Source of the DNA: Podarcis bocagei
Taxonomy: Eukaryota
Assembly: GCA_964188305.1 (NCBI GenBank)
Contig: OZ076885.1
Strand: one strand, 5' to 3'
Length of the DNA: 64,000 nt
Both the position numbers and the translations under genes were made by a program. Below are positions 1 to 64,000 of the stretch, in pieces. The notes beneath the pieces are model-generated. The model was not told the origin of the DNA. It saw only the letters and a list, made by a program, of their open reading frames with translations, and made no database searches. The stretch's first letter is position 1; every line of letters starts with the position of its first letter.

Positions 1-426
1 CTGCAAGTGACTCCCATTATTTTGGGTGCTAGTTTCTGTGTTTCCTTGTTTGATGTCTCACAGCTCACTAGATCCTTAATCCACAGAACTTTCACATGCT
101 TTCCTTTTGACCTTCTAGCTAAGTCGTAGATGAGTTCTCAGATATCAGGTAGACTGTTGCTGCCATGAGAGCCATGCTTACAGATACTGAATGACCATTC
201 AAATCCCCACAGAACTGCCTGTTCAGCTTAGCCTGTTCACATTTCAGTCATTTACTTGGACCCCTCAGTGTTTATTTGTGTATGAAGTGTAGACTTTGGT
301 TCTCTAAATTCATGTGTCCCAATTTGAAAAGGCAGCCAAGAATGAGCAAAAAATATGCTTGAGAACGCCTACAATCATCATTGTCAGTTGGGTAAAGAAA
401 GTAGAAGAGTGAGAATACATAATTAC

Positions 427-522
427 CTGTAGTATCTCGGTGGTTTCATTCATGTTGATTATGCATGCGTTCTGGACACACTTTCCACAACACTCCCCAG
501 CTTCTACCTGGTACTCGTAACC
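427..522 (-). CDS. MUC5B: Mucin exon 45
   Basis: [32 protein letters not shown]; GT donor, gene continues off-window. Confidence 0.92.
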
Positions 523-3500
523 CTGTTTGGCAGACAGGAAAAGTTAACCATGCATGATACGTGTGGAAGAGGCAGCCACCTGCAATGATTAAGGCTGCAA
601 TCCCAACCCCACCTAGTTTGGGAAAAGACCCACTGAATTCAATAGCACTTACTTGTGTACAGACGTAAGTTAGAATTGTTCTGTTGGGAAAGAAGCAGTA
701 ATAGGGGAAATAAAGATTTGTGCTTACCTCTTGGCAATCCTTATCACATGTAACTGGTTGACATTTTACAAGATTTGTATTGGAGTCTGGGTCCTTTTCA
801 GAGCTGCAGACACACGTTTCACAAGGCTTGCTAGGAACAGGCATTTCAGCCTGGGAAAAGTCAAAGAATAGCAGTTGTATTTATAAACAGAGTGTATAAA
901 GCAACTTTGTGAACCAAATATCAAATTCTTTTTAAAGATTTCTAACATACAAAATGTTTTCAACTCTTTTATTTCACTTTATAAGAACTCCATTAATATT
1001 CTAAATAAGCAATCAGGGAACAGAAAAACGATGAATGAAAGCAACTTATCCAAGGCCACCAAGTGGGTTCAGAAACGAGCAAATATTTGAAGCCACGTTT
1101 CTAAGAATCCAAGATACTTCTGTGGAAACATCCTTGATTTTTAAACTGAGTATTAATTCCTGTTTTATATTGCAACTGTGTTTCCCATGGTTACACCAAT
1201 ATTATATTTGCATTTTCCTAGGTAAACATGTAAAGTGTAAGAAGAAATATATGTCTAATAGGGTTGCCAGCTTCTTAACCAACCTCAGCTGCTGTGTTTA
1301 ACAGCCATGTGATCTAGAGAGATAGGAAGGTATAGAAGAGAAGAAGAGTTTGGATTTGATATCCCGCCTTTCACTCCCCTTCAGGAGTCTCAAAGCGGCT
1401 AACATTCTCCTTTCCCTTCCTCCCCCACAACAAACACTCTGTGAGGTGAGTGAGGCTGAGAGACTTCAGAGAAGTGTGACTGGCCCAAGGTCACCCAGCA
1501 GCTGCATGTGGAGGAGCAGAGACGCGAACCCGGTTCCCCAGATTACGAGACTACCGCTCTTAACCACTACACCACACTGGCTCTCTAATGTTCATTTCCA
1601 TGCTGTGAAAAGTTTCAGCTGTTAATTTTCTAAAGTCAAGCTGCTGTTAATTTTTGAAAGTCAAGGTGCTGCACCAGAGCAGGTCAGGTGTTTTTCTAGA
1701 TATTTGGCAAACCTAACCTAAACCTGCCAACCTAAAGTGGCCATTCCTTGGCATGCATCCTTGAGTATTTTGTAATGTGGTTCTGACTTTCACACGTGAG
1801 ATGTTTACTGTGGGAAATGTTGATATAGTCCCAATGCAACCCAAGAAAAATATGATTGTGAAGCAGCACACTCATATCATGATTCATGATATATTGCGAG
1901 GTCAAAAATTATGAAACAATATCACAATATGGATTTCAAGCCAGTTTTGGATGATATTTTTATATATTGTGCAGCCGTACCCAGGATCCACATGACATTG
2001 TCATCAACATATCAACCCATATTCCCCCCATCTTTAATTCAGATTTACTTTTTCCACAGAAACTCTGCTAGGTTAAAAAAATGTTGTCAATGACCCATTT
2101 GTGATATCTCAACAACCTGTTTCTAATACTAAGCTCCTGTCTAAATGCATCCCCAAACTACCCATTATTAGAAGGCAGAAAACAGTGGCTTGAGTTGCCT
2201 CAATGAATTGCTTTTCATCTGGCAGAAGTATCGGCCCATTGTCAAACATTTTCCATAGTTAATGAAGCAGGTGTCCTTTCGAAATGGCCATTAAAAAACT
2301 TCCCTGTCTGGACACTTAAGTATAGGTGGTTTAAATAATTTAGAATGATTTGCACTTTTACTCAAAAAATGCTTGCTTGGGAAGTCCCCCCTTCCCCACC
2401 CTCAGTAGTATTCTAATATGGCCTCAAGTTCAAATTCATAACTTTAAAGTTTACATTTTATTTTGCACCTTCCCCAACCTACTAGAGTGCTCAAAGCGGC
2501 TTACGAAGGAACATTTTAAACTGTCACAATCATAAAAAGCCAATAAAACGATACAGTAAGTTGATTTGTTTGGCCCCCTAGTGGCCAAAAGTTGAAAGGA
2601 TTTCTTGAGGGGAAAATTGGAACTGAGCCCGTTTTGAGGCCTGCTCTCTGGAGAACGGTTCCAAGATGCCACAGGCCAAAAACGGCAAAACCCCCAAATA
2701 AAACCGGTTATTGTTCATCTCACTGGCATATATACATTATGCTGGTGATGGAGGCCTACTGGATACATCAGTATCCCTGAGTGCTGCGTACTTTGTAAGC
2801 AGCAGTGTGACTGGAAAAATGCCTGCTTTTGGGATGATGCAGCCAACTCAACAGCACAGCAGTCAGTGAAGATTTGCACATGCAAATCATTGCATGGTTT
2901 AGGCAGGGAGGTGCAAGCCGTGGCCCTCTAGGTACTAGGCTCCAAATTCCACCAGCCCCAGTCAGCATGCCCAATGGCCAGCGAGGGTGACAGGCAAGGA
3001 TTTAAGCTGGAACTTGCCGAAACTCCGTTCTAGCATCTCTCAGGTGGGTGCCATTGCCATTTTCCTCCTCTGGAACACCCTCCTCAGGAAAGCTCACCTA
3101 GCACTGACTTCAATGTCTTTTTGGTATGAAGCCAAAATAACCTTCTTTTATCTCCCCAGAACCTTATGGTGTTTTATATTATGTGGTTTTAACATCCGTT
3201 CTTATTGTTGTCTGGTGGTTCTGCCATTTCACGTTTCTTTTTGGTTGTTTTTAGCTACTCTTGAGAACCTTCACAATTGAAAGGTATAATAAATATGTCT
3301 GAAAATCAGTATATATAAAAAAGCATGCTCAAACGGCATTGCTTTGACTTGACAGGTACCCCTTGAAATTAATTTCTACTGCTGCTGCTACAGTCTCTGC
3401 CTACGACTGAAAAGGGAACAATAGAAAAGAAGGATTTTAATCTGTGTACATAGTATATATAGACATAATACTCGCATTCTTACCCTGTAAACTGTTCCAT

Positions 3501-3951
3501 TGACAAGACAGACATCTGGGATTGGTACTGAAAACAGAAACAGACAATTACTTTAAAATATGGTGGGGAAATTATGTTTATAAGGTCCATTCCTGGATCC
3601 TCATCCCCCTAAGCTTTCTTCATTTCACCTGCCTAAATTAAGTGGGTGGGGGATCAATTTGATGTTGCTATTGTTTCACAGCTGGGAGGCAGATATCCTT
3701 GCTGATCTAGTGCAGATCAACTAGAGATCTACATCCACCCTTTGCTGACTCCAGCTTTAAATATGGTAACTTATCTGACAGGGAAAATCTTTGAAAAAGA
3801 TTGGGGGGCGGGGAGAGGAGAGTAAGGTGATACCTCATTGCTCACTTGACTGTTGGATATAATCCTTTCTGTGCAAAAGTGAAAGGAGATACATGAACAC
3901 TTTGCGTGTGTATTTATTTATTGCTTAAGGCAATGTATATAGTCCCTCCCA

Positions 3952-3999
<48 letters not shown>

Positions 4000-6783
4000 A
4001 CCATCACAACAATCCTGTGAAATGGATTTAGGTGAGAGATAAAACTGTAAAGCACATTTGAAACATGTTCTTTCCCTTAGGGAATGTTAGGCACTGTGGT
4101 TTGTTAAAGGTTGCCAGGAATTTTAACTGCGAGGGGTAAACTACCCTGGCCAGAATTCTTTTGGAGGAAATAACGTGCTTTAAAGGTATTTTGTGTACAC
4201 AGTGACTGGCCCGAAGTTACTCAATGAGCTTTGCGGCCTAGTGGAGTTTTGAAGATGAGTTTCTCCAGCTTTTAGTCTGACACTAGTCCAAGGTGGCTTT
4301 GAAGTGTAGTTCATACTGTTTGACGCTGCACTCCAGAATGTGTCTTCAGTTTCTAAAATGTTTTCATGGCAACATTTTTGTTTGTTTGTTTTAAGGAGGG
4401 GAGTGTGGAATGCTTCCACTGTACGTAAATTATGTCTGGGTTCAGCCTAACTTGATGTTTTAATCTCTCTCATCTACTTTCTCTCTCTACATGTCAGAAT
4501 GCTAGCACTTACTACAGGGAAAGCTGACACAGCAGTCTCCTTCAAGCAGGACTGGGGTTGCCTCGTATCCAAGTTCACAAGGTTTCTTTTCGTTGGAGCA
4601 GGTAGTAGTATTGCATTCTGTGGAATAATCAGAAAACACAACAGAGCTGAAGAAGCAAGTCTAGCACCCCAGCCTTAAATGTTTAGACCAGCAAATATTC
4701 CTGTGGTGCTAGGACAATAATCCTATTCAGTATCATGACTGGTGGGTGAGAGTGTACTGGGCTGGGGTAGGTATGCACGAGGAAGACCAGCATGGCCCCC
4801 TCCATCAGCCAGAGAAAAAACAGCTGAAGTAGGTTTGACACATACACTCACCGCCCAACACGTCACACACTAGTATTGTAGTGCTGAAAGACAGCATACT
4901 CCAGGGCATTAAAATCTGCTAGGAGTTTACTCCCCTTGCCTCCCAAGCCGGCCATCGTGGCAAGTGGGAGACCTATCCAATCCCCACCCACCATCCACAA
5001 TAAGCTTGTTTCACCCCTCCAGGCTAAAAAGAACAGTAAGATCCAAGGTCTGAGTATGCCTCTCCCCCCCCCCCCCTCATGCCAGGTCTGTTATATGTCA
5101 AGACCTAGGGCAGGGACTGTCTTATTACTGATCATTGTAAGTTTTGCTGCGAGCCTTTTTCTGGCTAACAGGTGGACTAAAAATGCATTAAATAAATAAA
5201 TACATTTCAGAATTGACTTAGCTTGCCTTCAGATCATATTGTAAAGGAGGGAAAGGAGACTAGCAAATCTCCTGTTTCTGAGAAGTCCTCCAGTCCTAAG
5301 CAGATTTCTGTCAAAAATTCCTACTAAGGTTGAAGGACATACTGCCAAGTTAATGTATGTAGGATTGCAGGTTAATTGTAGCAAAGCTCTTTTGACTATA
5401 TGGTGAGCAAAGCAAAGCATCCAAACCCAGAGATTTAACTCTTTATCTGCCTGTCAGTTCCCATATGACAAGAGAAAATGGTTTTGTTTTGTTTTTGTAT
5501 TTTTTACAGATTGCTCTGTGTGGTTATTTACTATAGAGATAATTAAGCTGGGATAGAATTGTGCAACTGATGTTACCTGCCAACATGTAATGCTGTCTGG
5601 ATGTCTGTGTTTCCCCCTCAACCAAAGCAACAGTAACCATAATAGCACAAATTGTTTCATCAACAGAGGGCAGAATTGGATTGATTGGCATTGGCTATCA
5701 ATAAATAATACATGCAAATACGTACTGCATTGAAGTTCTGGACAGCACAGGTCTTTTGGTGTCAACACAGGGACAGGCACAAACCCTTCTTTCTCACATT
5801 TGGGTGGTTCCGATGACACACAGGTCTGTGGCTTGCACTGGACGCTCTCAGTCAATGGGTCACAAATACACTCTTGACAGTTGCTCTTCCATGAGGAGCC
5901 AGGCTATATGAAAAAGAAAGCAAATCAGTTAACACTGTATGGCAGCAATGAAACCTATAATCATCTGCTTACTTGTCAATTATTAGACCTTAAGCTTTCT
6001 TTAGAAGGGGCACCTAGTTGATCTTAAGTTTCCTGTAATATCAAACTTACAGTAACTGTGCAATAAGCTTTGGACCAGAGCCATACAATACAACTTGAAG
6101 GTGCTTCTTAAGGATTGTTTCCACCACCCCACAAATGGCTATAAAAAGACTTCCTTAAATTATAAGATATGCTGAACCAGGTTAAATTTCCTTCTAGGCT
6201 GTTTCAGGGAGATGCACATATATAGCATTGGTTCTATATGTGCATTAGGCATGGCCTTCTGAGTCCTCTGAAAGTCTTGTTGGTCTTCTTCTGAAACCCA
6301 AGCAAAATACCGGTACTTACGATGGAGACCACAACCTCTACCAGCTGCTATTTTAATTTCCATCACTTCCATGCAAAGCCTTTCTTTGAGATCACAAAGT
6401 GTTGCATTAGATGTTAGTCCTACTCAGAATAGACCCATTGAAAGTGATGGACATGACTGAGTTTGGCCCATTAATATTAGTGTGTCTAATCTGATGTTTC
6501 AAAGGCTTCAGGGGACAACTGGTGTACCTCTCAGTCCAAAGGGGACTGGAAAGTGTGCTGTACAATCCATCTGACAGCTATAGAGCCCAGGAGAGGCTGG
6601 TATTTCAGACTATGTCTGCCTCTCCTTCAGAAGCACTTCTATATTTCTGACCAGCTCACTGTTTCTGCATGTTGATAATAATTATCTGGATCTACATGCC
6701 AGTTATGCATACCAAAACTACAAATCTTTTTGCTACAAAGAAAAGTTTCAATGACTTCTATTGCTTTCTTTTGATTATTCTCC

Positions 6784-6820
<37 letters not shown>

Positions 6821-9800
6821 TATAACAATAACAAGAAACTAAATTAAATAAAATATTGTGAATTCTCTCCCCCCCCCCCATGGCTTTACCCTCCCTCCTA
6901 AAATCTGAAATGATCTCCAACTCCTACTACAACATAAAATGATGCCCTTGTCTGGTAAAGCAGAAGTTTTGCTGCCTTGTGAATGTATGTGCAGGGGTGC
7001 AGGGTGTTGCAGTCATAGTGAGGCCAATTATTAGTCCCTTGTCAGTTCTGGATGATTCTCTATGTTGCCTTTGTATGGGCAACGGTCTAGGCATCATCTT
7101 TCCAAGTGAAATACTCACTGGTTTGGGCAATCCGTCTGGTCCCACGCAGCCTGAAAATAAATAAAGGCATAAGAATTCATACAGATCCCTTATATTCCAT
7201 AAACATGTAAACTGCCTTAACTTTAACACAAGTTTCCTGTAGCCATAACCATTTGCTTTTAAACATTATTATGCAGCTTTTTCCAGCTAAGTAACCAGTT
7301 TATACAGAGAATTTCACCACATGATGAATTTTTACAGGATTCTTCCTGGGTTGTTCTTTAAAAACATACCTCCATGCAGTATAATGAAAATACAGGAATA
7401 GCAATACTGTATTAACCACATAGTACTAAAACGTAATTTCATCACATGGAGCGGAGCATTTATGTGTAACCACAGAAGGAAATGGATGCTGAGGGTGCCA
7501 TAGCATCCTACTATTCTTCACCACTTGTGGCATGCCCCCTGCAGGTCAGGTGCTCATTTTGTGTTTACAGACATAATTTGAAATTACAGAAAGACATGCA
7601 AATGTTAGAAAAAGCTAAAGTTACCCTTGTGTTATTTAGGCCCTAATTATACACATGCACACACCTCTGAGCAGATAAGTAGAGGATTGCCCTTCCACAT
7701 ACCACCTCTAATGATCTTCATAAGCTGTTTATTAGGGGCAACAGACCAGAAATAAACCATACAGGACAAGCGTAGCATAGTAACAGCGGCTTAGAAACTA
7801 GAAACTAGCAAATATACAAAATAGCAAATAGCTCCAGGTAATCCCCTGGAAATAATCCTTCCAGCTTTAGGTGGTTAACTGACTTCTTATTGTCACAGCC
7901 ACCAACAGAAATTTGACTGCTGTCTTTAAAACTTGTGGGATTTTATCTCCCAGCAAATGTTTAACATAGAATTGAGTTGACCATCCTGGTAATTTGGCCA
8001 GTAAAGGGCCAATCATTTGCTGATGAACTCCAACACCTTTAATTATGCATCTGCTTTTGGTTTAAATTGACATAATTAGCCGATCAGGATTAGAGAAACT
8101 TACCGCATGTTTTGACACAGATATCCGTGTATGTATTGAAGAGGATTTTGTCCTCTGGGCAGAAGCATCCTTCAGCAACATGCTCACTTTTATCTTTGGT
8201 TGGCCTGCAAGGAAAAGAAGAGGAGATAATATTATTACCAGTTCTGTAATCAAACAGTTTAATAGCTTCAATGCTCACCTTCGTAAAAACACTATTTTTC
8301 TAAGGGATTACAGTATTTAAATGCAAAAGAAAACTGGCGCTTTCCTAAGAAGTAAATAAATACAGTGGTGCCCCGCAAGACGAATGCCTCGCAAGACGGA
8401 AAACCCGCTAGACGAAAGGGTTTTACGTTTTTGAGCTGCTTCGCAAGACGAATTTCCCTATGGGCTTGCTTCGCAAGACGAAAACGTCTTGCGAGTGTTC
8501 CGATTTTTTTCCGCTCCCCCCCTTTTTCTAAGCCGCTAAGCCACTAATAGCCTTTTAGCCGCTAATCCGCTAAGCCTTTAATAGCCGCTAATCCGCTAAA
8601 CTGCTAATAGCGCTAATCCGCTAAGCCGCTAATACGGTTGCTTCACAAGACGAAAAAACCGCTAGACGAAGAGACTCGCGGAACGGATTATTTTCGTCTT
8701 GCGAGGCACCACTGTACTGGAGCCATTCACTATAGATGGCATAATAAGAGACAACAGGTTAATTGCAACAGTTTATGTTAAGAGTAAGAACTGTGTGTTG
8801 GGAATCTGGTCAGCACAATTATTTGCATGTCTACTCAGAAATAAGTTTTTCAGGTCAATGGCACTTACTCTCAAGTAAGTGTGCATATGGTTGTAGATTA
8901 ACAGTGCACACTGAACCACTTCTACTCAGGTCAAAAGTGCTGTAGGCTGAATCTGGCCTATGGGCTGTCACTTCTCCACCCCCAATTTAAACCAGTGAAA
9001 GCTAGTCTGCCAGGCCACTGTGCTCAAGCTTTAAACACTACACTAGTAGGAAGAAATCTTTGAAAGGATCTTTCCTAATCTATTTACAGTGGTACTTTGG
9101 GTTACATACGCTTCAGGTTACATACGCTTCAGGTTACAGACTCCGCTAACCCAGAAATAGTACCTCGGGTTAAGGATAAGAATAGAAATCATGCTCCGGC
9201 GGCGCGGCAGCAGCAGGAGACCCCATTAGCTAAAGTGGTGCTTCAGGTTAAGAACGGTTTCAGGTTAAGAACGGACCTCCGGAACTAATTAAGTACTTAA
9301 CCCGAGGTACCACTGTACAATGCTATCCAATTGCACTATGCATGGGATCAGGGTTGAAACAGAATCCCTTTTTTGAGCTAAGAACAAGGTAATGCGGAAT
9401 AGTTATCCTGGCTTTAAACTCTTTTCACCTGCTCTGCTTTACTTAATTTGGGACGGACCCCACCTTTTAACACCCTTGACTTAAGGTAACCAAGCTGAAT
9501 AGAGAGAGTTAAAGCTAGAATAACTATTCAACATTACCATGATTTATGGTATCAGGTATGCATGCTAATCCATTTATGTGGCCTATACAGTATTTGTACT
9601 CTTGCCTCATTAATTTGTGCAGAGTACAAGCGAGTATGTGATTCCAGGGTAGACGGGTTTAGCACCAAACGTTAGAATTACCATGCCCTGGATTAGCCAT
9701 AGGGATAGGGAGGGCCTGGAGAACCTGAAAAGGTTTATGGTGCCCTGGAGGACTGACTGGATCTTGAAAACATCCTTGTAAAATGAGTAGAGTTGAAAGA

Positions 9801-11525
9801 CCAAGGCAGGGACTTCTGTGGTGGGAACTGCTCAGGCTCTGGCAGGTTTAAAGTATCTACCAGCAAAGAATGCAGTTTAACCAGGGTTAAAAACCTGAAG
9901 CTGGCAATCATAATTATTTGGGGAGGAATTGACATGGAATGAATGACCATATAAATAGATAAGAATGCATTTTTTTTTAACAAATCCTATTAATTAATGC
10001 AACATTCCCCTAAAAATTAACACATCAACTATCCACTGCTGCCATACTTGGGAAGATACTAACTAATTAAAGATCTTCATCTAAAGATCTTGATATGACC
10101 TTTATACATTCACCATTTTCTAGCAAGAGCTAATTATTTAGTTAATACATACCCATCATCACAGGTGACAGGGTGAATGGGGCCACATGCATTGTACACC
10201 TTGTCTTTGGGGCAGTGGTATGCTGTATATAAGAGAATAAAATGTGTCATTAAAAAGCAGAATGACTCCAACATGAGGCAGAACTATGTATTACATGTTG
10301 TCATATTATGTTTTTCCCATTAGCTTTTAAAAAAAATCACATAAAGCATCTATGGTTGGCATCAGATTGAATGAAGGAGTGACTTTTGCCAAGGCAAGGC
10401 ACACCCATACCCAGAGGACTGCTGTAAGCCCCAGTGCATGCTCAACCCTGACCTACAAATGGAAATATCCATAGCTGAGAACATGGATTCAATACAGACA
10501 TCCACAGATGGATTCTGATCCAGTGGAGAGAACCTGTTGGTGGAAAGAGAGGGAGGCAACATTTGCCAATTCCCCCATCCTCTTGCAGTGCCACCTCCCA
10601 TGTTGATCTGGAGGATCCTCCAACCCTCTGGAGCAGTTTCAGAGGTTGAAATGGGCTTCAGGGAGATGGAGCAATTAGCAAAAGTCAACTTCCCTTCCCT
10701 TCTGCTGCTCCCTTCCATTCAACAGGAGCAAAGTCTGGATTCAACCCACTATGAAGTGCAGAAGCTGAAATCTTAATTCTTGTGAAAAAAGACAAAGACT
10801 GAGGGAAACAAACATGCAACTGAAGTTAGAACATGCTATTGTTCAGTTTGCATTGATTACTATTCATCTGCTGACACCGTTTTGAATGGTTGATTGATTG
10901 GTTCACTCAGCTATTATTGCTCTACGATAAATTGCTGCTCACTTTAGGATAAGCGAAAATACGTTGTCTTCCACTTACGGCATTTTCCTAGCGTCATGTT
11001 CCTCCAGTCAGTACAAACCCCTTTAGCTATGCAGAGGGAAGCATATATCTCCAAATTGTAGCAAGGCACAGAATCATTGGAAGACTGACAGGCTTCAAGG
11101 AGGCAGTCTTCATAGTATATTCTGGGAGGCAGAACCTTATGGCATTCTTCAAAGACACTTCAAATACAAAAGAATACATGGTTGAACTATGGCTCATAAA
11201 TATTGCAATGTCCCCTTGCCACCCCATTTTCAGTATGAAACTGCGACTGAAAGGATAATATTCTTAGCAAATATGTACAGTACATTTCACAATGATATCA
11301 ATTCTAGAAAGATCAGCTTTGTATTACTATGGAAGTAAAAATCCTACAGTGTTGCAATGTTAAAGCTCTTTATGGTATATAAGGTAGCCGAGATGCCTTG
11401 AAGATACTAAAACAATGTCATGCTTATTGTTGGATGGATCTTATGTTCTTTGTATACTGTGTTAGTTTTATGATGTTAGCCACCCTGAGCCTGGCTCCGG
11501 CTGGGGAGGGCGGGGTATAAATAAA

Positions 11526-11576
<51 letters not shown>

Positions 11577-14500
11577 CTGTGAAATATAAGAACAATAAAG
11601 GAAAAGGGTGTTATCTATCCCTAGAAAACATTCCTGATGTCCTAGCAGTAGATAAAAACATAAGAATATAAGGTAAAAAGCTCTGCTGGAGCAGACCAAA
11701 GCTTTATCTTTCTAGTCCTGTGGTCAACCAGTGGCTTATGTCCTGCCCACAAGCTGGACAGATGAGGTCATGTGCACAATGTCTTGGTGATGATTTTATG
11801 TTCCTATGTGTTCATCAGAAGTGGGTTTTTTTTAAAAAAATAAAGTTGTCAAAGCGATAGCTTGCTCTGCAGGATCTAACAGCTGAAGCATTTGTAAAGG
11901 CTGTGTTGAACTTACTCGCTCACAATCAGCTCACACAGAGGAGATGGAGTGGTGCAGGGTGTTGGTGCTGGTGTTGTCGTTCTTGGCTCATGCGGTGTTG
12001 TTGTTGGAGGTGATGTTGTTGGCACTCCATAGCAATGGGGCTTGTTTTTATCGTAGGTCTTCCAGTAGCTGGCCATTTCTGAGCAAGAGGAAGCTTCATG
12101 GCCGTTGGGGAGGCGGCAGTCATCTGTCTTGTCATTTGAACATACTCCTAGGAGGGAGAAAGGGTCGCATTGTAAGTGTGCTGAATATGCAGTATACATT
12201 AGTGTCACTCTGAATGACATTGAAATAACAAAGCGGACTTCCTAATTGAAAAAGCCATTGTTGCTATCATAAAGTGTACCTTATATGCATATTCTGTTTC
12301 CTACTCTTCAGTATGGATATATTAGTCAAACCCAGGCTTCCTCAACCTCAGCTCTCCAGATGTTTTGAGACTACAATTCCCATCACCCCGACCACTGGTC
12401 CTGCTAGCTAGGGATCATGGGAGTTGTAGGCCAAAAACATCTGGAGGGCCGAGGTTGAGGAAGCCTGGTCAAACCATAGGTCCACCAAGCCCAATTAGGT
12501 CTACTCTGATGGGCAGCAGTTCTTTCTTCATCCCAAGAACTTTCAGATGTAGATACCAGGAACTGGACCTGGGATGGTCTAACACCACACACATGTGTTT
12601 GGCCATGGAGCTGTGGCCCCTCCCCCCAATGGTTAATTTTTCTTTATTGCTTTTCTAATGCTCCACATCTTCCTATGTAAAGAAATTTGTTTTGAAGGAA
12701 TAACATTGTGAAAAAGGATTTGAATGGTTGGGGATGTTTTGATCCCTTTACTTACCACATTGCCCCTCTGTGTTATGCTGAAATAGGTCAAAGGGGAGTT
12801 TTACTGAGAAAGTGAGCCCGTTGAAAGATATAAAAGCTTGGAGTGCAGGGATTTCGACACTCATGACAGTTCCAGTACTGGTGACAGAAATACCATATTT
12901 GGTGAAATCTCCATTGACCGGCTCATGGTTGAAAAAAATCTGAAACAGCAGCACAAAAGAGGCAAAAGAATATAAATCTGGAGGATTCAGAGTCTTCCAG
13001 AGCACTTGAGGGCAATCAGTCCTGGCCATGCTGATATTTCCTAGCTGCCTGTTTTTATACTACTTTTAATACTGCAATGATTATTTTACTGTGTTATTGT
13101 ATTTAATTAAAAACAGTAAGCCATAGTTTTTAACTGAAAACATACAGACACATGTATATATATGTGTGTGTGTGCGTGTATGTCATTGATTCTATAACCA
13201 TTAACTGGAAGTAAAGTGCATTAAACTCAGTGGGGGCTTTCTTCTGAGTAGTCATTATAGAGATGCACAGTTTGAGGAATAGCATCTCAATCCTAAACAT
13301 AATCTACATCATGGGATTAAGTAGCATTCCTCAAACAGGCACTTTGCCATGATTGTTATGTAAATTTTACAACCCATTAGCTGGTTTATAAATGTCATTT
13401 TGACATTTTTGTTTTGGTAAAAAATTATTATTGTAGGAAGCTGACACAGTTTGAGAAATCTGTGGCACACAGTACCTTGTTAATTCTCACTCCTTCATGC
13501 ACTTCACTGCTTAGCACAACTTCCATTGAGTTGTAATTTACAATGATGGCTCTGGAACAGGGCTGATTGTTAGTGACATCACAGAAATAATTGTCAAGCA
13601 AAACACTGAGGTTTCCATGTATATTCACAATCTCTTTCACCAAGATGTAAGTGCAGTTGTCATAGAAAGTGTAATTAGTGCCATCAAATGTCAGATAGTT
13701 AGCATCCCAACCAGTGCAAATACCTGTAACAGAAATCAAAAGATCAAATAAGGTTCACCTGGAGTGTAGTCTTGAGCAAACCAGAGTAACCAAGGTAAAT
13801 ATACACTGTGAAATCATTGGTTATTATGCTGTTGCTTGTATTAACTTTGATGGGCTAGGTCCTAGTTTGGTACACCAATTAGAAAGTGGGAATAATAAGA
13901 GAATTCTAGGAGAGCAATGTTGATGGTGCAGATTTTGTGGTGAAACAACTGCCATAGCCAGAGTCCTGATGACTAGTGACAGCCAGGGCAGGAATTGGTT
14001 GAACCACAGCATTTTCTCCCTTACTCCTTTCCATTGAAATATGAAAAGCCACCGGTTGACTTTTTTAGGAGTATGCTAGAGAAACAAGAGGTTTAGGCTT
14101 CTGCAAATCCATAGCCTTCCCTGAAAGACCCTCAAAAGTCTCACCTCCCTCAATAAATGGAATTGCAACTGCATGACATTACACCCCCTGAGCTTTGTAC
14201 GATACAATCCTGTAAGTTAAATATCTTAATCTCTCATTCCATATCATAAAGATATATGTACTTTTTCTGAATGCTCAGTTATACTTACATTCACATTCAT
14301 AGCGTTCGACACAGCCATCCTTATCTACTATTTTTATCGGTGGGAGTCCACTCACACATACTGTCTTCTCTACAGGTGGTTGCGGCTTCAGAACTATTTT
14401 GCTGTTTCCTTCACAAGTTGCCACAGTGCAGTTGTTAAATATCCAAGTTTCATTGGTCTAGAGGGAAACCAGAGAAAAAATATTCTACAAGTGTCATACT

Positions 14501-17500
14501 CTTAGAAAGACACCATCTCCACTACCAAGGGTTCTTGTCCTACTGGAAGAGGAAAACCCATCTGGAGGCAAAATGGGGTGTTAGGGGGAGAGGCTGTTTC
14601 TCAATGGTAGAGCACATGGTGTGCATGCAAAAGGTCCCATGTTTAATCCTTAGCAACTCTAGATAGCCCCAGGGAAGACTCCTATATGAAACCCTGAGGA
14701 GTCATTAGCAGTCAACAAGGACAAGAGTGAGATAAATAGACCCATAGTCTGCCTTGGTATAAGCCAGCTTGCTATGTTTTAGAAAAGTGAGGCAAACAAG
14801 AACATTTGGAATGGACTTGAGATTTCTCCATATATGACTGTGTGGCAGGGGTAGGCAACCTGTAGCCTACCCAAAGTTGTTGAATTCCAGTTCCCACCAG
14901 TTCCAACCACCAGTGGTCAGGGATAATGAGACTTTGAATCCAGTAACATCAAGATCCCCATCCATTTTCAGTGAGAACAATAGCACAAATAAGATCTATA
15001 ACAAGAGAGTTGATTGTGACCAAGTGCATGTTCACATGACAGCTCCTCATACCTCCCAAAACAGTGGTGCTCATACAGCATGAATTGTGGGCAAAAGTCC
15101 CTGGGGTAGTCAGGATTTTCTTTTCAACATAGACACCTCGTTCACCAAGAGAGGATTCATTTGATGGTTTTTAAGAGGGGTGAAAATGGAGTGAGAGAGG
15201 CATTTGGTAGCCAACAGCTTTCCCCAACATGGAGCCCTTTTGATGTTTAGGGCTACAGCCTCTCATCAGCTAGCAAAAGCTATCCCCAATGTATGTATGA
15301 AAACAATGATAATTACCTTTCTTGGTGGATCAATATTAGGGCAACCTGTTACAGGAGTTGTGGGGGTTGATACAGCTGCAGTAGTGTATACTCTGGTTGA
15401 TGGAACAACAGTAGTGGGTGACGGAGAAGGCTGGGTTCCTGCAGTTGTAACTGATGGTGTTGATGGGTGGGAAGGAGTTGTTGAAGGACATGGTCCCTGG
15501 AACACCTCAATTTCACAGCTTCTGTTGCAAACTGCATAAAAACTGCATCCGGAACTATCAGTTCTATTGTATATTACTTCCCCTATTTTAAAAAAGGAGG
15601 GAATTTATCATAAAGCACCATGTACGAAAATTATAAAACAAAACATGTCATAACGTTCTAAAATGCAAATAAAGTTCAGATGAATTTGTCTACTGACATG
15701 CAGTGCAACTCTCAGCAGCAAGTCTGAGAAAGCATGCATTGGATTGTGTAATTTGTAGTGGGCAAGCTCCAACCCCACACCACCATGGGAGATCAGCAAG
15801 AGGTTCAGCCGAGGCTTGTGACTCACAATCCTAGGGAGTAAAAGGACATGTTGGCCACCTGTTAAAAGTAATGGCTGGCAGATAGTAGTAGATGTACATG
15901 AATATGAGTCAGTTGTAAAAGGGGATAGGGGATAGGTGAGAGATGGATCTATTGACATCTCTGTGGTTCAATACTGTTCAAAGAATGTATGGCATGAGAG
16001 AATTACAGAATTCATCTCAGCTAATACTTTTGTTCCCTAGGTTGTTAAAACATATAAAGCAGTGTAGAGTAAAACACAGATACATAAATTCAGTAAAGCA
16101 TTGAAAATATCAGCCCCAAACTTGCAAAAAACAAACAAAAAACCCAGATAAAGCAGGATTAATAAAATGATTTAAATGTAAATGTAAAAAGTAAGTAAAA
16201 AGGTTTCTACTCCTCCTCAAACTATACAGCAGAGCACCAAAGTAGACTCCCCTGTGGAGAGTGGTGCACAATCATGATGTAGGTATAAGGAAGGACGTAT
16301 GCTGAGCATATGTACAATCAAAGCAATATGTGAACGAAAACATTGCTTCAGCTGCTTTTCAAATTCATTAAGAGAAACTCACCAGGAGAAAACAAGCCCT
16401 TACTAAATCCGGGTACACGGCAGAAACATGGAGTTGTTCTGCTCAAAGTGACTGTTGTAGTTCCTGTTGTAGAAGGTATGGAAGTACTTGTTGCTGCTGA
16501 AGACACAATAGAAAAGAAATAAATGTATAACAGTTGTTACGTACTGCTTGAAGACATACTGCTGGAAATGGATGCTAAACACTGTAGATACTTAAGACTT
16601 CAGTGTACACTTCCAAAGCACCAACTGAAGCATAACAATTCAGAATTCCAACTGAGCTCAACCGGACTTACATGTATCTTTAGGGCTGGAGAATTTAACT
16701 TGATAATTGTACTACAAAAACCAGTTTAATGGATCAGATCAATACTTTGCTTACTTGATGTTCTTATTATACACCTACCATACTATCAAGAAACAGGGGA
16801 ATCCAGCTATATTCCTCCCAGTATCAAGAAACACACCCCTCCAGTCCAAAGGTGCTGTTAATAAAATTCCAAATATCTAGCCAGAGAGCTATCTACTACT
16901 TGTAATAGCATTGAAAACTTCTTTGAAAAATGCACACTGAGATCTAGGCAAACATTTTTGATAAGTTGCTAGCTGATAGACGCTAAGTTTCATAATTGGG
17001 ATACCAATTTTTGAAAAGGGTGGTATATGAAATAAGATCACCAAGCCCCCATTAATATGAAACAATTTGCTAACATTTGGCATTACACCTGTAATTGAGT
17101 AACATGTAATAAATTTAACTGTTGGAATATTTACCAAAGGTAACAAGATTTTCATACCAGGATATGCAGATTCATTCTGTAATTACCTGTTGTAACAACG
17201 ACCAAAGGCTTAGTGGAAAATGGCACTCTGGTAGGGACAGTTGCTGTTTCTACAGTAATCCCAGTAGTGGATATCGTCGACACAGGTTTGGAAACATGGG
17301 TAGATGGAAGAGATGTGGTTGAAACGGTGGAAGCCACTCCAGAAGTGATGGAAGGTGTGCTGACGGAGCCAGGGGTTGAGAAAGGGATGGTGGTCATGGG
17401 CTTTCCTGTTGTAATTCCAGGAGTGGTGGAAACAAGGGTGGTGCTTTGGGTGGTAGTGACTACAATGGGAGGTCGTGAAGAAGCTGTGTAGGATGCTGGA

Positions 17501-20500
17501 GTTGTGCTCTTGCCAGCAGTGCTGCCTGGTGTTTCTGTGGTTGTTGGCTTTCCTGTGGTTACTCCTGGAGTTGTAGAAACAAGAGTGGAGCGTTGGGTGG
17601 TGGTAAATACAATGGGAGGTGGCGTAGAAACCGTGGAGGATGCTGGAGTTGTGCTTTTGCCTGCCGTGCTGCCAGGTTTTTCTGTGGTAGAAGCAGCAGG
17701 TGTGCTTAGTGGTGTTGTGCTAGGATGGCAGGGCTTGTATTCACAGCACTGGTATCTAACCTGGAAGTTATAACACATCTTGTCTGTTTGCTTTGAATTT
17801 TCGCACAAAAGTCCAACATGGAGGTTACATTGCACTTCCTGACCAAGCAGATACAGGCTGACATCAGGGTGATTCTCAGCTCTGCATTCAATGTCTTGTG
17901 GATGTTTGCAAATATTTCCTCCAGCTTTTCGGATGGTCTCAAAATTCTCTATATCGCCATCATCTGGACTGCTGGTAGGACGGTGCAAATCATACCAGGA
18001 GGTCCAGTTACACTTTGGGAGGCACACAGTAGAGGTACTTTCTAGCGTAGTGGTAACAAGGGGAGCCAGGGTGGTTGTTGTGGTCAGCAGGCCTGGAGGG
18101 GTTTGTTCAGTGGTCCCGGTGGTGGGTATTGATGAGGAAGACTTGGAAACAGGAGTGGACTGGAGTGTTGTGGCTGTCACAGTGGGGACCACTCCAGTGG
18201 AGACAGCAGCAGTGCTGACTGAGCCTGGTGTTGTGAAAGGAAGGGTGGAAAGCGGCGTTGAGTGGGTGGTGGTGGTTGGCTTTCTTGTTGTAACTCCTGG
18301 AGTTGTCGGAACAAGGGTGGTGCTTTCGGTGGTGGTGAATACAACGGGAGGTGGCGTAGAGCCCGTGGAGGATGCTGGAGCCGTGCTCTTGCCTGCCGTG
18401 CTGCCTGGTGTTTCTGTGGTTGTTGGCTTTCCTGTGGTTACTCCTGGTGTTGTGGAAACAAGGGTGGTGCTTTCGGTGGTGGTATGGACAACAGGAGGTG
18501 GCGTAGAGCCCGTGGAGGATGCTGGAACCGTGCTCTTGCCCACCGTGCTACCTGGGGCTTCTGTGGTGGTGGCACTTGTTGTGACTAGTGGCGCTGGCGT
18601 GGTTTCACAGTGCTTGTAGTCGCAACACAGTGCTCTCATCTCATAGTCGTAACACATCTTGTACTTCCCTGTCTGTTTGGCATTCTCACAAAGGAGTCCA
18701 GTGTTGATATCGCAGATCATGTTCTGTCCAAGTTCAGATGCGCTGAGCTCTGGGTAGTCCACTCCTCTGCACTCCACCTTTTGAGGGTGCTCGCAGATGG
18801 TACCGCCCGATGCCTGGATGCTCTTAATGTCCTCACGATCGCCATCCCCAGGGTCGGAGCTTGGAGTGTGAAAACTGAACCAAGAGGTCCACTGGCACTT
18901 GGGTTGGCAACCGGTAGTGGTGCTTCCTGGCGTAGTGGTAACAAGGGGAGCCAGGGTGGTTGTTGTGGTCAGCAGGCCTGGAGGGGTTTGTTCAGTGGTC
19001 CCGGTGGTGGGTATTGTTGAGGAAGGCTTGGAAACAGGAGTGGACTGGAGTGTTGTGGCTGTCACAGTGGGGACCACTCCAGTGGAGACGGCAGCAGTGC
19101 TGACTGAGCCTGGTGTTGTGAGAGGGAGGGTGGAAAGCGGCGTTGAGTGGGTGGTGGTGGTTGGCTTTCTTGTTGTAACTCCTGGAGTTGTCGGAACAAG
19201 GGTGGTGCTTTCGGTGGTGGTGAATACAACGGGAGGTGGCGTAGAGCCCGTGGAGGATGCTGGAGCCGTGCTCTTGCCTGCCGTGCTGCCTGGTGTTTCT
19301 GTGGTGGTTGGCTTTCCTGTGGTTACTCCTGGTGTTGTGGAAACAAGGGTGGTGCTTTCGGTGGTGGTATGGACAACAGGAGGTGGCGTAGAGCCCGTGG
19401 AGGATGCTGGAGCCGTGCTCTTGCCCACCGTGCTACCTGGGGCTTCTGTGGTGGTGGCACTTGTTGTGACCAGTGGCGCTGGCGTGGTTTCACAGTGCTT
19501 GTAGTCGCAACACAGTGCTCTCATCTCATAGTCGTAACACATCTTGTACTTCCCTGTCTGTTTGGCATTCTCACAAAGGAGTCCAGTGTTGATATCGCAG
19601 ATCATGTTCTGTCCAAGTTCAGATGCGCTGAGCTCTGGGTAGTCCACTCCTCTGCACTCCACCTTTTGAGGGTGCTCGCAGATGGTACCGCCCGATGCCT
19701 GGATGCTCTTAATGTCCTCGCGATCGCCATCCCCAGGGTCAGAGCTTGGAGTGTGAAAACTGAACCAAGAGGTCCACTGGCATTTGGGTTGGCAACCGGT
19801 AGTGGTGCTTCCTGGCGTAGTGGTAACAAGGGGAGCCAGGGTGGTTGTTGTGGTCAGCAGGCCTGGAGGGGTTTGTTCAGTGGTCCCGGTGGTGGGTATT
19901 GTTGAGGAAGGCTTGGAAACAGGAGTGGACTGGAGTGTTGTGGCTGTCACAGTGGGGACCACTCCAGTGGAGACGGCAGCAGTGCTGACTGAGCCTGGTG
20001 TTGTGAGAGGGAGGGTGGAAAGCGGCGTTGAGTGGGTGGTGGTGGTTGGCTTTCTTGTTGTAACTCCTGGAGTTGTCGGAACAAGGGTGGTGCTTTCGGT
20101 GGTGGTGAATACAACGGGAGGTGGCGTAGAGCCCGTGGAGGATGCTGGAGCCGTGCTCTTGCCTGCCGTGCTGCCTGGTGTTTCTGTGGTGGTTGGCTTT
20201 CCTGTGGTTACTCCTGGTGTTGTGGAAACAAGGGTGGTGCTTTCGGTGGTGGTATGGACAACAGGAGGTGGCGTAGAGCCCGTGGAGGATGCTGGAGCCG
20301 TGCTCTTGCCCACCGTGCTACCTGGGGCTTCTGTGGTGGTGGCACTTGTTGTGACCAGTGGCGCTGGCGTGGTTTCACAGTGCTTGTAGTCGCAACACAG
20401 TGCTCTCATCTCATAGTCGTAACACATCTTGTACTTCCCTGTCTGTTTGGCATTCTCACAAAGGAGTCCAGTGTTGATATCGCAGATCATGTTCTGTCCA

Positions 20501-23500
20501 AGTTCAGATGCGCTGAGCTCTGGGTAGTCCACTCCTCTGCACTCCACCTTTTGAGGGTGCTCGCAGATGGTACCGCCCGATGCCTGGATGCTCTTAATGT
20601 CCTCACGATCGCCATCCCCAGGGTCGGAGCTTGGAGTGTGAAAACTGAACCAAGAGGTCCACTGGCATTTGGGTTGGCAACCGGTAGTGGTGCTTCCTGG
20701 CGTAGTGGTAACAAGGGGAGCCAGGGTGGTTGTTGTGGTCAGCAGGCCTGGAGGGGTTTGTTCAGTGGTCCCGGTGGTGGGTATTGTTGAGGAAGGCTTG
20801 GAAACAGGAGTGGACTGGAGTGTTGTGGCTGTCACAGTGGGGACCACTCCAGTGGAGACGGCAGCAGTGCTGACTGAGCCTGGTGTTGTGAGAGCGAGGG
20901 TGGAAAGCGGCGTTGAGTGGGTGGTGGTGGTTGGCTTTCTTGTTGTAACTCCTGGAGTTGTCGGAACAAGGGTGGTGCTTTCGGTGGTGGTGAATACAAC
21001 AGGAGGTGGCGTAGAGCCCGTGGAGGATGCTGGAGCCGTGCTCTTGCCTGCCGTGCTGCCTGGTGTTTCTGTGGTGGTTGGCTTTCCTGTGGTTACTCCT
21101 GGTGTTGTGGAAACAAGGGTGGTGCTTTCGGTGGTGGTATGGACAACAGGAGGTGGCGTAGAGCCCGTGGAGGATGCTGGAGCCGTGCTCTTGCCCACCG
21201 TGCTACCTGGGGCTTCTGTGGTGGTGGCACTTGTTGTGACCAGTGGCGCTGGCGTGGTTTCACAGTGCTTGTAGTCGCAACACAGTGCTCTCATCTCATA
21301 GTCGTAACACATCTTGTACTTCCCTGTCTGTTTGGCATTCTCACAAAGGAGTCCAGTGTTGATATCGCAGATCATGTTCTGTCCAAGTTCAGATGCGCTG
21401 AGCTCTGGGTAGTCCACTCCTCTGCACTCCACCTTTTGAGGGTGCTCGCAGATGGTACCGCCCGATGCCTGGATGCTCTTAATGTCCTCGCGATCGCCAT
21501 CCCCAGGGTCGGAGCTTGGAGTGTGAAAACTGAACCAAGAGGTCCACTGGCATTTGGGTTGGCAACCGGTAGTGGTGCTTCCTGGCGTAGTGGTAACAAG
21601 GGAAGCCAGGGTGGTTGTTGTGGTCAGCAGGCCTGGAGGGGTTTGTTCAGTGGTCCCGGTGGTGGGTATTGTTGAGGAAGGCTTGGAAACAGGAGTGGAC
21701 TGGAGTGTTGTGGCTGTCACAGTGGGGACCACTCCAGTGGAGACGGCAGCAGTGCTGACTGAGCCTGGTGTTGTGAGAGGGAGGGTGGAAAGCGGCGTTG
21801 AGTGGGTAGTGGTGGTTGGCTTTCTTGTTGTAACTCCTGGAGTTGTCGGAACAAGGGTGGTGCTTTCGGTGGTGGTGAATACAACGGGAGGTGGCGTAGA
21901 GCCCGTGGAGGATGCTGGAGCCGTGCTCTTGCCTGCCGTGCTGCCTGGTGTTTCTGTGGTGGTTGGCTTTCCTGTGGTTACTCCTGGTGTTGTGGAAACA
22001 AGGGTGGTGCTTTCGGTGGTGGTATGGACAACAGGAGGTGGCGTAGAGCCCGTGGAGGATGCTGGAGCCGTGCTCTTGCCCACCGTGCTACCTGGGGCTT
22101 CTGTGGTGGTGGCACTTGTTGTGACCAGTGGCGCTGGCGTGGTTTCACAGTGCTTGTAGTCGCAACACAGTGCTCTCATCTCATAGTCGTAACACATCTT
22201 GTACTTCCCTGTCTGTTTGGCATTCTCACAAAGGAGTCCAGTGTTGATATCGCAGATCATGTTCTGTCCAAGTTCAGATGCGCTGAGCTCTGGGTAGTCC
22301 ACTCCTCTGCACTCCACCTTTTGAGGGTGCTCGCAGATGGTACCGCCCGATGCCTGGATGCTCTTAATGTCCTCACGATCGCCATCCCCAGGGTCGGAGC
22401 TTGGAGTGTGAAAACTGAACCAAGAGGTCCACTGGCATTTGGGTTGGCAACCGGTAGTGGTGCTTCCTGGCGTAGTGGTAACAAGGGGAGCCAGGGTGGT
22501 TGTTGTGGTCAGCAGGCCTGGAGGGGTTTGTTCAGTGGTCCCGGTGGTGGGTATTGTTGAGGAAGGCTTGGAAACAGGAGTGGACTGGAGTGTTGTGGCT
22601 GTCACAGTGGGGACCACTCCAGTGGAGACGGCAGCAGTGCTGACTGAGCCTGGTGTTGTGAGAGGGAGGGTGGAAAGCGGCGTTGAGTGGGTGGTGGTGG
22701 TTGGCTTTCTTGTTGTAACTCCTGGAGTTGTCGGAACAAGGGTGGTGCTTTCGGTGGTGGTGAATACAACGGGAGGTGGCGTAGAGCCCGTGGAGGATGC
22801 TGGAGCCGTGCTCTTGCCTGCCGTGCTGCCTGGTGTTTCTGTGGTGGTTGGCTTTCCTGTGGTTACTCCTGGTGTTGTGGAAACAAGGGTGGTGCTTTCG
22901 GTGGTGGTATGGACAACAGGAGGTGGCGTAGAGCCCGTGGAGGATGCTGGAGCCGTGCTCTTGCCCACCGTGCTACCTGGGGCTTCTGTGGTGGTGGCAC
23001 TTGTTGTGACCAGTGGCGCTGGCGTGGTTTCACAGTGCTTGTAGTCGCAACACAGTGCTCTCATCTCATAGTCGTAACACATCTTGTACTTCCCTGTCTG
23101 TTTGGCATTCTCACAAAGGAGTCCAGTGTTGATATCGCAGATCATGTTCTGTCCAAGTTCAGATGCGCTGAGCTCTGGGTAGTCCACTCCTCTGCACTCC
23201 ACCTTTTGAGGGTGCTCGCAGATGGTACCGCCCGATGCCTGGATGCTCTTAATGTCCTCACGATCGCCATCCCCAGGGTCGGAGCTTGGAGTGTGAAAAC
23301 TGAACCAAGAGGTCCACTGGCATTTGGGTTGGCAACCGGTAGTGGTGCTTCCTGGCGTAGTGGTAACAAGGGGAGCCAGGGTGGTTGTTGTGGTCAGCAG
23401 GCCTGGAGGGGTTTGTTCAGTGGTCCCGGTGGTGGGTATTGTTGAGGAAGGCTTGGAAACAGGAGTGGACTGGAGTGTTGTGGCTGTCACAGTGGGGACC

Positions 23501-26500
23501 ACTCCAGTGGAGACGGCAGGAGTGCTGACTGAGCCTGGTGTTGTGAGAGGGAGGGTGGAAAGCGGCGTTGAGTGGGTGGTGGTGGTTGGCTTTCTTGTTG
23601 TAACTCCTGGAGTTGTCGGAACAAGGGTGGTGCTTTCGGTGGTGGTGAATACAACGGGAGGTGGCGTAGAGCCCGTGGAGGATGCTGGAGCCGTGCTCTT
23701 GCCCACCGTGCTACCTGGGGCTTCTGTGGTGGTGGCACTTGTTGTGACCAGTGGCGCTGGCGTGGTTTCACAGTGCTTGTAGTCGCAACACAGTGCTCTC
23801 ATCTCATAGTCGTAACACATCTTGTACTTCCCTGTCTGTTTGGCATTCTCACAAAGGAGTCCAGTGTTGATATCGCAGATCATGTTCTGTCCAAGTTCAG
23901 ATGCGCTGAGCTCTGGGTAGTCCACTCCTCTGCACTCCACCTTTTGAGGGTGCTCGCAGATGGTACCGCCCGATGCCTGGATGCTCTTAATGTCCTCACG
24001 ATCGCCATCCCCAGGGTCGGAGCTTGGAGTGTGAAAACTGAACCAAGAGGTCCACTGGCATTTGGGTTGGCAACCGGTAGTGGTGCTTCCTGGCGTAGTG
24101 GTAACAAGGGGAGCCAGGGTGGTTGTTGTGGTCAGCAGGCCTGGAGGGGTTTGTTCAGTGGTCCCGGTGGTGGGTATTGTTGAGGAAGGCTTGGAAACAG
24201 GAGTGGACTGGAGTGTTGTGGCTGTCACAGTGGGGACCACTCCAGTGGAGACGGCAGCAGTGCTGACTGAGCCTGGTGTTGTGAGAGGGAGGGTGGAAAG
24301 CGGCGTTGAGTGGGTGGTGGTGGTTGGCTTTCTTGTTGTAACTCCTGGAGTTGTCGGAACAAGGGTGGTGCTTTCGGTGGTGGTGAATACAACGGGAGGT
24401 GGCGTAGAGCCCGTGGAGGATGCTGGAGCCGTGCTCTTGCCCACCGTGCTACCTGGGGCTTCTGTGGTGGTGGCACTTGTTGTGACCAGTGGCGCTGGCG
24501 TGGTTTCACAGTGCTTGTAGTCGCAACACAGTGCTCTCATCTCATAGTCGTAACACATCTTGTACTTCCCTGTCTGTTTGGCATTCTCACAAAGGAGTCC
24601 AGTGTTGATATCGCAGATCATGTTCTGTCCAAGTTCAGATGCGCTGAGCTCTGGGTAGTCCACTCCCCTGCACTCCACCTTTTGAGGGTGCTCGCAGATG
24701 GTACCGCCCGATGCCTGGATGCTCTTAATGTCCTCGCGATCGCCATCCCCAGGGTCAGAGCTTGGAGTGTGAAAACTGAACCAAGATGTCCACTGGCATT
24801 TGGGTTGGCAACCGGTAGTGGTGCTTCCTGGCGTAGTGGTAACAAGGGGAGCCAGGGTGGTTGTTGTGGTCAGCAGGCCTGGAGGGGTTTGTTCAGTGGT
24901 CCCGGTGGTGGGTATTGTTGAGGAAGGCTTGGAAACAGGAGTGGACTGGAGTGTTGTGGCTGTCACAGTGGGGACCACTCCAGTGGAGACGGCAGCAGTG
25001 CTGACTGAGCCTGGTGTTGTGAGAGGGAGGGTGGAAAGCGGCGTTGAGTGGGTGGTGGTGGTTGGCTTTCTTGTTGTAACTCCTGGAGTTGTCGGAACAA
25101 GGGTGGTGCTTTCGGTGGTGGTGAATACAACAGGAGGTGGCGTAGAGCCCGTGGAGGATGCTGGAGCCGTGCTCTTGCCTGCCGTGCTGCCTGGTGTTTT
25201 TGTGGTTGTTGGCTTTCCTGTGGTTACTCCTGGTGTTGTGGAAACAAGGGTGGTGCTTTCGGTGGTGGTATGGACAACAGGAGGTGGCGTAGAGCCCGTG
25301 GAGGATGCTGGAGCCGTGCTCTTGCCCACCGTGCTACCTGGGGCTTCTGTGGTGGTGGCACTTGTTGTGACCAGTGGCGCTGGCGTGGTTTCACAGTGCT
25401 TGTAGTCGCAACACAGTGCTCTCATCTCATAGTCGTAACATATCTTGTACTTCCCTGTCTGTTTGGCATTCTCACAAAGGAGTCCAGTGTTGATATCGCA
25501 GATCATGTTCTGTCCAAGTTCAGATGCGCTGAGCTCTGGGTAGTCCACTCCTCTGCACTCCACCTTTTGAGGGTGCTCGCAGATGGTACCGCCCGATGCC
25601 TGGATGCTCTTAATGTCCTCGTGATCGCCATCTCCAGGGTCGGAGCTTGGAGTGTGAAAACTGAACCAAGAGGTCCACTGGCATTTGGGTTGGCAACCGG
25701 TAGTGGTGCTTCCTGCCGTAGTGGTAACAAGGGGTGTCAGGGTGGTTGTTATGCCACCTGTCACTTTAGATGTAGTTCTGGATCCTGCTGTTGTTATTTC
25801 TGGTGTTGCTGGAGTTGTTGATGCACCACATGGTGTGTATAGGCAGCATAGGAACCTGATTTCAAAATTCAGGCAGATTGGTGGTGTCTGATCCTTATTG
25901 TTGCATATCAAACCGTTAGACTTGGAACATTGTACTTTTTGTCCGAGGGTTTCTATGCTTTCATTAGGAAAGCGCTGAGCTCTGCATTCCACTTCATCTG
26001 GCATTTTACATACTTTGTTTCCTCTATCTCTTATTTTCTCTGGTGTTTCATAATCCCCATTGTCTTGTCCAAATTTAGGGTAGCTGACATCATACCATTC
26101 TGTCCATTCACATGTTCTATGGACACATACTGTTGTTTGCGCTGTAGTGGATTCTGTAAGAAACAACACCACTGGTTATTTTAATCCGGTTTATTTAGAT
26201 TATAAATCTCCCTATCTGTTATCTGCCTCCTCTCTCCTTCTCCCATGTAACCTCTCTCCCAAGTTTTTTCTGTAGATGAGGCAGGGATTGGGGGGCGGGG
26301 GGAACCAGAAGAGCACATTGGTGGAAGTGGATCATTCCATCTGGGGAGCTGCCATGCTTGAGCCGATTGAACCTTCAACTTAACTTTATGTTGATTTCCA
26401 TCTTGTATATTTTTATTTTAAAATAATATATGCAACATGTAACAAAAAATATGAATATGGTATATTTGGGGATGTTTTCCTATATTATAGAAGATTTGTA

Positions 26501-28799
26501 AAGTTTTTCATTATCTCTTCATTTTCTTACATACTTTGTTTATAAATGCTTGCTTTTGATCATGTCGCATTTACATCTAGTTTGGTTGAGATAATTGGTA
26601 AAGAATTATGTTATGGAGCTGGCTCAAATACCTAAGTAGCGCTAAGGAGATTGCTCCATTAGTACAAGCCCTGTTGCACTAGTGGGACTCATTTGTGCTG
26701 GCTCTATTAACAGAAGTATTTAGTTGAATTTGTCCCTTTGTGTGGTGTTGTATGGCACCTCTGATTTTAACAGCTGACCCAAGATGTGGTGCTATTTGTG
26801 CTACTACTGCAGTGGTAGGAGCTGCTTCTCTGCTCTTTGGTGTGGTGCAGTGCATGTCTACTCAGAAGTATTATTCACTGTGTTCAATGGAACTTCTCTC
26901 AGCGAAGTTTGGAAAGAGTTGAAGCAAAAGATTTGGACTGAAATACCTGCTTCACTTGGTGTTGTAGTTGAAACTGTAGGTGGTACTGTGGTAGTCCCAC
27001 CACATCTGAATAGTTCTCTGTGGATTGTTCCATTGACATCACACGTTGCAATCATGCACCAGCCCAAGCCATCTGTGGTGTTGTAGATGACATCCTTGTA
27101 GATATATGTCTTTCCTTCATAATAGCAGTAGCATGCTGAAAATTGACAGAGTAAGAATGGTCAGGTAACATCATATGAAATATGATATAAGGTGCCATTC
27201 ATAACTCACTACATACAGCTTACCTTTGGCATCATAGTTACACTCTATGCCTTTACTGGTGCATGTACTGTAAAAAAATGATAGGAAAATGTGAGACCCA
27301 GGAATCATAAAACTGCATTCTGCTGTTTATTTTCTACTTAGTTTGGTCTGGAAGTTAATTTCATAGTTTTTCCCCTGCCTCCTTAAGCATTCATTTACCG
27401 TACTACTTCTTGTCTGTGATTTCATCTACCACATTCACACTGAATTGCAAATAGGAACATTCTAATAATTTTCTTGTTCTGGTTTTTGGGATTTATTGTG
27501 TATGTAAAATCCAATTTAAAATATTACTTCAATCAATTAGATTCTCAGCATACTTCATTCTAATGGTATATTATGAGTATATGATAAAGGATGCAATCAG
27601 AGCAACAAGATTCATTCTAGAATCAACAAGAATAACATCTCAAGGGGTATACAGAGAGTACAGTAGTACCACCGGTTGCGAACGGGATCCATTCTGGAGG
27701 TCCAGCCGGATCTCAAGGTTTTCGCTACCCAATGAAAAGGTTTGTCGCTTTCACAACCTGAAGTTTACGTTACCGAGAGTAACGTAACTGGAGGTGCTAC
27801 TGTAATTGATCATTTCTCTTAGTGTTGTCAAGCTATACATACTTACCATGCCTGACATGTCTTTCTTGAGTCAAATGTTTTTCCTAGTGGATGATAGTTA
27901 CCCTGATCATCATAACAGCCACACACATCAACACACGTCATCTCATCCTCATTGAAATAAGGCCTGTCTGCTGGACAGTGTGGGTAGCAGCCTGAGACAA
28001 AGGAAGGTGTGAGGGAGATAAGAGCAATATATAAAATCTGTCAAAAAGCAATTCCATTTAATTTACTTTTTTTTTTTGGGGGGGGGTATTTTAATTAATA
28101 TTTGTCATTGGTCCAGTGCTGGGATCTTTCCACCAATAGCTTTTCCACATGCTTCCAAGTTTCCATGAAAGGAAAAAGGTTGTGGTCATTTGCAGGTGTG
28201 TCGAATGAGCCCTTGATCACATCTAGGCTGGCTCTTAGAATTTAAGCCTGACTGCAAGCCATTTGAAACCCAAAAAGATGAGAACACAAGGTGACCTATT
28301 TTCTATTGGTTTAGACAACCAACAACACTCCCCCAAACTTGAAACCTATTAAATGTTGTGCATAGCTGGCTTAATGACCCTATAAGTCACTAGAAGTCTT
28401 CTTACCTTCCAAGCCAGGCAACTGATAATGGCATCTCCCGCTTGGGTTTCTGCATGTCTTCATGCATGGGGCTCCACAAGGCTTGTAGTGCCATTCACAT
28501 TCACGTTCATCATTGTAATAATCACAGAACATTGCTAAGGGGAACCGAAAGAAAAAGGTTGAGGACCAGACATTCCACCATGGATCTGTATTGCTGTCAA
28601 TGCCATTAAAATAATGGTGGGCACCATGACAAAGTATGCTCATGAGGCCAATACCTAAACTGATAAGAAGGTGGGAAGCAAAGGCATGAAGAAAGCACTG
28701 AAAATGAATGTAGTTATTTCTATTTACTGCAACATAGTTATATCAATAATCCTACATTAGGCAGTTGCTGATTCATTGAAAGTATTCACAGTACTGTAC

Positions 28800-28840
<41 letters not shown>

Positions 28841-31800
28841 CCAGACATTTTCTTCAGTGTGCTGTTTATTGTCATATATATCTAATGGAAAAATTATCTT
28901 GAAGCTAATATCTCATTTCCCCTTCACCCTCCTCCCACTTCCAGTATACATTCAAGTGTGGTCCAATACTCACGACAGAATGATGGTGTTCTCCATGATA
29001 TGCACACTCCAAATTCACTACATGCTTGAGCATACGCAGCTACAGCTGTACAGAAGCATTCACAATCTCCCCCCGTGTCACAAGCGCAGGAATCAGTTAC
29101 ACAAGCTTCATAATATCTCGTTGGCTCAACCTGTTAAAACATTGAAGCATCAGCTATGGGTCCTGCTGACATTTCCTAAGTTTGTTCCACGGGCAATAGT
29201 GTGTTTGAGAAGTTGTTGGTAATATCCCCACCCCCTGGGTTTGCAATTGCTTTCATAGATTGTTGGCTAGTGTGCAAAAGATCCAAAGGGCCAAACTAAA
29301 TATGAGGTCTGAATGCATCTTTGCATTTAATGTGTAAACAGTAATTATCAGCCCCTCCACCACACCAGCTGATTCTATTTACAGTGGTACCTCGGGTTAA
29401 GTACTTAATTCATTCTGGAGATCCGTTCTTAACCTGAAACTGTTCTTAACCTGAAGCACCACTTTAGCTAATGGGGCCTCCTGCTGCCGCCATGCCGCCG
29501 GAGCCCGATTTCTGGTCTTATCCTGAAGCAAAGTTCTTAACTTGAAGCACTATTTCTGGGTTAGCGGAGTGTGTAACCTGAAGCGTATGTAACCCGAGGT
29601 ACCACTGTACATTAAATATTTGCATACAGTGTAACAAAAACAAAAACATAAGGAACGTAAGAAATTCAAAGTCAGCGAGAAGTTCACATCTAAAATGTCT
29701 ATCCATGAAAAGTGTCCTTTCAGGGAGTGCTAGTTGCATTTTAAAAAATACCCCCAAAACCTTAAGGTGCAATGGGAAGGCACATTTAACATCCTTTCAC
29801 ACTTTGCTCTAAGTGGTGAAGATAGAGGCTCTGATCCAGAGTGTTCATACAGAAGACTGTACAGCGACTGGTGTGCTCATGCAACTTGCTGAAGAATATG
29901 AGCACTGCTCATTCAGGCAGCGTGGATCACCTCTTGGAGAGAGGAGGGGAGGGGAAGGGGTATCCAGACTGACTCCCATACCCACTCTTTCCCTCCAAAA
30001 GACTGCACAGACCTGGAACTGCCCTCCCATTATCTTTTTGCATTGGCACAAATACAGGCCTGTAAGCAAAATTCTATTTATGCACACGTATCTTGCCTGC
30101 TGTATTGGGGTGGTAAAAGTTCCATAGTTGAATATTCACATCAAGAATTGATTAGCAAAAGAAGGCAATAAATTGGGGAGAAGAGTCGGTGGAAGAAGAT
30201 TGGAAGAAATTTAAATACTATTTACAGAAATATTGCAAAATTAATGAATGTTAGAATGATGTCAGAATGAAGTTAAGTGGTTTAAGCAGCAATGTTTTAA
30301 AGGTGTATGAAAAATGGATTAATAACAGGTGAGAACTTAAAGTTATATTAAGTTAAAGGATTAAGATAAAAATAAAGAGGGAAAGAAACTGCTGAATTAA
30401 CTAACTGAACTGGAATACAAAAAAGGGAGGTGTGAGGAGGTCAGGGAAGTAAGGATATGAATATATGATATGGAAAGATTGATTTTTTTTTCTTTTTTAA
30501 ATGTTTTTTATCTTTTTCTGTATTTTTTATTTTTCTTTTTTTCCTTTTTTATTTCTATTGTTGTCTTTTTGTCTAATTTTTTTACTTATGTAACTTTTTT
30601 CCTTTGAAAACTTAATAAATATCATTTTTTTTTAAAAAAAGAAGGCAATAAATTGGGTCGTAACAATCAGTTAGGGACTTCCCTTTAAAACAGGAAGAAA
30701 AGATATCAGCATAAGCTAATTTTCTGAATGGTCTGTCTTGACTTAGCCTGAATTCTTCTTATTAGTATTTTTCTAAATGGCTTCTTCACAATCCAAAACA
30801 TTAGAAACAGGATCTAGTGATAAACATTTACACTGAACACACTCCAAAATCTAGAATATGACAGCAGTGGGACACATAGTAGAGGGTTGTTAAAGGCACT
30901 ACTTAAAGGTGCTGCTAGACAGTCTTCAGAGTTGGTGACATCCTGTAGGGTGTTACGTGCCTTCTGTAATGGACTGTTGAAATCCATGAAACCACCACAT
31001 GTATAATTATAGACTTGTAATTGCTCAGGAATTGTGGTGAACACCTGAAAAATTCTAGACTTCAAGATAGTTCTGCCGCAAGGTATACCTGAGAGTGGCA
31101 GGCAGCAAAGGCCTTGCTGTTGATGATGCTGCATTGCTTCTGTGCCCAGGACTTTCTGTAAGGGTTCTTGAAGCAAGGATCCTTTGTGCATTTGGCTTCA
31201 GGACATGTGGGAGACACCTTCCAACTATTACCAAACTCCAGCACATCACTTACTACAGACTGACTCCGGGTAGTGAAGTCATTCATTCCATTGCCATCAT
31301 AGTTTCCACATAAACCACAGACCTGACCCTGCACAAAGAAGCAATGAAAACACTTGAGTTACAGATAAATTGCATGAACCTCTTAGTCCAACTTAATTTT
31401 TGATTTTCTCCCATTTGGTTAATTAACACGCTGCCATCTCTTATTATAGGAAACTATCATTATTTGTTGCATTTAGAAAACACAAGCCATGTGTGCCTAG
31501 AGGTAAGAGATTTGTTTTTTCTTTCCTTCCTATGAAGATTATTTTGCATTTGTTCAAAAATACAAACAAAAGAAAGAATTTTATATTGTGTTCGATTTCT
31601 CAGTTATTGTTAATCTACAAGTTATTGTCTATTCATAACTTCATAACTTCTCCATCTTATTGCCATATGCTGATCAAAAGGGCAGCAGACATATATTGAA
31701 AATATACTGCATTGGTATAAAATTCATTGAAATGTTCAAACATTGCTCATATTTTGAAATGATAACAGAACTATTATATTTGGTCTCCTTATCAAAACAT

Positions 31801-34800
31801 GGTGTTTTCTGGGTCAGTTAAAAAGTAGATGCTTGCAAGGTGAGATTGCAAACAGATACCCATCTAAATCTGAATCATATACCTGTTTACTAATAGTACT
31901 TTATACAATATGGATGTCAAGCAGAGGCTGTTTGCAACTTCTTCCATGCGGCAGCAGCTCCCTGTGGAATAGCCCTGTTTGTTTGATATGCCCCATGTCA
32001 TCTTCAAATAATCCCGGTGGAGGCAGTTGCATGAAAGCCAGTCATGCCGGGAACCAATATATACCAAAGAGACAAGGCATATGAAGTAGTTTCCCTTATG
32101 AACCATCCTTTTTGCAGAGGCTATTTCAGATGACCTCCCCATGGTTTCTGTCTTGAAAATCAGCTCTTAAGGTGTGACTCTAAGCACACTTACAATTGAA
32201 ATAATTGTCATGGAAATGAGTGGGATTTGCATCTAAATTATGCACATTTAAACTTAAAATGTAAGAGGCACTATTCTTGTAAAAAGTGCATCACCTTGAA
32301 ATCATCACGTAATTTGATAAATACGCTGGTTTTCTTATCCCATAAAAGGATCAGCCCATTGTTTGCTTCAATAACCAAATACATGCCCATGTAGCGAATC
32401 TTGTAAGGTACTTGGCCTCCATCACCCCTTTGTATTAATTCATGGCGCTCCTCACTGAGGATCAGATCATAGTTCTGGGGGAGCAAAATAAATAATGGGG
32501 GAAAGTCATTACAATGTTCAAAAACAAAAACTGGTGTTCATCATCCATCAACCCTACGTATAATGTGTTGCAGAAAATTCAGGCAGGGAGACTGTTGGGC
32601 AGCGAGGTGGGTGGTAAGCCAGAACTCCTAATCTGTCCTGGTTGCCCAGTGCCAGGATCACACACTCTAGATGCCACCCACCTCCAACTGCTCAGAAAGC
32701 CGAGAGAGAGAGAATTTCTACAGACCAGAGCAACTTCCCCTCAGCGACCCTCAAGTCTGCCCTGATGCTGCACCAAGTACTGGTGTGTGAGAGTCCAACT
32801 CCACCCTGCTCACCCACCTAGGTCTCAGTGATGCAGAACGGATTGGCCTCCTCATTCATAATCAGACCAGGGATGAGGAAAGTCTTGTTCAGAGCTGACC
32901 TGGCATTCAGCAATAGTGCCTGCAGAATCGAGGGCTGGCTGATATGACAACCACAATTACCCAGGTTGGAGAAGGGGCTGGCACATGGCACAGACACTAA
33001 CTGCCTGTGACATGTGCCCCTTACCCGGTCTGCCCCGCCTCCCACATTATACCTTGCCCCTATCCTGAACCACTCTGATTGGGGCACTCCTCAGTCTCCT
33101 CTATTTTCAAACACATCTCCCCTCACTCAGTAAAAACAAACAAACAACAACAAACCACACAAATTAAAAACAGTTAAAACAATTGTAGCAGTGGCCTTAT
33201 CTCTGCTGCTCTCAACTGCTGGTGCTGGCTTGCCTGAAGGTGAGAGGCTCAGTAGGTGCAAGACTAGCAGGAGGGAGGGGGGCTGTAGGTGGTGAGAGGA
33301 TAGAAGTCTCTTCTCCTGCCCTCACTTTCTCTTTCCAGTTCACCTCCTTGCCTCACTTAGTTGCTTGTTTGGAACCTAGTATGCAGATTAAATCATCTCA
33401 TGCTAAACCCTGATACGGTTCCCTAATAGTACTGGTAACGCTACTCACCCCAAAGAAGACTTTAATAGATTTTGAGCAAGTGGTTCCAGTAGTACCACAG
33501 GGAACATTTTCGGTGATGACTCGGAATGTTCCGGGGGCAGAGTTGTTCTGTCCACAGTGATCCTAAGAAGGGGAGGGTGAAATAAGGGAAGAGATGACTT
33601 CATTCTGTGGTGTATTCAGCTTAATTCTCCATTCATAAGGTCAAGACAAATTGCTCAGTACCTGAACTAGTGTATATTCACATTTCCCACTGAAAATGTA
33701 ACGCTTGTCGTCAAAGGTGATATAATGCCCATCTCCATAAACAGCACAGGTACCTAGGCATCTGTCCTTGGTGCATTCCCACATCCTGTTCTTACATACG
33801 CTGAGGGAGAAGAAGGGAGAAAACAGAGCATTTTAAAGTGATTCCTTGGTTTGCCCAGATATAAGCTGGCATGTATTCCTTTAACACAGGCTTACATGAC
33901 TTATCTCTTAAATTAATCATAGGCAATGTGTGGAGAGGGGAGGGGAGAGCAAGGGAAGCTGCGTTATTTCTTACAGCCTGTAAAACATCAGAAAGATGGG
34001 AATTAAAAGAAATGAGCTATGTAAGTTCTTTCATAGGCCACTCAAGAACGTTACAAGTTCACTGTACCATATTGTGGACTAGCCTAAGGGGAGCATAAGA
34101 AGAGTCTGCTGGATCAGGCCAATGGCCCATCCTGCCCAGCATCTGTTCTCACAATGGCCAAGCAGGTGCCTTATAAAAGCCCAGACCTCCCTTAGAACAC
34201 TTTCCTGATTTGTTCAGAAATAAGCAAGATGTATGTGTGTGACTGTGTGTATAATGTATCATTGTGCTAATGAGGATATGAAGTTCCTCCTATCCAGCTG
34301 TATTTGGTTACTTGGCTCATTCACCTCCACATCAGCCTGTCAATGCACAAAAGTTACCATCAGAAGCTTTCTTCTAGGTGTGCCCACAGACTTGGGGTGT
34401 GGCAGGGGGTGACCAGGAAGGAAGCTTGTTCAGTGGTCACAGCCCATCTAAGGAACAGCCAGAGTGGTTTAGCTGGTGCCCATGCTACTATGTTTCTTTG
34501 GCAACAGATGAGGGCCACTTTGTTGTCTATGACCTTTTAACGAACTTTAAAGTCTGAATTGACTGTTTTTAATTATGCTTTTATCTGCTGCCTTTCATGA
34601 TGTTGTTTGTTGTATGTGGATTTTACATAAGTCACCCTGGAAAATTTAATTTGACAAATAGAATACACATTTATTAATAAAAAAATGTCATAGCCACATA
34701 ATATTTTTAGGTATTTCTTTCTTTAGTTATTTATAGTATACATAGGTGTACATTAGAGAGTAAACTCTGGTGTACATGCATAATACGTGAAATGACCCTA

Positions 34801-37561
34801 TGTATATCTGCCAACCTGTTATTCAACCTAATAATTATTTCTATTTTTTGTGTTGGTTATTTTAGGAACATATAAGATGATGGTAACAAGAGGCATTTTC
34901 TTTAAGAAGTCCTTACCAGGTGTTACAGTTGACTTTAATCTTCTCTCCTGGCTGATATGTGGCATCATTGTGAATGCATGGACACTCTTCCATAGCGATG
35001 CAGCCCCCTTTACCATCTGACACCAGCCCAGCAGGGCACATGCAGCCAGAGACACACTGTGTGCTATACTGTAAAAGCCAAGAAAGCATTACTTCAGAAG
35101 AGAGAATAATGCTGATAACAATTGAATTAGTCCACTAAAACAGGACTGGATCAAAAGACTGTAGGCTGTGGGAATTCAAGTGGGTGAAAGCCTATGCTTG
35201 TTAAATTGTGAACTGACACCTGATTCAGCAGCTCTTGTGCATACCCAGGAGCCCCAATTTGCAAGGTGGTCTCCAGTGTAAACATTAAGGTTTGAATGAG
35301 CAGTGGCTGGTCCACTTAACTTTGATGCTGGTACATGTGAAAACTGTTCCTTCCCTGACACTAAAGTGAATGGAAGATCCCATGCTTATCCCCTGCTTTT
35401 TTTGTAAACCACTTGTAGGTGGGTGTGGGTGTATTTAATTTAGTGGTATGTATATTTAATGAAATAAGTAAGAAATTATGCAAAGTTCCAATATATGCAT
35501 TATAACCCTGCAGCTCAGGGATGGGGAATGTTTTCAGTCTGAGGTCCACCTTTCTTGTTGACAACCTTCCAGGATTTTCATGCCAGTGGTAGGTTGGGTC
35601 AGAGGTAAATGTGAGTGGAGCAACAGATGTAACCCTAACCTTATGTACAGTAGTCTACATTCTGATCATGCAAAAGGCAGAGGTTCACACACTTCTCCAT
35701 CTTCCATCCTGCATCCAGACAAGCAATAGGCATTTGTCACAGTTCAAAACACATTCCAAACAGGCAAAAGCACTTGAGGACACGAAGCAGGACCAGGGAT
35801 GGGAATGGGCTGAAAAGAGGCCTGAGGATACGGAGGCTGGGAGGGCTCTGTTCAGCTAACATCCTGAGATCCCTCACCCACTACTCTAGATGGGGAGGAG
35901 GGTGAGGACAGGAGAGTGCCTTGTCTAAGGTCAGATAATAAGTTTGTGACAAAAGCAAAGGACATTCTGATTGATAGCACAGTCTCTTAAAATATCATCC
36001 GGTCCTGCATACTTACACAGTGCATATCAAGAGTCTGACAGCTTTTCTGGCATTCAGCTCCAGTTTGGCCTGCAGTGGCATTTCTGCAGTTAAAGTAGAC
36101 CATGGGGGCAACGCAGACTAGCAGGGCAAAAGGAGAGAAAATGTGTAAGAGATGAAAGGACAGGCATGGGTACCACAGAACAGGAAGACCTCAAACAAAC
36201 CTTTTGAACAGAAGTCTACTATGGTTTGTGGAACTATTATATAATTAACTATGAAGCCCATATTAACTTGAAACTTTTAATGAATATGGTTTTCCAGTGA
36301 ATATTTAATAATTGTGCCCAGTTGTCAATTTGTAGCCATCTACAATATAAAAGGCTTTTAACAAAATAAGGAACGCAGCCCAATTGTCTGCAACTTTCCA
36401 AGATGGAAAGTAAGAATATATATCATATTTTACATATATAGGTATATTCTCCTTACCCTGTTTTGTGTCCCCATCACCAATGCAGTTCAACTTTCCTTGG
36501 CTGCATGTGCTATGTAAAAGAAAGAGGAATTAGGTTTGCTTTTGCATTCACTTTCTGGTTGTGCTTAAAACTTGGAGCCTTCAAGTTGTGAGTCTGTAGT
36601 TGTGCCCTAGACAGAGTAGAGCAGTTGGGTTTACTCCAGAAATACCGGTGATTTAGGGATATTTAGAATCTAAAATTGAATCCCCGCAGCGGGGTGCGCT
36701 CCTGTTGTTCGGTCCCAGCGCCTGCCAACCTAGCAGTTCGAAAGCACCCCTGGGTGCAAGTAGATAAATAGGGACCGCTTACCAGCGGGAAGGTAAACGG
36801 CGTTCCGTGTGCTGCGCTGGCTCGCCAGATGCAGCTTGTCACGCTGGCCACGTGACCCGGAAGTGTCTGCGGACAGCGCTGGCTCCCGGCCTATAGAGTG
36901 AGATGAGCGCACAACCCTAGAGTCTGTCAAGACTGGCCCGTACGGGCAGGGGTACCTTTACCTTTACCTTTTTTAGAATCTGAAAATGGGACCATACAGG
37001 TCACTAATTTGGATGTTTTTCCAAATTCTGTTGCTCTTTATGTATTTAGGCATTTTGGTCTATTTACTTATAAGATATGGAGGGGAAATTAGTTAGGTAG
37101 CGATAAAAGAATCTGGGACAAAATGCAAGCATTCCAGATACCGGCACTACTTAGTCATGTATTCTGATAATGCTAGAAGAGCTTTGCCATGAGTTGTAGT
37201 CCCTAACATTTGGAGGGCACCAGGTTGGTGAAGGCTGTACTAAAAAGTTAAAGGCAGCAGCTTGAATCCTCTTACCACAAAACACCAACGTCATGGAGCA
37301 CTTCACCGGAGAGTATTGACGTTCCTTTGTAATAGCATGGGCATTTGTTAGCAGGTACACATTTTCCATAATCATCCATGTAGGTTCCACTTTCACAGGT
37401 GCATCCATCAACTGGGACAAATTTGACATTGCAGGTAACATCAGGTTCACTCAGAGATCGGCAGGTAGGTTGACAAGAACTGATGGAATAGCTGTAATTC
37501 AGGGATTTGGGGCATGAAGTGGTGTATCTGGCTGGAAAGAGAAAAACAAACAGCTTGATTA

Positions 37562-37595
<34 letters not shown>

Positions 37596-40500
37596 AGCTT
37601 TTCTGTGACCTGCCTTTTCGTCCTAAGACACAGACATACACACAGTAGTTTGCAAAAAAAGAATTAAAAAATAATAAGGTAAATTACTAAAGGAAGAATA
37701 CATGTGGTTATATAGATAGCTAAATGCCCGCTGAAACAGAAGCCAGGCAGACCTTCAGGAGGGCCTTTCATAGTGAGGGTGCCACAACTAAAAATGCTCT
37801 GTCCCTAGTACCTATCTGCCACAGAGCATCAAGGAGACACAGAGCAGAACCTGCAAAGGCAGGCTCTTATGGGTGAGGGCAATCCTTTAGGTATCCAGGT
37901 CCCAGACTATGAATTTAATGGTTAAGACCAGTAGTTGGAATTGAGACCAGAAGCAGATAGCCAGTGAAATTAGAGTAGTATTAGTGATGTGTTCTATACA
38001 TTCATCTCAGATAGTAGTGTGGCTGCTGCATTGTGAAATCTGCAGCTCCCAGATGCTTTTGGAAGGCATCTCCACATAGAGTGCATTGCTGAAACCTAGC
38101 CTGGATAAAATCAAGGCATGAATGTTCATGACTAGATCCATCTTTTTTATTTTTATTTTAAAAAATTGGATTATCTTTTTTTTGGGGGGGGATGTGTCCT
38201 GAAGTCTATTACTCCAGACCATCACTAAGAGAACCCAGCAAGACAAGGAAAATGCTAAGATTCATTGGCACAAAAAGTTATTTCATTTTAAGACCCGAGA
38301 TGGCTGTTTAGAAGACTTACAACAGACATTGGTCCTCCATCCTGGAAGCTCTACTTTTTCAGCTGCACAGGCTCTAACATAGGAAGAGAGGGCAGCACAC
38401 ATGCAATCCTCACTTCTTTCACAGTTGCAGGTGTCAAACATGCAATTCTAGAGAACAGGAAAATGCTCTTATTAAAAACAATCCATTCCAAGTCAATAAT
38501 CCTTTTCCTACCGTTTCTCAATTTGACTAGATTAGATTTCACTTGTAACTTTTTTTCAAACTAACTTATATCCCATTCAGTGTCATCTCTCATCCTTTAG
38601 CAGGCAGGGGCTCGATGTTCTTGGCTTCAGCAGTAGAATTGTATCATGTGCCTTCAGGCCATTTTAGCAATACAACAATTGCTGACCCAAATTGGATTTT
38701 CAGTTCTGAGTTTCACTATTGTCAGTCTTACATTTTGGTTCATAACTGGAAAGGGAAATCAACATTACTTGCAAGCAACTCAGGATTATAAGCATTATGC
38801 TTCAAAGCAAAATGAAGTATCATGTGGCGTGTATGTGAATAAAAGGGGGAAATATTTATCTATATTTAGATCCAGGAGATGACGGAAGTATTCCTACTCA
38901 GACTAGACCCATTGAAATTAATGAACCCAAGTTACTTATGGCCATTATCTTCTGTGGGTCTACTTTGAGTAGGACTATCACAGAATACTTGGGACGTGGG
39001 AGGTGCTGTCGGTTAAACCACAGAGCCTAGGACTTGCTGATCAGAAGGTCGGTGGTTTGAATCCCCATGATGAGGTGAGCTCCCGTTACTCGGTCCCTGC
39101 TCCTGCCCACCTAGCAATTCGAAAGCATGTCAAAGTGCAAGTAGATAAATAGGTACTGCTCCAGGGGGAAGGTAAGCGGCATTTCCGTGCCCTGCTCTGG
39201 TTCGCCAGAAGCAGCTTAGTCATGCTGGCCACATGACCCGGAAGCTGTACGCCGGCTCCCTCGGCCAATAAAGCGAGATGAGCGCCACAACCCCAGAGTC
39301 GGTCATGACTGGACCTAATGGTCAGGGGTCCCTTTACCTTTACCTATCACAGAATACTACTCATTGAGTTCAGACATTCATCTGAAATAGAAGTCTTAAA
39401 GCCAGTGAGCTCATACATGTGCAACACTAGATTTCTCATCAGTTGATGATACAGAGGAGAATATGTGAACTGACTCTTTTGAAAAGTTTATGTGTGGTGA
39501 TATGGAATGGCATGAAAACATTGTCTGTGGTACAGTGATACCTCGGGTTAAGAACTTAATTCGTTCTGGAGGTCTATTCTTAACCTGAAACTGTTCTTAA
39601 CCTGAAGCACCACTTTGGCTAATGGTGCCTCCTGCTGCCGCTGCGCTGCTGGAGCACAATTTCTGTTCTCATCCTGAAGCAAAGTTCTTAACCCGAGGTA
39701 ATATTTCTGGATTAGCGGAGTCTGTAACCTGAAGTGTATGTAACCCGAGGAACCACTGTATTTGATTTGTGATGGCAAATTCAGCGGCATAGCTAGCCGC
39801 TTGGGTGCTGGGTGCGGCACGCACGTCCTGCAGCTGGGGGGTGGGACAAGCCACCCATGGGGGCGGAGTGGGCTTTATGGAGCCTCTCTGCCATCTCCCC
39901 CTCAGCTGTAGGATGGCTGAGGGAGAGGCAGAGGGCAGATGCAAGTCCTACGCTGCCATTTCAGGCAACACAGAGCCTGCAGGCGCCCAAGCCACCACGT
40001 CACTCCCAGGAGAGACATGTGGCTCGGGCACGCTGCAGACCCCGTGGTAAGTGCCGGCCCCCGTGGTGTAGTGCCCAGTGCCAGCCGCGTTTCGTTACGT
40101 TTGTTGACTGAACTAAAAAGTTTCATGAGCCCATTTTATTTTTAAAAACTCATATTTTTGTCATTATGCCACCCCCTCAGTGATGACACCTGGGGAGACC
40201 TGCACCCCCGCACCCCCTTCCTCCGCCACTGGGCCAATTTACTCATGGAATCAGCATTTGATACTGTAGTCATCAAGTGATGGGCATGCACTTGTGAACT
40301 AGTCCTTTAAACTCTCCTATGCCTTCTAGTCAAATCCTGACTGGCTTTTCTCCCAGCCTTCAGAGCATCCAGAAGCTCTATTGAAATTCTTTCACATCAT
40401 CTTCACTCCTGGACATTCTGTTTATGCTCAGCATTTCACTGTCTCAGCATGGCCTATGCTAACTGCCCAGCACTCAGCTCCCCTACTCCCTTGTCAGTTT

Positions 40501-43500
40501 CACCCTCTCCAGTTGTTGATTTCTGCTTTTCTCTGTGAAATGACATATCTTGCCTCATCCCTGAAACATGTGATGGTATGGCTTGGATCCTATACTGATG
40601 ACACCTTCCATTTAGTTCCACCCATTTGGTCTTGTCCCACCATTATGTTTCCTTATAGATTAGTGGTAACCAACATGGTGCCCTCCAGACGTTTATGACT
40701 ACAATTCCCACCAGTCCCAGCTAGCATGGCCAATTGTCATGGGCAGTGGGAGTTGCAGTCCAAAATATCTGTAGGACATCAGGTTGCCTACCCCAACCAA
40801 AGATACTTTTCAACTTCCTCCAATAAACTGTTTTCAATGAGAGGTAACAGATCGCTTCATACCGTATGATAAGAAGCTGGATTAACTGAGGCATGGCATT
40901 TAGCAAAAGGTCCTTCCGAGTCAGTCAGCAATCCACACCAATGTCGGGCGTATTTTTCTACAAAGAGAAGAAATTAATCCATATCGTTTTGGGAATTTCT
41001 ATAGGTGCAAATGGCAGCTTTTACCTCAACTCACATCACTGACTCTAGACAGGATATCATGGTGCTGCTACAATGCTTGTTCTACTCACTGCTGTTCACT
41101 CATTGCTGAACCTCCTGAAGCCATGGACTGAGGAAGGAAATGATCTAAATCTTGAATATGTGCATGCTACAGATACCCAATATACCCAATTATGCATAGG
41201 GCTGTTAGTTTATAGACTACTTGCAAAACTTACAAGCCACAGTCTAAAAAAGAGGTAGCCATGTGTACATCCACTTACCGTATTTCAATGGGGGGTGGCA
41301 TACCTAACTTCCTCTGTTTAGATTGTGGCTACAGGATCTTGATTTGCAAGGTTTTATTGTTATTTATTTCCCCTGATTTCCCCATTTATTAATATTTGTT
41401 TTCAGTCAGTTCTTCTAATTTGTTTATTTCTATTAATTTCCCCCACAAGCTAGGTAGAATTATAATTTTGAAGTGTTGGTGAGTCTTGCTTATAATTCTC
41501 AAATATGCCTACCATTTTCAATGCTAAGCGTGCAAGGGTCCTCAAAACTTTGTTTGATGTTGGGACATGCAGCCTGAGTTTTCCAGGTGTTAGCAAATGC
41601 AGATGCTGTTCCTTCCACCACTCCACTTATGGCTGTGAAGTCATCCATCTGGCGCTTGTCAAAGTTTCCACAGAGACCTTTGAAAGAAACCCCAAAGAGT
41701 TTTATAGTCCAGTTTTATAATACTTTGCCCCCCAGGCATACCACAAATTTCTTTTTGCTTTAAAATTCTTCTTACCACAAGTCCTTCCTTTGAAAGATGG
41801 ATCCACATGAATATACAATTGCATTGTGGGTACGAGCTGGATTACTAGCTGAAGGCCAAGGTTTGTATGCACAATGATGAAGAAGGACGAAGGTCTGAAT
41901 ATGGTTACATTAGCTATGGACAAAGAAGACACCATTCTTATGAGATTCAGAGCTGCAACTGCCATCCATTACTCAGGAAAAGAAGAACCAGATTTGTGAA
42001 GGCCAATTCATGCAAGCCAAGCACATTGGCATGTTGTGACTGTGGGCTGGATGGATGTGTGAAGGGTTTGATACAAGTTGAAACAGTTATATGTTTACTT
42101 TCAGATTGTGCCCAACCATCAGCCCAATCTACATTGGCCACCATATCATCGTTTGCCCCAGTTTTGTTGATGATTAAGTGGTATGAACTGAAACAATAAT
42201 GTGGCATATATGGCATGGATCTAACAAATCGTAACCATCAAAGGATTGGGGGAATATGATAGAATAGTCTGGCACCAAAATGATAACAACGATGGCACCA
42301 GACATCTTGTAGAAGGCAGTCCCATAAATGGGGTGCAAAAAAGGGCTTATTTCTGGCAGCCAACTCCTTAATCTCTGGACACCAGGTGAAAGACCTTTCA
42401 CAAAATATATCTCAGCTAATAAGTAGTTTCCTATAGGAGGTGGATGTCCTTCACATACTCTGGTCTCAGCTACAGAGGTAGCTTAGGACCTTGTAGTAAA
42501 CAGCAGCAGTTTATATTCTCATTATGGAGAGTCCTGGTTAACAAACTTGCTATCTAATCTGGAAGTTCCTTTCAAAGGTTGCCTTACATACAATGCATTA
42601 TATTATAGTAGCTGTTATTAAAACATGGCTGATGGTAAGAGAATCCTTCATTTCCAGGGGAAACCTCTACATTAGTTGTGGAGAACATTTGGTCTTCCAA
42701 GTGTTGCTGAACTACAACTACAACTCTGCTATTGGCCATGCTTCTTGGGGCTGATGGGAGTAGTGGTCTAGCAACATTCAGAGGGCCACAGGTTCCTCAC
42801 ATCTGCTCTACACAAACCCAACTTTCTTTTCCCAGCAGAACTGGAAAAGGGAAAATAACCCAATCAAACCCTGCTAGCTTGTGGAGTAACAAGCCCTTCT
42901 GCTGAGCTTGCCCCTAAGATTTCAAAACTTTTAAGGCTGCCATGGCAAACAGAAGTTTCTGACATGCAACATACCTGCTGAGAGAGGCAACTGAGTGTAG
43001 AGCGAGTTGACTAATACACCACCATTAGGACTGATCACAATGGTCTGGTGACAAAGAGAAAAGGTGTAATAATGAGTTTGGTGATAAATTACATCTTCTG
43101 TTTCTTCTAATAAGCTTTATTGGGGGGGGGAATAAAAACTATTACATGCAGGTCCTGCTATCAGATAAGTGAAATTAGGGAGTGTTCAGCATTAATATAA
43201 CCAATCTTGAATGGTTTATTTTGAGGNNNNNNNNNNNNNNNNNNNNNNNNNNNNNNNNNNNNNNNNNNNNNNNNNNNNNNNNNNNNNNNNNNNNNNNNNN
43301 NNNNNNNNNNNNNNNNNNNNNNNNNNNNNNNNNNNNNNNNNNNNNNNNNNNNNNNNNNNNNNNNNNNNNNNNNNNNNNNNNNNNNNNNNNNNNNNNNNNN
43401 NNNNNNNNNNNNNNNNNNNNNNNNNNNNNNNNNNNNNNNNNNNNNNNNNNNNNNNNNNNNNNNNNNNNNNNNNNNNNNNNNNNNNNNNNNNNNNNNNNNN

Positions 43501-46500
43501 NNNNNNNNNNNNNNNNNNNNNNNNNNNNNNNNNNNNNNNNNNNNNNNNNNNNNNNNNNNNNNNNNNNNNNNNNNNNNNNNNNNNAAGGCAAGCTTTTGGC
43601 AGGTTGCCAACCATAAGAAGCATATTGTTCCTAAATAAGTTCAAAGGATGCTCCATCAATCCAATCCCGATTCTTTCCATCTCTCTATGCATTCATTACT
43701 GTGAACAGTAAGGCACAAATTACACCATAATTTCATAAACTGGTAAAATACAAAGATGAAAGGTTCTGAACAATATGGTTGACAGTGTTGGCTTTTATGA
43801 TTTGAAACCTCAACTGATTATCCCACCCCCATGCCCCATTCTTCCTCCTTTTCAAATAGTTCTTTCAACGACATTCTTCGAAACCAATTTAAAACACATT
43901 TTGCAGTCATTCTCTAATTGAACTTTTGTGAGTACTAAGTCATTTTGCTTTTCATGGACTAAATGCCTTTTCAGAGCTGATTATTGTCATGGAAGAGCTC
44001 CTTTTCATGGTGGAGCTGGCATCCCAGCAGAGAGTCCTACTCACAAAAAAGAGTCAGGAGAGATGATTTCTACTACTTTCCCTAGCAGCTTACTGTACTG
44101 CTTCCCATGTTCTTCTGAGAGGTCCTCCAACTCTCTGGAGTAGCTCCTTGGGTGTTGTGGTTATCAACAAAAACCTCCCACTTCCATGAGTACAGTTCCA
44201 CTCACTGGTTGTCTGGATTTGACCCATTGTCTTCAGGAATACATAAGGGCAATTTATTTGATACTTTATTATTCTGACTCTAATACTCTGGGCATCAGCT
44301 AGAAAAAGCAAGTTGCCTTTACATACAGATTCTATTCTAGGAATGGGTGGATCTGTCATTTTTGGTCTCTCTCAGATTTTCCAGTCTCAAGCTTAGTTCT
44401 CCACATTTCCAGATCAGTTTGCATTTTTACAAAAACTCTTCATGAAAATTTATCAGCATTGTAATGCAAACATTTTATGCAATTTTGTTTGTATACAAAT
44501 TGGCTCACATACACATTTTTGCAAAGCTGTTTTTCTTACTATAATGCATTTTTGCATGTTATTTTCACTAATTCGATTTTTAAGCACACTTAAATTGTAC
44601 TTAAAGTGTATTTTAAGCTTCAGTTTATGCATTTTTGCACAAATTATTTGGCTACAGAACTGTACTGGAAATTTCATAGAAGTACAAATTTTGAAGAGTG
44701 CCTGTGTTTAAATCCCCATATAGTTTTGGAAAGTGTGAATTAGCCAGGTGTGCCTTTAAATGTGAATGGAATTGAATACCCGCCCCCCTAGTTACTCCTG
44801 TCTCTTAAGGCATTGTGGCTTACAAGGCGTTCTCTATCCTTTGGTTTAGAAACTTACAGTCTGGTCTCCATTGATGTTGAGGGCAACCATCTTCAAGCAT
44901 GTCTCAGTCTCTGTCAGGCCACATTTGCGGAGTTCTCCGAGAACACTAAATGTATCATCTCCACAAAACTAAAAAAGCAAGCCAACACCCAAGAATTACC
45001 ATCTACATCACAAACTTACTGCAATAGCGCCTAGAAATTAAGATTACACTGAAAAAGTATCGCAGATGCACAGTTCTAGCTTCCTTGAACTCAAAAGTAT
45101 TTTGGTTTTAGGATTTGACTTAACTTCTTATAATGGTTGCTTTAGCTAGGGAAACTGATTCAGGATGTTTTAAATGAGAGAGTAGACATTTTGAATCAAA
45201 ACTGTTGAACAGGAAAATCTGCTACTTCCTCCCTTTATAGATATTGAATGTGTTGGGCTTCTTAAGAATATGTAAGCAAACTTTCCTAGTTGTCTCATGG
45301 GCCTTTTATTTGAATGTGTAGCATCTCCCTGAGCAACTTTATTTCAGTTTCATTGTCGTATCATATGTAATTCTCCTGAAATGAGATTCTGCCCCCCACT
45401 TTATTAATTTTCCCCAAAGGTGTCTCTTCTGCGTCTGTGTCTTCTACACATCTAAAAAAAATTGCTGCTTTATGGAAAATAATGGTGTGATAATGTAGAA
45501 GCAATAAGGAAGTGAGAGGGATTTAAAACTTGTAAAGGAAAACTGAATAAGTTGTGTGCCATGATATCCAAAGCAAGGGATTTACTACTGGAACAATTAC
45601 ACTGGTTTTATAATCCCAGAAAGAGGATTAGTGTGTGTTTGTGTGCCTGTATAGCACTGTGGTAATGGGGACATTTTTGCTAATTATAGTGACAGTATAT
45701 CTTAAGTGACTTGCCTTTGAGAGAACATAAACGCAATCTCCATGGACATTATAACGTTTTTTATCAAAAGTGGAGATGTGTGATCCACCTTCTACTGAGC
45801 AAATGCCAGGACATGGGAGTTCTGTGCAGTTCCATTGGCCCCCAATACAGGAACTTGAAGTAAAGGAAGAAAGAGAAGAAACATACATTTTAAGGAAAGA
45901 TATTGCACTGACATTAGCTTATATTATTTTCCATTGTTAGTTCCATTCTTTGAAATGTATGTGGAAACATTTGTAAAGTGTAGAAACCAGCACAGCTTTG
46001 TGTTTAAAGAGTCAACATGTGGGAGCTTAAAAGCTATGGGTGGGACTCATCTAATGCGGACTCATCTAATGCAGAGGAAGCTCCACACACGGACTGCTTG
46101 TCCAATAGGACTTTCCTTCCTCTCCTCCTGCCATGCCCCCTGGTGCCCTCTGAACTTGTTTGGGGGGGGGGTCATGAGAACCCCTGAAACAGCATGCGGG
46201 GGAAGTAGGGAAAGGACCAAAATGCTTGCCCTGATGGAATGATTGCCTTTCTCAAACTTGAGTCCCCAGATGTTGGACCACAACTCCCATCACCTCTGGT
46301 CCTAGTAGCTAGGAATGATGGGAGTTGTAGTCCACCAAAGGTGCCTTAGCGCAATGGTGAATTCTTCCCTATGAAGAGCTCCACAGCTCAGTGGGAAGCA
46401 CAAACTTTACATGCAAAAGGTTTCAGATTCAGTTCCTGGAATTTCTAGTAAAAAGGGTGATGTAGCATGCAATGGGAAAGATCCCTGCCTGCCAGTCAGT

Positions 46501-49500
46501 CAGAGTAGATAACAATAGTCAAGATGAACAAATAGTGTAATCTGGCAGAAGGCAGTTTCCTAGGATCCTATTGTTACTGCAGAATTTTAGCTTAATGATG
46601 TGAAAAGTCACTACTAAACCATCTCAGTGGTAATCCTGACCCATTGAGTTGTACAAAAGACTGGCTTCATTTGGTCATGCCCAAATAGCAGCTCGGTATG
46701 TAGCAGAATGGGATGTGGGTGGTGCTGTGGTGTAAACCACTGAGCCTTTTGCTTGCCGATTGAAAGGTTGGCGGTTCGACTCCCCATGACAGGGTGAGCT
46801 CCTGATGCCCAGTCCCTTCTCCTGCCAACCTAGCAGTTCAAAAGCACGTCAAAGTGCAAGTAGATAAATAGGTACTGCTCTGGCGGGAAGGTAAACGGCG
46901 TTTCCGTGCACTGCTCTGATTTCACCAGAAGTGGCTTAGTCATGCTGGCCATATGACCCAGAAAAACTGTCTGTGGACAAACGTCGGCTCCCTCGGCCAG
47001 TAAAGCGAGATGAGCACCATAACCCCAGAGTCGTTCACAACTGGACTTAACTGTCACGGGTCCTTTACCTTTTTATGTAGCAGAATGGCTAGCAGAGGCC
47101 TAATGAGCAGGGCTAATGTGACATGCATGGAAACATAAGCTGGAGTGTGGCCACTAGGCCAGGGGTTGGCAAGGTTTACCGGCCATGGGCCGGAAATTGC
47201 ATCTGCGCATGTCCGCAGTGCTGGAAATCGTTTCTGCGCATGCCCAGATGCCAGAAATCGTGCCTGCACAGAAGCGTTTTTTGGCGCCTGGACATGCGCA
47301 GACACGATTTCCGGTATCCTCACGTCCACAGATGCGATTTCCGGCGCCGCTCAGTGAGTCCCCATGCCACGCTGTGCTGGTTTAGTGCAGCGGGCGAAGG
47401 TCTCGCTAAGCGGGTGGGGCGGCTCAGGGGCCTGTAGAATGGTCTTTGTGGGCCACACGTTGCCGACCCCTGCACTAGGCAGAAGCCAATGTAAGGAATC
47501 TATCACAAATACTATTGAACTTTCATTGGGAATCATGTTCAGAAATAACTCATTCAAATACTTAGGCAGAGCTTTTAAAATGTTGAAATCATGGATCAAG
47601 CCTAGATTCCTACACAAAGTACTTGTTCATCATATTAAAGGTTGTCAGTTACCAAGAACGGCAGTTGTCTGAATAAGTTGTCCCTGGAGCATAGGATTTT
47701 CCATTGTAAACACAGGAACACTGCTCGTGGGGGATGCAGCCAGCATTGTCAATGTCATCATATACAGTTCCTAAAGGAAGAAATAACTTAAACATTATAA
47801 TGGTTAAAAGATGTTAAATGATAGTTGGTTACATGCACAGCTTCCCTGACACAAATTATAATTGTACAATCTCTTTTCCTAAAAACAACATGCCTTTTTT
47901 GTGGATTTCCTTGCTTGCACCTTGAATACCATGAGGCGAGTGCCCCATTAAGATCCGTGGCACTTACTACTGAGCAAGTGTGTAAAGGGCTACAACAGTT
48001 GGATACAAAGGTGGAAGCTTACCTGGTGGACAGAAGCAACCATCCACACAGTGGTCCTCACACAGCTGAGATCTTTCAGAGTTGGAGCAAGTGTCTGTAC
48101 ATGGTGATTCACATTCTTGATACTGCATGTTGGAAGAGCATTCCATTGCTGAAAAGAAGGATATTAATTATAACTCAGTTACCCTTTGATACACGCAGCA
48201 CACTCAGCTAATAAACAATTCCTTATAGTGATTCTGCCTTGAACAGAGACCTGCCTTCTGTGTGTTGCATTTAATGCTTTTCTGCTGCAACTCCAAATGG
48301 CACCTGCTTTCTTTTGTAGCCACATACCACAACTGATGAATGCTTTGACTGGGGTCTATTATAATTCCTATGATTTTTTTCATTATGCTAGAGCAGTGGT
48401 GGAGAACCACCAGCCCACATGACTTCTGAATCTGGCCAGCTCCCCTGTGCCTGGTTTCATATGGTCTTAGGTGTGGGAAGCTTCAAGCTGTGGCTTGAAT
48501 CTGACGCTTTTTGAATTTGGTGCCCTTTTCTGCTGCCCTGCAAGGTGACTGAAAAAAGTATCAAATGCAAAAGGTGCCAGAAGGAAGAATCAGAAGTAGA
48601 CTTAAGAGTGTGGTCCTGATTCTTTAATTGAAGCCATTCTGCACTTTTGGAATTCAGGCCACAGCTGGAAATTCAGGCCCCATCGACCTGTCCAAGTGGC
48701 CCTCTCAGAGGGTTAGCCACTGTTGGATCTGACCCTCCAGCCAAAATGGAGTGGCCCTGCACATCATGTGACCAACCAGGCATGTTTTGCGGCTTGCCAT
48801 TTGTTCAGTGGTATATGTGCCTCCACTTTTTTTGTGTGCCCTGGTGGCCTAGATGGTATTTACCATTTGGTTAATAGACATTAGTTACATTTTATTAATA
48901 TCTCCTTCTGAACAAACCTGCCTGATGGACTTTTTCTCCTTTCATAGTTTATTACTCAAGTGGTAAGACTGTGGGGAAAAGGTCCTCTCAAAAGCAGGAG
49001 CAATATAAGCTGGGGCATCTCTGATGACTTCATTCCTCTATGCGCTGCAGATCATACCTCCCAGACTCGCCATTGCCCAAAACAGCAGAGTTGATGAGCA
49101 GATGAACATCTAAACTTCTAAATTAGTTGCATTTATCATTTGATTGCTGAAAACACAGTGTTCTGACACATTCAAATAACTCCTAGCTGTCACCATGTCC
49201 TCTAGATTGCTTCTTTTCCAGTTTATCTCAGCTATGTATCACCTGCAAGTTAGAGGTATCTCTCTATCTCCCACCACTTATGCAAGTCATTCATAAGCAG
49301 GACAAACTCAATATAGGGATCTATGAAACACTTCAGCTTCTTACAGCCTGGTGCTCATCCACTAGTCAGGTGCTCATCCCGAGACCTGCAGGTATAGGGC
49401 AGTATACAAATTCAATTAATTAATTAATACCTTTAAAAGCATGCAACTTTGTGTGTACTCTACTTTTGGTTGTACCTTCTAATTTCCAGTTCACCAGAGT

Positions 49501-52500
49501 AATTGCTGAATATCATGTCAAGCTGTATCAAATGTCCAGCTGAAATAATTGACTAGCTGTGATTTACACTTACGGCACAGCTCTGGGCTTCTCCAGTTCT
49601 GAGGTTCCCCACCAGCATGAGCACACTGCCGGGAATATTCAGCAAAAGTGTCGCAGAGACAGGAGGTGATATCTTCTTGTTTACAGAGGCACAGGTCTTG
49701 TACACAAGACTCAATGTAGTCATTAACTCCCACTACAGCATTGCATTGAAAGAATGAAGAGCCAGTCAGTACACGCTGGCAAAGCTCCTAGATGGAAAAG
49801 CAAAAGCAAAAAGTTTTTATCAAGAAGGACTGTTTTTAATGGTGATTAACTGATCCTAGATCAGGGATGAGGAATCTGTGGCCTTCCGGATGTCGTCAGG
49901 CTCCAGCTCTCAATGTTTCTCATCAGTGGCCATTCCGGTTGGAGAGTCCAGCTACATGTGAAGAATGACAAGTTTACCCATTCCTGTCTTAGATGACAAT
50001 GACATATTTAGTACACAGGGCACTTTGTAAAGTGCCATAATTACAAGGAAAAGAAATCAGGTTCTTGCAACAAGGAACTTATAATGTTAATTTCAGGAGC
50101 TGAGGAAACAACAATATATTTTCTCTGCCATTACAATTCTTCCTTAAGATTTAAGCATCCTTTTGGAAATAAAACAAATGTAAAGTGTAAGAATAAGCAA
50201 AAAAAAAATCTTACAATTTCATCAGTGCAGTTGCTCAGAGAGACCGGCGTAGGATCCTCACATTCTTCTGTCGGCCCATTCATTTTCTGCATATTCCCAA
50301 ACTGCAAAGTAGTTATTTCGGCCCCTGTAATGAAAAACAGCAACCCATGACTTCAAAAAGATTCATATGAGAAAGTATCTTGCATAGAGGTTCTTGTTCC
50401 AGTTTGACAAATGTGATGCTGAGAGGGATAGCCACATGGTTCTTTCCCCTACTCTTAGTAAAGCACTATAGCACAATGGGATGTGCAGTAAATACCCTGT
50501 GGAAAACCAGTTGCTTCCCCCCGCTGGGACAACCCTTCAGAGCACCAGCTGGGAGAACTGTACAAATCACATGGCTCTCTGTCAGCCAATGGGACAGAAA
50601 AGGGCCAGCATGGGCTGAAGCACACACCTGTCTCAATGGGGAAAGAGCTATTGACTGTATGGGAACAGCACATGATTCTGAACCCTAGTTGCATGGAAGT
50701 CGCTTCTCCATGGGCATGATCAAGGCAATGTTTAAACAACCAACTATGTGAGTGAGGGTCCCAGCTTCAGATTTGCTACCCTTCCAGGAGGACTGTCAAT
50801 TCCACAGAAATGCCATGTGTGGGTCAGTCCTCCAAACCCCAATGGCTGTTTACTGAGGCCGTTTGGGAGAAAAGCAGCTCCCCTGTAGCAACAGTAACTT
50901 TCAAAGGGCCTTTTGACTATGTGCAAGCTCCAGTACGCCTTCTCAACTGACGTAAAAACACCATTGGCCAACATTCCCCCTAACAGCAATCTCAGTAGGT
51001 AAGTATGATTGCAGCAAAAACAAGCCGAGGAGAAACAAGAGTACTCATTTTTCAGAAGTTAAAGCAGCAATGCTGAACAATCTATCAAAACAAGCGAACT
51101 ATCTACAGTGGTGCCCCGCAAGACGAAATTAATTCGTTCCGCAATTTTTGTCATCTAGCGAATTTTTCGTCTTGCGAAGCACGAAATCCCATAGGAATGC
51201 ATTGAAAATCAATTAATGCGTTCCTATGGTCAAAAAAAGTCGAAACAAAGCCAAATTTGGTACAACAACAGTTTATTAACTGCTCTTTAAAGTCACACAT
51301 ACTGTAAAGAGCAGTTCAAAAATTGAAGGGTAAATAAATTAACTTTATAAACAAAACATGTCTTTGTTTTTAGACAAAGGAAACAAAGCCGCGAGACGTT
51401 TTCGTCTTGTGAAGCAAGCCCATAGGGAAATTTCGTCTTGCGAGGCAAATCGAAAACCGAAAAACCTTTCGTCTAGCGAGTTTTTTGTCTTGCGAGGCAT
51501 TCGTCTTGCGAGGTACCACTGTACACCCCACTCAACAAATTATCACAGACAGAAAAACCAAGCAACTGTTCCGCTCAACAACAAAATGTCATCATGTTTT
51601 TTTAATTAAAAGGATAAAACATCGGGAAGAGCAAAGGGTCTTATGCACCGCAGCTTGTGTCTGAGGGCACTATGGTGGCCTTGGTTTAGAACCTCAGAAA
51701 TAGAAATGTTTTTCCAATCACTAATTCATTTACTTAATGCTATCAATATCATCCATATGCTGAAAATCTATTTTGATGAGCATGAAAAGTGAAATTCACC
51801 TAATATCTAAATATTCAATGTGTGTTGTTGATTTTAAAAGTGAAGAATGACAGATATCAGACAAATCCACCAGGTTTTTATCCTCGGGGCTTTTTCTTAT
51901 GATGGGTGCTCACTAGAACAGACTACTGGCACCTCATTCCCCCTCCCCCTGCCAATGACAGCCATTTTGTGCTGTCATTTTTATCAATATGTATATGAAT
52001 ACCAGCATGTCTTTCCTCCCCGCCCCCCAAAGCACTGCTTATACCACTTAAAATGTTTTGAAATGGATGAAAAGCCAAACCTCTGAAGAGATTGTAGTTC
52101 CACAGCACTCAATGAATCATGACATATAAATAGTTGATACCCAATTTCAATAAGCAGTGTTTTTGATACTTACCGTTTGAAAAGAACTCATTGTATTGTG
52201 GAATGCCATTAAAATCCCCACAAAGTCCACAGGTCTGATTTGCATATTTTTTATCAAGTTCCAGCTGAAATTATATAGGAGAAAGTTGATGAAAGTTAAT
52301 ATTACTCTCCATGATATAGATTGAAAATTCAAGACAGCAGCTGCACTGGAGACACCAAGATAACTTCCATCAATGTTGCAATTCAAATTTAGTGAATAGA
52401 AAATTGGGGTATCATTTTTGAGTCTCAGCCAGTCTGTGCTATTCATAACAACCTAGTTTTCATTGTAATATTTACAGTGTATATATAAAAGCAGCTGACT

Positions 52501-55500
52501 CTTCTCCACTTATGCTTTCTGTTCTTTGAATGGGATTCCCTGCTCTGCAATCTATAGATAAGGTTAGGGCCTATAAAAGAGAAATTTTACTAGAAAATGA
52601 AAAATTGAAGCAACAGGTGGCACCTCCTGCAAAAATGTGAATATGCTAAATGTGTAATCCAAACGTGTTTTCATCTCTTTGAAAATAGAGATAAAATGTC
52701 AAGTGGAAACATATCTTGGTTGATTTCTGCAGTTAGATACTGACTGCAAATAAGATTTGTAAGGGAAGTAAGTAAGTAAGGGGATGCGGGTGGCACTGTG
52801 GTCTAAACCTCTGAGCCTAGGGCTTGCTGATCGGAAGGTTAGTGGTTCGAATCCCCATGATGGGGTGAGCTCCCATTGTTCGGTCCCAGCTCCTGCAACC
52901 TAGCAGTTCGAAAGCACATCAAAGTGCAAGCAGATAAATAGGTATCGCTCCAGCGGGAAGGTAAATGGCGTTTCCGTGCGCTGCTCTGGTTTCACCAGAA
53001 GCGGCTTAGTCATGCTGGCCACATGACCCAGAAAAACTGCCTGTGGACAAACGTCGGGTCTCTCAGCCAGTAAAGGAAGATGAGTGCCGCAACCCCAGAG
53101 TCATTCGCGACTGGACTTAACTGTCAGGGGTCCTTTACCTTTTACTAAGAGCTTATTATGAACAGAACAGGATATTAGGTATGTATGTGTGTAAGAGAGG
53201 GTGGGGAGGCAGGCAGGCAGGCTGAATACCCCAAAGAGCTTGTGCATATCAAAGCCCAATCTGTACTTAGAAGCAATTATTTGGGTGGTTTCTTTTCACC
53301 AGTTACTGAAAATCTGTGATGTTAACTTGCATGAGTCGACATAAGAGCATATTGCAAAGACCCTATACAACAAACTGCCTTGTGGTATCATGATTTTATC
53401 TGTAATGTTGTTCAGGTGACATCATACATACAAAAAGTAAACTCAGCTGCTGGGTTATGATGATTATGATGAAGCCAGAACAAGGCTAGTGGAAAATACG
53501 AGGGAGGTATCAGCATGCTTCATGGGAAATCCAAGTCTTGCAGAAGTAGAAAAATATTACGGGGGACCTAAAGGGGTGATCCCTGCCCCCAAACAACCCT
53601 GTGAAGACTGAGCATGCTCAGTGGTGACAGAATTTTAGTTTCTGGTGCGGGTGGGGAAATAGAAAAGCAGCAGGAAGGGAGAGTGGAATTGGGTATTGCG
53701 AAGGAAGGCATGGCTGGCTGGCAGGCTGGGATACTGAACAGGAACATTCTACACTGCCACATTCTGCTGGGGTCACACTTGTCAATTCTCTATATTATGT
53801 AGCACTTACCATTAGACTGTCCTTTTCATTCCACAGTAAGGTTAGGCCCAGCTTGACAATCACTCTCACATAGATGGTAAATTTCTCAATAACGAATCCT
53901 GATCCAGTGTAAGGCAGCTGAACCCTGATGAGAAAGCATCAGAGATACTGGATATGTAATTCAAAGCAAAGTGACATGTGGCTTTTTTTGAGGGTGTATA
54001 ACTGCCAAATTGCCATCATGAGTGATTGAACTATCCCGTTACAGAACTTACTGCAGAATTACTCATGCCCACCCAAGACAAATTAGAAGGGCATGTGGCT
54101 ATGGTGACCACAGCAGCAAAGCCTACTGGAGGCCACAAGCAGCCTCCTCTGTGGTTGGGAATTTTGGGCTTTCAATAGCCTTTAATGGCTTCATTAATGT
54201 ATTTCTCAGTGTGCTTCAGCATGGGGATTTCTGGGCGTTGGACCACAGATTGATACTGAACATGGTAGTCACTGCACACCACTGGCTGGACACTGACACC
54301 CAGATTAGAAGTGGCTACCATGGACCTTTCATGGTTATTGGTTCTTAGATCATGGTAGGACTGAACTCTATCTGCCTATTAAGGAATCTATTTGAGGAAG
54401 TAGGTCTGCTCAGGACACAAGTCTGTGTTATTACCTTTCACCATTCACCACAATGGCATCTTTTTGCATTTCAAAATCCGTCCCATCCAACCGCATGGTG
54501 ACAGAACTGATAGTGGGAATGTCTTTCACCATTGTGCGCCTGATCTGGATGTTGAAGTCCTCATAGGCAGCATTGCAATGGGAGGCAAATACATAGTTGC
54601 AGGTCCCAGGGAAATAATAGATGTCCCCATCAAACGTCTTGTAGTGGAATTGGCCCCACGTGCTGCAGACTTGCCCATTATGAGCTGAGTTGAAGGCTGC
54701 AAATTCACAAAAGGTTGTAAAGGTATACTGCACACTTTTTGCTGACAACATCTTCATTTCTTCATTTTCTATGCCAGCTTACATAGTGACATTACTAGCT
54801 TATCGCCCATTACAAACAGGCTTTTGTTCCTTGCCTGCATTTGCCCTGGGTAGACACTGTTACTTCTTTTGCCACTTTATGTGCTCAGCTCAGAAGTAAG
54901 TTGATGCTGATGCCAGCTTTCCCTTAGGCTGAAGTGGAGAAGCTGTGGCCCTCCAGATGTTGTTGGACTCAAACTCTCATCACTCCTAGCCTGCACATCC
55001 AGTGGTCGGAGATGATGGGACTTGGGAGTTCAGCAACATGTGGTGCGTCACAGGTTCCCCAACCAGGCTGAGTAGGGGATCAGAGGAAGACACATAATCC
55101 TTCAAGTTATTCTGTTGTTCAACATAAACTAGAGTTATGGCAGGATTTATTACTAAAGTGCAACAGAGCATGCTCAACAGAAGCAGGAAAAGCCCTGTGC
55201 CCTTTTGTTACCCACAACTGGAATCAGATTTCACTGCAGGATATACACTGAGTACAAAATAAGTTTAAATTAGAGAACAGAAGATCAAACACTGTGCAAT
55301 ACATTATTTAGCACTCAAAGGGAACTAAAACCTGTGAAGGGGAAAAGGGATTTTACTGTGTAAAATCTACAAAGGTGTAAAAGATCTCCAGAGCTGGGAA
55401 GAAAATAAGTGTATACTCAACCTCTCTCTATATAGTCATTGCCTTGACCTTTCATAACTAGCACAAAGACTGTCACCTTCATCCCCTGACACCCCCTGCC

Positions 55501-58090
55501 AAAACCTGGGCAGGAATTTTGTAATCTCATTACAATGAGAAATAAGTAAGTGCTTACAACGTGACAGCATAGAAGGAAAGTAAATAGTTTAGATTTCAGT
55601 TATCTCTTTGCTCTAGATGGAAATCCTTCAAAGGTCACAAGGAAGTGTGAGGCATATCCCTTTATTTCTACCTTTCTTTAGGGGTGAGCAAATATCTGCA
55701 GATATATACTAGATCTGGAAATAATAGACCTACTTAAAAAAATATATATTAACCATTCTGTACAAATTAATGAGAAAATAAATTACATGCACTTTCTTTA
55801 CTTCTGAGGTGGCCAAGGAGTGTTTGGGAACATCCTTTCATTCTTCCTATCATCTCTATGGTGGTCTGCATTCTGCAGCCTCCCTAGGTGCCTGCACTTG
55901 CACAAAGTGGAACATCCTTGGCTGGGCTTTATTTAAGGTTATTTACAGTGCAGTCCTATACAGATAGAAGTAAGTCCCATTGAGTTCTACAGTCCCTGCT
56001 CCCCAGTACATGAGTAAAGAACTGCAGCGTCCATGTGTTATATGTCCACCAGCTTAACTTGCTTTAATAACCTCTCTGCTTCTTTCTCTTTGTTTAGTAC
56101 TTTGATAAGATAGATAAAAATAAAGATAAAACTAAACAAAATGAGCAAGTAATAAAGCCAAGATAAAAGCAACAAGAAGAGTAAAAATAGCACTGCAACA
56201 AGTAAAACAGCGCAGATAAAATCTGAAATTTAAAAGCAGCAGCAAACGCCCTCGCCTCCTGCAATATGCCACAATAAAATACCTGAGTAAATAAAACCAT
56301 TTTTACTTGGCACCAAAAACCCATAAGAGGGGTGCCAGGAGTACAGTCCCAGGGAGGGCCCTGCATAGAAAGAGAATGCATTGCTTTTTTTTCAAATTTG
56401 CCAAGATGTTTGTTCTGTTACTTACCTGTTGAATCATCTACCCATCTATTCATCTGTTTCTTGACCTTATCCATTTTGCCTTTCTTATGAGTATATCTGA
56501 TAGATACAAGGAAATAACTGAGACAGTTTATGGGTAGACTTACATGTTATAACTGGTGTTGTTGTCAATGGTGGGATGATGGTAACCTTTCCCGATTCAC
56601 CTTCTGCACTAGAAGCTACAAACAAAGGGAACAGAAAAACCATAATTTGTATGTATGTTCATTTGTGTGCATTCTTTAAACAGTTAAAGCCATAATCTCA
56701 GCTTTCAGGGCCTGGTAAATGCTATGATTGTGCTTTTGCACCAGTGTGCAGAAAGCCCATGGTGGAAGATAGCAATCCAAAAGTTGGCAATTGAAAAGCA
56801 GTGTGTGAAACTCTTATAAGAGCACATTCACCACGAAGTGTAGAATATGCATGACTGAGATTGGTGGATACTCTAACTATACCAGCTGCTGACAGTGGTT
56901 CTCAATTTCAGTGAAATTATAAATATGTATTTTCCTTTAAGTTTGTATATCAAACTAACAGATATCGTGAATGGGCACAATCCAGCCAAAGTTAATCAAT
57001 CTTTCAAATCTTTATCATCCAAAATATTGATGGGCTCTGACACATCTTGGCTCTGGAGGATGTTACTGCAACAGGTATTATTAGATACATTGCCATCCAC
57101 TGCTCTAAAACTTCCAAGAGTCCAGGAGAGGACACAATTAATGGTTTGGGTTTGGCCAATGAGGAATGGCTGATCTGGCCGATTGCTGTTGCTGGGCCTG
57201 CCTTCAGTGTCTTCAGATGGAAGGTTTGGGGCACAATCTAATCAAAGATAGTTTGCTATACATCTCACAGATATCTGTGGGGGTTTAATTGATGGTATAA
57301 AATTAGACAAACATAGATAAAAACCCAAAGAAAGAGTCCCTCATTGAAGGTAAATGGAAAATTGTACTGTGATAAGAGGCTTTGGCTATAATAAAAAGGA
57401 GTGAACCTGGCACAAGACCTCTAAATACCCAGCACTCAAGTCCTATTGATAGCAAGCGCTATTGATTTTAATGGAATCTGCTTCCAAAATAATGCTCTTG
57501 GATCATGATTATGATGATGGTAGTGATGATGATCTAAAATGTTAATCCCTGCCTAGAAATCTCACACCTGCCCTGAAAAAGCCTTACCCCTCATTTATGT
57601 CAGCTGGGTTGGTTGAGATTCAACACCATTTGTCATTTCTTCTTTGTTTCTATTTCACATTTTCCAGTGCTGAACTTTGGCACTGAATACAGGTTTCGGC
57701 TTAAATCCTAGTAAGGAACTGTACCAATCAACCGCATCCCAGGATGCAATTCACATGGTATCAGTAATGCTTCCTGATTCAAATGAGACTCTAGTACCCT
57801 TTAACAATCAATGAGACCGATAACATTTGGTACTATTTGGACCTGACATCTTTCCGCAGGGCCTGCAAGACAGAGTTGTTCCACCAGGCCTTTGGTCAGG
57901 GTGCAGCCTGACTCCCTCCTCTGGCAACCTGCACAGAATTTTGCTTAACGGTTGCCATCAATTTGATTTTAATTAATTTTTATAATGAAATGTTTTTAGA
58001 ATGTTGGATTATTTGATTGTTTGATTATTTGATTGTTCTTAGCCGCCCTGAGCCCGGCTTCGGCTGGGGAGGGCGGGATATAAATAAATT

Positions 58091-58136
<46 letters not shown>

Positions 58137-59160
58137 TACTACTACTACTACTAAGCAAGAGTTTTAATTCTTCTCCCCGGCTGCCCTGTATAGAGGGAAT
58201 TTTTGTTCCTTTTCTGTCCTGCCTCTTAGCCAATGTAGTTCAGGAAACAGAATGAGGGACCTGATTAAAAGATAAGCTCAGGCCTGAAGACTTGTGGGTC
58301 TTCAGTAAGCAACTCCCAGACTTGTTTGCAAATTAGGGATCACCTCAGTGCTTTTTTTCTGGGGTGGTAACATTTGGATTTTGCATTTGGGAGCTACTTC
58401 ATTGAAAAATAACACATACACACACTAGAATTTACACATCAGATACATTCATATGAACAAGGCTATGGAGGGATAATGCAAAGTGATGCCCCCCCCCCCT
58501 TGTCTATCTTCTTTGGAGTTTAGCTGCTGTACATACTTCCGTATTTACTAGAGTCTAATGCACCATCGAATCTAATGCAAATTCAATTTTCAGAACCTTG
58601 AAACCCAAAAAAGTATTTGCTGTCGAATGTAAATGTGCCATCAAATCTAATGCACAACCTTCATTTTCACAACATAATTTGGCCCAAAAAGGTGAGCAAT
58701 AGATTCAAGTGAATACAGTAATATGCAACTTTAAAATGTTAGTATGTTAGTATTCTGACAGACTTCTAACCAGGAAACATGCATTTCATACTTTATAACT
58801 TTTCAAGGAGAGGCCGAAATCGTACTTTTCTATTTGATCCCCATTCAATCCACATTAAGATGTCACTAAATGTTTTCGCTTCAGGAAGTACAATATTAAA
58901 ATACCCCAGTTTATTCGGAATTGTTAAACATTTAACTGAAACAGTATTAAAAGGGTGAAAAACTCTTTGAAATTCAAACATTTGCATGACTCACAAAATA
59001 GAATGAGGTATAATTTGAGTGAATTGAGATATTCAATTACATTGGCACTTTTTTCTTGTAAAAGAAGCAAAGGAAATGAGTTTTTACCTTTCTGTTGGAT
59101 GCTGCAGATCATGAATGCTAGGGCCCATAATGGCACCCTCATCCCTCTACCAAACCCCAT
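427..59160 (-). CDS. MUC5B: Gel-forming mucin gene, MUC5B-like (45 coding exons in window; 3' end with CK domain outside window)
   Basis: Phase-consistent exon chain giving SP-VWD1-C8-TIL-VWD2-C8-TIL-D'-VWD3-C8-TIL-central CysD/PTS exon-VWD4-C8-VWC. Segments [60 protein letters not shown] and the lack of GDPH resemble recalled human MUC5B more than MUC5AC or MUC2. Paralogue assignment not tested by a tree. Confidence 0.8.
728..850 (-). CDS. MUC5B: Mucin exon 44 (VWC)
   Basis: [41 protein letters not shown]. Confidence 0.92.
1259..1715. mobile_element. Degenerate non-autonomous DNA transposon interrupted by the SINE
   Basis: Ends TAGGGTTGCCA ... TGGCAAACCTA form an imperfect inverted repeat. 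Confidence 0.45.
1339..1585 (-). mobile_element. tRNA-derived CORE-type SINE (Squam3-like)
   Basis: Minus strand GAGCCAGTGTGGTGTAGTGGTTAAGAGC (A box), GGTTCG (B box), GGGTGACCTTGGGCCAGTCAC core, (CTT)n tail. Confidence 0.8.
3484..3527 (-). CDS. MUC5B: Mucin exon 43 (44 nt)
   Basis: [15 protein letters not shown]; ttttcag/GTAAGA. Confidence 0.9.
3951..3993. repeat. (CA)n microsatellite
   Basis: Direct reading. Confidence 0.95.
4513..4617 (-). CDS. MUC5B: Mucin exon 42
   Basis: [35 protein letters not shown]. Confidence 0.92.
5726..5903 (-). CDS. MUC5B: Mucin exon 41 (VWC)
   Basis: [28 protein letters not shown]...DLCCPELQC. Confidence 0.93.
6786..6818. repeat. (CA)n microsatellite
   Basis: Direct reading. 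Confidence 0.95.
7119..7150 (-). CDS. MUC5B: Mucin exon 40 (32 nt)
   Basis: [11 protein letters not shown]; ttttcag/GTGAGT. Confidence 0.9.
8104..8204 (-). CDS. MUC5B: Mucin exon 39
   Basis: [33 protein letters not shown]. Confidence 0.92.
8363..8714. mobile_element. Tc1/mariner-pogo-type MITE, family A
   Basis: TIRs CAGTGGTGCC(C/T)CGCAAGACGAA, TA on both sides. Confidence 0.85.
9087..9315. mobile_element. Tc1/mariner-pogo-type MITE, family B
   Basis: TIRs CAGTGGTACCTCGGGTTA, TA flanks; homologous to 29382 and 39533 copies. Confidence 0.88.
10153..10222 (-). CDS. MUC5B: Mucin exon 38
   Basis: [23 protein letters not shown]. Confidence 0.91.
10979..11157 (-). CDS. MUC5B: Mucin exon 37 (C8-4)
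   Basis: [59 protein letters not shown]. Confidence 0.92.
11476..11576 (+). mobile_element. L2-type LINE 3' end with (TTA)n tail
   Basis: AGCCACCCTGAGCCTGGCTCCGGCTGGGGAGGGCGGGGTATAAATAAA+(TTA)n, same family as the 58040 copy. Confidence 0.7.
11916..12147 (-). CDS. MUC5B: Mucin exon 36
   Basis: [30 protein letters not shown]...[10 protein letters not shown]. Confidence 0.93.
12333..12467. mobile_element. hAT-type palindromic MITE
   Basis: TIR CAGGCTTCCTCAACCTC, 8-bp TSD GTCAAACC; degraded relatives near 14850, 40670, 42680, 46260, 49860, 54930. Confidence 0.88.
12756..12939 (-). CDS. MUC5B: Mucin exon 35 (VWD4)
   Basis: [23 protein letters not shown]...[14 protein letters not shown]. Confidence 0.93.
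13476..13723 (-). CDS. MUC5B: Mucin exon 34 (VWD4 start)
   Basis: [32 protein letters not shown]...GVRINK. Confidence 0.93.
14289..14457 (-). CDS. MUC5B: Mucin exon 33
   Basis: [25 protein letters not shown]...[12 protein letters not shown]. Confidence 0.92.
14586..14782 (+). mobile_element. Old tRNA-derived SINE (Squam2-like)
   Basis: tRNA head (TGGTAGAGCA...TGCATGCAAAAGGTCCC), CAGCTTGCTATGTT tail; relatives at 46374, 61236 and reversed near 12490. Confidence 0.65.
15317..15582 (-). CDS. MUC5B: Mucin exon 32
   Basis: [37 protein letters not shown]...[10 protein letters not shown]. Confidence 0.93.
16383..16496 (-). CDS. MUC5B: Mucin exon 31
   Basis: [38 protein letters not shown]; CAGCAG acceptor, GTGAGT donor. 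Confidence 0.9.
17187..26153 (-). CDS. MUC5B: Mucin central exon 30 (8967 nt): 11 CysD domains alternating with PTS O-glycosylation segments
   Basis: Matches 3006-aa ORF; acceptor cttacag at 26154, donor AG|GTAATT at 17186; phase1-1; 10-Cys CysD with WxxW motif; Thr/Ser/Pro-rich linkers. Confidence 0.96.
18045..25745 (-). repeat. Coding tandem super-repeat (885-bp units plus two 738-bp units)
   Basis: Near-identical CysD copies spaced 885,738,738,885,885,885,885,885 bp; internal 147-bp sub-repeat. Confidence 0.95.
26947..27135 (-). CDS. MUC5B: Mucin exon 29
   Basis: [53 protein letters not shown]... Confidence 0.92.
27224..27267 (-). CDS. MUC5B: Mucin exon 28
   Basis: [14 protein letters not shown], 44 nt, AG/GT. 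Confidence 0.88.
27661..27802. mobile_element. Short degenerate TA-flanked MITE
   Basis: CAGTAGTACCACCGGTT ... AACTGGAGGTGCTACTG with TA flanks. Confidence 0.65.
27847..27991 (-). CDS. MUC5B: Mucin exon 27
   Basis: [48 protein letters not shown]. Confidence 0.92.
28406..28534 (-). CDS. MUC5B: Mucin exon 26 (TIL-3)
   Basis: [43 protein letters not shown]. Confidence 0.94.
28802..28839. repeat. (CA)n microsatellite
   Basis: Direct reading. Confidence 0.95.
28974..29130 (-). CDS. MUC5B: Mucin exon 25 (C8-3)
   Basis: [52 protein letters not shown]. Confidence 0.94.
29382..29607. mobile_element. Tc1/mariner-pogo-type MITE, family B
   Basis: Perfect TIRs, TA flanks. Confidence 0.88.
30178..30636 (+). 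mobile_element. 5'-truncated L1-type LINE (ORF2 end plus 3'UTR)
   Basis: 21-bp TSD AAAAGAAGGCAATAAATTGGG; ORF end [24 protein letters not shown]; T-rich 3'UTR, AATAAA, A tail. Confidence 0.8.
31089..31328 (-). CDS. MUC5B: Mucin exon 24 (VWD3 CGLCG, C8-3)
   Basis: [37 protein letters not shown]...AFAACHSQ. Confidence 0.94.
32295..32474 (-). CDS. MUC5B: Mucin exon 23 (VWD3)
   Basis: [60 protein letters not shown]. Confidence 0.93.
32570..33250 (-). mobile_element. L2/CR1-group LINE fragment (ORF2 endonuclease N-terminus, decayed)
   Basis: [32 protein letters not shown] followed by [20 protein letters not shown] motifs. Confidence 0.75.
33449..33562 (-). CDS. MUC5B: Mucin exon 22 (VWD3)
   Basis: [38 protein letters not shown]. 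Confidence 0.93.
33662..33800 (-). CDS. MUC5B: Mucin exon 21 (VWD3 start)
   Basis: [46 protein letters not shown]. Confidence 0.93.
34320..34640 (+). mobile_element. Decayed L2-type 3' end
   Basis: L2-like terminal sequence (GCTTGTTCAGTGGTCACAGCCC...AAGTCACCCTG). Confidence 0.45.
34917..35068 (-). CDS. MUC5B: Mucin exon 20 (D')
   Basis: [50 protein letters not shown]. Confidence 0.93.
36017..36117 (-). CDS. MUC5B: Mucin exon 19 (D')
   Basis: [34 protein letters not shown]. Confidence 0.93.
36457..36509 (-). CDS. MUC5B: Mucin exon 18
   Basis: [17 protein letters not shown], 53 nt, AG/GT. Confidence 0.9.
36678..36971 (+). mobile_element. Sauria SINE, 5'-truncated
   Basis: Shared body, (ACCTTT)n tail, TSD TTTAGAATCT. 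Confidence 0.88.
37276..37531 (-). CDS. MUC5B: Mucin exon 17 (TIL-2)
   Basis: [45 protein letters not shown]... Confidence 0.93.
37556..37594. repeat. (ATTG)n microsatellite
   Basis: Direct reading; about 25 nt from the exon 17 acceptor. Confidence 0.9.
37715..38140 (-). mobile_element. L2 LINE fragment (ORF2 C-terminal part)
   Basis: [28 protein letters not shown] resembles the L2 HALVTSRLDYCNALY motif. Confidence 0.7.
38321..38447 (-). CDS. MUC5B: Mucin exon 16 (C8-2)
   Basis: [42 protein letters not shown]. Confidence 0.93.
38991..39343 (+). mobile_element. Sauria SINE, full length
   Basis: tRNA-like head, (ACCTTT)n tail, 15-bp TSD CTATCACAGAATACT. Confidence 0.92.
39533..39758. mobile_element. 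Tc1/mariner-pogo-type MITE, family B
   Basis: TIRs, TA flanks. Confidence 0.88.
40863..40957 (-). CDS. MUC5B: Mucin exon 15 (C8-2)
   Basis: [32 protein letters not shown]. Confidence 0.92.
41513..41677 (-). CDS. MUC5B: Mucin exon 14 (VWD2, GLCG)
   Basis: [55 protein letters not shown]. Confidence 0.93.
41776..41913 (-). CDS. MUC5B: Mucin exon 13 (VWD2)
   Basis: [46 protein letters not shown]. Confidence 0.93.
42975..43044 (-). CDS. MUC5B: Mucin exon 12 (VWD2)
   Basis: [23 protein letters not shown]. Confidence 0.9.
43227..43585. other. Assembly gap (359 N) in intron 11
   Basis: Run of N. Confidence 0.99.
44858..44968 (-). CDS. MUC5B: Mucin exon 11 (VWD2)
   Basis: [37 protein letters not shown]. 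Confidence 0.92.
45715..45853 (-). CDS. MUC5B: Mucin exon 10 (VWD2 start; GC donor)
   Basis: [46 protein letters not shown]; donor AAG|GCAAGT. Confidence 0.88.
46374..46570 (+). mobile_element. Old tRNA-derived SINE (Squam2-like)
   Basis: AGCTCAGTGG head, GCCAGTCAGT body, GGCAGTTTCCTA tail. Confidence 0.6.
46710..47073 (+). mobile_element. Sauria SINE, full length
   Basis: TSD TATGTAGCAGAATGG on both sides. Confidence 0.92.
47160..47472. mobile_element. hAT-type MITE
   Basis: TIR CAGGGGT(T/C)GGCAA, perfect 8-bp TSD CACTAGGC. Confidence 0.88.
47653..47770 (-). CDS. MUC5B: Mucin exon 9
   Basis: [39 protein letters not shown]. Confidence 0.92.
48023..48148 (-). CDS. MUC5B: Mucin exon 8 (TIL-1)
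   Basis: [42 protein letters not shown]. Confidence 0.93.
49574..49787 (-). CDS. MUC5B: Mucin exon 7 (C8-1)
   Basis: [15 protein letters not shown]...[29 protein letters not shown]. Confidence 0.93.
50215..50324 (-). CDS. MUC5B: Mucin exon 6
   Basis: [27 protein letters not shown]... Confidence 0.92.
51106..51521. mobile_element. Tc1/mariner-pogo-type MITE, family A relative
   Basis: Same TIRs as 8363-8714, TA duplication, different interior. Confidence 0.85.
52174..52264 (-). CDS. MUC5B: Mucin exon 5 (VWD1, CGLCG)
   Basis: [30 protein letters not shown]. Confidence 0.93.
52780..53145 (+). mobile_element. Sauria SINE, full length
   Basis: Homologous to other copies, GGTTCGAATCCC B box, ACCTTT tail. 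Confidence 0.9.
53810..53924 (-). CDS. MUC5B: Mucin exon 4 (VWD1)
   Basis: [14 protein letters not shown]...[14 protein letters not shown]; AG/GT. Confidence 0.9.
54435..54696 (-). CDS. MUC5B: Mucin exon 3 (VWD1 start)
   Basis: [38 protein letters not shown]; AG/GT ends. Confidence 0.93.
56544..56615 (-). CDS. MUC5B: Mucin exon 2
   Basis: 72 nt phase1-1, [24 protein letters not shown]; tttgtag acceptor, GTAAGT donor. Confidence 0.8.
57850..58153 (+). mobile_element. L2-type LINE 3' end with (TTA)n(CTA)n tail
   Basis: GCCTGCAAGACAGAGTTGTTCCACCAGGCCTTT...AGCCGCCCTGAGCCCGGCTTCGGCTGGGGAGGGCGGG plus microsatellite tail. Confidence 0.75.
59088..59160 (-). CDS. MUC5B: Mucin exon 1 (signal peptide)
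   Basis: [27 protein letters not shown], donor AG|GTAAAA, TATA box upstream. Confidence 0.85.
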
Positions 59161-59235
59161 ACTGGATGGAGTTCGGTGTTAAGGTACTCAGCCCGCTTCT
59201 GGCCAGAAGGACTAGTTCACTTGCACTCTCAGAGG

Positions 59236-59243
59236 CTTATATA
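59236..59243 (-). promoter_or_regulatory. TATA box of the mucin gene
   Basis: TATATAAG on minus strand about 80 bp upstream of the ATG, implying a 5'UTR of about 50 nt. Confidence 0.75.
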
Positions 59244-59689
59244 GCAGGAGGTTCTGTCTATTTTCCCAGCTTGTTTGACATGGTCTAACAAGGTGGGGCT
59301 GTGAGGATCTTAGCAGATACAGGGGTAAATAGAGGATGCGCTTTCAGTTCCTTGATGACTGGCTGAGCATGTTTGCCTTTTGGGAGGTATATTTTTTTTT
59401 GTCAAGGTTCCATCTAATAAAGGAAATTAGAAATGAATAGCAAAAAGGTAATATTTCTTCCCCAGCAAATGCCATTGAAGATCCTGGAAAAAAAATCAAG
59501 GAGCTTTTGAGTCAATCTGTGGTTTTCTGAGTGACAGGCAGGTCACTGTTTAATATTCTGGTTACTGTGTTAAGTGATGCCCATCTAGTGTGGCAAACGC
59601 CTCTTTTCCTTGTTAGTGCTGAGAAGGAGTGAAAGCTTTTTGAGGTATGAAAAACTATGATAATTTGAGACCTTCTATTCTGAACATTC

Positions 59690-59765
59690 TGAAGGACAGA
59701 TCATGAAGCTGAGGCTCCAGTACTTGGGCCACCTCATGAGAAGAGAAGACTCCCTGGAAAAGACC
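59690..59765 (+). mobile_element. BovB/RTE LINE fragment
   Basis: KLRLQYLGHLMRREDSLEKT, characteristic RTE-BovB ORF C-terminus. Confidence 0.75.
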
Positions 59766-59767
59766 TA

Positions 59768-60812
59768 TGGTTCTGTTCTGGGCCTGGTGTTGTTCAATAT
59801 CCTTGCAAATGACTTGGATGAAGGAACTGAGGTAGCTAATACCTCAAGACATAGAATCAGGATTCAATATGATCTTAACAGATTGGAGAACTGGAGCAAA
59901 ACTAACAAAATGTAGGGACAAATGGAAGGTTCTGCACTTAGGCAGGAATAACCAGATGCACAAATATAGGATTGGTGACGCCCAACTTGGCAATAATACA
60001 TGTGAAAAGGATGGTCTTAGTATAGAATCATAGAATCATAGAATCATAGAGTTGGAAGAGACCACAAGGGCCATCGAGTCCAACCCCCTGCCAAGCAGGA
60101 AACACCGTCAGAGCACTCCTGACATATGGTTGTCAAGCCTCTGCTTAAAGACCTCCAAAGTAGGAGACTCCACCACACTCCTTGGCAGCAAATTCCACTG
60201 TCGAACAGCTCTTACTGTCAGGAAGTTCTTCCTAATGTTTAGGTGGAATCTTCTTTCTTGTAGTTTGGATCCATTGCTCCGTGTCCGCTTCTCTGGAGCA
60301 GCAGAAAACAACCTTTCTCCCTCCTCTATGTGACATCCTTTTATATATTTGAACATGGCTATCATATCACCCCTTAACCTCCTCTTCTCCAGGCTAAACA
60401 TGCCCAGCTCCCTTAGCCGTTCCTCATAAGGCATCGTTTCCAGGCCTTTGACCATTTTGGTTGCCCTCCTCTGGACATGTTCCAGTTTGTCAGTGTCCTT
60501 CTTGAATTGTGGTGCCCAGAACTGGACACAGTACTCCAGGTGTGGTCTGACCAGAGCAGAATACAGTGGCACTATTACTTCCCTTAGACCATAAGCGTAG
60601 CATGAGTCAGCAGTGCAATGCAGCAGCAAAAAAGTTGATGCTATTTTATGCTGCATCAACAAAGGTATAGTGTCCAGATCAAGGAAAATAATAGTACTGC
60701 TCTATTCTTCCTTAGTCAGACCCCACCTGCAGTCCTGTGGCCAGTTCTGGGCACCACAGTTTAAGAAGGATACTGACAAGCTGGAACGTGTGCAGAGGAG
60801 AATGACCAAGAT
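59768..60812 (+). mobile_element. Older CR1 LINE fragment split by a younger CR1 (59768-60020 and 60586-60812)
   Basis: GSVLGLVLFNILANDLDEG...IQYDLNRLENW, resuming [30 protein letters not shown]...WAPQFKKD. Confidence 0.8.
60023..60585 (-). mobile_element. Young 5'-truncated CR1 LINE 3' end
   Basis: Open ORF2 C-terminus ([25 protein letters not shown]...[13 protein letters not shown]), (ATTCTATG)n tail. Confidence 0.93.
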
Positions 60813-61235
60813 CAGTGCAGTGTGGCCATTGTGGCTGCAGCATTGAATTGGCTCTGTCATTGTGCATGCTCCCCATGTCTCACCCATCCTCTTCTTCAAA
60901 AAAAATGGTGTCAGGAAATCAGGTGTGTGATACTGTGCTGCCTGTGCTCCCTGCCAATCACTCCTGACACCTCCCAATGTATTATTCTGTGATGCCACCG
61001 ATGCAAGTAGAACGGGATAGCTTACAATCCATACCCTACGAGGATGGCTTGATCATTTTTCAGTGTCAATGTTTTTCTGTTTGATGATGTGAAGTAGGAG
61101 AATGTTCCTGAGAATGTCTGATCAAGGCACAGTTAAATAGTCATTGCCTAATGTTGTTTTCTGACTGGAGGTAAGCAAAGTTTCCTACAAGTAGACCTTT
61201 CAGAAGCAGGACTTGTTTGCTGCACTAAAATGGAG

Positions 61236-61420
61236 AAGGGTCACAGTTTGGTTATAGAGCCCACGTTTTGCATGCAGAAGGTCCCAAGTTCATCCCTGGC
61301 ATCTCCAGTTGGGGGAGGGGGACAGAATCCTGGCTGAAACTCTGGATGACAGCTGCCAATCACTGTAGACAATATTGAGCTAGAATAGGCCAGTGGTCTA
61401 AGGCAGCTTCCTATGTCCTG
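61236..61420 (+). mobile_element. Old tRNA-derived SINE (Squam2-like)
   Basis: TTTGCATGCAGAAGGTCCCAAGTTCATCCCTGGCATCTCCAG...AAGGCAGCTTCCTATGT. Confidence 0.7.
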
Positions 61421-61510
61421 CAATGTATGCTGTATTGTTTTTAACACTCAATTGGAAGCTGCCCAGAGTGGCTGGGGAAACTCAGCCAGATGGGTGGGGT
61501 ATAAATAATA

Positions 61511-61566
<56 letters not shown>

Positions 61567-61567
61567 G
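61421..61567 (+). mobile_element. L2-type 3' end with (TTA)n tail
   Basis: GAAGCTGCCCAGAGTGGCTGGGGAAACTCAGCCAGATGGGTGGGGTATAAAT+(TTA)n. Confidence 0.65.
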
Positions 61568-62800
61568 ATACTTGTCTGCTTTGTGTCCTAGCAGGACTGA
61601 CAGTTCTAAGAAATTATTTTCTTTACTCAATGTGAAAGCAAATATCAGAATGCACTATCATAAGAGATGATGAGGATGAGGGCTTCTACACATCTGCACA
61701 GCAGCTATTTCTCAAATGCTCTCCAAAATTCATAGTCAAGTAGAAAAACCAAATAATACTATCTGAAAATGGAGGTGTTTGAGAATAAAGGCATTTGAGC
61801 AAACAGACCTATTTGCGCAAATACTTTTGGGAGCCTGGTATTATCTATTGACTGTTCTAGAAATTGGTTATTTTCAGCTCAGCTGTGAAATTCATTGTTG
61901 TCTGAGAATCAATTGCTGTCTTTTGAGAGAGTTCTTTCTCTCCCACACACCTTTTAGACACTTTCCCCTTTTTTCTTTGAATATCTTTTCAGAACTCACA
62001 AGCAATATTGCTTTATGGATTAATGAGATCAAAAGGATTGCTGTGCCTTACAAAGAAGCCTCCTTAAGTAAATAAAAATGGTTTCTTGTCATCCTTAAAG
62101 CACCAGCAGCCCCCCCTTCTAACAGCTATTTAACCATGACTACTTCAGATCGTTGCTCCTCTTGTCCTGAACAATGGGCAATGAACTATCCACCTGCCTA
62201 CCTAACTACCTATCTAAATTGCAGGTACGAGGGTTTACCATATATGCCCTAACTACAACAAGCATGGCCAATAGTCAGGGATGCAGGGAATTAAAGTTCA
62301 CCATCTGAAGGGTCATACGTTCCCCATGCCTGCCGTAAAGGCTTTGAACATTTCTAAAGAATAGGAAGACCACTTATGCATTGCCAAAAAAAGAGGACAA
62401 AGAGGTGCTTATTTGCTAACAAACAGGTGAAGAAAAGTTTCTCCTGACATCTGGTACTAAGGTTCAAACTACATGGGAGTCACCAGGGAGATCTATGACA
62501 GCATTGTCTCGTATCATCTCCCCTGCCCCCCAAGCAGTCACAGGGACTTGATTTGGACTGGGCAGTTGTGCAGCGGGGCAGGGGGACTAAATCCTAAAGA
62601 GGCTATGTGGGAAGGGAGTGGAAATTTTAATTTTTTAAAAACTTAATGTTCATCTGATGTGCTGTGAGCCAATTTGGCACCATTTGGGCACCATTTTGTC
62701 AAAAAGTAACATACAAATAGAAAGAGGAAGAGGAGGTGGAAATACCCCCAGTGCAAATGCAGAACAGCATGTGTTTAGGACCCAGTCACAGACATTATGT

Positions 62801-63006
62801 CAGAGCTTTCCAAACTGTGTGTCGCGACACGTTACTGTGTCAGCTGCAGTGTGTAGCTATGTCACACAAATGCTCCCGCGCTTCTCCCAGGCCTGGAAAG
62901 GAGTCATTGTAACCTCCGGTTTGCTAGTAAAACTAAATAATTGTGTCGCAAAATGATGCATGTCTAAAAAAATGTGTCACCAACATGAAAAGTTTTGAAA
63001 GCTCTG
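62801..63006. mobile_element. hAT-type MITE
   Basis: TIR CAGAGCTTTC(C/A)AAACT; 8-bp flanks CATTATGT/CTTTATGC. Confidence 0.75.
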
Positions 63007-64000
63007 CTTTATGCCATGCTATGTTTCATTAAACAAAAAGAAATATTTTACAGTGAAATAGAAATATATCAAAAGTTATTTTCTTATTAACTTATTTATT
63101 AATAAATTGGTAAGTCCCAAACTTTGATTTTTAAGAATCCTTGATCTCCTCAGATATCTCAACTTTTTGCTTCTCCCGCCTCTCTGTATTTAGTCAGTAT
63201 AGCAGCATTTGGGCTATATTCACAATTTTTAAAAGATCATATTTATTTTGTGAGATGAAGCAAAACTGGGGGAAAGGAAAGGAAATTCAAGAAGGCACAA
63301 CACTCCTTCTATGCTTTTGGACAGATGCAACAAAAATCCTAGTAAATCCTGTATCCCATTGAGTTCTAGACCACAAGTAATCTCAACATGCATGAAGCCA
63401 ATGATTACACCCATGCTGTACTATTTACTTTCCATAGGCACAATATGAATGTAATTCTTATCATCTATAGTATTTATATCTTCTGAACCTGTACGCCAGT
63501 AGGGAACTGTTCTTGTAAAGTTCTTGGTGTGGCAACATAGATACTTATCACTTGCTGAAAAGAATATTGACACTGTATGCATATTTGTCACTCCAATTAC
63601 TACCAGCATGTACTGCTGTTTCCTGGAAGTTTCCAGTGATGACTGTGTATGTGGCTATAGGCCTGTGTGGAAAGCAACACAGCTCTGACGTGGTTGGTTG
63701 GTTGATTGGTTGGAAGGTTAAAGAAAGGCACATGAACTGAAGCTGAATCCTAACAAGATGGGGGCACTTGGTTTGCTGGTTCACAGGTTGGTGTTCTGGA
63801 TACGTTGTTTTTTTTAAAAAAAAAAACAATTTGCAAAAGAAACTTTATGGAATGAAACAAAAGATATATAATTCCAAACACTAGAAGAAACAAATTCCCA
63901 GGACCGCTTATTATATTACATTCATTAATCATAATTACAAATATTAGTAAAAGAGAGATTATATGTCTAGTCCTTCACAGAAACATATAATAAATCATAA

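Follow-up and report, generated by a model that had tools for sequence, protein, structure and literature searches.

A homogenised array of CysD and PTS modules in the central exon of a gel-forming mucin gene of the lizard Podarcis bocagei

Mammalian MUC5B lies between MUC5AC and TOLLIP. In the human gene, one giant exon of 10.7 kb carries Cys domains alternating with PTS stretches (PMC9712336), and the super-repeat was described as a whole Cys domain plus PTS with nearly identical internal CysDs (Desseyn et al. 1997, J Biol Chem 272:3168, as relayed in PMC11344006). Human and ape haplotypes of MUC5B differ in how many Cys domains they carry (PMC11344006). Human MUC2, MUC5B and MUC5AC contain 2, 7 and 9 CysDs, respectively (PMC11912381), in agreement with the numbers given in a preliminary description of the locus reported here. 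The CysD fold binds two Ca2+ (PMC7599080), and non-covalent dimers are formed by CysD (PMC3195396). Calcium binding (PMC7599080) and non-covalent self-association (PMC3195396) were reported for the MUC2 CysD; self-association of the MUC5AC and MUC5B CysDs is disputed, monomers having been reported by Perez-Vilar according to the discussion in PMC3195396. Addition of a poly-CYS protein lowers the mesh size and permeability of mucus (PMC6861317). A literature search returned nothing specific on bird or reptile CysD arrays or on concerted evolution of gel-forming mucins, and no paper in the searchable literature described a systematic difference between sauropsid and mammalian CysD arrays or its concerted evolution.

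The window analysed here is a stretch of 64,000 nucleotides from Podarcis bocagei (assembly GCA_964188305.1, contig OZ076885.1), and its minus strand is the coding strand of the region; all gene features below are given on that strand. The tblastn search of the closest gene model, the annotated P. muralis orthologue (P0001), against the window located an almost complete gel-forming mucin gene at 427-59160, with colinear exon matches that were mostly 90-100% identical. The signal-peptide exon was found near 59160, and the exons between 59160 and 26948 were colinear with residues 1-1308 of P0001. The gene can be followed to residue 4833 or further of the 4988-aa orthologue, whose last ~155 aa, the C-terminal end in which a dimerising cystine knot would be expected, map past the window start. 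A run of N at 43227-43584, representing an assembly gap or mask, lies inside the gene and adjoins the exon matching P0001 residues 476-505. The Pfam search was carried out exon by exon, and P0001 was used as a proxy for the spliced gene product. The N-terminal VWD-C8-TIL assemblies (D1-D3) were present, with VWD at 54434-54721 and 31086-31331, C8 at 49554-49787 and TIL at 37278-37532, and a fourth VWD-C8 unit was detected past the PTS region (VWD, 13470-13721; C8, 10980-11156). Together with a central PTS exon and interspersed CysDs, these domains identify the gene as a gel-forming mucin of the MUC2/MUC5 type.

The central PTS/CysD exon spans 17187-26153 (8,967 nt, 2,989 codons) within a 3,006-aa open frame at 17152-26172. 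Canonical splice sites were found at both ends, with the acceptor CAG/AATCC before 26153 and the donor ACAG/GTAATT after 17187. The large PTS domain is contained in this one exon and amounts to 1,872 PTS residues, 897 of them Ser or Thr and none of them Cys; the spacers consist of 48% Thr plus Ser and 14% Pro. Pfam identified 11 stretches of Mucin2_WxxW (PF13330) in the open frame with an E value of 1.9e-262 and 849 bits against a gathering cutoff of 22.4. The domains occupy residues 16-115, 160-260, 455-555, 701-801, 947-1047, 1242-1342, 1537-1637, 1832-1932, 2127-2227, 2422-2522 and 2717-2815 of the frame, and every one of the 11 contains 10 Cys and one WxxW (WTEW or WTSW). Matches to solved CysD structures were obtained for MUC5AC (8ov0, 1.8e-25), MUC5B (8oer, 3.2e-22) and MUC2 (6tm6, 2.9e-18), and the cysteines align with those of the solved MUC5AC and MUC5B domains. 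By homology to these structures, each CysD is predicted to form five intradomain disulfides and to bind calcium.

Pfam and alignment confirmed the composition proposed in the preliminary description, namely a unique first CysD, nine near-identical copies and a diverged last one. The unique CysD1 (25828-26127) is followed by a short PTS1 of 44 aa at 25696-25827. The next unit, U2 (24811-25695, 885 nt), comprises CysD2 and a PTS of 194 aa and carries a few variants of its own. U3 and U4 (23335-24810) are 738 nt each, with a CysD and a PTS of 145 aa, and each is without one 147-nt (49-aa) PTS sub-repeat, seen as a gap at alignment columns 370-516. Five 885-nt units, U5-U9, follow at 18910-23334 with 0-5 mismatches among them, U5 and U8 being identical. 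The 3' end of U10 (18025-18909, 885 nt) is starting to diverge, with 15-21 mismatches to the other units. CysD11 (17728-18024) is an old copy of the CysD in the module, now diverged to ~66% nucleotide identity with the units, and the terminal PTS of ~180 aa (17187-17727) retains two diverged 147-nt sub-repeats at 17399-17688. The PTS linkers thus measure, in order, 44, 194, 145, 145 and six times 194 aa, ending in the tail of ~180 aa, in agreement with the ~45 aa after CysD1 and 145-195 aa within the array estimated earlier. Comparison of the DNA units bore out that the array repeats as an entire CysD+PTS module, 885 nt (295 aa) long or, in the two shorter units, 738 nt (246 aa). DNA identity across units was 99-100%, with 0-9 mismatches per 885 bases between any two of U2-U9, and at the protein level CysD3-10 are identical and CysD2 differs by two residues.

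Comparison between species showed that the array is under concerted evolution. Units of the window had a median identity of 99.5% among themselves, compared with 97.3% to units of P. muralis and 90% to those of Zootoca, and at four alignment columns all window units share one base and all P. muralis units another. In the CysD tree, internal CysDs cluster by species, whereas the first and the last cluster by position across species. CysD1 of the window groups with the first CysD of an owl and of other squamates (support 95/91), and CysD11 with the final CysD in P. muralis and in Zootoca (99). CysD1 and CysD11 are therefore orthologous across species, and CysD1 is not homogenised. In the favoured reading, unequal crossing-over and/or gene conversion between units that are all in frame (885, 738 and 147 nt, each a multiple of 3) keeps the array uniform. 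Exchange of this kind homogenises the internal units within each species, lets the edge copies escape and makes the copy number drift, as in the 10, 11 and 14 CysDs of three close lacertids.

The assignment to mammalian counterparts was examined with N-terminal trees, which placed the orthologue of the window gene in sauropsid clade A (support 100). Clades A and B and mammalian 5AC and 5B formed a polytomy in one tree, and A and B were weak sisters (81) in another; the sauropsid clades are thus not paired one-to-one with mammalian 5AC and 5B in these trees. Databases usually label this sauropsid paralogue as 'mucin-5B-like'. No mucin or other recognisable gene was found in the upstream 5 kb of the window (59.2-64 kb), where neither of the two longest ORFs had a Pfam match. 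At the Paroedura and Anolis loci, the 10-kb flanks were empty of neighbouring genes, and the termini of the paralogue gave no tblastn match.

Taken together, the region is read, with a probability of about 0.88, as the single large central exon of a secreted, polymer-forming lacertid mucin of a sauropsid paralogue, encoding a CysD/PTS block copolymer whose uniformity is maintained by unequal crossing-over and/or gene conversion. That the array is instead a decaying or unexpressed pseudogene segment is hardly credible. RNA support was nearly absent in two RNA runs, with 12 reads on the unit in one from a labelled relative (X23) and 0 in another (X24), too few to gauge either expression or copy number, and a stop lies inside one tblastn match of the C-terminal region (11915-12262). 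This match, however, is of low identity and overlaps the query range of another match, so the stop probably arises from intron read-through. A 3,006-aa open frame has been kept in repetitive DNA of 56% GC, all ten cysteines are retained in each CysD, the exon splice sites are canonical, and most flanking exons share 90-100% identity with the annotated orthologue. An assembly artefact, in which the assembler added or merged near-identical 885-nt units so that 11 is not the true count, is unlikely. Units sharing 99-100% identity over 8 kb are hard to assemble, and the CysD count differs in close relatives. The k-mer depth of the unit contigs relative to the unique flank was 9.2-11.8x in run X3 and 11.5-23x in run X1; these ratios are rough, as they come from Logan contigs, in which depth is a doubtful gauge of copy number, and the animals sampled may differ from the one assembled. 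The values of run X1 exceed the nine near-identical units assembled, and either moderate collapse or real copy-number polymorphism may account for them. Against inflation, which the preliminary description had raised as a possibility, unit contigs in both independent public samples reached at least 9x the flank depth, giving no indication of over-expansion. The 9-kb open frame, the unit-specific variants, the two 738-nt units in a defined order and a similar unit pattern in P. raffonei also speak against an artefact.

The array had further been proposed to be a lineage-specific architecture, and a stronger version would make it a lacertid-specific adaptation, an unusually CysD-dense and regular mucin giving a tighter gel than in other sauropsids. 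The exact 295-aa unit was indeed confined to lacertids among the proteins examined, where the 295/246-aa module recurs in P. muralis (10 CysDs), P. raffonei (14) and Zootoca (7), and the mean spacing of 270 aa corresponds to a density ~2x that of human MUC5B with its 7 CysDs (PMC11912381). Regular arrays of near-identical modules are nevertheless found in the same paralogue of geckos (13-15 CysDs at 247-250 aa), Elgaria (15 at 236 aa), Pogona (22 at 223 aa), Tiliqua (15), Rhineura (13) and Alligator (24 at 256 aa). The other paralogue carries 12-14 CysDs at 221-232 aa in turtles and 17-30 at 174-185 aa in birds, among them Gallus (28 at 174 aa) and Manacus (30 at 182 aa). Evenly spaced, near-identical CysD arrays are therefore general in both sauropsid MUC5-type paralogues and are often denser and longer; with 11 copies at 270 aa, the window array sits at the low-density end. 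Because comparable copy number and spacing occur across sauropsids, lineage specificity is not supported, and an adaptive design peculiar to lacertids is very improbable. The copy number itself probably varies. It is tentatively suggested, at somewhat less than even odds, that the array is a true whole-domain VNTR between congeners (10, 11 and 14) and perhaps between individuals (two samples labelled as one species gave ~10-12x and 14-23x), and that sauropsid MUC5-type mucins differ from those of mammals in carrying 12-30 evenly spaced, homogenised CysD modules, a figure resting on long-read gene models, versus fewer and irregularly spaced CysDs with short PTS repeats.

Under the reading as a block copolymer, compact CysDs of ~100 aa would alternate with unstructured spacers of 145-194 aa that are expected to be densely O-glycosylated. 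The N- and C-terminal VWD-C8-TIL assemblies would link the chains into a covalent polymer, the CysDs may serve as 'stickers' that join chains, or parts of one chain, weakly and reversibly, and the glycosylated spacers would hold water and set the sticker-to-sticker distance. The anatomy, the family membership, the distribution across species and the signature of concerted evolution come from the sequence analysis, and for the window protein we infer glycosylation, CysD self-association and any rheological effect. If the difference between sauropsid and mammalian arrays is real and matters for function, mucus mesh size could be tuned across amniotes through the number of CysDs, and sauropsid mucins with 20-30 CysDs offer natural material for testing the published proposal that the stiffness and pore size of mucus depend on CysD number. 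The window itself is of little consequence, since public gene models of close relatives and the work on human MUC5B already cover the gene, its domain family and its super-repeat design. The comparison yields a by-product of modest value, a clean case of concerted evolution of a whole-domain module whose copy number differs among close species.

Among described systems, the 'mucin-5B-like' RefSeq models of Podarcis muralis (P0001), P. raffonei (P0131) and Zootoca vivipara (P0002) represent the same gene, with flanking exons ~93% identical overall and many of them 95-100%. They share with the window the 295-/246-aa units, the unique CysD1 with its short PTS1 and the diverged last CysD, and differ from it in CysD count (10, 14 and 7, respectively, versus 11). 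The window is about equally distant from the P. muralis and P. raffonei models. The MUC5-type mucins of birds, turtles and crocodilians, such as Gallus MUC5AC (P0186), Manacus (P0206) and Alligator mississippiensis 'mucin-5B' (P0190), likewise carry evenly spaced CysDs of 97-100% identity and PTS of fixed length, but their units are 174-256 aa long and their copies more numerous (23-30), and most bird examples belong to clade B, not to the window's clade A. Oikosin 1 of Oikopleura, a secreted structural mucus protein, resembles the window in its many tandem CysD (WxxW) repeats; as described in PMC3195396, it is not a VWD-type polymeric mucin, and its CysDs are adjacent without long PTS. Human MUC5B shares with the window the single giant exon and the super-repeat of a whole Cys domain plus PTS, whereas its PTS is built of 29-aa short tandem repeats and a 147-aa tail, in place of the 49-aa sub-repeat in one or two copies that alone is found in the window, and its CysDs are fewer (7) and further apart than the 246-295 aa that separate those of the lizard.

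The central exon occupies 17187-26153 on the minus strand (8,967 nt, 2,989 codons) within an open frame of 3,006 aa (17152-26172), and canonical splice signals, a polypyrimidine tract with CAG before 26153 and ACAG/GTAATT after 17187, were found at exactly the ends assigned in the preliminary description, to which the strand is the sole addition. GC content was 0.55-0.57 across the exon region compared with ~0.40 in the surroundings. A Pfam scan matched Mucin2_WxxW (CysD) in 11 stretches of the frame (E = 1.9e-262), the number claimed before, and all 11 were 99-101 aa long, each containing ten cysteines and a single WxxW motif. The Thr/Ser/Pro-rich (PTS) spacers measured 44, 194, 145 and 145 aa, then six times 194 aa, with a tail of ~180 aa, in agreement with the earlier estimate of about 45 aa after the first CysD and 145-195 aa elsewhere; their composition was Thr ~36%, Ser ~12% and Pro ~14%, with no cysteine.

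The repeating entity proposed earlier, a 295-aa CysD+PTS module, was recovered in the DNA as an array of nine units (U2-U10, numbered from the 5' end), each of 885 nt except U3 and U4, which are 738 nt each and lack one internal 147-nt (49-aa) PTS sub-repeat. Mismatches among U2-U9 numbered 0-9 positions, U5 and U8 being exactly identical, and U10 differed from the other units at 15-21 positions concentrated toward its 3' end. CysD11, the last domain, is together with the tail an old copy of the same module design (~66% DNA identity to the units), so the description of near-identical internal copies with a diverged last one held.

Domain searches were performed on single window exons, and the best database match, a Podarcis muralis 'mucin-5B-like' model (P0001, 4,988 aa; 95% identical across the queried part), was used as the proxy for the whole spliced protein; the next-best match was Zootoca vivipara 'mucin-5B-like' (88%). 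VWD, C8 and TIL were detected in exons upstream of the central exon, and VWD and C8 downstream. P0001 residues 1-4833 were colinear with the window by tblastn on the minus strand from ~59160 down to ~427, mostly with 90-100% identity per exon. These domain exons and this colinearity show that the window contains almost an entire MUC2/MUC5-type gel-forming mucin gene, with the extreme C-terminus alone outside. P0001 itself contains 4 VWD, 4 C8, TIL and 10 CysD, and its VWC match was weak and sub-threshold (23.0 bits against a cutoff of 27.6 bits). The window was about equally distant from the gene models of P. muralis and P. raffonei (identity ~97% for unit and head, ~93% for all flanking matches), which makes a further lacertid species its probable source. 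A run of 358 N (43227-43584) lies within the gene just upstream of the exon for P0001 residues 476-505, which showed 77% identity, and the gap may hide part of that exon. Two tblastn matches, 12727-12954 and 11915-12262, overlapped on orthologue residues 4381-4524, and the latter contained an in-frame stop, which probably stems from intron read-through or from a gene model that differs in P. muralis; alternatively, this fourth VWD region (11915-12954) may have a defect or a locally duplicated exon. An intronic (CA)19 microsatellite was located at 28802-28839. Upstream of the gene, a long homopolymer-like run at 61480-61560 gave ORFs reading poly-Leu or poly-Ile, and a minus-strand ORF of 184 aa (60108-60662) shared a motif with a plus-strand ORF of 77 aa (60613-60846). 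A Pfam search of this pair returned no family; it resembles inverted copies of a CR1/L2-type LINE ORF2 tail.

Median unit identity within species was 99.5% in the window, 99.3% in P. muralis and 100% in Zootoca; between species it was 97.3% for the window versus P. muralis and ~90% for either versus Zootoca. Four alignment columns were fixed in all window units and fixed differently in all P. muralis units. In a tree of all CysDs of eight clade-A proteins (clade A being one of two sauropsid MUC5-type paralogue clades), the first CysDs formed one cross-species clade, the last CysDs of lacertids formed a separate one, and the internal CysDs grouped strictly by species or lineage. Concerted evolution from which the edge copies escape classically leaves this signature, and homogenisation would proceed via unequal crossing-over and/or gene conversion. 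The periods of 885, 738 and 147 nt are all multiples of three, and therefore the frame is kept when units are gained or lost; the counts of 10, 11 and 14 in three close species are consistent with such turnover.

The possibility that the array is over-expanded in the assembly, raised in the preliminary description, was examined with one unit plus unique flank (24811-28600) in two public DNA runs (X1 and X3, both labelled as the best-matching species) available as Logan contigs with k-mer depth. Per-contig depths were used, contig depth being a rough measure and summed depth unsafe for copy number: in X3, unique flank contigs were at 11-11.9 and unit contigs at 109-141 (9.2-11.8x), and in X1 they were at 95-96 and 1,100-2,206 (11.5-23x). 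Unit depth of 9.2-23x the flank gave no sign of inflation; some individuals may have more copies, or some collapse may be present in this assembly. Majority unit contigs matched the U3-U10 consensus at 25621, 25622 and 25633, where U2 is unique, and a variant at 25441 (unit position 255; G on the plus strand) that occurs in 0 window units was carried by all copies in X3 and by some of those in X1. Because of the letters discordant with U2 and this window-absent variant, X1 and X3 are independent individuals, and the distribution of the variant indicates that internal array variants differ between individuals. Raw RNA reads on the unit (12 in X23, 0 in X24) were nearly uninformative.

Paralogue trees built on the N-terminal 1,300 residues placed the orthologue of the window gene in sauropsid clade A (support 100), with squamate '5B-like' proteins, tuatara, and some turtle, crocodilian and bird proteins; sauropsid clade B (support 100) comprised proteins mostly named MUC5AC. 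Relative to mammalian MUC5AC and MUC5B, A and B formed a polytomy in one tree and were sisters in the other with support of only 81, so these N-terminal trees give no one-to-one pairing with the mammalian genes. The labels '5B', '5B-like' and '5AC-like' are spread across both clades and disagree with them (Colius 'mucin-5B' in B; Tiliqua, Paroedura and Athene '5AC-like' in A). 'MUC5B' for the window gene should be read as a database label rather than an orthology statement.

CysDs were counted with a profile from the window CysDs in all retrieved proteins, of which a first set was biased to CysD-rich sequences of <=5,260 aa and a second, retrieved with residues 1-500 of P0001 as query and ranked by D1 similarity, reached ~8,700 aa. 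The same gene in lacertids carried 10 CysDs in P. muralis (spacing 295 aa), 14 in P. raffonei (144, 295x5, 246, 295x6 aa) and 7 in Zootoca (294 aa). Clade A included Anolis sagrei (10; 266 aa), Gekko (15; 250 aa), Paroedura (13; 250 aa), Euleptes (15; 247 aa), Elgaria (15; 236 aa), Pogona (22; 223 aa) and Alligator mississippiensis (24; 256 aa), with mixed spacing in Tiliqua (15; 212 aa x8, ~334 aa x5) and Rhineura (13; 385 aa x8, 246 aa x3) and irregular spacing in Hemicordylus (12; 273-541 aa); Eublepharis (13; 248 aa) was listed there from outside the trees. Clade B included several turtles (12-14; 221-232 aa), the snake Ahaetulla (18; 168 aa) and, at about 180 aa, the birds Numenius (19), Anas (23), Colius (23), Gallus (28) and Manacus (30), with Cyrtonyx (24) and Phalacrocorax (26) listed from outside the trees. 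Adjacent CysDs had a median identity of 0.95-1.0 in most tabulated sauropsid proteins, and the same array pattern was seen in a salmonid and some frogs.

The proposal of a lineage-specific architecture is thus contradicted by the cross-species comparison, with the outcome that the preliminary description had named as its refutation: regular arrays, often with more copies, are common to both clades, in squamates, turtles, birds and Alligator. The window array (11 CysDs, mean spacing 270 aa) is at the sparse end of the sauropsid range, and the 295-aa unit length alone is lacertid-specific. Older short-read assembly models were CysD-poor (e.g. Alligator sinensis, 3-7), as were snake clade-A models (Pantherophis 2, Crotalus 4, Erythrolamprus 4), and some of these low counts may represent collapsed assemblies or incomplete models. 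In the Erythrolamprus model two of the CysDs are separated by 1,420 aa, and a single CysD was detected in each of two turtle clade-A proteins (P0214, P0216). Snakes contrast by paralogue, with 2-4 CysDs in clade A versus 18 at 168 aa in clade B Ahaetulla; the clade-A scarcity in snakes and turtles could mean that one paralogue truly lost its module array, or that the gene models are incomplete.

MUC2 CysD1 is a disulfide-locked beta-sandwich with two bound Ca2+ and an exposed WxxW ladder (PMC7599080), and by homology each lizard CysD would be a small sandwich of this kind, with two Ca2+ and the ladder exposed. A 12-CYS recombinant protein lowered mesh size, permeability, and bacterial and sperm motility in mucus (PMC6861317); self-association of MUC5-type CysDs has been disputed, a point taken up in PMC3195396. 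The lizard protein likely works as a polymer with stickers, in which chains would be joined end to end via the VWD and C-terminal assemblies and the central part would alternate fixed-length hydrated O-glycan brushes with weak sticky knots.

The exact architecture is already in RefSeq models of congeners, and alternating CysD/PTS has been noted for chicken and reptile MUC5-type mucins (PMC1552070, PMC4948705). A search of the accessible literature found no paper on how strongly sauropsids, with 12-30 homogenised modules, contrast with mammals, or on concerted evolution of sauropsid CysD modules; together these make a modest comparative point, which is not a property of this window. Cys-domain copy-number variation is recorded for humans and apes (PMC11344006). 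A known likeness is the 10.7-kb exon of human MUC5B (layout in PMC9712336), described, as cited in PMC11344006, by Desseyn et al. 1997 as a 'super-repeat': its higher-order repeat includes the entire Cys domain and PTS, as in the lizard exon.
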